From assembly GCA_964187785.1 (NCBI GenBank), contig OZ076409.1, forward strand, positions 16,804,001 through 16,868,000: 64,000 nt of DNA, read 5' to 3'. Below are positions 1 to 64,000 of the stretch, one piece after another (position 1 is the first letter of the stretch; each line of letters starts with the position of its first letter). The stretch comes from Amphiscolops sp. MND2022 (taxonomy: Eukaryota). A program made the translations under genes and the position numbers. Below the pieces are notes generated by a model. The model did not search any database, was not told the DNA's origin, and saw only the letters and a list, made by a program, of their open reading frames with translations.

Positions 1-618
1 TTCCATCTTTACCTGTTAAACTATCTGCATTAGCCCTGTTGTTTGTCAATCTGGATTGTCTTTCTTGATTGTCGTCGTCTACAAAAAATATTTTGTTTTG
101 TTTCTAGGAAGAAATTAACTATAAACTAAAACACAGGCCTTCCTGAATTTTGAGAACTTGTGCTATCGCTTTCTACTGGTGATGTGGCTACAACTGTTTC
201 CTCGGAATTGTCAGTCTCGCCAGATTGATCCTAATCCATATCTTGATACCATGCAAAACAGGCCGATGCAGCAGTTTGTCGTCTTGGGTGATCTATGGAA
301 AAAGCTCAAAATTAGAGTTTTGATGAACCAAATAATTGAATAAACGGTCTATATTCAACATTATAGAAGGACAATTTTGTTATAGAACATAAAACTAAAT
401 GAAACAACTTTTAATTAACATATGGGTCACTTTTGACCCTTTTGGTTGTTCGCGGAAGAAATTTATTTGCTCAGAGCTTAACAAGCTTATCTGTAGTAAG
501 AACTTAATATATGTAACAAAGTCACGAAACATCATCCTTCTAATTCACCTCAAAAAGCTACAGTAAACAAATCAAAATGCAAAGGGGTCAAAATTGACCC
601 ACCGGTGGTCCTTCTAGT
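1..618 (-). mobile_element. piggyBac-like DNA transposon, 5' end (runs off the window start)
   Basis: The minus strand from ~618 reads ACTAGAAGGACCACCGGTGGGTCAATTTTGACCCC, with a related GGGTCA..TTGACCC motif at 424-439, as in piggyBac-type ends. The minus-strand translation near base 1 ends ...NRANADSLTGKDG, like the GKDGxxW of piggyBac transposase N-termini. No TTAA target site is preserved. Confidence 0.5.
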
Positions 619-659
619 AGCCACGAAAATTAGAAAATTGTCCTTTGAAGTTTGACCTT

Positions 660-1800
660 CATACCATTTGTAAGCCAAGTGCAACAAAAGTGAACTTCAA
701 GTGGAACAAATAGAAACTTCAAGTGAAACAGTGCATAAACGGAAACTCAAGTGAATCACTAGACATTCAAGTGAAACAAAACGGAACCTCATGTGAAACC
801 TTTCACTTCTCTATTTGTTTCCATTTTAAAATTTATCATTATTCCGTTCTTACGCTTCATCGAGAAAAACATTTGTCAGTTTGCAAAGGCTCAATTAATT
901 GAAGGAAACGATGAATAATTCCTTGAAATTGCCAAAATACTGATATTAAACGAGGGACAGCCCATACAATTGTTGCAAGGAAATACAATGACGTGGGGTA
1001 ACACGAAAGAAAACTGTATTCCAAGTTCGACGAGGAGATGAATGCAGCAGCAACGGAAATATTGGGCGAAACTCCTCGCACATTCACGGATCATGTTTAG
1101 CTATTCATAATATAATGCCAGCCAAGCCTGTCGTATCTTTGAAATCGTCTGCCAACACATAGGAAGGCCTCGCGTTTACATTGAAAACGCCTCGAGATGT
1201 ACCTGCCCAACAGATTACGATCAAGGTGAAAGATGATCGTTACATCTACGCTGAGTGGCTGACCAAATACAAGTATGAACTCTCGCAAGGTTTACTTAGA
1301 TGAGTTCAGCGTCAATATCCATACCAGACGCAACCAGGGAAGGAGATTTAAGTGGATCAGAACTTATCGAACAATGTCCAGGCAGAAAGGACATAATTTA
1401 GCAGTATGCATTGTTGCTTCATCTGTAAATGGCCTGGTTTATTACGAAATTTATCGTGGAGAGATGAATACGGTAAAACTTCACAGTTTCATTGAAAATT
1501 GCAGAGGGAATCTCTTCGATGATAATGCTGACAACGAATCGGTTATATTATGTTTGACATTGCCCCGTCCCACCAAAATTTTGAAATCACTGAGGTTAAC
1601 GTGATGAACGAGGTCCAGTCTTTTTCTCAATCGAGCCAAAAACGCAATATCGACGTGGATGTCAAATTTTAAAACTCAGTTTAACGCGAGACAATATGAG
1701 GTTATCAATATTACAGATGAGAGACGGGCTGGTCAATCCCTGGCTGAATATCGTTTTTGTTTGATAGGAGAAATTCTTAAAATTTCAATAGATGCATCAT
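660..1800 (+). pseudogene. Degenerate Tc1/IS630-superfamily (DDE) transposase with upstream short repeats
   Basis: ORF 1275-1604 contains VYLDE (first D). After a frameshift come FDIAPSH (~1553, DNAxxH-like) and FLNRAKNAISTW (~1623, FLNPIENxxSxW-like). CAAGTGAAAC-like repeats occur at 677-800. Confidence 0.7.
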
Positions 1801-1824
1801 ATCCGAAAACGTTCCGTCGTGTCT

Positions 1825-3100
1825 CAAGGTAGCTAAAGTAGTGCCGCGGTATAAAGAAGGAGATGCCAATTCATTCGAGAACTATCGTCCAATTTCATTA
1901 CCGTCTCCATTAGCTGAAGTTTCCGAGCGTGCAATATACGACCGGAATTTTCTCAAAGTGGTTTCTTACTCAAAATTTGATATCTTAAGTGTTGATCAAT
2001 TTAGTACCCGTGAAATTTACAAAACGAGAGATGACCTTGTATGTGTCGTTGAATATAAAAATGCTGTCTCTTTAAAAAACTGTCTTCTACTTGTGCTTTC
2101 AAAAACGTGAGGAAAACTTTCGATACAATTGATCATAAATACTAATAGAGAAACTTCATGATTATGGTATCAGAGGACCTATCTTTTCCTTGCTTCGATC
2201 CTATTCATAGCTGGAAGCAATTTGTTCCAAGTGGGGATGAACACTCCTGTAAGAAAGAGTTTGTTTGAGGTGTATCCCAGGGTTCTGTTGTTGGACCTCT
2301 GTTTTTCATCTTGTATGTCATTGACTTCCCTTGCTTCGTAGACTCAGATGCGAAATATTTTGTTGAAGATAAAGCTTTGTTTGAGCGGTTACGTGGATCG
2401 AATGTACATAGTCTCGCTTCAAATGACACTTGGATGAAAGCGAACAAAATAAAACGCAACGTCGACAAGTCTAAAGCTTGTTACAACCTCTACGAGTTCT
2501 TTATCACTGGAATTTGGTCAGCTATATACAGTCAATAAACCTCATTTGAAATACCAGGAGTCGAAATCGAGGAATGTTTGTCGTTCACAGATCACATTCA
2601 TGAAAATAGAACCAAATTGTTTTACTGTAATTACATCGCCTTACGTAAAAGAGCGATTCTAACATGATCCCAGTTATCAATCTATTACAGAACACATGTC
2701 AAGCCAATTGTACAGTATGGCATTTTAGTTTACGGTTGCACTGCCTTTTCTATTCTGCACGAAATATTCAATGTTCAATAACGAAATATTCGATCTGTCT
2801 GTTTTCCACCCAAATACGATAATGTGGCAATATAACTGAAAATGAACTTCCAAGTGTTTACGAGGTCCAGTTTCATGAAATTTTGAAATTTGTTTTGACC
2901 TGCATCCGTGAAAAACATTCGCAAAAATCGCTCGAGGAAATGTTAACACTCTAAGAACTTTGCTATTGTTTACGCTATATGGCTAGACTCGAGTCTTCGG
3001 TTTCTTTCGGAAACACAAAAAAATTCAATCATTCGTTAGCGAAACGGATTCCTAATTTGTATAATAATTTGTCTAGAAATGAAATTGGTGCCTTACCCTA
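1825..3100 (+). mobile_element. CR1/L2-group LINE reverse-transcriptase remnant
   Basis: AKVVPRYKEGD..ENYRPISL (1832-1900) and GVSQGSVVGPLFFILYVIDFP (~2270-2330) match LINE RT motifs. There are many stops and frameshifts. Confidence 0.8.
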
Positions 3101-4801
3101 TAATTCAACCTCAAAACTCTACAGTCTCTATCGGATTAATCGATATCGTCATACTTTTTTCACACGCTTCAGATTAGGATATCCAGAGTTGAAAGACTTC
3201 GTCTTCGATGTCCGAAAATGATCGTTTCAGAACAACGAACACGAGCTGTTTTTTCAGTCTCTTTAGGGATGATGGACGAAAAGAGACCATTGGAATCTCT
3301 CCATCTCCCATAAGCTTGCGCCCCTGATGTAAAATTTCCCGCGTTAGTGTTCCAATTAGCTCTTATCTTTGGTCTTCGTGATCATAGTGGGCTCTTGAGC
3401 CAAAAAAGTCGGGCATCAGTTGTGCGGAAGCTGTTATTATGATGGTGGTTATCAGTGGTCACGAGTTCCATTTTTTAAACCTTTTTCGAGCTGATTTTAG
3501 TTATTTTTTGTCTCCCCGGCTAATGCTGACTCCTCTCACATAAAGGTATTTCACGAGATGAAAACCTTTCATCAGGATGATTCAACTAGACTTGGATACT
3601 ACGTTTCTCAATGACAAAAATTGCGCATTTATTGAGTTTTTCGTTGTTTACAAGAAGATATATCCACGCGTGAGTTTTTCTCACTTCATCTACTTGAGTC
3701 TTCACTAGTCCTTAACAATGTCACCAGTAGACTAGGGGTGTCTCACAGCAACAGTTACCGTCGCTTCTAGATTCGGCCCCTAAGCTTTTTTTTATTTTGT
3801 GAGAACTCTGCTTTTTTTCCGGCTAGTCTGCAATGCAAGACACTCGGACCATTCAAGAAGAAAGTTTTAAAAAATAAAAACCAAAATACACATATTCTAT
3901 TGCGTGGAATGAGGCTTCCGTCAAGCGGGCGTTTGCCTTTGGAAGCCTTTCCTGTTGAAAATATGTCATGTTTTTCTCCTTATTGAAATTGTTCTTTTTA
4001 GTTCACCAGATAAATTGTTATCATTTTTGTAAAACGTTTTTGGATGGCCTGCATGTTTTGAAAGTCAAAAATGTGCTGAAAATTGAAGGAGGCTCTCATT
4101 TTTATTGGTTGATTAAATCAATAACTGGAAGTTTAATTAGCTGCTCAAAGTTGTTTCACATCAACTTAAACCTTTTGAAACGTCTGCAAAACGAAACGCA
4201 AACGTATGTTGCGAACACAGCGATGAATGTAATGAAACGCCTCATAAACTAGCGTACCGAAAAGTTATGGAAACTTAATTTGAAACCTCAAATCGCTATG
4301 AAATTGTAAATATTAAATAGGTAGGAAAGTCATTGGAGCAACATTTTCTCACTTGTCAATCAGAAGTACATGTGGTCTTGTTTGTTTTCAACGCACAAAA
4401 CAACTACAAAAGTTAGTAGCAGATAAAGTCTTCGCTTCTTCACTTATGGCAGTTTATGAAATTTATCATGCAATATCCCAAAAACGCTGTTCTCAACACA
4501 AAAAGTCTTCCAGACAAACTTTGTACAACTGATTCAGATCTCTAACTTTGGAGTTTAATAATTTTTATGAATTGCCCTCTTTAAGAATTTTCGTCAAAAA
4601 ACTACGGCAAGATTCAAAATCTTCAATTATTTCCTCTGCAAAAATGTTATTTTGATGAGAGACGATTGGCTGTTTATTTTTGAGGATGCATTTTCAGAAG
4701 ATCTGTTGAGTATAAAAGTTGAAGAACGGTGTCACGGCAGCAAAAATGATCGAAAGTTTTTCTTCTGACCAATAGTTTCTAATGTTCTTCTTTGATTTTG
4801 C

Positions 4802-5037
4802 TGTAAAAATATAAAGTGTTTCGAAGAACGTGTTTCCAAAATTTAAGTGTTTTTAATTTACCAACTGATCGTTATATCGAAACTATGGTTACTGATTCTT
4901 CTGTATGTGTCTAATCTAACGTACATTATCTATTTAAGCATGTAAAAGCATACCAACAAAAATATAAATCATCATTGTTCATTTAGATCAGTTTGAATGA
5001 CAGTTGTTGAACCGATTTATTTGAGATTGGTATAACA
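4802..5037. repeat. Candidate LTR copy 1 (diverged direct repeat of 9005-9227)
   Basis: Starts TGTAA and ends TAACA. It shares blocks such as CTAATCTAACGTACA, ATCATCATTGTTCATTTAGATCA and TGACAGTTGTTGAACC with 9005-9227. Confidence 0.55.
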
Positions 5038-5039
5038 CC

Positions 5040-7950
5040 GTGGGGAAGCTTCCATCTAAGCTTTCGATGGCCCAGGTATTGGGCTCTTCTCACATTCAAA
5101 GTCTGACGGTCTCGCTAGACTTCCCATCTGATTTCTTCCGGTAAGTCCTGAAACGAAGTTTTAACAACCATTCAAAATTTATGTCCAAATTTTTTTTGTA
5201 TACTGTACGTATCCATTTGGTTGTCTACATTTCCTACTTGATCTTCTAGTGGATATAATTTCGATTGTTATTTTTAGTCGGCGCTTTTCTTAAGAAAAGA
5301 GCCTGACCATTACAGTCACTCGTTTTTTTTGTTTAAGACAGACTCGAAGCGACGAACGTTAAAATTAACGTTCAACTACTAAATACAGTACTACCAAAAT
5401 ACTGGCAGCGCATTTGAGATAGTGCAAAGGGTCCCCCCTTTCAGTAAGTCCATTTTTATCGTAAGATACAAAACAGGACGAGACTATAGGGTCCCCCCTT
5501 TGAGTTTTTTTGGCACTGTACGACTTTTTTTTCGAAAAAAAAAATTTTTCCCCAAAGGGTCCCCCTTCGAGTTTTTTGATATTTTGCAACGGAATGTATG
5601 TTAATAAATCCAGAAGGGTCCGTCCCCCTTTTACATTTTTCTGCACTATGCGACTTTTTTTGAAAGAAAAAAATTTTCAAAAAGTTCAATTTTTTTCCTA
5701 AAAAATCTTTTGCGCTGTTTGAGCCTTAGATATGGCGCCGACTTCAGACGTTCCCGTCTTGTTTTCTTGTTGCTCTCGCCGGTTTGAATTTCGCCAGTGT
5801 GCAAATTCAGTTGATCTCAGGGATTTGATATTATTTGATTCTTTACGGACGCAACTGGATTTTCGATTTCGATTTCATTTTGGTCTTGATCTTCGATTTC
5901 TCCTTCCTTACTTTCCAATTCAGTGCCCCTTTCCGGGTGCAGTTTTGCGTTATTTTCAGTTTTCTATTCAAGAGGTTTCCAGGATTTCATTCCGTCTACT
6001 CCGCGGAGACAAAGTCTGTTTTGCGGTCCCTTCTTTCTTTTTGTCGCTCTGAAATACAATAGGTACTCAAATATGTTTCCGATGAGTCATTTTCCGTCTT
6101 CGACGTTTGCATTTTCCTTTGGAAATTTCCTTTGAGTGACATTTTGTTAAAGTTGTTTTATATAAAATTGGAATGGTATTCACCAAGGTATGAACAACCG
6201 TCTTCAATAATATTGGTCAATTCGTTTCTCGCCTTCGTGCCGTGGTGTAGCTTAAATGGCGTTAGTTTTAACACTGGGTGTGTTGTAAATCGCATTCCTT
6301 TTACCGCTTTATTACCACATTCGGTCAGGGATAAATTATTTTCCATATTAACTATATTCAAAGACTTTGTGATTTTGTCTGTGCGTTCAACTACTCGCGT
6401 ACCTGTATGTAGTCCCGGTGGGCAGTACTCAATTTCAATATATTCCTATTTGAAAACCGGTATACTCAATGGAGATACTACCTTCGCCCTCATCCGGTTC
6501 GATCTTGTCTGTTTTTTCGTACAAATAATATTACAGTGGTCCTTGTACTAAGTCCACCAACCACTTACAGTTCACTTTCCCGTTCAAGTTTTTGTGTACT
6601 GTTCCGGAAAAATTGAATTACAGTTCATTTCCGGTTCGGTGAGTGTTTCTAGTTTCCCGCAGTCAGATTTCAATAGTTGATATTCTAGGTTCTTACCACT
6701 CGATTAGCATTATTCGGATTTTGTCACTCTTCCATCAATGTCTCGTGTAAGGTTTAGCCACTAGAAAAATTTTGCTTCTTCTGCCATCTTTGTGTTTCCG
6801 GCATTTCGGTAGTCAGGGTATCCAATAGCTTCTTTCTGAGTTCGAGGACTAACATTTTATCATCGTTGAATATCAGTCCCAATATCACGGATAAGCCGTT
6901 GAATTGTTGTTTATAACCCCCCTGTGCCATATCGCAGTCGTTTCGGTTTATTGGCAGATTCACCTTGTTTAATTCGGCGTCTGTTGTCGATTCTGATATC
7001 AATGTTTCAAATCTAGCATGAAGTCCATCTCAGCTATCTTGATGGTTTCCTCCGTGGTTTTCGTTCCTTCCGTTAATGTTCCGATGATTTGATTTATTTG
7101 AACGTAATGAATTTTTCCTCCGTTTTGTACTTTCTCAGGTCGACGATTGGCAGATTGTCTCCTCTTATCATCTGGCTTTCCCTCTCATTATCCTTCAGAA
7201 GTTTATCGGGCTTTGGTTCAATTTCTTCGGTTGTCTCGTTTTCGGGTGCCGCCATTGGTTGATAGCCTCCGCACATCATCTCACTTTTTTTTCATTCTGA
7301 GCTTTTTCTCCTTTTCACTTTGTCAGGAGCTTTTTGTTTCTTTGAGCGATCATGTATTTTGAAATACGAAATTCTTCGGCTCTTATCCTCTCGAAGCTGC
7401 AATCTTTTTCCGCCAAAAGTTTTCTGGTGATTCTGTCGTGGTTTGTTGTGTCCAAAAGAATTCTTCCCTATTGTGATATGTATATCTTTGCGGTGAGACG
7501 CATTCAATGAATAGTCATATTAAATCTTTAATCGCTGTTTTGTCTGGTTCGGTCTTTTATTCTTTCCGTGTCTTTTAGTACAAAGGGTCTGGGTCAATGC
7601 TTTATATAAAATTTTCTTGTATTTTGTTTCCTTTATCGGTCCAACTACTTTTGTCATTCCGGTTGCCCGTAATAATTGTGTTATATCCTTTTAGATTTTC
7701 GTTTTTTTGTGCATTGCCGAAAATTTTCGAGCCATGGTTGCGGTGTAAATCTCCGTCGGTGATGGCTCAAAATTCGGTACTTCCGTTGGTTTTTTTTGGC
7801 GTCATTGGCGTCATTTTCTTGGTTTCAATAAAAAGTAACGTCAAAGTGTGCTGACTGCGCCATGTTCTTTTTTGGGGCTCGAGCTTAGCGAGATGCCCAT
7901 ATGGTGACGTTTTTTTTCGCAGATTTCGTGACATGTGCCAATTTTTCAAA
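5040..7950 (-). mobile_element. Degenerate Ty3/Gypsy LTR retrotransposon internal region (integrase fragments)
   Basis: The minus strand at 6440-6200 reads IEIEYCPPGLHTGTRVVER...MRFTTHPVLKLTPFKLHHG (integrase core with catalytic E region). A pre-integrase segment lies at 6754-7002. The region is heavily disrupted and interrupted by a HINE-like copy. Confidence 0.7.
5271..5765 (+). mobile_element. DINE-1/HINE-like non-autonomous Helentron-type element, copy 1
   Basis: 5' TTTTTAGTCGGCGC plus adjacent inverted repeat; internal GGGTCCCCC modules; 3' GCGCCGACT + hairpin AGACG-TTCC-CGTCT + TGTTTT. Confidence 0.65.
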
Positions 7951-7954
7951 CTTG

Positions 7955-8830
7955 TGAGGCAAATTTCTCAAAACCCAGAACAGATACGGACACCATAAGT
8001 TCGCTAAAAGTTGCGCAAGATCCTAGGCTACATTTTCGCCGCTAAAAATTTCCGAAAAAAATTCGGCTTGGTAGGTTTTTTTTCAAAAGAATTTTTGAAA
8101 AAACGCTATTTTTGCCTATTTTTCATCTTTGATCCCCTATATCTCAGAACTGAGACCGAATACAGGGTCCATAATTTCGTAAATTGTACAAGCGTTTTAT
8201 AGGCTACATTTTTGCCCAAAAATAACGTCAAAATTTTTTTTCATACTGGATGTTTTCGGGCAAAAAAGAAGACAAAAATTTTTTCGAAAAAATTTTTCTC
8301 ATTCGTAGCTCATATTTCTCAAAACTGATAAAAGATACAGAAACCGTTCTCTTTTGAGAAGAACAGCGTAGATATAGGCTACTTTTTGGACCAACAAAGT
8401 TACCGTCATCAAGTATGACGCCCTCGATTTTCTGCCAAAAAAACTTCGATTTTTTCCAAAAAAATTTCTTGGGTCTTTTTTACTTGAGCTCGTATATCTC
8501 ACGACCGAGACCAAATATGGGGTTCATGGTTTCGTTAATTTCACGAGGCTTATGTAGGCTTCGTTTTAGGCTAAAAGTGATATCGAATTTTTTTTCGCTC
8601 TGTGTTTTTCTTAGCAAATAAAGTAATGAAAAAGTTTTTCTGAATTTTTTCTATTTTTTTTCAATTTGTAGCTGACTTTTCCAGGAACTGAAAGTAGATA
8701 CGAAAACCATTCTCTCTCACAAAGTGAGGCAAGTATGTAGGCTACTTTTTGTACTATCAAAGTTTCCGTCATGAGGTATGACGCCTTCAGGTTTCTGCCA
8801 AAAATACATTTTTTCATTTTTCTCATTAAA
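7955..8830. repeat. Diverged ~180-bp tandem array (5 units, alternating dimer structure)
   Basis: The anchor TAGGCT recurs at 8024, 8200, 8375, 8555 and 8738 (spacings 176, 175, 180, 183). Confidence 0.75.
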
Positions 8831-9004
8831 AAAATTCCTTCATCTTTTTAGCTTTTTCATCAAAATATCCTCATCTGAGACTGGATAAGTTCACAAGGTT
8901 GTGGGCCCTGGAACACAAAGAATTTGTAACACCTTCTGCAGACCATTGAACGTTTCTGCTCGAGCCCAAGCGCGACATGCCGTCGCGCCTATGTTTGACT
9001 TTGG

Positions 9005-9227
9005 TGTAATATTGTTAAGTGCTTCTAAGATCGTTAATTTATCAACCGACCGTTATATCAAATCAATGATAACTGCATTTTTTTTAAATATCTAATCTAA
9101 CGTACAATTATGTATTTAAGTAAGTAAATATGCACCAACAAAATTAAGAATCATCATTGTTCATTTAGATCAATATGATTGACAGTTGTTGAACCCAATA
9201 GATCGGGATCGGCTGCACCGTATTACA
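9005..9227. repeat. Candidate LTR copy 2 (TGTAATA...TATTACA)
   Basis: 223 bp with perfect 7-bp inverted termini (TG...CA); similar to 4802-5037. Confidence 0.6.
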
Positions 9228-9961
9228 TCTGAGATATTACTTAAAAGAGTTGAAAAGATTCAAAAGTTCCTCAAAATAGAGTATGATATAACTTTTGAAT
9301 TTTGATTCGATTTCTCAACAAAACATACCTTCGTATTGCTGATCAAAATTCAAATTACTTTTGCATCTGTGCCATTTTTGTAAAAGTCAAAATTTTCAAT
9401 GATTCCTCGCTATGAAAGTTTTCGCCTGTCAAATCGACCAACTTTAGCTTTTTGGTATCCTAGTGTATCTTGTTTGTACCTTCACTTCACTAGAGAAATA
9501 GTAAAGTGATTTGAGAAGAGGCACAAAACTGGTCGCAAACAATTTATCGACTTCTGAATGCGCAAAACGCGTCTCAGTGAGTGACACTCACTAGGAGTAT
9601 GAGAGGATTGATCCGCTGATACTTCCGCATGAATAGAGCAAATGGATAATTCAGAGTTGGCTATGAACTTTGTAAGCAGAAATAGAAGACCAAAATCACC
9701 TCTACAGAGGAGCAACATGAACATTTCAGGTGTTATTTTGACATCATTAATAACTTGACCTAACAAATTTGAAAAATCTAACCAATAGAGGAGTCAAAAC
9801 ACTAACGCTGGGACGTTTGGAGGAAATTTACGTGAAGAAGCTGAGAAATAAAAATAGTTAAGTTTTACGTTTAGAGCTAGATTTGTTGACATATGAACTC
9901 TGAGGATTTTGTGATACGACAACGTTGAAACGAGGAAAGTAAACCCCAGTTTACTCTAACG

Positions 9962-10219
9962 ATGGCTATATCACATGAAGTTATAGGATGGATGATTTTG
10001 CCTCTTTTCCCACTATCGTTGTTTGTGGTGATTACTTATTTTCTGTACAAGGCTTGCAAGAGACACAGAGTTGCAGTTTCAGAGATGGAGGGGTTAAGAT
10101 CCGCCCAGCAACAAGAACCAGCTATTAACATGTATTGTGTCAGGGTGATTCCGGTCCAGACAAAAATAGCCACGGCACCTTCCAGAGAATCCGAAGACGC
10201 TGAGAGTCAGGAAGACTGA
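9962..10219 (+). CDS. Putative 85-aa single-pass membrane microprotein
   Basis: ATG-initiated ORF with an N-terminal hydrophobic run (VIGWMILPLFPLSLFVVITYFLY), then basic KACKRHR and an acidic tail. No homolog recognised. Confidence 0.35.
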   Translation: MAISHEVIGWMILPLFPLSLFVVITYFLYKACKRHRVAVSEMEGLRSAQQQEPAINMYCVRVIPVQTKIATAPSRESEDAESQED

Positions 10220-11450
10220 ACTTCTGTGGTTGAAGAATTTGGATTCATGCAGTAGGATTAGAATGTTTCTTCAATTATTGATGTTTCATTCCATGGCAAT
10301 CCTTGAAATTTGGAAATTTTAATCGAAATTCTTTTTCTAGGGTACATGGCTCATGTACAGGTTTTAACGATAGTTGCAGAATTGATTTTCTATCCAAAAA
10401 ATTATCTCAAGATGTCTACATGTATGACCTCAATTGCTTAACATCCATAACTTGGAAAAATTTCAGCTCTTCAAGCAGGAGTTTTTCTTTTGTCTCATTC
10501 TGAAAGCAAAGCGGTTGTGTGGTCTCGGGCAATTTTGGGATTTAGGAATGTGGTTGCTAGAATGTATACTTTGTCAAAATTTCATGCCCAAAAACTTCAT
10601 TCACAGAAAATCGTACATCTTATCAACAGCTTCTACTGAATTAATACTGATTTAACATTACTTTAACCTAAATAAGCATCATCGACAGCATTGAAGTAAA
10701 AAGGTGTGATTACACGCAATTGACAAGATAATACACGGCGAGGCATTACTTGATCATGTATGAAGTGATCGTCGCCGAAATCATCCACGGTTCTCCTGGG
10801 AAGCATTGAGTTGAATCATCAATTTAAGGAGATGACATCCTATTCTCAAACCATATAACACCTGCGAGTCTGTCCTACCCTACTGAAACCGGATCAGTGC
10901 TCAATCAAGAAGACGAATACGAAACTTCTGGAGAACATTACGGGTCACTAGAGGCCATTGAATATTGAAACTATAGAAAAATATCAAATGTAATACAACA
11001 TCTCCTTATTTTCACAATAACATTTATTATTTAGAGTTTAACTCACCTTTTCTCCAATATTTCAATGGCTCATCTGCTGGTATAGATAATTGGACCCAGC
11101 ATAGTAACACATGGAGATTAAAAACCATCAATCGTCCAAAATTTAAACATTTATCGAATAAATTGCAGCAAACAATCGCCAAGCATGTGACCGAGGCTCA
11201 CAACAAAAAACTTGATAGACATTATTGGCTGAAAACTTTCGAGATTTTATGCTTTTTGGAAACTGAAAGGTTTCACACGTTTGTCTGACGGTTCAATTGT
11301 TATTTCCATAACGGAGAAAGAAATTACTGAGTCGTGTTTTTTTTCCAAAATTTGCCGAGAGAAATTTATACTCAAATTATAGAATTTGTTCCTCAGCAAT
11401 CAATTATTACTTTAGTTTGATGCGACATTTACTTTTCGAGATGTTTGAAC

Positions 11451-11560
11451 GGTGTGCGTCCATTTCACCCCAAAATCATTTCACTCCATATCGTTTTACC
11501 CCATATCATTCCACCCATTTCACGTTCATTTCACTCCATTTTCGTTTCACACCATATTGT
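11451..11560 (+). repeat. CATTTCACCCC-type subterminal repeat array (left arm of a MITE-like element)
   Basis: Tandem CATTTCAC(C/T)CC motifs; inverted counterparts at 12252-12336 and 19423-19470. Confidence 0.6.
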
Positions 11561-11737
11561 AATTATACAAAAGCGTCTCACTTTAATTAACCAATTAACC
11601 ATTAAACTTTGATGGCGTACTGTCTTTGAGTTAGCTTTAATTTGATTGTCAGTTTCCGGCCTGTGGGAAATTTTTGCCGTAGCCAAACAGAATAGGAAAT
11701 TTTTTTCGAAACAGAAGATTCGCAGCATCCATAATCG

Positions 11738-12026
11738 GGTACTCCTGACTGAGTGTGGTCCCTACAAAATTTATGCAGCCGGCCTGATAACTCCTGACTA
11801 AGTGTGGTCCCTAGAAGAGGTTAGCATATTTGTTGAATGGCTTGGTCGCCAAGTAGCAACATTGAGGCATGGCCAGATGGCACGTCGAACTGCTTCGCTT
11901 CGCTCCTGCATAGCTGACTATGTTATAATAATTATTCCGACAAAATATGCAGGGACCACACTTACATTATAGGGACCACACTTAGTAAAGAGAAATAGCT
12001 TGGGACCACACTTAGTCAGGAGTACC
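11738..12026. mobile_element. MITE with GG-starting terminal inverted repeats (TIRs) and 8-bp TSD (Merlin-like)
   Basis: TIRs GGTACTCCTGACTGAGTGTGGTCCC / GGGACCACACTTAGTCAGGAGTACC (1 mismatch). CATAATCG is duplicated at 11730-11737 and 12027-12034. Confidence 0.8.
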
Positions 12027-12251
12027 CATAATCGAAGATTTTGATTGACAGAAAAAAGTTCAGCTCTTTCTTCAAAATTCTGTTCGTACAATTCCGATAA
12101 ATGAAGCTTTTCAGTTTCCATTTTGTAGTTCACATAGCAAGCATCGTTTGCTTATTTAATTGAGAATTAGATTCAAGACATTTTTCTATTAGCGCTAAGA
12201 TTGAAATTCTGTTTCAATAGTCATTAATCTGAGACGCATTTGATAATTTAA

Positions 12252-12336
12252 ATGTGGGGTGAAATGAACGTGGGGTGAAATGAACGTGGGGTGAAATGAA
12301 CGTGGGGTGAAATGAATGTGGTGAAATGATATGGCG
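12252..12336 (-). repeat. GTGGGGTGAAATGAAC tandem array (right arm, split by the BEL insertion)
   Basis: About 5 tandem ~16-bp units; the array resumes at 19423 beyond the BEL element. Confidence 0.75.
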
Positions 12337-12619
12337 TGTGTCTCACCGATAGCCCTACTTTTCTAATGGCGGACCAGGCCGCTCCATCAGCCAAAATTTG
12401 ATTGAAAAGGGAAAAATTATTATTTCCGGAAGAATTGTGTCTAGCAATTAAAACACACAGGATGCGGGAAAACAAAAAACACATGTGAAAGTATTTACAA
12501 AATGCCGAGGGAAATATTCATCAAAGATACATGTATGCTTTACAATTTTGAACTAGAATTTGAAGTCAATTATTTGAAGGAATGATTCATCGATTTCAAA
12601 TAAAATTCCATTCAGATCA
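12337..12619 (-). repeat. BEL/Pao 3' LTR
   Basis: Direct repeat of 19140-19422. Confidence 0.95.
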
Positions 12620-12727
12620 TAACACCGCCTGCCTTGATTTCGCAGGGAAGAAATTAACAAGAGCGTTGAACACGCAAGCGCATTAAAACAAGGCACAGTA
12701 AAAGAAATATAAGGTTAGGGAACAAAG

Positions 12728-15700
12728 TCATTTGAAATCATCATTGAAATTAGCATCAAACATTTTCTTCAATTTATGCACCGGTCGATTGTAGATTCCT
12801 GTAGCGGTTTTTATTTTTACGACTCTCACAAACTTGTCTGGGCCGGTGTACACATGTTGGATTTTAGCCAATGGCCACTGTAGTGGGGGAATATTGTCAT
12901 CAATTACAAAAACAATATCACCAACTTTCAAATTAGAAATTTCTAGTATCCTTTTATTTCTTTCTTGCAGGGAGAGTACATATTCTTTGACCCATCTTTT
13001 CCAAAAATGAGAGACCATTTTCTGTATTTGTATCCATCTTTTTGAGGGTGAATGTGTACTTTCAGGGTTTTTCAAATTATCATTAGTTTGGCTCAAAGGT
13101 AGATTCTCCAACTTTCCACCCAAGCAGAAATGAGCAGGAGTTAAGAAAAACTCGTCATTTGGATCTTCTGATAATGGGCAGATTGGTCTTGAATTCAAAA
13201 TCTTTTCAATTTGACAAAGCAGAGTACATAGTTCTTCAAAGGACAGAACTTTGTTTCCCATAACTTTTCGGAGATGTATCTTTGCACACTTGATTGCTGA
13301 TTCCCATAGGGCACCAAAGTGAGGAGCTCTTGGAGGGATGAAGAACCACTTGATGTGCAAGCCTGCTGCTTCAGCCTGCAAGGAGTCACAGTGTTCATTC
13401 CTTGATATCTTTTGCAGGTCTGCTATTTTTTTCTCCGAACCAACAAAATTTTTCCCATTGTCACCATAAAGATTTTTAGGGTAACCTCTGCGAGAAACGA
13501 ATCTTCTAATGGCTGCAATACATGCTGCTGTACTAAGATCGGCGACTAGTTCCAGGTGAACTGCTTTACTGGCAAAGCACACAAAAAGTGCTAGGTAGGA
13601 TTTCTCAAGAGAATCCGGAGATTTCCTACAAAGGAAAGGACCAGCAAAGTCTAGGCCCACGTCCTCAAAGGCTTTTATAGGAGGGTCAACTCTTGTCTTT
13701 GGAAGATCTCCCATCAGAAACTGGCTTCGAGTTGAAGCGATTACAACTGACACAATTCATTATCATTTTTCGAACCAAATTTCTACAACTGGGAATCCAG
13801 AAACGAGTTTTAATGTGAGCAATTGTTTGACTAGTCCCACCATGGAGTGTCAGCTGGTGAGAATTCAATACAATTAGACGTGCGAGGTGACTGTCTTGAG
13901 GAATTAGTCTTTGAAACTTGCTTTCTTCGGGCAACTTTGCATGTACTAATCTTCCTCCGACACAAAGAATGCCATTATCGAGAAACGGGTATAATTTGCA
14001 GATTTGACTCTTGGGCTTAACTTGTTGTGCAATTTCTAGAGTTCGGATTTCTTCCGAATATCGTTTCATTTGTTCTTGGCGAATCAAATTTATGATTGAC
14101 TCTGTTAACTCCGGGGCAGTAATGTAGCTTGGTAAAACAACCACGTTCTTCTTCAGTTTGTCAATAAAACGTCTAGCGTAAGCAAGAATTCGGAGGACTT
14201 TGTATAAGGAGTTAAACCTCGACAAATCAATAACATCCTTTTTGGTATCCCTGTGAGCCACAGAGGTTTGAAGACTGGTAATTCCTGTTGTTAGAGTCAA
14301 CTTTTTCAACTCTTCAGATGTTTCAACAATTGACAATGTTTTCGGAAATTCCCCTGTTAGTAACCACTTTGGACCATTCCACCATAGGTCATGTTGGTTC
14401 ATTTCGTCAGGGTTAATTCCTCGAGATGCAGGATCCGCAGGATTCTCCTCGAAACACACATGATTCCAATTCAATTTGTTTTCACTTTGAATTTCACTAA
14501 TTCTGTTTGAAACAAAAGTTGACCAGCAAGATGGTTCTTTTGACAACCATCACAGAACTATTGTTGAATCAGTCCACGCGAAGGTTTCTTCAATAACAAC
14601 TGGCGTTTGACCAATAGACTTGATGACAGATTGATATAACCTAGTGCCTAGCAAAACAGCACATAATTCTAATCTCGGAACAGATTGTGTTTTCACGGGG
14701 TCTACCTTGGTTTTGGCAACAAGCAGGGATGACTTCCGCCTGCCATGAGAATCTGTGGCAACAATATAAATACAAGCGGCATAAGCCCTTTCTGATGCAT
14801 CACAGAAGAGATGCAACTCAAATTTGTCCGAGAATCCATCAAGTAATACGAATCGTTGCAATTCCACATCCTTTAGAGAAATCAATTTCGTTCTCCACTT
14901 CAAATATTGGTCGGCAAGTTCGGAAGGGAGGTGATCATCCCATGAAATTTTTGCTTCCCAAGCCCTTTGCATTAACTGTTTCATGAAAATGGTAACTGGT
15001 GACAACCAACCCAATGTGTCGAAAGTCTTTGAAATGTCACTGAGCACTTGTCTTTGGTCAAAACCTTTGCTTTAAAGTTTTCCTTTTCGATGTGGGAAAC
15101 CTTAAAAACGAAGCGATCTTCGCTGTGTTGCCAAACAATACCGAGCGTTTTTATTGTATGGTCTTTGTCTAAAAACTCCAAGTTATCATTTGCTTCGCGA
15201 TACTCGGGCGGAAGGTCTAAGATAATGCTGGATTCGTTCGAAGTCCACTTGCGGAGATCGAATCTTCCTCGTTTAAGAGTTTCTACTAATTGCTTTTGGA
15301 GTATTCGAGCTTCGTCGATCGAATTGGCTCCAGTGAGAATGTCATCAACATAAAAATCTCTCAGTATAGCTGTTTGAACCTCAGTGGATACTTCCGACAA
15401 ATTGGCACATTCTCGCAAAGATCGGATTGAATGATACGATGAGGAAGCTACACCATATGTAACTCGGGTCATGCGTAAGGTTTCAACCGGACCATCAGCT
15501 GTAAATCTCCAGAGGATCCGATGAAAGTCTCGATCGGCTTTATCCAGCTCAACTTGCCGATACATCTTCGCTACATCAGCTGATAAAGCAATCTTGAAGA
15601 AACGGAATCGTACGAGAAAATTGAACAAATCATCTTGAAGTTTGGGACCAACTAGCAAACAATCATTAAGTGAAAAACCAGTTGTCGTTTTAGCACTAGC

Positions 15701-18001
15701 GTCAAATACAACACGCAATTTGGTGGTTGTACTGTCTTCTTTCAGCACGCAATGATGAGACAAGTAGAAGTTTGGAGAATTATCAATCTCCCTGGATTGG
15801 ACCTTCTCCAAGTGTCCAAGGTCAATGAATTCTTGAATGAAAGCTGAATACTTCCGAGAAAGGTCGACATTATGGCGCAAAGTGTATTCGAGACGAATGA
15901 AACGCTTCATTGCGTTCGCTTTCGAAAGTCCTAAATTGTGGGGTCCATCTTTAAATGGCATCTGTACTACGAAACGGCCGTCTTCATTGCGTTTTGTGGT
16001 GCTATGGAAGTGCTCTTCACAACGACGCTCATCCAAAGTTAAGTGTCTAGTTTCGGGGACACTTTCTATTTCCCAAATATTCAAAAGGAGTTGGTCAGAG
16101 TCACAATTCGGAGTGGTAGTCATGTGGGACACAACGTTGTTGCTGCCAGACGAATACACAGTACCAGACACAACCCAACCGAATACGGAATCCCGAATGC
16201 ACAAGCCGTTGTCCTTTATTTTATTATCAAGCATGTCTTCTATAACATCTGCACCTAGCAAGAGATCAACCTTATTAGGACCGTTAAAAGTGGGATCAGC
16301 TAAGTTAAGATTGTTCACATGGCGCATGGTCGAAACGTCAATTTCTTTATCAGGAATGGTATTGGAGATTTTTGGTATGAGATGAAGATTAACTTCGAGG
16401 GTATCATTCAACTTCACAGGCAATAAGCCTCGAGTTTTTTGGAAATGGGAAGAACCCATTGTAGAAACATTTATTTGGCTGCGCTGAGTTGGCAGCATGA
16501 GCGCCTTTGCAACATCTTCTGTTACGAAACTGGCTTGTGAACCGGAATCTAAGAGAGCCTGCAGCTTGATCGCGTCTCCCGATGAATTCCGAATTGTTAC
16601 AAGAGATGTAAAAAGAAGAACAGTATTTATTTCATTGTCAGCACTGAAGTGCCCTGTGGTGAATTGTTTTGTAGACTCCATTTTGTTGGAAGTTGAATTC
16701 ATACTTGAATAAATCTTTGTAGAGGTGCGTTGATCAGGGAGCTGTTTCTGAGGTCGATGAAGCAAGGTGTGATGTTTCATTTTGCACTCACGACAAGTGA
16801 ACTTAGATGGGCACGCATTAGACGAGTGTCCTGATTGGAAGCAGTTGAAACAGAGTTTTTTGTCTTTTATGAACTTATGTCTATCAGCAAGACACATTCC
16901 TTTGAATTGTGAACAAGCGTAAAGGCGATGATCCTCCTGGCAAGATTCGCACGATGAGCCTTGAACAGCATAATTCTGAACTCTTTTGGTCAGAGTATGA
17001 TTCCCTTGGTTACAGGGAGGAGTCACACTTGGTTGCGGTGTGACCTTTGTGCCACCCGATTCGAGTGCACGGCTTCTTGTGTCAAGGAATTTTGACAATA
17101 ATTCCCAAGACAAAACGTCAGTGCCAGGATTATCCAGCTGCCACTGCTTACGTGACTCTGGATCCATCTTGTCCGTCAGAACAAAAACTAAGATTGCATT
17201 CCAGTGCTCTATTGGTTGACCAAGTTCAACGAGTGCTCGTAACTGCTCATTGGTGAGCTCCAGAAGTTTTCTCAATCCAAGAGCGGATTCAGTTTTCAAA
17301 ACCGGCTGCGACCAAATTGCTTGCAAATGAGCTTGAATGATGCTCCTTTTATTTTCATATCGATCTTTCAACAATGCAAAGGCAATATTGTAGTTTGCGT
17401 CAGTTATCGAGATTGAACTAATGAGTCTCGCTGCTTCACCCTTCACACAGGCTTTCAAATAGTTCAGCTTCTCTGAATTGGAGAGATGGGTATTAGAATC
17501 GACGGAGGCCTTGAATAGGTCAAAGAAACTCATCCAGTCAGTGTGTGATCCAGTGAATGTTGGTAACTGAAGTTTAGGCAACTTCAATCTACTCGATGTG
17601 ACAGAACTTGATGGTGAAGAGTCTGTTGAAAACTCACACGGAGGTCTATCGCATTCTTTTTTGTAATTCTCAATCAATGCAGACAACCTAGCGATGGTAA
17701 CACTAGCAGAAACATGGAACTCCGTTTGCTGTTCCAGTTCATTGGCTAAATCATCTTCATCATCTATCAATAATTCAATTTCCGCATCAAACTTATGAAT
17801 CATTGCAATTCTATCTTGTAATGTCTTCAGCAAAGCTTCACCTTGAAACAATTTAGTTGAAGAGTCAATAGCAGTGACTGTAAATTCATCAACTTTCTGT
17901 TCCAATCTAGTGAAAGCACCTTTGTGACCACCTCGGATGCGAGTAAGTTTTCTATCTTCAGTGGCTGGTTGTACGGAAGCACTACTTTCAGTTACAGACA
18001 T
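12728..18001 (-). pseudogene. BEL/Pao gag-pol polyprotein, disrupted by 2 frameshifts and 1 stop
   Basis: 14981-18001: gag LKLPKLQLPTF, zinc knuckles CFNC..GH..C..C..C...HH, protease LLDSGSQ, RT FYVDD. 14550-15047: RNase H FCDASERAY. Stop at ~14550. 13686-14546: HGG/C..C zinc-binding region. 12728-13753: integrase DFAGP/GDNG/WESAIK and Pao C-terminus. Confidence 0.93.
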
Positions 18002-18145
18002 TTTTCAGATTACAATACAACACTATCACGAACAATAAACAAAGTAAATAATCCTCAAAGTCAAGTCGGATAGGCCACCGATGAGCTTATCGTCCAGTGA
18101 CCACATCGAACTCACCTCACAGGATGAAATAAAAAACTTCTAACG

Positions 18146-18760
18146 TTAAGTTGACTTCAAACTCTGCTCCAAAAGCTTCTTCAATCTTCTTTTCCTTTGA
18201 GAAGGTTTCTTGCTGGGACTTCTTGTATTTTGGGATAAAGCTTTAAGATTGTTTCGGTGCTCCAAAACAATGAACAAAGACTTCAATTCAATATCCGCTA
18301 CTGGATGAAGTCGGGAATATTCATTCAAAAGAGGAATATCATTCTGTTTTCTACGAGAAAGAAGATTTTCTGTGACTCGAATAACAATGAAATCATGATC
18401 ACGAAGATCATCAAATGCATGGGGTGCACCAATACGTTCACAATAGACTAAGGTTGTTATACGTGATTTATATTTTAACAATTCAGTTGCTTATTCTTTT
18501 GGGGTAAGAGCTGTATTGTTATTTGATTTATGGGGAGTCAAGGAGTTGTTCAGAATGTCATGCCAAATAACTAATTGATTCGTATTTTTAAGAATACCAT
18601 GATCCAGTAGAAAAGACAATTTGAGCGTATCACTTTGAACATAGGGTTTCAAGCTCAAAGAACGAATGGCTGTGATAAAGTTCCCAAGGGTATTTCGGTT
18701 ATCAAAATCCAAGTTTTGTAAAGCTCGTTTTAGTGAACTTGCACCGATAATATTTATCAT
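18146..18760 (-). pseudogene. Extra ORF upstream of gag inside the BEL element, SGNH/GDSL-hydrolase-like, one in-frame stop
   Basis: ORFs 18491-18895 and 18146-18481 share a frame, separated by one TAA. From ATG 18760: IIGASSL (block I-like), VIWHDILNNS (block III-like), SRLHP (block V-like) and a basic tail. Confidence 0.55.
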
Positions 18761-19139
18761 GAGTGAAGTTTTTGGTTTGCTAGGGGTAAGCTGAAGGTCG
18801 ATCAGAGACTTCGTAAAAATGTGACTATCTGTATCCAAAATTTTAGGAAGTAATAATAAAGGACAAACTATCAGGGGGATGCACAGTTTTTTCACCGTCG
18901 AAAAAACGAAATGCCTTTAAGTTGTAAAATGGAAAGAGCTAACCGGGGAATGACGATCAATCGTGGATGAAGCTGAGACTAGCAGGTTGAAGGGTTTGCA
19001 AGTTAGTTACTTGGTAATTAGTTACTTGACAATCGAGTGTTACTTTTGTAAGGACAACTTTTGGTACAAAGTACCAAAAAAAGTAGTTTCTTTTCGAAAG
19101 TTCAAAGTTCGTAAGTCCGTGGTCTATGGCGGACCAAAA

Positions 19140-19422
19140 TGTGTCTCACCGATAGCCCTACTTTTCTAATGGCGAACCAGGCCGCTCCATCAGCCAAAAA
19201 ATGATTTAAAAAGGAAAAATTATTATTTCCGGAAGATTTGTGTCTAGCAATTAAAACACACAGGATGCGGGAAAACAAAAAACACATGTGAAAGTATTTA
19301 CAAACTGCCGAGGGTTATATTCATCCAAGATACATGTATGCTTTACAATTTTGAACTAGAATTTGAAGTCAATTATTTGAAGGAATGATTCATCGATTTC
19401 AAATAGAATTCCATTCAGAACA
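19140..19422 (-). repeat. BEL/Pao 5' LTR
   Basis: Direct repeat of 12337-12619. Confidence 0.95.
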
Positions 19423-19789
19423 TGGGGTGAAATAATATGGGGTGAAATGAACTTGGGGTGAAATGATACGAAATAATTTGAACAATTTTGGAAAAAGTGC
19501 CTAACTGAAAAATTGTTGGGGAAATTATCTAAAATGACCCAAATAGTCAAAATTTCACAAAAGCAGTGTTGATTAAGTTTCTTTGGAACGTATTTTAATA
19601 TATTTCTTGGATATAAAGTATTTATCGACGTAAACACCGAGATATATAAAATGATTTTTTTCGAAGATCAACGCCAGTGATTTTCGTGAGAAACCTTCAG
19701 TATTGTTATATATATCTTCGACATAGTTGCGAACAGTTTGGCCACAAATATCGAAAGTGAACGCCTATTTATTGGCAGGGTCGTCAAAC

Positions 19790-20300
19790 CACTAAAAATG
19801 GAGAGGGGGCTTCCCCAGGCATACCGCTAAGGCGTAGCATATTTTTGGAGAAAGGTCCTTTTCCCTTGGTGGGCGGAAAATTGATTCAACCGTCTTTTGG
19901 TTCTCTTTTCGTTGTAAACTGAGTTCGAGTGGGTGTTTTTCTTTATAATGCCCAAGTGGGTGGCACGTGCCAGCATTATGACCCCAGCTGTAGTTAGCGG
20001 AGCAATTTGGTTGTCTGCAGTACACTCGACCTACACGAATTTCGCATAAGTCTTCATATCGAGGCTTTTTGGCATTTGATGCCATGGACACAACTAGTTT
20101 GTTATCAACATACACGAGAAATAACAAGTGATCTGATTTGGATTGAAATTGAATACTCAGGCAGTCAATCGCAGAAATTCACGCTAGCAGCTGCTAATTA
20201 TCTAAATTCAGTGGATACGCGGACGCTTTTTCTCAGAAATGTGGACCGCGGACCACTTAAGCGGACCGCGGACTACCATGGTCCGCTTTGGACCCCAGTG
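19790..20300 (-). mobile_element. hAT-like transposon 5' end with BED zinc-finger transposase fragment
   Basis: The minus-strand terminus CACTGGGGTCC has repeated GCGGACC subterminal motifs (20210-20300). ORF 19792-20127 has CRQPNC...TCHPLGHYKEKHP (BED-finger pattern) and is then truncated. Confidence 0.6.
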
Positions 20301-22720
20301 TATACTAAAAACTTTGGCGAAATTCTACCAGTATTAGATTTATTTTTCTTCATCAAGAATATCTTAGGTAAATAAACTTAATATACAAAGATGAAAAATA
20401 CCGTTTACGGTACTCTGGTGTCTCAAAATACCTACCGTTACATGCACGAAATTTTGAATGTTATACTTAAAATACCGAGTAACGGAAACTTTTATACAAG
20501 TCAAATCACTGCAATGAAGTGTTAGAATTCGAGTTTAATAAAACGCAGCTCTTGATCAATAGCATCTAATAATTTTATAAATCAATGAAGCTATCGTATC
20601 GTGTACTTCCGAAGAACTATTTGATTTGCTTGAAGATCCATTAAGTTTCTCAGTACTTGAACACAACTTCGATGTGGCTTCCAGTTGATTTAATTCGGTC
20701 AGAAACAGTTATTGAAGAAATTGGTGGTCCTTAGTCAATATTTCTTTAGCTGGATAACCACCGATTTCAAATGAAATTGATAACCATAATATTTTTGTGT
20801 TTTAGTGTTCATAAAATGTTTCAGGGTTGGATTCTCATCTCAGAATTCAGAGCTGTGACCCGGTTTTGCTTCCCTTATATCCTTATTTATCTCTTGTTCT
20901 TATCAAACTGGCTGTATTTGTTTTCTATGTGACACTCTCATCAGATAATCGAATAATGTCCTTTTCACAACGTATTGTCAATTTTCATCTGGTTATCTTT
21001 TCACGACAAAAAGCCAACTGATCAACACACTAAAAACTCAGAGAGCTATCAATTTCTGTACAAATTCTTTGAATCAATAGGTTTCCAAAGATCCACTTTT
21101 CGATCCAAAAAATGAACACAAAATTTGTCACCTATTTTCCCCTTTTGGCAAAAAGCTCGGAAGAATGGAAGATCATGGTAGAAAATTACATTTTAAAGTT
21201 TGCACAAAGGTAGACGAGACTTAAGGGTCCCTCCGTTTTTTGGTACTGTGCGTCTTTCTATTGACAATTTTACAACAAGGGCTCCTTTGACTTTTTGATT
21301 CGATGTTCTGAGAAAGAAGAGCGTTTTTCGTGTCTCAAGCGTGCCCTCGTAGGTTATATGTTAGTACTGTGAGATTGATAAGATTTCTCAATAATTGTTC
21401 TTGAGTATACTTGGAAGATATCCCAACTTCTTTCAAATTGATCAATGGTATTTTTGAATTATTGACTGTTTTCTCTGTTTAAATCTTGCCAAGACGGCTT
21501 TGGGAACACTTTAAAAATTGCTATTTTAGAAGGCTACATGTTAATTCGTCTATGCAATTCCAAACGTTATTTCAAATTATTACACTTTCAATCGCTTGCT
21601 ATTTCAACCTGTTGTGTCACCGAACATCAAAATTCTTTCGTTGTCGTGTTTCAATGTCTTTCGGAAGAAATGGTTTGAACTCAGCGGGACAGTCAAAATG
21701 GCAGTCAATGGAAGTGGGAATGTCAATTTTATTCTCTTTGTCGAACGCTTTCTGCTTTATTTGGCTCACAACTTCTTTCACCTTACACTCGGGTCACTTT
21801 CATGCGTGTGAGTGACTTTGAAACTAATCACAATGTTCTGGTTTGTCTTCAAAAAGGCTGGGAATTTTGGACAATTCTTCGTGCATTTCCGTTGAATGCA
21901 ACTCGGAGTGACTTGTTTTTCATTGTAACAGTTATGTACTGCGATGTTGCCCTGTTTGATTTTCTGATTTGAACTAGCATGATTTGAGTCTCAATTTGCA
22001 TTGGGCTTGCTGTGTGGAATGGTTACAATTCAGTCGACTACACTTTTATACAGCGAAAACATTCCAAGAAATTGTCACAAGTCATAGTGTGAAAGATTTA
22101 GTTGCTCGACTATTTTTAAAGCATTACTAATCGTAATAAAGGTTTTCATAATTAGCAGTTCTTGAGAGTAATTATTGGAAAGTGTGATATTTCGAAATTA
22201 CTGTAGTATAAAATTGCAAAAGGTTGAAAGTGTGAACAGATAAAATTGAGCGGTTGAAAGTGCGAACGGTTGAAACTGCATAGGACGAAATGTTTTGATC
22301 AGGGACCGTAGTTTTGTGCGCGCTTCTAAAATCGCACAATGAGCCCATAATCGGCGTTCTTCAAGAATGCGCGTAAAAGAGCATAATCCTGCTATATTAG
22401 AAATGAATTAGAAAAAAAACCTAATTTTAGCTGACTTATTAACAGCTGAAATATTCTTGAAGAAAAACAGCATTCGGTTTGCACCGAAACGAAGACTCTC
22501 ATTTTCAACTAGGAAAAATTCACAGTCCTTCGTTTCGGTGTGGCCCAAATTGTTCAATTTTATTGGGTCAGCAAAAGATTTGATGTTTCTGTACATAAAT
22601 TCGTTTTTCCTGTTAGTCAGGACCAAAAACATTATTGCGAACGAGCGCATATTTTCCATAAAATGAGCAACAGAGCCTCTAAAATGGCAGAATTTGCCGC
22701 ATACTGTCATAATTTAGCGT

Positions 22721-23344
22721 AACAAGACGGGAACGTCTAAAGTCGGCGCTATATCTAAGGCTCAAGAAGCTCAGTTTTCTAAATATGCCCAGGATGTATT
22801 CATGAAAAGCTTTGAAAACACTTTCGAGACACCCAAAGTGTGCCTTTCATGCTCGATATGACTGGAAAATCACTTTTCTCGACTGGAAACAAAAAAATTT
22901 TTGAAAATTTTTTTGAAAATTTTTTTTGAAAAAAATTTTTGAAAAAAACTTCGAAAACGTCGCATAGTGCCGAAAAATGAAAAGGGGGGACCCTTTGGGA
23001 TTCATTAACATATTTTCTGTTGCAAAATATCAAAAAATCCGAAGGGGGGACTCTTTTGAAAAATTGAAAATTTTCGAAAAAAAATTCGCACAGTGCCGAA
23101 AAAAATTGAAAGGGGGGACCCTTTGGAGTCTTCCGGTTTTGTAGGTTACGTAAAAAAGGTAAAAAACGAAAGGGGGGACCCTTTGCAGTAAGTTTGCATT
23201 GGTGGAACTTGGCCTGAGTGAACTTATCAGTTTCTGTAAAAAGTGGTACATACGCGATGAGCTCTGTGGTCTGACGAAAAAAAAAAAACTAGCCACTGTA
23301 ATAGTCGGGCTTTTTTCCTTAAAGGAAAATGCGCCGACTAAAAA
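22721..23344 (-). mobile_element. DINE-1/HINE-like element, copy 2
   Basis: AACAAGACGGGAACGTCTAAAGTCGGCGC ... GCGCCGACTAAAAA; same termini as copy 1 in reverse orientation. Confidence 0.65.
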
Positions 23345-24071
23345 TGAGCCTATAGTTTAGAAAAATTTTGCGCACAAAACTACGGTCCCTGGTCGTGACA
23401 TCATTTTGGAACACTCTAAGAATGATTTTATTGTGAGAACAGTAAAAATCATTTTTAGTAATCGCAGTGCTGGTACTTCTGCGAACGCATGTTTGGCTAA
23501 ATTGGAGTAGTTTCCCCTCCAAAAAATTCAAGGATCTCCGCAAATACACATGCTACGAACCTGCCTAGTTTTTAAATTCTGTCGAAGAACGTCTATCTTT
23601 TGAACATGAATCAAAGTTTGAGCATGAAAAAAATAGAAAAACCGATGAGAGATAAATTTTCTTTCCCGTACAGACTATGGTCGTAAATTATACTTTTCAG
23701 GTAGAGAAGGCAAAAATTTTCGAAAGTATTGTTCGAGTACTTTAGAGAAAACTCGTCTCTTTCTTGCATCAAACACATTTCATGACTACTCCATATTTTC
23801 GCCCCACATTGCTTCTCACAGACGTGAAACGTCAATCAACCGGCATTTGAAATACGATATATCAAAATACCTTTATTCCGAACGTGTTTTAACCTTACGA
23901 GTTGACAGATCAAACACAACTCGGCATTATCAGCTCACTTTTTGAACTAAATAGAACTAAAAAATTGATACCCGAAAAAAGTTGACAATCACAAATATTT
24001 TTCAGTTCATCTAAAACTATAAAATAAAAACACAAAAAAATTTTACCAAAACAAAAATGGAAAATAACGAA

Positions 24072-24378
24072 TTAATTTTTAATTGTATATATCAAGTTAG
24101 AATGTTTCAAAGGCACATGACCCAAAACACTTTGGAACCACATTAAACAAATAGATTGCTGCTGCTGTTTCAAATTATCAGTATTTCTTCTGGAATCTCC
24201 GTTGATTTCATTTTCATCTTCTTCATCCACACTAATCTCACTCCGAAGGGCAATAGGTGGGTTTAGAGTCACATAAGAGACAAACATGTTGAAATAGATT
24301 GAGAAGCATTCAGGGGACTTCTGAAGATGAGAAACAACTGTGTCGTTGAAAAATTTCCGCATCAAGAAGTAGTAGTAC
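24072..24378 (-). CDS. EXT1: EXT1-like exon 9 (terminal, GT64 C-terminus)
   Basis: Acceptor TTTTAG; YYYFLM...ECFSIYFNMFVSYVTLNPPI...QSICLMWFQSVLGHVPLKHS, then TAA. Confidence 0.8.
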
Positions 24379-27300
24379 CTAAAAGCGAACAGTCAGGCTA
24401 ATAAATAGTCAACATTGAGATGAATAATTTAACTAACAAGGTAATTGATTTGTTCTTGTATATTTTCTTAAATATTGTAAGTTTTGTATATTTTCTCATA
24501 TGTTTGGTATATTGGAATGCGGGTGAAAAATTGGGTTAATTCAAAATTAATTTCACTGGCAAAAATATCGTGAGAACGACTCTATAGTCAGGCGTGGAAG
24601 GAATGCTTTCGACACTCGGATTCACTAATGGTAAGTTGCGAGGATCTCTCGAAGTAAAAAAAGCAGGAACACTAGCTTCTCTTTTCAGACAATGGAATTT
24701 CCTTCGATAACTCTGAGCAAGTTTATTTTCGAAGATGACACACATCTTGCTAACCCTGATTAAGATACTCATCACATCGACGTCAATGGACAGAAAACCA
24801 TTAGCATTTCGGAGCAAAAAGGGTCTTGAAGGAACTGATGTTTCTGCAAATTGAATTATGTCTGTGACGTAATAGAACGTAAATTGATCATTGAACATAT
24901 TGATTCAACTTCAATGTCAACTGAAATATTCCTCCTTATTTCAGGTAACAGTTGCGGGTTTTATGTATTTTCCACTTTAGCTCTTGACTGTGTCCTTGTA
25001 TGCCGCGTCTGTGTACGAAAAGAGTGTAAGAAACGAACTGAACCCTTATTTCGAAGAAATAATTCGGACTGCATGTAAACAAAGGTACATATTCCATGGG
25101 GATTTCTTTCATTCTCTATTTTACTCATAAATTTAAGGGATTGGAAAGACAAATTGAATTTTTAGGATAATGGGTACAATCGTCTTAATTTGCAGATTCT
25201 CCTGATACTAATTTTATCAGTAAAAAGTCTAAAACCGCAAAAACAATCCCGAAAGATAGCTTCGTCTCTCGAATTAAGATAGTAAATGAAATGAAGTAAT
25301 AGAAAACCCCTTATTAAAAACTATATATACCAATGATCTTGATGTAAAATAGTGCAGGAAATTTAAAAGTATCTGCTAAAGAAACAAAAGTTACAAATAA
25401 GGAGCCAAATATTATCATTTTTCACAAATAAAAGTTCAGTTAATTTCACACAATTGTATGAGTGTGTCGGTTTGTGAGTTTCTAATATTGTCTTGAGAAA
25501 AGCAAAAAATGTTGTTTAGGTTCCTTTCCTTGCCGAGAATCAATCGAATCAAGATAAACACATGAAGAAGCACACGATCAAGAAACAGACGTCAAATTTC
25601 TTGACCAATCATTAAATAAAAACTAAAACGTTTTTCTATGGCTGATTATGAAATGTCTTTTACTTAGCAAGCCTTGTTACAAATTATTCCTTGTAACAAA
25701 TTTGATATTTTTAACATGAAATGTCCATTGGAAACAATTTATTCCTTTTGATCTCCACGGTACCGAAAAAACTCAAAAGGTTTTTCTCATTTCTCTCAAC
25801 TACCAATCAAAATGAACTCACCAACTCTTGTATATGACGAGTCATTTGACTTACCTGTGAAATACAGGTTTCGATCATGACGTTTACATAGATACAGTCC
25901 ATGGCCGTATGGCCATCAAATTATTAAAAACCATTTCAAGGAGCAATAGGACTTCTACATTCTCATAATAGGCGGCATTGACGTCAATTTTCATGACTTC
26001 AAAAATTCAAACCCGAAAAAATCTTTGCAATTATCAATTGCCTTCAATCTTTCAATGCCTACAGATTTTTGATGTTTTATAGGAGTATATTAGATTCCTT
26101 CAAGGATATTTTTTTAGTCAATAACGTTCAAGTTGTTTTTTTTCTAATTCCGCTTTTCTTAGTGATGACTTTCTGCAAAACAGATGAAAATCTATGCAAC
26201 GTTTTGAAAACTCAGTATTTTCAACAATGTAAAGTTGTCTGCATAATTTCGACGAACATTTTTCGGAGTAAGCTTGTAGCAAACTTTGAAAGTTTGGAAT
26301 CAGACAGCAATCACCATAGTTCCATGAGAAATGATACAGTTTTACGTTCTAAGGTTTAGATGCTGTTTTCAACACTTCGCCGTCTTTTTGCAATGAACCA
26401 GAGTTTCCTAATTCTTGCTTTCTTTCTAGATACAGTGATATCACTCCGTCATACTTATCGTCAAAAAGTAGTTCGTTTTCTCCTGAAATATCAATTCAAT
26501 ATATCAATACATCAATTGAACAAAGGTTGAAGAATCGGTAGCAAATGTGGCGTTTGTGCCCGATTTGTGTCATCGAATCAATCATCCTGTGAGTTGCTCT
26601 GACCAGAAAGTCCTCCAGTTGTAACTTTAGCATCGTACTGTACCATAATATGATCGAATAAAGCTTCCAATCTTAAAAATGTTCTTGTTTGTTTGTAGAA
26701 GCAGAATGAAGAAACTGATCCCCTCGTGGAAAAAATTCAAAGGAGTAGCAGTTAGTAGAATACCGACGTTTTGTTTAGTAAAAGTTACATATACCAGCTT
26801 GAATGGGTCAGTTTTGCTCAATATTGCGGAATAACGTCGATTCAGAAGCAGCTCAGGTCTTCATCAATTTAACAGTCAAAACCTTTATTGCAACAATTGA
26901 ACTGACTAGATTTTATTCCTTGTTTCTTTTGCCCTTCAAGTGAAAGATGACTAGAATGTTAAAATTTATCCGGTACTCTTCAGCACTTAATTTTTTAAAT
27001 AGTATTATCCTCAATCGTGTTTTTTCATTGCTTAATGTCATTTTTCATGTGTCCGTTTTTAGTCACAGCAACAAAGTTTGAACTTGTGATGATTTTCCCA
27101 GCCGTGTAAAAACCAACGAAGAGAATACCGATATTTTGAAGCAAAAGCTTCCATAGCTGTATATTCGCATGATGCAAACAAACTCCGCCTTTTACAAGTG
27201 ATAGGAGGGTCTTGATAGCTTGAAAAGAGTACAAGAGGTTGCTGCTGCATGTGCAAAAGAGAGCCCTCAAAAATTCTTCACACTAACGTGTCCCATGGTG

Positions 27301-30300
27301 GGACAACTTGGCGTTCGGCCAGTCTTTGAAGCTATGAACGAAATGAATGTTTAAGGGAACAAAAACGTGCATGAAGCAGTTGTACAAAGTTTCATGGCAT
27401 TGTTTGTTTGCATGTGGGAAAGGGTGTCTTCTGTTGTATTGGACAACATTGAGAAGTCTGAAGGAAGGCCATTGTGGCAGGTATTATGGTGGTATTACGC
27501 CAATTCGGTGGAGATAGGAAATTCAAACAAGTCAAGGAGATTAGCCTCATATCCATTGTTTAGTTTGAGTCAAAGATTTCGAAACGTCGGAGTCTTTTCA
27601 GAGTCGAGTTGTTCTCAAAATGTGCCAACTTTCTTTTTATTTCCCAAGGCAATAGGCCTAGTCAGAGACAGACCATGCTTTCAGTCTTTATAAAGATGCT
27701 GTCAAGATACATTACAGCTCTTGCGCAGCAACAAAGTTCACATGCCATACCAGAACGAATAAATGGTCAGAGCTATTGCCGCTATCCTGTTTATTCAAAA
27801 AGCTCAGAGTATCAAATAGAAGAAGTGGACGTCAACCACTCCGAAGACTTTCCATGCGCTGTCACTATGCCAACTTGCTAGAGAGAAGATCAGGTATAAC
27901 AACGCGATGAGTGTCACAGACGAACTGAAAGCTGACTAATGGACCAATGGTTATACCGAAGTCAGAGACACCAGAACGTTACACCAATGAATCCCATCAT
28001 TTGTGTACCCACAGAATCTCAAAACAACCTTTTAATCTGCGACAAGTACATCTCTGCTCGATATATAGCGATTTATGCTGCACGAGCAGAAAATTTTATT
28101 CAATGCTGCCAAACAAGAAAAAGCAAGTTGACGTAGGGGAAATACAGAGTAGCAAATAGCCAGCGTCCAACATCGTTTACAACACGAACAAGAAAATCGG
28201 AGAAAAAGTGCTGCCAAGCCAAACATCTGCATTCCTGAGTGTTCGATCTGCATTTTGTGAAATCATCCTTCAGCCGTGTCTCTATCAACACGAATGAAAT
28301 TGAATGCAGTCCCGGTCTTGAACTATCTACGCATAGCAGAAATTAGTATCCAACAACCAACGGCACACACGTCGAATGTGATAAACATTCGCAACAAACA
28401 TACTCTTTGGCGACAGTTCACGAAAACTCAAAAAACAACAATAAAACTACAACTCGAAAGTGATGTTTTTGTCTGCAATATTCCAGCCTACAGTGCGAGA
28501 ACACCTGAACAAACTATGGGATAGCTCCAAGAAAGCTGGATTATGGATAAAAACTCCAACGAAATAAAACTGAATATCATTCGGAATACCTCCTTGAGCA
28601 GGCCCAGTTTCTGCCAGGTTCAACGAGAATGTTGTCTTCAATTGAAAGCTCAGCCAATGACAAGCCACGAATTTTTCTTCAACAACATCCAATGAACATT
28701 GCAAAAAGATTGCTTGCGTCTGGAAAGGTTGAAAATTGCCCCAATGAAAAATTCATTGGCACGCGACTACATCAGCCGCGGTTTGGTAATGCCCTGAAGA
28801 ATGCTATCAAAAAATTTCCATGTATCTTTCTGCTGCTATATCATTCAATCCTAATAATTTTGTTTCAGGAAAACCGGGAACTGGCAACTCTACAGTCACT
28901 TTTGTTGCCCTAACTCAATGTGCAAGGGTCTTAATTGCATGGATACACCATTAGCTGGCGAAAATGTCGCAGTTTGGTGGACTGCATCTGCACCGCCTCA
29001 TTTCACTCTCCATGAACGGAAATTTGTTACTGATGAAGCAGGTTGATCGACAATCCAAATACTCTATTGTGAACAATGAGAATGACCCTCTTGAAAAGGT
29101 TGGATGCTTTGCTTATCGAACAAATTAGTATGCTCAATTCAGAGCAATGGTGCGCAATGGATAATACGCTCAGGCTCATCAACATTTGCAACCTTCCAAT
29201 CGGAGGAATTTTAGTGATCGGCAACTGAGATTCCAAACAGCTGCGGCCACCAGCAGGACCCCTCCTGGGAATTTTCGCTGTACTTTTTATTATTTTCCGC
29301 CCCAAAATGGGGGAGGAAAATCATGTGTTGCCTTTTTTCCCAAATTCTGCCAAAATTTTAAAATCTCTGGTGCTTATAAAGGGAGCTACCGTTTGGGTCA
29401 TAGCTCGGAGGCATAAACGGAGCCGCCGAACTTGCGGTCATAGTTATAAACGAAGAAAAATGCGTTTTACTAAGGAGGAAGCAAAAATTCAAAAATATTG
29501 CGCTACTTCCGATCTTTTGACGTTACATCCGAACTATATTGCATTTTACTAGGGAGGAAGCGTAGGTTCAAAAATATTGCGCTATATCGGAATTTTGACG
29601 TCATATCCGAAGTAAATTGCGATTTTTCAATGATGCAAATTTTCGATTAAGCGTCTATTGTTAGTCATACGAAGGCGGAAAATATCCCGGTGCTTAACGG
29701 GCGTCTTGTTACCTTTAAGCTGTTTCTACTTTAGAGAATACGTTCGAATGGTGGATCCTCTGGGGACCAGGATATTATCTTTGTTGGACAGTATCCAATT
29801 TGCTCAAAGAGAGACCAATGAAATTGTATATAACTTAGAACAAAACTGTCAGTTCATGGAGATTTGGGATCAAATAAACGAGGCAGTTCTCAAGGTTGTG
29901 CCAATTACGTGGGCCGAAACAAGGCTTGTGCAAAAACATCATCACTACATTCAATGTTCGAATCGGAAATTGGTCATACAAAAATCAGTCGATGAAACCT
30001 CGAGGCGAGGTCAGAATCTGTGGTTAGCCACTCAGGATGTCGAAAGTGTTACATATTTGAACAAGATTTGGTTAGAATCAGATTGCCTGCTGATTTATGA
30101 AGGTTCCCCAATGAGAATAACTAGCAATATTCTGAAGTTACATGCCACCCAAGTTCAACTTTGTGTCGTTAAAAAAGTTACCAAGCCAAACAACCATTAT
30201 CGAAATGCACCAAGCCCCACCATGCGTGCGCACGTTCCCTCCTCTGGGCAGATAGAAATCGCAGTTATCCTTTGTTTGAATGGAGAAATGTTATAGTAAA

Positions 30301-33300
30301 GAAAATCGAACGCCTTCCTCATAATTTCCGGCAAACTTCTTCATTCCGTCGGATAGTTTCCTTGAAGCCTTTCCAAGCTGGGACAATTAAAGTTTATAGC
30401 AGATGATGTGACTCTTTTAGCAACTCAAATTACTACAAATGAACCGTCGGAACGATCAATGTTCAAACCTTGAAGAAAAACCGCTTTTTGGTTCTGATTT
30501 GATGAGTAAAAGAATTGAAGCTTTCAACCTTCGTCGGCTCCAAATCAGCCAGCTTGAAAACAATTGACGCCATTTATTTTAACATTAGCAAGTGGGACTA
30601 CACTATCCAAAATTTAGTGGAATCGCTAGCAAATCAGAACTCTCAATCCCTCTCTCGCCGTAACAAATTCCCTATCTCGCAATAAGTATACGCCATGACA
30701 TGACAAACACTTCGTGAAGACAGTTGTGCCAGTTTACTGTTTGATGTCCCTGAAAGATCAGACTATCAGTATTGGTCGATGTGGCAGTATTAGAAAAAAC
30801 TTGAACAAGCTAATTCTTAGCGTGCTCACAGTCCACAATCAACTATAACGAAAAAAGCTTGGACTCTCCTTTGTGCTGCATTCGAGATAAGTGTTTCTAC
30901 TCCAGATAATTCTACGATCGCTTTGGTGAGTAACAGGTTGAATGCAGTTCACACTTTGCAAAGAAATACCACAAACGACAGTTTGGTTGTCTGAAGAAAG
31001 TTTAAACGATAAGTCCCAGGAAAAAATAATTGGAGAGGAAGTGAAGAAAAATGATCATGACAGTAATATTTCTCGGTAGTCCTAAATACGCTTGTAGCCA
31101 AGCCTAGTTTTCAGATCCTGGTATTCTAAAATTAAATTTTGACACCCTTCATTATCATTTCTGAAGGGAACTATCAGTTTGAAAATTGTAACAGGCGTAC
31201 AATGGCTAAGTTTGGATTAGTAGAAATGATCCCCAAATCTCGGGTTTTTTTTCAATCATCTTCCGTTTTCTGTCAACATTTACTGCCAGATGACCGAACT
31301 TTCATATTTTCAAATTTAGTTTCAATTGTAGCTTTAAACAGGCCAGAAAGGAAAAAGCTAATATTCAAAGCATCCGCTTAAAAAGTGTCATGTTCATTTG
31401 CCGTACGTTGAAACTTTCAGAAGTGACTATCAAAGTGGAGGTTGCAACAAAACTGCAACCTCTTCTTTATGAAAGCTCCAATTTCGTTTTGTTTTCTGAA
31501 CTCATCAATCTATTCAAATCACCGGTCACTCGTTTAATTAGGTTATCAAGCTTATTGCTTTCGCAAAAGCGTAATTTTCTAGCACTGTTCAACTGTCTAT
31601 TCTTTGTTGTTCCACATTTAAGTATGTCATCCGTGACAACTGATACGCTATATGCTCTTGAAGAAACGCACAACAAATCAAAGTTCAAAAAATTGCCTAC
31701 ATTCTGCTAATTTCTTCCTCTTTCGACCATTTTTTGAAAAGAAAGTTAATATGGCAATTTCACTCAGGTATGTCTCATAGATGAGTTGGTAAGAACATCA
31801 ACGGGTTCAGCTATGTCCACCCTCATTCAAACTCACTGCTCCTATTTCTAACAATTTCAGCCATTTGTTTCCCGCTTTTCCCATATCAAACATTTCCCGA
31901 TATTCTTTCAAAAAGTGAAAACTTGAACGCAAGATGTCGTTCATCAACATCTCGCTGCCAGTTGGAGCCGCCAGAGCAATCGCTGACGAACGGTATGCTG
32001 AACGGTCACGGTGCGATGTCAGCGAAAAAACCTTGAGAAGGATTGAAATGTAATCCACCTCTCTATATTACAAAAGGTGAGCATTTTTATTTCCTAAAAC
32101 TGATTACTCCTAATGAAGAAAACCCAGAATGTTTCGTGTAGGTCCTAAGAAGCAACAAGATCTTCTCCGGTTTTACTCCTACTAAACAACCAAAGCAAAA
32201 AAAGCTCAAAAACTGCAACCTTCAATGTTTTATCCCGTTGGGGCTCGACCGTGACCAAGAGTGCGTGGCGCTCTTCAAGGACAACATCGATCAAACGTAA
32301 GTTCTGTTACAGCCCTGATTGGATGCTTCGGGCAATCAATTAGGGTTTCTATTGAATAACTAACAATCGGATTTCAAATCTATACATTAGATCACTACAT
32401 TCTCCCACATCGAGCATTTCCATCAGAATACGATAAATTTTTGCTAATTTAATTTGTTACAGCTATGCTCTTTTGGTGGAATAATTTCGTGGTGGAATTG
32501 GGTCTTAAATTACTATATGTAATTGATGACATTTCCGGTCGTCTGGCTCTAGAGAACCCGCTTGTTGGGCACTATCAGCTGCTGGCTCCGTGTCATCAAG
32601 TACAGAGTATAGTTTCAGACCAGATTGTACACGGAAAAATATTTATCAATTGAAGCCAGACCATCACTCTTTCCAAACTTTGTCTAACTAAAACGAAGCA
32701 AGGAGTATTTAAGAAGGGTTTAGATTCGCATTCAAAAATACTGACACTTAGTAGCTATTTTTCAAATAGTAGAAATCACTTCTGAATTCAACAATTATTT
32801 TTGACAATGTTACAAGTGCTGATAGGAGTAAGTGCTGGAAAATTCTCCAAAAAACACATTCAGCAGCATTCAGTTTCTTAAAAACTAAAACTCTTTGAAA
32901 TCGGTTTATGGTACGATGTAGCTTTCGTAACATTGGCATTTTTCTTTTATAGAAGAGATGTCTGGCTCAGTGATAGATATGAAACGGTTTGAAACAAGCA
33001 GTTTTGTTTCCCCAAAGTAGTTGAGTACTGGGCACTTACATCTTCGTCATACAATTAAATTGAAAAGTATGGTTAGGTTATGAAGCCGAAGCAACTCTAG
33101 CTCAAAGGCTACGTTAAATGTGCAATTCTAGTGAAAACAGCTAACATGAGTGCTTACGAGGTGGTTACCGATTTCAAACTGAATCAAACGAATAGTGAAG
33201 GAACCAAAAAGACGAAATGAGGAACGCCAGTTGAAGTCGTGTCTTGTTCGAAAAACTTTTTTTTCATGTCATTTTAATTTTATATTGCTGACCATTTTTA

Positions 33301-36300
33301 ACTAGGTGCAATTACAAAAAACCTCTGTATTGCACTTTAGTTTAGTTTTTCTTTTTCATCGATACTTTAGACATTGAAGTACTTTTTTGGTTCCAATTGA
33401 AACTGAGTACCTAATGAAGGTGACTACAGTGATGGTTTCCATCGTTTTGAGCGACTTCAAAACGAGAATTGGAAAAGTTCAAGATTAGCATTTACCAAGT
33501 TTGATGGACAATAACGAAGATTGCAACAACGGTAAGAGCGATCACAAGAACGACGATGACAACAACGATAACAACATTTTCTGTTTGATTCTGTTTTAGT
33601 TTATGTATGCTTGTCTGTATGTGACTGTGAATGCTTTTGTTTGTTGGTCAACTCTGTGGGCATGTGCATGTAATGTATGCTTTTTGGTTGATCTGCTGTT
33701 TCTCCTTTGTGGTTACTTCGCTGTTTGTTGTCCAGTATCTTTTTTTACTACTTTCCGCCCTTCAAACAAAACCCCTGAACAATCAATTTATTTTTTTTAC
33801 ATTCAATTCATCATTGAGTGATGTCATCTTTTTCTATCGTCTTAGTTTTCATACTTTAATTTTATATATTACAAGTAATTGCTTTGTCATTCAAAATTGA
33901 CAGTTACCGAAGATTATGTACCAAGCAACGCCCGATCGACTGTAGCCTTGCGGTACCAACGCTTTCGTCGACGCGCACAATGCCTCAATATCGCCTCCCC
34001 CATTCTCGCCATGTTTTTTTTTTCATTGTACCTATAAAATTATTGGTGCTCTGTCCCAACTCATTGGGTTTGATTAAATTTCTGTCTCATGAAATGTTTC
34101 ATACAGCCATTCAGCTGCATTAAACTTTCTTCTTCATTCAGTACTAACTTGTGATGCAGGGACAAGTTCAGGTCAACTACACTGTAATTTGAAGTAGTGT
34201 CTGAGGATATGCTGTAGACATCTGCATTGTTTGAAGACGCCTGCTTAACATGAGTCAGGATCCCATAGCCGATTATTCGATCCGGGAAATGATGAGTCAT
34301 TGATAGCACGTCCCTGGCCTACAAAGAGAGAGCACAATTACAGGAATATTTATATTAAGGATGCAATCTAAACTTTGAAATTTCGGAAGTATTTTTCAGA
34401 ATCTTTCTCTAAATATTTACAACAGAATATTCATCAACTTAAACTTTTATTGCTCTTAATTGAAAACCCTCCTCTTTTTGGAGCCGATAGCGAGTAAACT
34501 TTAAAGGACATGAAAGTTTTCGAAGATGTAGAACGTTTTTCGTGAAACTTGAACAGGGTTGGTCAATATAAAACATGGGCGTTTTAAAACAGTTTTAAAA
34601 CACTGTTTTATTTTGAATAAAATACAGTCCGATCAAATGTTTTTTTATTTCTTCATTTCACGAACATGTAATCGCTGTAGACAGACAAGTAGGCGTCAAA
34701 ATGAGTTATTTTATAAAATGACAAGTAAAAATGAAAACCTATCCTGAAAAATTAGTGAAATTGGCACTCGAAATGGCATGCCTAGTCCATCCATTCTGAT
34801 CTTCGCAACAGGCTTGGAGTTCAGAAAGTTGAAAAACCTAGTTTTGTGATTCGATATTTGAATGATATTGAATAAATTCATTCTTTCAAGCTTGTTTTTC
34901 TATCTTTGTTCGAGAGAATTTTAAACATTTCTTTAAAATAATTTAAAACTTAGAATGGCCAACCCTGAACTTGAATGATTCTTCTTAAGAGAAAATCAGA
35001 AATACCTGTTTGCCTAAATTTGAGGAGTAGGATGAACAGTCGACTCTCAAGATGAAAGAGCCAGAGATTTCAAAAACAGTATCCAGGTATAGAAGAGACA
35101 AAACTGTGTTTTCTTTGATGACCAATCCGTCGTCCAATAAAATATTCCCTCGGCGATCCAGACCCAAAGACACGAAAACAACCTGAAACGAAATTTACGT
35201 TCAGTGCTAATCACGTGCAGAAGTCACGAAAACTTCAATTTAGCCCAAAGCCACTGATTACTTGAGCCTCACTTCCACCGCTCCTTTCTACAAAAATTCT
35301 TCGAAAACAGAAAATATTTTTTTAAAATGCAGCACTTTAGTTGAGCGCGGTAGTACAAAATTTTGTAGGGTGATGTCATTTTTAGTCCGCGCTTTTTCGT
35401 AGAAAAACGCAGACTATAGTAGTGACTTTTTTTCTTTTTTTCTAAGACCAACGAAGTGACAGATTTTATAAGCTTTATAAGCAGACTTGAACTAACACTA
35501 AATGCCACACTACTTCTACTGGCACTTGAGATAGAGGTTAATTAGGCTTTTTTGAGGTCCCCTTTTATATTTTTCGGCACTATGCGACTTACCGGGGACC
35601 AAAAAAAATTTGAAAATTTCGAATTTTTTCGATTTTTTCCTCATGCGGGTACTGTAGAAGAGAATACTTGACACTTTGAAGTCCTTTTGCTATTTTGAGC
35701 CTTAGATATGGCGCCGACCTGGGGCGTGGGTTCGAGTCCCGCCCATGACCAAAAATTTTTTGTGCAGGTTTTTTCGGCTTTGTGAGACTTTTTTTCGCAA
35801 ATTTTTTAAATGTCTCCAAAGGCCCCCTTCATTTTTTTCCTATTTTGCAAAACAATGGATGTTCAAAAACTCCAAAGGCCCCCCTTTTACATTTTTCGGC
35901 ACTATGCGACTTACTGGAGACCAAAAAAATCGAAAAAAAATCAAAAAAAAACCAAAATAAATTGGAATTGTTTTTCAATTTTTTCCTCAAGCGGGTACTG
36001 TAGAAGAGAATACTTGACACATTGAAGTCCTTTTGCTATTTTTGAGCCTTGGATATGGCGCCGACTTGGGCCGTTCCCGGCTTGTTTTCATTTCATGAGA
36101 TTTCATTGAACTTTTTATTACCTAAAGTGCGTCATGGTTGAACCAACGAGAATTGTTCTATTCCGACTTTTCCCGATGAGATGCGATTTTCTGGTTATGT
36201 AGCATTGACTTTCAACTGATTCGATCAATAAACGGATCGTTATTTGAATACTTTTCGGAAGCATAAACCAGTGATGTACAGCAATTCCGAAAAAAAATTT

Positions 36301-39300
36301 TACCCTGTCAATCAAATATGGGTAGAAAAATTATTTAAAAAGTAATTGAATCAGAGATTTGACTCGCTAATTTTTTTTCGCTAATCGCTAACTAACGCTA
36401 ATTATATATCGCTAATCGCTAACTTCGCTAATTGACAGTCGCTAGCGCTAATTAAAATCCATAATGAAAAGTTTAATTCTCATATTTAATAATGAACAAT
36501 TTGGTCATTGTAAAAAGTTGCATAATTCATCTGAAAAAGAATTCATTGATGTTTACTGGGTAAAAATATGTTTAAAATATAGTAAAGTACTTATATATGA
36601 TGATATATAACAGTTCTTGGGATGAATCAGTATAAATAGAGACAAATTATAATAAATGTAATGTTTGATGCAAAATAAAGCGTTGTTTTAGAGAAATGAC
36701 CAATAGGAAAACGCCATCGCTAAGCGGTCGCTAAATAATATGTATTACGCTAACTAATTTCCGCTAATATAATCCTTCGCTAACGCTGAAGCGGCGTTAT
36801 TAGCGTCAAGTCTCTGATTTGTACCTATGCTACAATTAAAATTGCAATTACAATAAAATTGGAGCTGGAAAATCAAATAAATAATTGCAAGAAGGCCAGC
36901 CATCAATCGATTGTGCCAATTAATTGCAATTAATTTTCAAACAATCAATTTTTCGGAAATGCTGGTGCTTTTTTATATAAGCTTGATAATCCTACCTTCA
37001 AGTTCCGTGGCATCATCAAATACACGTTCTTGCACATTTCCAAGGTATCCGCTTGACCACGAACGATGACGACAGTAACCATGTCCTTTGTTTTCAGCCC
37101 CACATTCAAAGCTGTCGAAGGTTCGTGAAGCCAGAATGGAAAATCCCAGGGATTGGTTGAAAAGTCAAAATCAACAAACAAAGCCCCTGGGTACGTATTC
37201 CAAACCCATTTTGGCAAGGGTTCTGGGTTGATTCTGTCATATAGAATCTGTTTAAATGCAAAAAAAATCGTCATTATTTCTGGCATTGTTTCTGGCAACA
37301 AGTAAATTTGAACATCGAACCATTTACCTTCAACGAAGTGCGCAAGATATGATCTAGCGAAGAAAAGTATGTCCGGTAGACAAAAGAAGCCTGAACTTTC
37401 ATGGAGTTCACCACTTCAACCGGTATATTCCTCAGAATGGATGAAATCTAAACACAAGGTCACAAAACATTCATGGTTGACTGAGGTGAGAAAACGGCCG
37501 TCATACTAAATTTCACCAGAGACAAGTTACAGTGGTGGCGAAAATTATTATCATCATAGCAAATTTTGCAACTGATTTCCACAATTTTACAGTAAAATCT
37601 TGGTCTAGGTGGAAAAAGCAACAGTATAGAATGAGATTTTGGGATAGGAGATTTGCAATTGGATAACTTCAGCTGGGAGAATTTTCAATTGACGAACTTC
37701 ATAGGGTTTATTTATTCACATTTGCGGAAGGTTCACAAATTCCAAGCTCAACTGGGGCATTTAGTTTGGCATTGTGGCTCGTAAGCTTTCATGAGAAGAG
37801 CGCAAAAAAATCAATTGACGAGCAGGTTACTTCAAAACGTGGAACAATCACTCAAGAAAAAAGAATTAACAATCATATGGGACATTAAATGACTGGTCAT
37901 AAATTTTCACAGCTCAACATGAATGAAGCTAACCCAAGTGACTCGTAATTCGTCGATAACGATGGCCATTTTTGACCAATCCAACACTTCGGCGAAAGGA
38001 AGAGCGAAACCGTTGGAGAGGATGACAGGAATGCAACCCGACCGCATCACTTCCCGCAGTCGAAACGAATCTAGTCGTCTGCCTCGAGGCACGAAACAGA
38101 ATGTCGAGTTCTGAAGCAGCATCTCGTAATTGTGCCTAAAACCGAATTATCCGAGGCACTAAAAACTGGTTAACACGATACACTCGACTCCGTTTATAAC
38201 GATATTCCGGTTATAGCGATAGTTTCACGGTCCCGGTCACGATGCTAGTATATAACGATTTTCGCCAATAACAATATTCGGATATAACGATTAAAAAACG
38301 CCGGTCCTCGGGAAATCGTTATAAGCGGAGTTGAGTGTACAATGATACATGTACCACAGTAAATTCATTCTTAAGATTGCTCTTCATCCTTCTGAAATAT
38401 TTGCAAATAACCTGACTGGACCTAATCACTAATTTTACAGGTTACTGTGCTAAAAGTGAAAAATGCGCCAGAAGATTTGTTTTCTCTAATCGCAAAACCA
38501 CTAACTAATATTGAAATTGCTAAAATTCACTGAAATTTGTTTACTCAGATTACCAAGTAGGTTTCCCGATGTAATGGAAAATGTTTTTAGTTTTCCGACG
38601 AGAAAAGTTAGCATTTCTATTACGCATCTTAGCGAGGTTGTAGGAGAAATAATTAAATAGTGGAAAAGCGTTATGAATTTTTCGATATGGGTTTTTCTGG
38701 TTATTGCTAATCCAAGTCGCCGAATTGATCATGTTGTGCCATAAATAACTGATCAGCCGTGCCAAAACCCTCATCTACTGACTCTGGTCTGTGGTATTCC
38801 CGGATACTCGATTCGCACTGCTGCAATTCCAGTATTCCCAGTTGTTTCTTCCACTCATCCTTGTTGTGTTCACACGTCACCAAAGAGATGATGTCACGCG
38901 AATTTGACAGCGAAGGCAGCAAGTCCCGAGTCTCAGACCCGATTCCATGCGTATAACGCTTACCCTAATAAACACACCTAATACAGAAGGAGGGGTACAG
39001 GTCACGGGAACTCACCCTCGGGGTATCAAAACCTTCTTTGTTCTACTATGTTTTAGCATAGACAATTCAACACTTTATGGTGCTTATTTCTTTTCCCTTG
39101 TGTTTAGGTTTTGAATTGTCACTACTTTTGATGTAACTAATCTTGGAACTTGTTTAAAAGATTTTTGATGATGACATTGATTGTCGAAAACGTTCAATAA
39201 AGTATCCTTGATTGATACTTTTCATCTACAGTTAATACTGTTGGTGAGAACACTGAAGAAAAAAATTAAAATGGAAACGTGATCATTTAACAATTCAGCA

Positions 39301-41963
39301 GCTAACTCGATACAGTCTTTCTACTATTATAAGGAATGCCCCAAATTCAAGATTCCTTTGTAGTTAAGATTACTGGAATTATTTTCAGATTGAGAGCTGA
39401 GTCAACAATCTTATATCCATATGCCACATCTATTTTGGTCTACTTCTTTTTCCGGAAGAGAAGTAAAATCCAAAGGGATCATTAAAAGTTTTTCAGCACA
39501 TCCTTCAAATTTGGAATGCAGAGACCATGGTTAAACGGCATCGGCGTTTATTAACTTAGCACATAGCGGCAAACATTATGGCGGGAACATATATTACCGA
39601 GAGAAGATAGCGATATGTCACAAAATAGAAGAAACACGGTTATGAGGAGTCCACTGCTATTATGTTTCGCCCAAACGAGGCACAATTGAGTTCTAGTGAG
39701 TTTTGACATCGCTATTTTTTTCGATAAACCGCTAATTTCAAGATAGCTATTTCGCTGAAAAACTTTTCCTTCAAAAATTTAAATATTTCATTTCAAGTAT
39801 GTTTCAAAATTCAATGGTAACTTATTTCAATTTTTGCAAGAAAGAAAAGTTTATTTGATTGGAAAGGAGAATAACAACTTTTACGTTAAGAGGTAAAAAC
39901 ATTCCAATCTGGACGGGAAAAGAGTTATCAAAACTAGTCGAGTCCCCGTCCAAAGAAAACCAATTAGGGATGATGAGATATATCTGCTAATCCAATACTT
40001 AGGATTCATCGACCAACATTCATAAATATAATGGTGAGGAAAGTTGAAATTATTTCAAAATTAGGTATCAGATTTTTCGGAATAAAGCAAAAACATGCTT
40101 ATTTTCAGCAATAAAAACATTAATTTTTGAAATCAAACCCTTAATTTGAAATCGACTGAGTTCCTTCAAGTTGCATGGTAGCAAAGCGGCTTCTGTCAGC
40201 CAGTTGAAGTTTTCCTTAGAAAATTACTCAAAGATTTCCGTTTGACAGTTGTTCTACAATACGCAGTTGCGAAGAGACTTTTTTTGTGCCACTTGATACA
40301 ATACGCGTAGTGAGAAGGCATATCAAAAGCATTTTTTGTAATTCGCCATTTTGCCGTGGTTGTCGAAAAAGTTCTTTTACGTTCTCCACAAGGAAGAGTT
40401 CGAAAACAGTTAGAACTTTGTTGCGTTGTAAAATCTCTTGTAGAGAGTCAATTTTCTGCTTGAAAAGATTGCTCGAATAATTCTCCGTTGAGCAGATTCC
40501 ATTTTTATTAAGTTCCATTTATTTGCTGGTCCATTAATCAGGAGACCGTAGCATATTAAAGACCTTGCAAATGAGTTATAAAACATCAATAAACACTTCT
40601 GGATGTACATATGCAGTATTCTATAAATAAGACCAAAAAATTTATTGAGTTTACTCACTACATACTCGATATGTTCACTAAATCTTGGGAATCTGTCTAC
40701 ATAAACACCTAGATATTTGCATGCGCTTTTTTAGGTCAAAGTTTTGTCCAATATACGGAGTTTACTAGGGAGTCCCCTTCCAAAAGACATTGATTCACAA
40801 TTGTCTTTACTAATACTCAGCGTATTCGCACGAAACCATTCGGAAAATCGATCGATTTTTTGTTGGATTGAGCAACAGCCTTCGCGGTTGACTTCGCTGA
40901 TTGTAGTATCATCAGCAATATTCTATTGTGTAAGTTTTACAAGTGTAAGAGTTGGAATTTTTGGAAATACGTTTTGAAACTCCGTGTATACGCAGAGCAA
41001 TTTTGAAATTTGGCAATTAGTTGTCACTAATCGGAATGGCTAATAAAATCGCTGGAAAATTCTGCGCGGCCGCTAAATTGAGGAAAAGTGGTGTGAAAAC
41101 TGGTATATTGACTACTGACTTTGAAGGTAGCCAAGAAATGATCAGAGGAGTGCTGCGTGGTCGAAGAGGGCACGTGGATGCTGTGTACAGTACTGGTCAA
41201 AGCATCCACCTTCAAAATGTTGAGCAGAGGAAAAGAAATGTCGAAGTTGGTGCGCAGGTTGCTGAAACAAAAACTACTGTGCTCACGTCTGAATTTCATA
41301 AAGGGTATTTGGCACATGACAACTGAGCTACATAGACAGATATGAGAAAAATATCGTCTGAAACAAGTCACACAATTCAAACGCAAAAAAAAATATGCAC
41401 AAAAGGTATCAAAAATGATTAGCTCAGGCTATTTGAGTCGGTGGTAGGTTGTATAGCCGAACGAGCTTCAAGACGAAAGAATTTGAAGTCGAAAGTAAAT
41501 TACAGCCGACATCGACAGATTACGTCATCATTACCAGCAGGTGGCGAGCAGAATTGAAATGGATGTAATCGGTAGCCGTTCGTATAACAATAGCTTATTT
41601 CGTCGTCCAATCGGATTTCAGATCAGCTTTATATTCGTTCTTCTTAAAGCTCGTTCGGTTAAGCGAACGGCTACCATTCGAGGCAGGTGAGATAACACTC
41701 AAATTGCCAAAAAATGCCGATTAATTCTTGGCAACAATTCTTCAAACGAAACTGCGTATCATTGACGTTGCTCACACAACAAACATTCAGATTCCCGAAA
41801 CTATATATTTAACTGCTGAAAGATCATTGAGTATGTGAACTCCCAGAGGTAGTGCAAACAACTTACAAACAATTCGTCTACTTGAAAAACGGGAATCGAA
41901 AGACACCTGTCGTTGGACGCTCTTCTATATCACGTTTTGACGCGAGTGAAGAAACCGCCGTCA

Positions 41964-41995
<32 letters not shown>

Positions 41996-44636
41996 AATTT
42001 ATTAATTTGTTGCCCAAAGGGCGTATAAATTACAACACAGGTTGATTAGCTGGTACCAGACGTTCCAGCATTACATATAGCACCGCACAGAACAGAAAGG
42101 TTTTCAAGAAGTTCAATGTTCATGGAATTCATCAGCTGGTCAAATTTCGTTATATTTGGAAACGATTGAAAAAATTTCGGGATAAGTTCTTCCCTTATGT
42201 CTCTAAAGTTCTCGCAGACCATAACCCAGTGATATTCATCTGCTTTGCATTCTTTATGGCAGGACGAACAATGTTGACTGTGGTTGCCCGTTATTCTCCC
42301 TTTTACTCCTGATGACATGTATGGAGCGCAGCGGAATCGACTAAGTTGTATCCTATACTTTGCCTTCAATTTGCGTAAAGACACTTAGAAATAAGCATGC
42401 CTCAGATTGTCCGAATTGACGTCTTTTTGAAGCTCTAACAAGAGGCCCAGTGGCACTGCGATATTTTCCGTATACTGCTAAAAAATGCGTTCAAAATACA
42501 ATGCAGTACAGGACGGACGAAACAAGCGGGGATCGTCCCGTCGGCGCCTCACTCAAAGCTCAATAACAATAAGAGCAAAGTTTTTTGTATATGCTCCAGA
42601 ACATTTATTGAGAACACGCTCATCAATGTCACAGTACTAAAAATTAACGAAAAGCACCGTTGAGATTCGAAAAAACGTTTCCTCAACTGGAAAAACTGTC
42701 TAGGTCGCAAAACGCTATTTCTTGCTGAAAAAGTCTAAAATCAAAGGGTTCCCTTCCGTAAAAATAGGAGACCATTTGGTATCATCTTTACCCTTGCAAC
42801 ACTCATCTTACCTCTAACCTTCCTTTTTTTTTAGTTCAGCGCGGATTTCGAACCCGCTCCTGCTTCGGATTGCAATTAGAATTGTCTTCCATATAACTTT
42901 GACGATTTATTTTTGGCGAAATCTTTTCGAATTTTAATAGATCGACTGTAGTAGAAAACATGAAAATCAAATGCAATGAGTTAAAGTAGTCAATAAAACC
43001 CGACAATGATTTCAGCGAAATACTAAAGCCATTTATGTAACTGTTTATTCTTCACTGGTCATGGACTTCAGAGTCGAAAACCGGAAAAAGAATGTGGGAT
43101 AAATACATGAATGGCAAAACACCAATTTGGTCAGAATATTTTCCAACCGACATTGCCCAATGGAAAAGGAATCACTGCAAAATTTAGCAGAGCATTTAGT
43201 CATTTTATTGCTGAAACACACCCTTGTTTGTCCCATCGTTGCATAAAAGCAACTGTAGTTCTCTTTCCGCAAAAAATAGAACGTTAAGACCAACAAACTA
43301 CTTTGAATAAAATTGGAACATGTATTGGACGTAATCAGTTCTGACGAAGTATCCTAAATAGAAGGTATATCTAACCACATAGGAACTAAAAACCATGGCA
43401 TTATACATTCACAACTTCAAATTGAGTCAACAGCGTCAATGCCGGACAGGTAATCAAATATAATGGAACTCGATTAAAAACAACTCAAATGGGCCTGAAA
43501 ACAGTCTTCATAAAGCGAGATAATCATGCGATGATGCCTACATCAAATGCCTCTTTCCGAGAAGAGCTTTTTTTCGTTTTGATTCGGTGTTACTTAACGA
43601 CAACTCGGGTCATCAAGATGATACAAAATGGAAAAAATGATCCCATGAAAAAATGCCTCAGCATATTTTTCCTGCACATGTCGATTTGGATCTCGGAGGA
43701 TCGCGAATTATTCCATGGCAAACACACATCGCCCAGTTATAATCAGCTATTACGAGGAGTTCGGTTTCTATTATTATCATTATTCATTGAAGAGACTTTC
43801 AGAAAACGAATTGAAACTTGTGAACCTTCAAATTTTGTCAATTATTGAAACGCATTAGTCATGACTACCTTTCGCTTGATTGCCGAAAGGAACATAATTC
43901 CACGTTGTCGCGGCCTCATACGGCTATGGAACGGGGGTCGCCAAAAAACATGTCATTTTTAATCCTAAATGCACTTGCCTTCAATTATACTTCCAGAAGA
44001 TTTTTCTGCAAAACTAAATACTTCCCGCTTTTCGATTCAATGTATTTCAGTTCATCGAACTAACTTCTGAGTAGCACTACTTTTCATCAGTACTCCTGGG
44101 CCGACATCGAAATCAACCTGTTCAAGATAATCCGGATATGTCCCTGAAAATAGGTTGATAAAAATATAATTGGTAGCTGGGTGCGACTTCATGTAATTGC
44201 GAATGAGATCTAAATCTGGAACTACAATGGGTGATGCAGGGTTAAGGACATCTCGGTCTAACATGTCAACGTTGAACAACGTAAAGCACGACTCAAATTC
44301 TGGATTTGGAACGTAATTTGGCAAAATCTGAAAAGATTGCAACACCTTTTTGAACTGTGGTGAATGAATTTTTGTAGATCGACTGATATTGCGAATGCTC
44401 AAAGTTGGTCCATGTTTGCAAGCACGATGTGACATACATCTTGCAGTGGAACAATTAACATGAGCTTCGGAAAGTTTCACGGGTTGGATGCGAAGCGGTT
44501 GATAGGAACCGGCAGATACTCTGTTTTGTGTAGATCCGACAGATTTGGATTTGAAGAAAATCTGATGGCAGCAAAGTATTGCGATAACCGTGATAACTGA
44601 GGTCAGCAAGCAAACATATCGGACAAGAGTCTTCAT
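24072..44636 (-). CDS. EXT1: Exostosin-1-like heparan sulfate polymerase (GT47 + degenerate GT64), 9 coding exons, ~707 aa
   Basis: Phase-consistent GT-AG exons: 44636-44065, 41261-41120, 38964-38783, 38135-37934, 37447-37328, 37247-36996, 35182-35006, 34318-34149, 24378-24072 (2124 nt). N-terminal type II transmembrane segment. EXT1-type motifs [71 protein letters not shown]. Confidence 0.92.
26900..30950 (+). mobile_element. Fossil Helitron-like RepHel element (HUH Rep + PIF1 helicase + candidate GIY-YIG), antisense in EXT1 intron 8
   Basis: Rep motif 1 FFTLTC (27274); motif 2 R*EIQTSQGD*PHIHCLV (27512-27565); CRYP (~27777). Walker A GKPGTGNS (28868); IEQISM (~29115); PIGGILVIGN*DSKQLRPP (29196-29252); EYVRMVDP and IYEGSPMRITSN in ORF 29658-30296; VYCLMSL..SIG (30732-30776). 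Many stops and frameshifts; boundaries are approximate. Confidence 0.8.
29272..29695. repeat. Insertion with a duplicated ~84-bp unit interrupting the helicase
   Basis: TTCAAAAATATTGCGCTA...TTTTGACGT.A.ATCCGAA occurs at ~29488 and ~29567. Helicase motifs III and IV flank the segment. Confidence 0.5.
34149..34318 (-). CDS. EXT1: EXT1-like exon 8
   Basis: [18 protein letters not shown]...NYSVVDLNLSLHHK; AG/GT boundaries. Confidence 0.8.
35006..35182 (-). CDS. EXT1: EXT1-like exon 7 (divergent GT64 segment)
   Basis: 59-codon phase 0/0 exon with TTTCAG acceptor and GTATTT donor. Confidence 0.65.
35379..36088 (+). mobile_element. DINE-1/HINE-like element, copy 3 (duplicated 3' half)
   Basis: The 3' block TTTTGAGCCTT.GATATGGCGCCGAC occurs twice (35694 and ~36040). 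Terminal hairpin GCCG-TTCC-CGGC + TTGTTTT. Confidence 0.65.
36352..36816. mobile_element. hAT-like MITE with CGCTAA subterminal repeats
   Basis: TIRs CAGAGATTTGAC / GTCAAGTCTCTG; many CGCTAA motifs at both ends. TSD not convincing. Confidence 0.6.
36996..37247 (-). CDS. EXT1: EXT1-like exon 6
   Basis: ILYDRI...[10 protein letters not shown]...DFPF; 84 codons. Confidence 0.88.
37328..37447 (-). CDS. EXT1: EXT1-like exon 5
   Basis: ISSILRNIP...YRTYFSSLDHILRTSLK; 40 codons, not in the ORF track. Confidence 0.88.
37934..38135 (-). CDS. EXT1: EXT1-like exon 4 (GT47 core)
   Basis: [45 protein letters not shown]. Confidence 0.95.
38181..38337. mobile_element. Tc1/pogo (Tigger-like) MITE with TA TSD
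   Basis: TA-CACTCGACTCCGTTTATAACGA ... TCGTTATAAGCGGAGTTGAGTG-TA. Confidence 0.85.
38783..38964 (-). CDS. EXT1: EXT1-like exon 3
   Basis: GKRYTHGIGSETRDLL...VTCEHNKDEW; donor GTCAGT chosen by phase. Confidence 0.88.
40040..40975 (-). mobile_element. CR1/L2-group LINE 3' fragment
   Basis: IADDTT (~40910), KYLGVYVD, FYNSFARSLICYGL, QRRIIRAIF; degenerate. Confidence 0.8.
41120..41261 (-). CDS. EXT1: EXT1-like exon 2
   Basis: [13 protein letters not shown]...FLATFK; AG/GT boundaries. Confidence 0.88.
41964..42410 (-). mobile_element. 5'-truncated non-LTR retrotransposon 3' end with (TTTC)n tail
   Basis: ORF 42046-42384 has the ORF2 C-terminal CSSC...DEYHWVMVC zinc finger, followed by AATAAA and a (TTTC)n tail. 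Confidence 0.75.
44065..44636 (-). CDS. EXT1: EXT1-like exon 1 (transmembrane anchor and start of GT47)
   Basis: MKTLVRYVCLLTSVITVIAILCC...DMLDRD...[10 protein letters not shown]; donor GTTAGT. Confidence 0.9.
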
Positions 44637-45594
44637 GTCAGTCCACCAAGAAGTCACATCCGATACAACTGAAATGGGGCAAGCGAATTTCAGACAATCA
44701 ACTCATGGATCAGACCTCCAACTCTATCTTCTACAGCACGGCTTGTCTCAGAGTTTCAAGACCTTTGCTGCTAAATGGTTCGCACAAAAATAGCCGATAG
44801 TTCAGCGGCGTACGGCATTATCGTCATATCCAATTTCGACCTAATTGCCATTTCAACTGCTCACATTTCAGTCTATTGCACTTTCAATTTTCTACAATTT
44901 CAACCTAAACCAATTTTTGGCAAGGGATCTTTTTAGGTTATTGGAAATTTTCAACTGTTTTCAATTTTCATACAATTATAAACTTATATTTGCTAAATTT
45001 TACGTCATTTTTGATAAAATTTGGCTTCTTTGTGAAAAAATAAATACGTATCAATAATTTTGTCTGTTTGATTCATTACAAACTATTGTAATGAAACATT
45101 AACCGAGTTAGGGGTAATTAGCCAAAATTAGTTTAGATCGAAATTTCGGAAAGTTGAAACTGCCATCATGGACCTATGATAGGTGGAGATTGCATAGATC
45201 GAAATGTCAGGTAACTCAGTTTATTATCTACGTAGTTACCAAATTTAGTCAATTGGGAGCAAGAGCATGACATCAATTATTTTTTAAATGTTTTATCGTG
45301 AGAAAATGTTTAAATTTTTGTAAAATTTTGTATCTAACGTATCGATAGAGACTTTTCGTATCGCATTGTTAAACAGTGATGGTACAAGTTAGTCATGGTG
45401 TTTGACATTTGAGCATTCTATTGGTTGCCACTATTACAATTTGATGACGGAACGGAGTTTCCAGAAAAAAAGTAGCACAGTGCTGAAGAAACACGAAGGG
45501 GGACCCTCTGACCTCGTTCACCTCTGTAAACAACTTTTTAGTTCAGCGTGGTATTCGAAATCATGAGCCCGCTGGAGTTTCTGACTAATTGTTG

Positions 45595-46107
45595 AAACAA
45601 GCCGAGAACGGCCAAAGTCGGCGCCATATCTAAGGCTCAAAATTTAAAAGGGGGACCCTTTGGGCTTTGTGAAACTCCAGCTGGTTGCAAAAAATTTTTG
45701 AAAAATTGAATGGGGGACCCTTTGGAGACATGAAAAAATTTCCCAAAAAAATTTTTAAATGAGATTTTTGAACAGTGTCACAGTGCCGAAAAATGTAAAA
45801 GGGGGACCCTTTGCTATTTTTTGACATCCATTGTGTTGCAGAATATCGAAACAAATGAAGGGGGGACCCTCTGATGCAATCCAAAAAACTTCAAAAAAAG
45901 TCGCATAGTGCCGAAAAAAAGTGGGGCTAAGGTGGGATCTTTAGTGTGTTTTCGAGGTTGTGGACGTATGTTTTGTTTTTTCTTTTCGTTTTGGACGCGC
46001 TTCTGAGGTTGGAGTTGTTGAGGTTTGAAGTTGTTGAGGTTTGAGGTTGTTGAACAAATGAACAAAAAAGTGGACCTTTCTACTAAAATGCGCCGACTAA
46101 AAAAAAA
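45595..46107 (-). mobile_element. DINE-1/HINE-like element, copy 4
   Basis: AACAAGCCGAGAACGGCCAAAGTCGGCGC ... GCGCCGACTAAAAA. Confidence 0.65.
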
Positions 46108-46529
46108 CGGCTGTTTCGTCCCGTTTTTAAAATCGGCTTCTTTGGTTTTGCTTGGCTGCTTTGTGTCGATTCCTTTAATGCCGCTTTTCGAAAGCCAGCA
46201 GACGTGTCAAATCAAACATTCTGTTCAAATGCGTGTATAATTTTTCAAAACCAAGGCGAGATTCGAACCCGCGAATTCATGTTCCCCACGCGCTAACAAC
46301 CGGACCAAGTGACGGGCCAACAACGTGATTTTATAAAAATGAAACTTTACAATAGTGGACGCCGACTACAAAAACAAAGAAAATTTTTCAATGATCGAAT
46401 GCAGTCTCGGCTCGAGAAACAGCGTTTAAGAAGCGAAATCCAAATAACGCTCATTCGTTCCATGTATTTATTTGTTAGTCGGGAAACTTAATTTTTTTGA
46501 GATGTTAAGAAATTAAAGCGTATGACCAA

Positions 46530-46948
46530 TTTTTTAGTCGGCGCTTTTCTTAAGAGTCGACTATAGTCATGGCTTTTCGTCAGTTTTTTTTCGATACACC
46601 TGAAGTGACCAATATAGTTCTACAAAATTTTAAGACGCCGCCAAATTGTACCTGTTGGCCCAAGGAACTGAACCAAAAAGGTTTCCCGCGTGAGATAAAA
46701 TACCGGACGAGACTAAAGGGCCCACCCTTCGTTTTTTTTTCGGAAAAAAATACTAAAGAGTCTCTCTTCAATTTTTTTGAACGGATGTTGAAAAATCTCA
46801 AAGTGTCCCCCTTTCAGTTGTTTTGGCATTGAGACTTTTTTCAGAAAATTTTCGGGTGCTTTAGAAGAGAATACTTTGACACTTCGAAGTCCATTTGCTA
46901 TTTTTGAGCCTAAGATATGGCGCCGACTTGGGCCGTCCCGGCTTGTTT
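46530..46948 (+). mobile_element. DINE-1/HINE-like element, copy 5
   Basis: TTTTTTAGTCGGCGC ... GCGCCGACTTGGGCCGTCCCGGCTTGTTT. Confidence 0.65.
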
Positions 46949-48515
46949 ATAATACGAATAATCAACCAGCAAAGATATTTCATTTACTTCGATTTTGTCT
47001 TTTCAAAATAGTGATTACAGAAGCATAGCTCAGTCCGTGCTTACCAGTGACGTTTATATACTGGCCGCTTTTACGATTTTATGACTATTTCCACTTTTCA
47101 GTTTCAAACATTACCAGGTGTGAACCTCCCAATTCGCATCATATTTCTCCTTCGAATTTTGCTAAGAATGGCAAACCCAGTTGATAATGAAGAAAGCATC
47201 CGAATTTTGTATTACTTTTTGAATTGTTCCAGAGAATAAGCTATAATGACTCTTGGACTGACTACTGTACTTTTCTAGTGGGACTACTATTCAAAAGTCA
47301 ATTCTCGTTTTATTTCAATAAATATTACAAGCTCTTCTGATGATTATCAATGTGATTACGACTGAACAATGGTTTGGTGTACGACTGGAAAAAGGTCGAT
47401 TCCAAAAAATATCGAATAAATTGTTTTCGCGCACAAGTTTCATTTCGGTCATGTTGTGAACATCACTTTAGGCTCTTTAGCATCATTAGGTAACGGGATA
47501 ATGGTCACTTTGAAGCAAGAACTCGCAGAGATCCTCTTCGGTAAAAACTGTCGATCATAGTAGTTCGATCTTAGGGTAAGAAATCATTCAAATTCTGAGT
47601 GTATCTCCTGTAGAAACAACTACTAAAGGAGGCCGATAGTCGAAGCCTCGAACTCCTTCGACTCGAATCATCGGTTTACACTTAACTCACACCCATTACA
47701 GTAGATACCTTAGATGAATTTGGCTGAAACTAAACGTCTTTCAGCATTTTACAAGGTAAAATGTTTTCCAAGAAAACCTACATGCTTGAAGAAGAGACTC
47801 GGAGTTTGCATTGAATTGCTACTTAAGATACAAACTGATGACTAGCTTCAAGACACGTAAATGAAGTATCATAAAAAAGCTGCATTGAAAAGCAACAAAA
47901 CTGCTTCGGATGCCGGAACGAGTGTACGAGTTCTACAACAAAAATATTGTGATAATGTACGCTATCCATGCGTGATTCTATTGAAGCGACAATCTGGAAT
48001 GACTCTTCAAAATACAGCAGATGTTTTTTCTTCCCGCGTACAACAGGTTCATTGACTGCGCTCTACATTTAAAGGCTATCGGTTACAGTCGCAACGAAAA
48101 AAAGTTTTCACGAAAAAAATGCCCCTATGGAAAGATGTGCATTACAGACAATATCGGTATAACAAGCAAGCACACTTGAGGGTAAGTCGAAACTTACAGA
48201 CTCAATTCCAGAACACATCTCAAGCCGATATAAAGAGCTTTAATTTAATGACATTCAATTAAATGAGACGAGAAAGGCAACTAAAACAAAATTTGATTGC
48301 ATGAGAATACTGCGCACACTAATTTACAAATAACACAAAAGAAAAGTTGGGAAAGACGAATTAGAATGTTTCAAATTCTGAGAAAATGAGATACAGTGAG
48401 AAAAAGCGTGGCAAAATTCGACACTAAAGTATTAATATACCTCGCAGCTTGTGTTTTCTGGGAATAAAAACTTCAAAAACGAAAAAGCAAAATTGTTGTT
48501 AACCAGGTCAAGTCT

Positions 48516-57948
<9,433 letters not shown>

Positions 57949-59969
57949 CTGCAAACGTCATCATGAAAACGCTCATTTTTCTTCCAGAAAGACATTTCTA
58001 ATCTTTCCACAATTCAAGGATTCCGGGGAACTACAGAATAATCTTTTTCACAACGGAAATCTGGAATACTCCGCAAAATGTTCATTAAAGCAATTCAGCA
58101 GCTGAAATTTTGATGATTAAAAAACTGAAACATCCAATGAAACCAAATACAACTCACAGATATTCCCAAAAAAATTCGAACTTGCAAGAGCCCTATCTCA
58201 GGACGAATACATGTATCAAAAAATGGCACCAATCGACTTTCCTTTGAATAAACATCTATATGGAATACTGAAAATGTCATATTTGAACGAATTTCTCAGG
58301 AATCTTGAAATGAAGCAAGCAATTTTAATCAAAATCAGGGCATCATTGAATGAACAAATGTGACATACTAACTGTAATTAACCCACTGTAAGACATTAGT
58401 TGAGATTACATAAAAATTGGGATGTGAAATAGCTGGTCGTACATCTGATTAACACGAGCATTTCAATCTGGAAATTAACAAATCCTTAAATATGAACATT
58501 TAAAATGTTAACAACTAATTTGAATGTGAACATATTGTCTTCAAGTCTCAGATCATTTTTTAAAAAATGTCATTGAAATATGCATCATAGGAAATTTCCT
58601 CAATGAACGGTGCTGATTTTTTGGGTTATCTATTGATGAACTAGGGCTTTGACACCAACTAAAAAGTACTCCATTAAGGTTTTCCGCTGCACAAATACGG
58701 CATAGTGCTCTTCTCGCGTCCCTCCAATTCGACTCACTAACTCTAGCACCATGGAATGACAAAGCGGCGATGGAAAAATGGAACATTTCATGTTCGATCT
58801 TTCATTCTCAATTGAAATTTGAATTCAAAAAAACAACCCCCAAGGCCAGACAAGCCAATAAAAATAGAAAGGAACCAATGAAAACGTAAATTTTCTTTTC
58901 GAAGCTGTTCGATGGGTCAACGAAACTGAGCTCCTTTTCTTCATTGCTGTCCATTGCCGATTGAATTAAGTAGGTTGACCGGGAAATTGGGCAAATAACA
59001 ATTCTTCGGTAACTACATACTTTCGATATTTATCATTGGTGGGACCATACCGACTGAAATACATCAACTGAAGATCAATTTTGGTGGTTATCAGAAGTGC
59101 ATTGAGGATCGGAACATTCTTCAAAAGTGTGGCAACCCGAAAAGAAGCAAGATCGAATTGTTCGTGAGAACATAGATCTTTAGAAGGTAGCGGTCGCTGT
59201 GTCTATCGAAAAAATCCAATTAGTTTTGTAGTGTGGCAGTAATAATATCAATCTTTGTTCGCAATTACGACGTATTGACAAGAATTATACAGCCTATTTA
59301 TAAAGCCGGAATGTAGAAACTTGATCTAAAACAGCAGAGACTCAAATTGCGGTCGCATACAGCAGTTTAAATTAAGATCTTGAAGCCAAAATTTTAAAAA
59401 ATGAACAGCCTGAAAAGATCACAAAATTATTAATGCAAATAAATTTGTTGTTAATGTAGATTTTCAGCTTTCGTTGATGAGATGCCTCCCATTTTCTTTC
59501 TAACATGTTTTTTCCCTGATCAGAATTGGATCGTCGTCATCAATCAGCGTAAAAAAAACGCTTCTTTATTCATTATGTGCCCCCAGCCCGGGCGACAGAC
59601 AAAAAAATCCAACCAAGATAGGAAACAAAAATAATTGAGAAACGTCATCATGCAACCTGCGAGTTGAATGGATCGAGGACATTTCAATACAGAAACTCAA
59701 TGAGGCTCGTGAAAAGGTAACAATAATGAAGCAAAGAACACATAAATTTCTTGGTTGAACAAAACGGTCATTGAACACAGATTTACAAGTAGTAAAGTTT
59801 AATTGGTCTTCGTCCCGAACCGTTCCAACTACACTGGCCGCATTGCCTGCCTGGATTGCGAGAGAGTCTCTGCCTGAAAAACGACCCGGCTCTATTTTCC
59901 TGGTTGAACGCGCACAATTTTTTACACAGGTTCAAGAAAGTGGACGAGGAAGGTCCGATTCCTCCTTGA

Positions 59970-60591
59970 GGCTTCGGGCAATAAGTTCGATTTACTAAGT
60001 TCGAATTTGAACTAGCGCAATAAGTTCGAATGGAATAGTTTCGAGACACCAAGTCCGAATTTTCATATCGGGCATATCCGGTGTAAACTGGACTAGAGGA
60101 GGGAATAACGTCTAAGGAATAACGTCTAAAGGTCCACCGGGAATAACGTCTAAAGGAATAACATCTAAACTGAAATATTAGGGAATAACGTCTAAAAAAC
60201 GGGAATAACGTCTAAACAGAGGAATAACGTCTAAAAAGAGGAATAACGTCTAAACCTGAAAACGGGAATAACGTCTTAATTACAGAAAAACGACTAAAAT
60301 ACAGAAAAATTGTCAAAATACGTCCGGAAACGGGAATAACGTCTAAATTTGAAAAAATTCAGGTCAATTAAGATCTGATGCTATGAAGTGATTCAAAGTA
60401 TAAAACATGTCTCGGATATGTCCCCATTTCCTCTAGTGCCCCGCGGCCCCCAGGTGCCGCGGGGCACTGGATGAAATGGGGTAATATCAGTGGCACGTTT
60501 TATACTTAGTCCAAAACTCGAACACAGTGACTCGGACTTGTTCCGCATTTTGGAAAATTCGAATTTATGGGTTCGAACTTATTACCGTGCC
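59970..60591. mobile_element. MULE-like non-autonomous element with 9-bp TSD
   Basis: CCTCCTTGA at 59961-59969 and 60592-60600; imperfect TIRs (AATAAGTTCGA / TCGAACTTATT). Removing it restores FEIQGGIGP in the host LINE. Confidence 0.8.
60101..60347 (+). repeat. Ten GGAATAAC(G/A)TCT motifs with short variable spacing
   Basis: Copies at about 60101, 60116, 60139, 60156, 60181, 60201, 60221, 60240, 60264 and 60332. Confidence 0.85.
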
Positions 60592-60915
60592 CCTCCTTGA
60601 ATTTCAAAGGCTAAGGGTTGGAAGATGTATCATTTGTCAGCCGAACAAACGTACTTAGCTGTTTTCAATTCCTCTGCATCCTCAGCGGCTGCGCGTGGGT
60701 TGGCAACAGATCCGTTCTTTATTCTGCTGGGGGCAAGAAGATCGACACAAGTAACATCCCATTTTAATTGCTTGCCTTCCACCCAGGGCGCAAGGGTAAT
60801 TCCGTCTGGGCGTTTTCCGTCTGTTCGAGTCAGACCATTTGGTTCCAGTATTGGGGGAACTTTGATGGAACTCAGCGCCTGTTTCAACAGAGTATTAAGA
60901 TTGTGGTGCCTCGAG

Positions 60916-61409
60916 GGCTACGTGGAATCAGGTCTAAAGAAATAGATATAAATAGATCTAAGAGAGGGGTCAAAATCTCTTCTAATTTGATCTAATTTGA
61001 GAGCAAAAATAACAGAAAGTGGCGAGAAAGTTTTGCCACCTCTCTTAGATATATTTCGTTAGACCCGATTCCACGTAGCCTCTCGGATATGTCCCATTTC
61101 CTCTAGTGCCCCGCGGCCCCTTGGGGTCGCTTTTATTCCCATCTTGCTAAGCGAGGTCGAACAGGAGCAAAGACCTAGCGAGAACGGAGATCGCGAAGCG
61201 ATCGTAGTGGGAGCTGGTCTTTGCGACGGTGAGGGCGAGCGTGCATACATCGCATATGCCCCACAATATATTTTCGCTTTCAGAACACACATTAGATCAT
61301 AAAGGGATTAGACCTAAGTATTTTAGATAAAATTAGATATGAAAGTTAGGCCTAACAGTTAGATCTAATTCCATTAGACCCAAGCAATTAGATCAAAGGC
61401 GTACACTCC
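60916..61409. mobile_element. Composite non-autonomous insertion with 8-bp TSD
   Basis: GCCTCGAG at 60908-60915 and 61410-61417; internal TIR pair GGCTACGTGGAATC (60916) / GATTCCACGTAGCC (ending 61080). Removing it restores GRFSRHHNLN. Confidence 0.75.
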
Positions 61410-61673
61410 GCCTCGAGAAACGTCCCGTGCTTCTGACACAGGAAAGACCATGAGTCCGTTCTCTTCGACAAGTTTACCACAACGGCAAGTGTATTTCTCG
61501 CAAATTTTTGCCCCATCTTCCTATGCCCCATCGGAAAAATGGGAGAATCGCCTGAGTATAGCTGCTTTCAATAAAATTGACATTACCGATCTTGGACAAT
61601 GATTTGCGGATAATGGAATCATATTGCTTTAAGAGATCCAACTCTTCAAAGCAAGGGCTGGTGCGAAGTACGG

Positions 61674-61741
61674 TAGTAGTAGTAGCAGTAGTAGTAGTAG
61701 TAGTACAGTAGTACTACAGTAGTAGTAGAAAGTACAGTAGT
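61674..61741. repeat. (AGT)n-like microsatellite
   Basis: GTAGTAGTAGTAGCAGTAGTAG... run. Confidence 0.8.
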
Positions 61742-62371
61742 TTGGGTAGACTGAAACAGTTCTTCAACAGGTAGAAACCATAGGGGGCGTCTATTTTCGT
61801 AACAACTTCTGAGAGTCTTTGCAATTCAATCTTCATTTTGTTCAACAGGCCTCGACGAGCTTTTGTGCCCATTGGCGACCCTAAAATTTCCAAATTCTCA
61901 TGATCTTCTACTTCGATACCCTGGCAAATTTTTTCAAAAAAGGTTTTTCATTCTCTTTTTTGAGCTTTCGGTACAATTTCCGAAGAAAATCAGGTAACAT
62001 TTAGTTTTTTCGAGAGACAACCCATACTCGTCGGCGCTAGCAATGATTGGTTTGAGGTCCTCAAGGACCGTCCGATAGTGATCCGAAAAATTTCCGTCGT
62101 CGAGGCACCATGTTCGATGTTCTAACATCTTCGTCCTGTAATTAACTTGTCGAAAATAAAACAGCTTTATCATTTCACGCACAGATACCCGCATAGAAGG
62201 GTGACAAGTAACTTCTTCAATCCAAATGGCACAAAATTGAGCCAAGACCATTCTAACTCATGCAATGGCTGAAAACAACCTATTCAAGACAAAAACTGAA
62301 TTGAATTTTTAACGAAGTGTTTGACAACAATAAACGAAAAATGTTACGAAATGTTTATCATAATTGTAGCA

Positions 62372-62505
62372 TGGCTCGGTCGCTACGCTCGCTTCGCCAA
62401 GTAGCAACATTGAGGCGTCCATTGAATCGCCCATATGGCAAGTCGCTCCGCTTCGTTTCTGCATTTAGGGCGCTAGAACGTGAACGTAGCTGACGTTATA
62501 ATGAT
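62372..62505 (+). repeat. Short interspersed repeat, also present inside the Merlin-like MITE (11838-11932)
   Basis: Shared CGCCAAGTAGCAACATTGAGGC, ATGGCA.GTCG, TAGCTGAC and GTTATAAT blocks. Confidence 0.65.
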
Positions 62506-62519
62506 AAATCTGATGGAGT

Positions 62520-62830
62520 TACGATCTTCTCGATAGCACTGGGACGATAACTTGGTGGAAGGAAGGCGGATATTGGTTAAGGTGAACTACCTTGGCACGA
62601 TGACAAGAAGTTTGCAAACCCCATAATCTCAAGAAGTTGGTTTCGTAAAAAATACAAGTCGTTTCCCCCGAAAAAATGATTGATGTCAAAAAAGTCCTTG
62701 ATTGAACAAAATTGTAGACGCGCCGAACACAAACACCAGGCAGAGAAAGTATATTCAAGTTTTCTGACTCCATATTCCTTGCCTGTGAGTCAGCAATCAG
62801 AAGGGTTTTGGTGGATGAAGTTCTGTATAC
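62520..62830 (-). pseudogene. SGNH/GDSL-hydrolase-like remnant
   Basis: KTLLIADSQARN..ILSLPG (62809-62740), then after a frameshift FFGGNDLY (62675-62652): blocks I, II and III of SGNH hydrolases. Confidence 0.6.
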
Positions 62831-63149
62831 ATAACGTGACTGTCTTGGTGCCGAAATTCAGAATCCCTTAAAAATGGTCATTAGGACCAAGGTATTGGAT
62901 ATTTGTTCAAAAGACATTGAAATTCAAAAAAAGACCATTATTACTTCCCAACTTGTCACTGGAGTATAATTGAAACGAAATAGGTTTCTGAAAACGGGTC
63001 CAGGAACATCGCCCAAAACGGAATCGTATCCATGAGGGTGTAAAAGGTTATACTGGGGTAACGACAAAAATTGAAGAGTGAAGTAAAAAATGAGGCGATT
63101 TGGGATGGCACTATAAAATGTGCATCTAAGTAACGCCCAAAACAACGCT

Positions 63150-64000
63150 TAATGCACTTTGTGAGGGGAACAAGAAACCGGGAAGCTGAGTGGACTACCT
63201 ATTGACTGCGGGGTTTTCATCAATTCATCTAAAGGATGCATGATCCCGGCAAGGTTGACCCATGTAGAGTAAATCTACACGAGAATGGCTTCGACGTTTA
63301 GGTCTAGCTGCGCTTTCAGTTGCGAAAGACCCGCTGGGTCCAAAGCGTCCATGAGCGCGTACAGCCAGGTTTTCAGATTCTGAGCATACACTAGGAAGCT
63401 GAGGAGGCACGCGAATCGTATGTCGAACACCATCATTTGCAGGAGGCTGGAGGGTCCTTTGTATACCGCGTTCAGGCCGGCGGCTGTCAGAAACGCTAGG
63501 ACTTCGCTCACTTTGGCCCTCTTCATAGCTTCCATGTACAAGCGCACTTGTTGCTCGTGAAGGTTGGTTTCCGCCTGTACGAAATTGGAAAGATATAAGG
63601 GGGAAATGTTATATAGGAGCACTGGAAACGGGATACTTTGTCGCTCTGCGTCGTGTTTTAGTGGCTCGTGTAGTTTGGTAGGTTTGCCTTGGTTCCTCTT
63701 CATTGCGGCGGGCCAGGTCCTGAGCCATCACTGCTAGGAGCGCTAGGGTGGACACCATTCCAGGCTGTGCGTCGAGGGCCACGGCTGCATTAGGGAACAC
63801 CGTGGTGTTCGTTCCGTTTTGCTTGATGGTTTTCGTAATTTTGAACAGAGCTACTATCACCTTGTGGAACTTCGCCTCATGAGTTTTTTCGTCAAGCGTA
63901 GAGTCGTCTCTTCGCTTGCTCATACCATAGGTTATCCACCAGATTCTACCGTTCCTGTTCATTGGGGTCAATTACTTAGCGTACGCCCTGTTCGTCCAGT
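63150..64000 (-). pseudogene. Unidentified disrupted coding sequence (continues past the window end)
   Basis: Overlapping ORFs 63609-63971 and 63275-63703 are joined by an apparent frameshift. The stretch is intron-free and visibly more GC-rich than its flanks. Confidence 0.35.

Follow-up and report, generated by a model that had tools for sequence, protein, structure and literature searches.

A BEL/Pao retrotransposon in the 64-kb window (the whole stretch of DNA that was analyzed) carries an additional open reading frame, ORFx, between its 5′ LTR and gag. Our preferred reading, to which we assign a probability of roughly 0.6, is that a single BEL/Pao subclade carries ORFx as a genuine accessory gene, that the gene comes from a family of LINE first ORFs, and that it has a membrane-tied esterase role. 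Its product, ~200 residues long, would be basic and SGNH-folded and would belong to a large family whose members otherwise stand as a separate first ORF before LINE ORF1 and ORF2.

The element lies on the minus strand from 19422 to 12337 (7.1 kb), and its features are all given on that strand. The 5′ LTR (19140–19422, about 283–284 nt, TG...CA) and the 3′ LTR (12337–12624, starting at 12624 or 12619) are 96% identical when compared as 284-nt copies (19140–19423 and 12337–12620). A primer-binding-site-like sequence (19121–19136) starts with TGG 3 nt past the LTR, and a polypurine-tract-like run (12625–12635) lies directly before the 3′ LTR; both were read from the sequence. In the Belpaoviridae, the primer site is complementary to a host tRNA (Arg or Gly) (PMC8742986). 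A stretch resembling the primer-site-like sequence also occurs ~40 nt upstream, near the LTR 3′ end (19163–19179). Between the LTRs follow an AUG-free leader of 379 nt (18761–19139), ORFx (18146–18760), a 144-nt spacer (18002–18145), and gag-pol (12728–18001, ATG at 18001), which encodes a DUF1759 capsid, zinc knuckles, protease, RT, Peptidase_A17 (RNase H region), integrase, and DUF5641. Pfam E-values are 2.6e-36 for DUF1759, 3.1e-49 for Peptidase_A17, and 5.4e-30 for DUF5641, integrase domains were matched too, and the homologues of gag-pol are BEL/Pao polyproteins. The LTR length (284 nt) and total length (12337–19422) fall within the Belpaoviridae ranges of 0.2–1.2 kb and 4.2–10 kb, and Gag, PR, RT, RH, and IN occur in that order with BEL-type domains. 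There is no room in the element for an env gene. Because gag-pol is broken at three places (a frameshift at ~15070–14981, a stop at 14552–14550, and a frameshift at ~13756–13686), the window copy is dead. The flanking 5-mers, CCCCA and CGCCA, agree in four of five letters and look like a target-site duplication; together with a minisatellite of 15–16 nt unit found on both sides, they mark the element as one insertion.

ORFx runs from ATG 18760 to TAA 18148–18146, a frame of 204 codons with a Lys/Arg-rich C-terminal tail, and the in-frame TAA at codon 90 (18493–18491) is its sole internal stop. The initial annotation had described a frame of about 205 codons from ATG 18760, broken by a single TAA, lying within matched LTRs in the sense of gag-pol and holding the motifs IIGASSL, VIWHDILNNS, and SRLHP together with a basic tail, and all of this was found. 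Its outer frame edge at 18895 did not hold up as a start, being an upstream GTG. The start is placed at 18760 because relatives align from that Met and because the 45-codon extension in the 249-codon ORF from GTG 18895, a candidate that was rejected, is unlike the extensions of another lineage in both of two comparisons. Read-through from ORFx to gag was likewise rejected; the frames match, but the spacer holds further stops.

A word search returned 43 ORFx homologue clusters (29–97% identity) out of 202 candidates, and a profile search returned 884 clusters at E<=0.001, with lengths of 99–377 aa among the best 150. At the sequence level, this similarity is far beyond chance. None of the family members examined bears a name. 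Pfam gave 0 matches for the window ORFx, the families listed for sets of 21 and 110 relatives include no SGNH family either, and comparison of the family with PDB sequences gave no real match; hits to actin, TPR_ZFYVE26, and KaiA_N were at chance level and were set aside. Neither genome_contigs (0 of 21 stretches) nor viral_contigs (0 of 53) contained relatives, and the Atlas returned nothing usable for P0003 and a lead for P0129 only (GDSL clusters at 0.89). The window's own ORFx cluster has 79 members; among the 15 listed, 9 cover the start motif through the C-terminus and 6 are truncated. The leader of the window copy is common to relatives, and P0043 extends through the spacer beyond the gag start, so the position of ORFx before gag, seen in its own family only, holds in at least one other copy. 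Seven BEL-clade ORFx rows form one branch with support of 99/92 in a 34-row tree and 96 in a 132-row quick tree.

ORFx almost certainly has an SGNH fold, to judge by a predicted structure with the flavodoxin-like five-strand arrangement of that superfamily. The copy that was folded, P0003, is itself without the block V His. The top fold matches of the family are O-acetyltransferases and acetyl esterases. Foldseek and a viral fold library returned nothing at E<=0.001, and 4C1B, the esterase of ZfL2-1, is absent among the 50 fold matches listed as well as among the Foldseek rows and was not reached by the profile search at E<=10. The SGNH-like fold first proposed from motifs is thus borne out by the predicted structure, and the outcome named as telling against it, a lack of any SGNH-fold match, did not occur. 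The catalytic positions, which were derived from motif spacing as compared with Table 2 of PMC10792757 and not from measured geometry, would be Ser8 (block I), Ser34 (block II), His67 and Asn71 (block III), and His152 (block V). Within the family, Ser8 is conserved in 99 of 107 rows, His67 in 100 of 110, Asn71 in 91 of 110, and His152 in 103 of 109. His67 precedes Asn71 by four residues, as His191 does Asn195 in ZfL2-1, and this His of the ZfL2-1 HVGTND motif is described as transposon-specific in the accessible text of PMC3905857. The block V Asp is absent family-wide, with position 149 (three before the His) variable and Asp outside its eight commonest residues. At block II, 89% of the rows that lie outside the BEL clade have Gly, and all six BEL-clade lineages have Ser. 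According to the accessible part of PMC10792757, the block II Gly also varies among accepted SGNH members, and Asp-less SGNH enzymes, which use a main-chain oxygen instead (1ESC, 3PT5), are an accepted group. By its residues, the active site is less altered than the initial annotation had proposed: Ser, Asn, and His are conserved, the block III His matching that of HVGTND, and the true departures are the missing Asp (whole family) and the change of Gly to Ser (BEL clade only). The family is also very basic (pI of 9.8–11.7, with the basic tail), and no coiled coil was found in ORFx, unlike in the esterase ORF1 proteins.

Of 55 candidate stretches in a metagenome scan, 12 were confirmed as ORFx loci, none of them BEL. 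At seven LINE loci (L001, L003, L007, L008, L009, L010, and L011), which represent six elements (L009 and L011 being near copies of each other), ORFx is separate and ahead of ORF1. An endonuclease-type ORF2 comes next in five of the seven (in L007 judged by eye) and is complete with RT in L001 and L008. ORF1 gave weak PHD/C4 matches in four of the six loci scanned. The other five of the 12 ORFx loci are uninformative on context. ORFx relatives start at the first strand and are ~200 aa long, and the esterase fusion behind a coiled coil that characterizes the ZfL2-1 class was not found among them. The 377-aa product P0162, in which ORFx is joined to a PHD finger (E of 3.2e-9), is probably a frameshifted LINE copy, which would mark a further deep branch as LINE-linked. 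A motif, TTAAATAG, seen by eye upstream of the first ORF in L001, L003, L005, L008, and L009, is possibly the 5′ end or promoter of the element; it is followed in L001, L008, and L009 by a GTAGC/GCAGC..GTGG run. In L012, a Copia-type gag fragment (49–369, minus strand, E of 6e-5) lies 3.3 kb from a broken ORFx relative on the opposite strand.

Internal Met makes up 40 of 19,858 residues in the ORFx family versus 1.4–2.4% in gag-pol and ORF2. Across six LINE loci (L010, in which the ORFx start is missing, was left out), 3 AUGs occur between the ORFx and ORF1 starts versus 78.5 expected, with P of 1e-6 to 4e-5 each; total AUGs were counted because a synonymous-codon test of out-of-frame AUGs alone is weak per LINE locus (P of 0.001 to 0.14). 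For L001, L003, L008, and L009, the ORF1 start is the next AUG after the first start, 666–783 nt on. At the LINE loci, the -3 position is a pyrimidine at the ORFx start and a purine at the ORF1 start, and among 31 proteins extended in frame upstream, the residue preceding the start Met points to a -3 pyrimidine in 24 and a purine in 3 and is ambiguous in 4 (the rows are not independent). RTBV and badnaviruses have AUG-free upstream ORFs with a weak start context and use leaky scanning (PMC5902531), and the LINE ORFx pattern is, on sequence grounds, the same: ribosomes would leak past the weak ORFx start to ORF1. Those viruses are plant pararetroviruses, whereas the ORFx pattern belongs to animal LINEs, in which it appears complete, and to BEL, in which it appears partial. 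The BEL leader has 0 ATG versus 4.9 expected from composition, ORFx begins at the first AUG after the primer site in a weak context, the gag start is strong, and internal Met is absent in all 16 BEL-clade or sister ORFx proteins. However, pure leaky scanning to gag was rejected for the BEL family: from the start of ORFx to that of gag, the window copy has nine intervening AUGs, four with a purine at -3, and eight out-of-frame AUGs lie within ORFx versus 5.3 expected. Since leakage alone would not reach gag past these AUGs, gag would have to be served by splicing or reinitiation. Candidate splice sites in the spacer, picked by eye, are a donor GT at 18115 and a pyrimidine-rich acceptor AG at 18024–18023. 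No unusual RNA folding was found in the leader (z of -0.28) or the spacer (z of -0.41).

In terms of origin, we consider it quite probable that ORFx passed from a LINE to BEL, a direction that we infer since the ORFx tree is unrooted and has no outgroup. The ancestor of the BEL subclade would have acquired the module once and kept it, with the donor probably a LINE that had a stand-alone ORFx and the route either template switching or nested insertion. It is unlikely that BEL and the LINEs each took ORFx from a third source (a host gene or other element), or that the transfer ran from BEL to LINE. The unrooted tree, the absence of known context for most of the 884 clusters, and the five uninformative loci leave some space for such a history, as do L004 and L006, which have no ORF1 within 400–530 nt and no AUG depletion. 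Yet the LINE-linked rows occupy several deep branches to either side of the midpoint, while the BEL clade is one shallow branch (~50% identity inside), and the AUG-free signature, complete in LINEs, is only partial in BEL, as expected of a vestige.

The function that we propose leans on the ZfL2-1 esterase (PDB 4C1B), which the accessible text of PMC3905857 describes as slow, as binding anionic lipids and liposomes via surface charge, and as dispensable in HeLa cells. By analogy, the surface charge of ORFx would bind negatively charged membranes, its Lys/Arg tail would hold RNA or the Gag particle, and its Ser-His dyad would slowly cut an acyl ester. ORFx would thereby tie particle assembly or transport to membranes, and it may cut one acyl chain to release the RNA-protein particle from the membrane. 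On this analogy, catalytic activity is likely, and a membrane role stands at about even odds. That ORFx is instead a selected pseudo-enzyme, in which an Oskar OSK-like fold and basic tail bind RNA to act as a chaperone of the genome or to protect it from small-RNA silencing, seems improbable, since Ser8 and His152, which OSK is without, are among the most conserved positions and since SGNH enzymes can manage with a main-chain oxygen in place of Asp. Less likely still is an enzyme that removes an acetyl or acyl group from a host protein, glycan, or signaling molecule as a counter-defense or regulatory factor. The O-acetyltransferases and acetyl esterases among the top fold matches fit such a deacylase, as does a separate ORF that needs no fusion to capsid or ORF1, and deacetylation and depalmitoylation are named as open options in the accessible text of Schneider et al.

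Evidence that ORFx is an accessory gene comes from linkage and selection. Linkage was assessed from contigs common to ORFx clusters and gag-pol clusters, with partial member lists; a common contig does not show adjacency of ORFx and gag. The ORFx cluster P0096 and gag family P0246 (57% identical to the window's) have 4 of 4 contigs in common, the ORFx lineage P0019/P0028 and gag family P0251 (55% identical to the window's) have 7 of 9, and the window's own ORFx lineage (49 contigs known) shares 3 with the 14 listed contigs of its own gag (a 236-member cluster). Across all remaining ORFx-gag cells, 14,189 pairs yielded 2 matches. The two non-own pairings, which were picked after the data were seen, have Poisson P values of 4e-11 and 4e-17, respectively, and survive 49 cells. 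By the partial lists, no ORFx lineage could be paired with gag families P0247, P0248, P0249, and P0255 as their own through a contig in common, and no gag family matches the ORFx lineage P0022 (P0022/P0059), which has 28 members and lies inside the BEL clade; these cases may reflect loss or missed detection, which partial lists make indistinguishable. The P0247 gag is 86–88% identical to a family having ORFx, and a recent loss is possible there. Gag family P0244, with short contigs and none in common, was omitted from the matrix. Between linked families, ORFx is 49–53% identical, like the Gag N-terminus, nucleocapsid, and protease (39–53%), and capsid and RT are less diverged (66–76%). Over six BEL-clade lineages, 49 of 177 ORFx columns are invariant versus 24.6 expected at equal rates, and the invariant sites coincide with those conserved in the rest of the family (Spearman 0.58). 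On this protein-level evidence, ORFx is under purifying selection in the BEL subclade, and there is very little doubt that it is a real accessory gene. The initial annotation had proposed a dedicated accessory ORF of a BEL lineage and had named sister copies that lack it or evolve neutrally as the contrary outcome. Open frames that keep the same sites at ~50% identity show otherwise, and co-occurrence with three gag-pol families and site-specific conservation indicate an ORF that is fixed and selected; it is not BEL-specific, however, as most relatives with readable DNA are LINE first ORFs. Neutral cargo, a one-off decaying insertion, might be read into the stop inside the window ORFx and the 6 truncated copies of 15 listed, but it is already contradicted and very improbable, given that gag-pol of the same copy is likewise broken at three places and that same-length open frames with the same conserved sites persist at ~50% identity alongside three gag-pol families.

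Precedent exists both for transposon esterases and for gene sharing between retroelement classes. According to the accessible text of PMC3905857, the ORF1p of L2, CR1, RTEX, and Penelope-like elements carries an SGNH esterase fused downstream of a coiled coil, and within the Jockey group one survey places esterases only in two vertebrate subgroups (accessible text of PMC4120745). ORFx resembles ZfL2-1 in its SGNH fold, in the block spacing Ser / PG / H-x-x-x-N / L-H-P including the transposon-specific His, in being very basic, and in lying 5′ of the replication genes. Unlike ZfL2-1, it is stand-alone in an LTR element, has no coiled coil or catalytic Asp, carries its basic motif C-terminally, and is added to Gag or to a PHD/C4-type ORF1 without replacing them. 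The Vesta LTR elements of bdelloid rotifers have a GDSL ORF3 shared with Athena Penelope-like elements, according to the accessible text of PMC5408684, and so likewise keep an SGNH hydrolase as a separate ORF of an LTR element common to retroelement classes. There, however, the ORF belongs to a rotifer clade, lies downstream of pol, has canonical catalytic residues, and does not cluster with LINE esterases, whereas ORFx is in BEL/Pao, upstream of gag, and common to LINEs. The gene set described for BEL/Pao elements is gag and pol, with env as the only possible addition (PMC8742986), and "esterase" occurs 0 times in the accessible text of PMC3118150 on this group; the element in the window is like them in its LTRs, primer site, polypurine tract, single gag-pol, PR-RT-RH-IN order, DUF1759, Peptidase_A17, and DUF5641. 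MDG1-group gypsy elements, as presented in the accessible part of bioRxiv 10.1101/2025.03.14.642691, include an env-less element with sORF1 and sORF2 between the 5′ LTR and gag, but these encode 70–110 aa, one with a transmembrane FAST-like design, in contrast to the 204-aa globular enzyme fold of ORFx. Term look-ups in the accessible text of PMC7599744 and PMC13524379 gave nothing relevant. In the literature searched, which has most subscription papers and Repbase outside it, no BEL/Pao element with an esterase, no esterase located before gag, and no esterase LINE of three ORFs was found; nor was there a published account of this gene order in BEL/Pao, of the stand-alone LINE form, or of the AUG-free signature.

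The purpose of retrotransposon esterases has been an open question since the ZfL2-1 structure. Because ORFx is kept by selection in two element classes with different replication routes, its task must fall within a step that both share, such as RNA-protein assembly, membrane traffic, or evading the host, and a separate soluble protein of ~200 residues makes esterase function testable. The element also adds a BEL/Pao gene order not described before, its relatives add LINEs built of three ORFs whose sequence bears a clear mark of leaky scanning, and the two together present a likely case of LINE-to-LTR gene transfer. A broader and rather doubtful idea is that a large, so far undescribed family of stand-alone esterase "ORF zero" genes defines leaky-scanning three-ORF LINEs and that this portable module moved to BEL/Pao as an envelope-free membrane binder or remodeler, which may allow particles to get into vesicles or to move from cell to cell.

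Elsewhere in the window, a 128-codon frame outside the 5′ LTR (19792–20178, minus strand) has no Pfam match and a Cys/His pattern resembling that of a BED zinc finger. A gene in pieces at 48516–56665 (minus strand), with MYST zinc finger and MOZ/SAS acetyltransferase domains (53180–54966) and a long low-complexity exon, is a host gene and marks the host as animal-type and intron-bearing. Finally, dispersed repeats with recurring GGGGGACCC units lie in both orientations at 5269–5764, 22707–23324, 35551–36087, 45468–46939, and 51639–52346, and from their sequence this family is MITE-like or satellite-like.

What the first reader, a model, noticed from the sequence alone, without database searches (positions are those of the whole stretch)
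26900..30950. Hidden Helitron-like Rep-PIF1 fossil with a candidate C-terminal GIY-YIG nuclease
Seen across frameshifts, in collinear order: HUH Rep motifs (FFTLTC; EIQ..G..PHIHCLV), PIF1 motifs (GKPGTGNS, IEQISM, GGILVIGN*DSKQL, EYVR..DP, IYEGSPMRITSN), then VYCLMSLKDQTISIGRCGSIRKNLN..KAW. The last segment resembles the GIY-YIG pattern VYxL..YIG....RL..HN...PW. Known: Helentrons typically fuse an apurinic-type endonuclease after the helicase. Inference: this is a rolling-circle transposon lineage with a different nuclease module. The ORF track largely misses it, and the GIY-YIG call is the weakest part because key Tyr/Arg positions are mutated.
Basis: partly seen in the sequence, partly recalled or inferred. 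Interest (0 to 1): 0.72.

Follow-up and report, generated by a model that had tools for sequence, protein, structure and literature searches.

The report
Decayed Helitron-like transposon, disarmed nuclease tail
This is a broken piece of a rolling-circle jumping gene from a barely described third branch of Helitron-like elements whose enzyme normally ends in an SLX1-type DNA-cutting domain; in this piece's own lineage that cutter has lost its active site yet the elements kept copying, which gives a natural test of what the extra nuclease is for.

Summary
Confirmed. Window 27205-~31000 (+) is a dead internal fragment (12 stops, 25 frameshifts) 70% identical to residues 994-2317 of an intact 2,337-aa protein: Y2-HUH Rep, PIF1 helicase and a C-terminal SLX1-type GIY-YIG domain in one frame. 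The fusion defines a large family: 92 of 93 near-complete proteins and 42 of 42 metagenome loci carry it, and 76 of 93 keep all five catalytic residues. In Rep and PIF1 trees the family forms its own clade beside HLE1 and HLE2. The scan had already noted this family in four other genomes. New here: (1) the mutated Tyr/Arg/His are not fossil decay. All 10 intact relatives in the fossil's clade lack them, yet the domain still models as SLX1, and such copies are 99.3-99.8% identical across three contigs. A nuclease-intact subfamily appears to share that assembly. (2) A separate RPA-like OB-fold gene lies downstream in 17 of 22 loci. In print I found only one moss HLE2 family with a captured GIY-YIG, and a third 'Paramecium' clade whose relation to this one is untested. 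No element ends were found. The fossil lies antisense between exons of an EXT-like gene and holds a HINE-like insertion.

The parts
27205..31002 (+). Decayed internal fragment of the element's single large ORF (= P0003 residues 994-2317); N-terminal ~990 aa, last ~20 codons and both element ends absent
   Evidence: Frameshift-aware alignment, 70% identity over 1,098 codons; 12 stops and 25 frameshifts against P0004; no hit of the N-terminal part in the window beyond one E 0.036 match with one of four queries
27274..27291 (+). HUH Rep motif I (FFTLTC)
   Evidence: F-T-x-T conserved across family alignment A1
27518..27565 (+). HUH Rep motif II with H-I-H at 27548-27556; family form ExQ-xxx-G-N-L-P-H-x-H, here with stops at 27515 and 27542
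   Evidence: both His invariant in 92 of 92 proteins
28062..28076 (+). Rep motif III, two catalytic tyrosines (Y-I-A-K-Y in intact relatives; K decayed to I here)
   Evidence: both Tyr in 91 of 92 proteins
28506..28507 (+). Site of a 130-codon deletion in the Rep-helicase spacer (a second, 30-codon deletion at about 28631)
28865..30514 (+). PIF1 (SF1B) helicase domain; Walker A 28865-28891 (Lys decayed to Asn), Walker B 29106-29132, motif VI 30485-30514 broken by two stops
   Evidence: PIF1 E 2e-8 in intact P0003
29295..29713 (+). Foreign ~420-nt insertion between T and T, HINE/DINE-1-like: 5' hairpin, inverted repeat (29291-29301 / 29674-29684), 79-bp tandem repeat (29451-29626), 3' hairpin (29686-29701)
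   Evidence: Absent from P0001/P0003/P0004; structure; criteria from PMC4067079. Single copy in the window
30732..30940 (+). SLX1-type GIY-YIG-like domain, catalytically dead. Tyr1 kept (30735); Tyr2 is Ser (30768); Arg site at the frameshift (~30799; Glu in intact relatives); His is Ala (30809); Glu decayed to Val (30926; Glu in closest relatives)
   Evidence: hhalign dead vs active profiles 98.9%, E 1.9e-17; model of dead clade alone matches SLX1/HIGLE
34064..34318 (-). Host context: exon-bearing frame of an EXT-like glycosyltransferase gene (Glyco_transf_64 positions 101-148) on one side of the fossil
   Evidence: E 0.0013; acceptor-like site
24075..24392 (-). Host context: next exon-bearing frame of the EXT-like gene (Glyco_transf_64 positions 144-238); the fossil lies antisense between the two
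   Evidence: E 1.4e-7; intron assignment is inferred and small exons in between are not excluded

Best explanation
SHOWN: the window holds a long-dead, end-less fragment of a Helitron-like element. Intact forms encode one 2,300-3,100-aa protein: optional OTU protease, Cys-rich N-terminus, Y2-HUH Rep, spacer, PIF1 helicase and SLX1-type GIY-YIG domain. A separate RPA-like gene usually lies nearby. The family is a clade distinct from HLE1 and HLE2. In the fossil's own clade the GIY-YIG fold is kept but its active site is gone, while Rep and helicase motifs are intact and near-identical copies sit on several contigs. INFERRED (by analogy with Helraiser; established knowledge): Rep nicks the element's ends and joins the strand to a target, PIF1 peels the donor strand, and the RPA-like protein protects the single strand. 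INFERRED (my best guess): the SLX1-type domain engages branched DNA, such as the displaced flap or the target junction, and in most of the family nicks it to open or tidy the insertion site. It is an accessory. In this host's clade it survives as a non-cutting branch-binding or structural module, and the cut comes from Rep itself, from a host flap nuclease, or from the co-resident nuclease-intact subfamily.
For: (collinear homology to intact ORFs). (fusion in 92 of 93 proteins, 42 of 42 loci). (five catalytic residues invariant in 31 of 31 metagenome domains; best PDB match SLX1, E 2.8e-15). (PMC8287910: those five residues are each essential in yeast SLX1). (10 of 10 clade proteins, and 18 of 18 further clade members with a tail, keep at most 2 of 5). 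(fold kept). (dead clade plus window is one branch, support 1.0; sister P0014 is intact). (P0209/P0210/P0212 are 99.3-99.8% identical on three contigs). (P0192/P0249, 92.6% identical, both lack the Arg and end before the Glu: a second loss). (separate clade). (RPA-like partner).
Against: No element ends, target sites or empty sites were found: hairpin+CTRR ends occurred in 3 of 32 loci against 2.7 expected, so transposition is inferred from copy pattern only. Two of the near-identical pairs lie on the same two contigs and may be alleles. That copies share an assembly rests only on equal contig lengths. The dead domain evolves faster than active ones (identity 0.39 vs 0.58 at matched PIF1 identity), which also fits slow loss of function. 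The AU test does not reject a sister relation to HLE2 (p 0.21). The dead clade has E-E instead of D-E in Walker B, so helicase activity is unproven. No biochemical test was done.
Confidence: 0.7

Rival explanations
1. The GIY-like tail in this clade is a functionless relic on its way out; the elements transpose like ordinary RepHel Helitrons.
For: Relaxed conservation relative to PIF1 (0.39 vs 0.58); P0192/P0249 lose the end of the domain; P0011 ends before any GIY tail; HLE1 and Helitron2 need no extra nuclease (PMC11417382).
Against: The frame stays open through the domain in all 10 clade proteins, down to 53% identity. 12 of 74 positions are invariant and mean identity is 0.46, against 0.29-0.30 in the linker and tail. 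The clade-only model keeps the SLX1 fold.
Confidence: 0.3
2. This is simply an HLE2 (Helentron/Helitron2) subfamily that swapped its AP endonuclease for a captured GIY-YIG, like HelenSM92 of Sphagnum.
For: Arg three residues before motif II, a Helentron mark (87 of 92; PMC4067079); N-terminal OTU in some members; AU test does not reject grouping with HLE2 (p 0.21); HELIANO reports a GIY-YIG in one HLE2 family.
Against: 0 of 92 have the R-G-(S/L)-P-H-x-H motif. No DUF6570 or Exo_endo_phos hit in 36 family proteins scanned, whereas the HLE2 references have them. HLE2 is its own branch (100/98) and groups with HLE1 (93/89) in the Rep tree; PIF1 separates the family at SH-aLRT 99.
Confidence: 0.12
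3. The family is an integrated rolling-circle plasmid or virus-like replicon rather than a transposon.
For: A dedicated ssDNA-binding gene travels with it; no transposon ends found; other neighbour ORFs are unannotated.
Against: No relative in IMG/VR viral contigs or GTDB genomes. Dispersed chromosomal copies and a fossil inside a host gene. The one conserved neighbour that was folded is OB-fold, not a capsid. RPA genes are typical Helitron cargo (PMC11417382).
Confidence: 0.06
4. The nuclease-dead clade is a domesticated host gene family.
For: Intact ORFs conserved down to 53% identity; loss of catalysis is common in domestication (general knowledge).
Against: Several subfamilies with many dispersed, partly truncated copies; Rep catalytic motifs intact; a neutrally decayed copy in the window.
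Confidence: 0.05

Closest known systems
Helentrons / HLE2 (PMC4067079, PMC11417382; passages read)
   Same: Y2-HUH Rep + PIF1 with an extra endonuclease fused at the C-terminus; OTU in some; separate RPA-like gene; Arg before motif II.
   Different: The nuclease is SLX1-type GIY-YIG, not AP endonuclease. No DUF6570. Motif II is ExQ-xxx-G-N-L-P-HxH (two residues longer, no R-G). The protein is 2,300-3,100 aa. The RPA-like gene is mostly downstream. Separate clade in both trees.
Canonical Helitrons / HLE1 (Helraiser, PDB 7LCC)
   Same: Same three Rep motifs in order and a PIF1 domain; RPA gene downstream of RepHel (PMC11417382).
   Different: The family's Rep profile reaches Helraiser only at E 0.03; fused nuclease; ~1,000-aa N-terminal extension; no excess of hairpin+CTRR ends.
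HelenSM92 of Sphagnum magellanicum (PMC11417382, one sentence and the Fig. S8 legend read; figure not seen)
   Same: A Helitron-like element carrying a GIY-YIG domain.
   Different: Described as a capture in one HLE2 family. Whether the domain is in the same ORF, SLX1-type, or homologous to this family could not be checked.
'HLE Paramecium' third clade (PMC13085455; passages, section 18 part 1, supplement text)
   Same: Very long transposase (3,052-3,592 aa), outside HLE1 and HLE2.
Cellular SLX1 / At-HIGLE nucleases (PDB 7cq2, 6seh, 7wme)
   Same: Fold and, in most family members, all five catalytic residues.
   Different: Fused to a transposase and without the RING finger; active site lost in the fossil's clade.
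Tetrahymena Tlr8p (PMC1564403, passage read)
   Same: Mobile-element protein with SF1 helicase followed by a C-terminal GIY-YIG.
   Different: I-TevI-like GIY-YIG; no HUH Rep described.

Membership tests
Helitron-like elements (any) | Y2 HUH Rep (motifs I, II, III with two Tyr) | tested here: met
   H-x-H in 92 of 92 and Y..Y in 91 of 92 proteins; motifs present in the window
Helitron-like elements (any) | PIF1 helicase fused downstream of Rep | tested here: met
Helitron-like elements (any) | Dispersed multicopy insertion without target-site duplication | tested here: inconclusive
   Many copies on different contigs; no flanking DNA for them, so ends and target sites were not seen
HLE1 (canonical Helitron) | Motif II R-G-L-P-H-x-H and placement in the HLE1 clade | tested here: not met
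   0 of 92; HLE1 references form their own branch, 95/93
HLE1 (canonical Helitron) | 5'-TC and 3' hairpin + CTRR ends | tested here: inconclusive
   3 of 32 loci vs 2.7 expected within 1.5 kb of the stop; ends may lie further out, beyond the RPA-like gene; window copy has no ends
HLE2 (Helentron/Helitron2) | F/Y-x-R before motif II | tested here: met
   Arg in 87 of 92, W/F two before it in 78 of 92
HLE2 (Helentron/Helitron2) | R-G-S-P-H-x-H motif, DUF6570, placement in the HLE2 clade | tested here: not met
   0 of 92; no DUF6570 hit in 36 proteins; HLE2 references branch apart, 100/98. A sister relation is not excluded
Helentron | C-terminal AP endonuclease | tested here: not met
   No Exo_endo_phos hit in 36 proteins; GIY-YIG occupies that place
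HLE2 (Helentron/Helitron2) | Asymmetric subterminal inverted repeats, T|T insertion | not testable with these tools
   No genome held; no complete element delimited
HLE Paramecium clade | Placement in that clade | not testable with these tools
   Sequences not obtainable here; only text of PMC13085455 seen
SLX1-type GIY-YIG domain (fold) | Sequence and structural match to SLX1 | tested here: met
   Active profile E 2.8e-15; dead-clade model Foldseek E 3.5e-4; VIA Z 9.6, rmsd 3.2, 104 aligned
SLX1-type GIY-YIG nuclease (activity) | Catalytic Tyr, Tyr, Arg, His, Glu | tested here: not met
   Fossil's clade keeps at most 2 of 5 in 10 of 10 proteins; met in 76 of 93 family members overall
HINE / DINE-1 (the insertion at 29295-29713) | SubTIRs, 3' palindrome, central repeats, T-flanked, multicopy | tested here: inconclusive
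   Structure met, but 4 of the 11 inverted-repeat bases read as host codons, and no second copy is in the window

The most novel reading that the evidence does not exclude
A third major clade of eukaryotic rolling-circle transposons uses a built-in SLX1-type nuclease and its own RPA to insert at branched DNA such as stalled forks. In this animal-type host several subfamilies disarmed the nuclease at least twice independently, kept it as a branch-recognition module, and now borrow the cut in trans from a co-resident nuclease-intact subfamily. This would also explain why five subfamilies crowd onto one 608-kb contig.
Probability: 0.2. Interest if true: 0.82.

Novelty: new variant of a known kind. 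Interest (0 to 1): 0.6.

Why it matters
What the extra endonuclease of Helentrons does is stated to be undetermined (PMC8788227; PMC4067079 offers a target-nicking hypothesis). This family reached the same architecture with an unrelated, well-understood nuclease. It also supplies matched natural variants: nuclease-intact (P0014), active-site-dead (P0003 clade) and truncated (P0192), apparently in one host, which makes the question directly testable. The family is large (320 clusters at 50% identity with E<1e-30), includes proteins labelled Perkinsus olseni, and scores below the Pfam cut-off for Helitron_like_N in many members, so TE annotation pipelines probably miss it. The window copy itself is an inert fossil.

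Tried and rejected
No whole genome is held, so no host consensus, copy number or empty sites. No sequencing run was listed (no evidence either way). Phage collection: no match. ESM Atlas: helicase piece uninformative (0.86, unnamed); dead tail nearest GIY-YIG clusters at 0.79, a lead only. Pfam on window pieces: no GIY-YIG. The dead-clade profile finds no GIY-YIG in PDB by sequence; only the fold search does. Viral contigs and GTDB: no relatives. The idea that the conserved neighbour gene is a capsid was rejected: it is a tandem OB fold. No RPA-like gene or N-terminal part was found in the window. Degraded-looking minus-strand frames either side of the fossil have no Pfam hit. No Rfam hit at 24000-35000. 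Search for hairpin+CTRR ends: not above chance. The HLE2-motif scan of viral contigs found nothing. The AU test could not settle the sister group. Literature searches found no description of a Rep-PIF1-SLX1 clade beyond HelenSM92; subscription journals and Repbase Reports are not covered. Figures S8 of PMC11417382 and S7A of PMC13085455 are images I could not read and may bear on novelty.
Full report
OBSERVATION. Pfam on the 30 open pieces of the region gave only a weak PIF1 hit (E 0.004). The 187-aa helicase piece 29733-30293, however, found one intact protein, P0001 (1,406 aa, 71% identity, E 6e-59), whose cluster holds a 2,337-aa form, P0003. A frameshift-aware alignment matches window 27205-31002 to P0003 residues 994-2317 at 70% identity over 1,098 codons, with deletions of 130 and 30 codons and a 420-nt insertion. 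Against P0004 there are 12 stops and 25 frameshifts in 1,097 codons. The stops imply roughly 8% neutral substitution (range 4-15%), enough for about 16 of the 30 points of protein divergence. The copy sits on a long tip beside P0001/P0003/P0004 (0.34 against 0.06-0.07). The N-terminal ~990 residues and both ends are missing. No genome or reads were available.

CONTEXT. The window looks like an animal-type eukaryote: a Bel/Pao-type retroelement at 12.7-18.0 kb (DUF1759, RT, integrase, DUF5641; the Bel/Pao label is recalled) and a MYST acetyltransferase at 53-55 kb. The fossil lies antisense between two frames of an EXT-like glycosyltransferase gene that match consecutive parts of Glyco_transf_64 (34064-34318 and 24075-24392, minus), so it is probably intronic (inferred). 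The insertion at 29295-29713 sits between two Ts and has a 5' hairpin, an inverted repeat near each end, a 79-bp tandem repeat and a 3' hairpin. This is the layout described for HINE/DINE-1 (PMC4067079, passages). An 11-bp repeat arose in 3 of 5,000 random window pairs, but 4 of those 11 bases read as host codons, and no second copy is in the window.

THE FAMILY. P0003 residues 900-2337 retrieved 18 proteins: a close clade (53-99% identity) and seven distant ones (23-32%). All seven distant ones have PIF1 plus a C-terminal GIY-YIG Pfam hit; none of the seven close ones scanned has that hit. A metagenome scan gave 66 loci with one architecture: N-terminal domain, Cys-rich region, Rep, spacer, PIF1, GIY-YIG. 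All 42 of 42 loci that run at least 450 nt past PIF1 have the GIY-YIG, 38 of them in the same frame (several loci are near-identical). A Rep-only profile, blind to the tail, hit 320 clusters at E<1e-30 and 845 at E<1e-10. Of 206 proteins held, 109 had Rep and PIF1. I dropped 15 with incomplete PIF1 and 1 with no tail; 92 of the remaining 93 match the active-domain profile, and 76 of 93 keep all five catalytic residues (67 of 78 after clustering at 70% PIF1 identity). That profile shares some sequences with the intact set, but none with the fossil's clade. Its best PDB match is SLX1 (E 2.8e-15). The five residues are invariant in 31 of 31 metagenome domains, and each is essential in yeast SLX1 (PMC8287910, passages). 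Four members are labelled Perkinsus olseni. No relative was found in viral contigs or GTDB.

THE DEAD NUCLEASE. In the fossil's clade all 10 of 10 intact proteins have lost the second Tyr, the Arg and the His, as have 18 of 18 further clade members that reach the tail. Their Rep and Walker A motifs are intact, although Walker B reads E-E. Homology is secure. hhalign of dead against active profiles gives 98.9%, E 1.9e-17. The window read-through scores 23.7 bits against a best shuffle of 3.9. An AlphaFold model built from nine dead-clade tails alone (pLDDT 76) ranks SLX1/HIGLE chains in the top 11 Foldseek rows (best E 3.5e-4) and in the top three VIA rows (Z 9.6, 9.2, 9.2; rmsd about 3.1 over 101-104 residues; next Z 6.1). 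The clade plus the window is one branch (support 1.0) whose sister P0014 is intact. The domain is still constrained (identity 0.46, 12 of 74 invariant; linker 0.30, tail 0.29), but less so than in active pairs (0.39 vs 0.58 at PIF1 identity 55-65%). Dead-type copies look recent: P0209, P0210 and P0212 are 99.3-99.8% identical on three contigs. Two other near-identical pairs share the same two contigs and may be alleles. Scattered partial losses occur elsewhere (P0081, P0104, P0155, P0185).

PARTNER GENE. A conserved ~340-aa gene without Pfam hit lies downstream in 17 of 22 loci with at least 2 kb held, and in 20 of 66 loci overall. Its model (pLDDT 81) is a tandem OB fold nearest RPA (Foldseek E 3e-5, TM only 0.26; VIA Z 8.2 MCM10, 7.9 CST, 7.3 RPA70). 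RPA genes are known Helitron cargo (PMC11417382, section read). It was not found in the window.

PLACEMENT. Motif II reads R-x-E-x-Q-xxx-G-N-L-P-H-x-H; 0 of 92 have the canonical R-G-(S/L)-P-H-x-H (canonical form from PMC4067079). I fetched unannotated HLE1 and HLE2 references by that motif and checked 13 of them with Pfam: HLE2 rows carry DUF6570 and/or Exo_endo_phos except the L073 fragment, and the outgroup rows are RepSA. In the Rep tree (39 rows, 211 columns; one low-complexity row, five short actinobacterial rows and five HLE2 rows without a detected motif III left out) the family is one branch (96/92), HLE1 95/93, HLE2 100/98, and HLE1+HLE2 93/89. The PIF1 tree (26 rows, quick method) separates the family at SH-aLRT 99. 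An AU test does not reject family+HLE2 as sisters (p 0.21), so distinctness is supported and the branching order is not. Ends remain unknown (3 of 32 loci with hairpin+CTRR vs 2.7 expected).

MECHANISM. It works like a Helitron (inferred from the intact Y2 Rep and PIF1): nick, peel, join. The SLX1-type domain most likely handles a branched intermediate or the target. Its conservation in most of the family says this is useful; its repeated loss in a host where copying apparently continued says it is not needed in cis. Rivals: relic tail (0.3), HLE2 subfamily (0.12), episome (0.06), domesticated gene (0.05).

NOVELTY. Searches found one HLE2 family with a captured GIY-YIG (HelenSM92; PMC11417382 passage and legend), a third 'HLE Paramecium' clade of 3,052-3,592 aa with no GIY mention in text (PMC13085455), and Tlr8p as a helicase-GIY precedent (PMC1564403 passage). 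PMC6431247, PMC5718144, PMC10288648 and PMC8788227 (passages) describe no such clade. Two key figures were unreadable images. This scan had already reported the Rep-PIF1-SLX1 family from four other genomes; its notes returned nothing on a dead nuclease or RPA partner. Verdict: a real fossil of an apparently unnamed Helitron-like clade, a new variant of a known kind. Interest 0.6.

Noticed in passing
window 29295-29713: HINE/DINE-1-like non-autonomous element nested in the fossil, inserted at T|T; which transposase moved it is unknown.
   Followed up: partly
window 44052-44702, 36945-37415, 34064-34318, 24075-24392 (minus): Frames of an EXT-like glycosyltransferase gene; the last two match Glyco_transf_64, the first two are assigned by eye only.
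   Followed up: partly
window 12728-18004 (minus), direct repeats 12337-12620 / 19140-19423: Nearly intact Bel/Pao-type LTR retroelement (DUF1759, protease, RT, integrase, DUF5641) with 96%-identical 284-nt flanking repeats.
   Followed up: partly
window 53180-57400 (minus); 48516-51695 (minus): MYST-family acetyltransferase exons; a 1,059-aa low-complexity open frame with no Pfam hit.
   Followed up: no
window 5270-5766, 22721-23350, 35380-36090, 45595-46950, 51778-52350: A dispersed repeat family with internal inverted copies, at least five places in the window.
   Followed up: no
window 31000-32400 and 26000-26900 (minus): Degraded-looking coding frames on both sides of the fossil; no Pfam hit. 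Possibly another decayed element that the fossil interrupts.
   Followed up: partly
proteins P0001/P0002, P0207, P0217, P0247, P0248: Five nuclease-dead subfamilies are listed on a contig of the same length (607,828 nt); three share another (1,105,112 nt). Suggests clustered insertion.
   Followed up: no
L027 5781-5914 and 12731-12864; L033 7419-7595 and 16139-16312: Repeats beginning about 100 nt after the big ORF's stop. In L027 the shared sequence ends in hairpin + CTAG, a possible right end; L033's pair flanks the ORF as direct repeats.
   Followed up: partly
L032 4683-5543, L042 1387-2286: Related ORFs (35% identity) just upstream of the transposase with H-x-D..H motifs, 2OG-Fe(II)-oxygenase-like by eye; no Pfam hit.
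   Followed up: no
L126 176-6106: A 1,977-aa RepHel with a C-terminal UCH protease and W-R before an R-G-L-P-H motif; branches at the base of HLE1.
   Followed up: no
L070-L145 (GTDB genome bins): Many prokaryote genome bins contain eukaryote-type HLE1/HLE2 transposases, probably host contamination.
   Followed up: no
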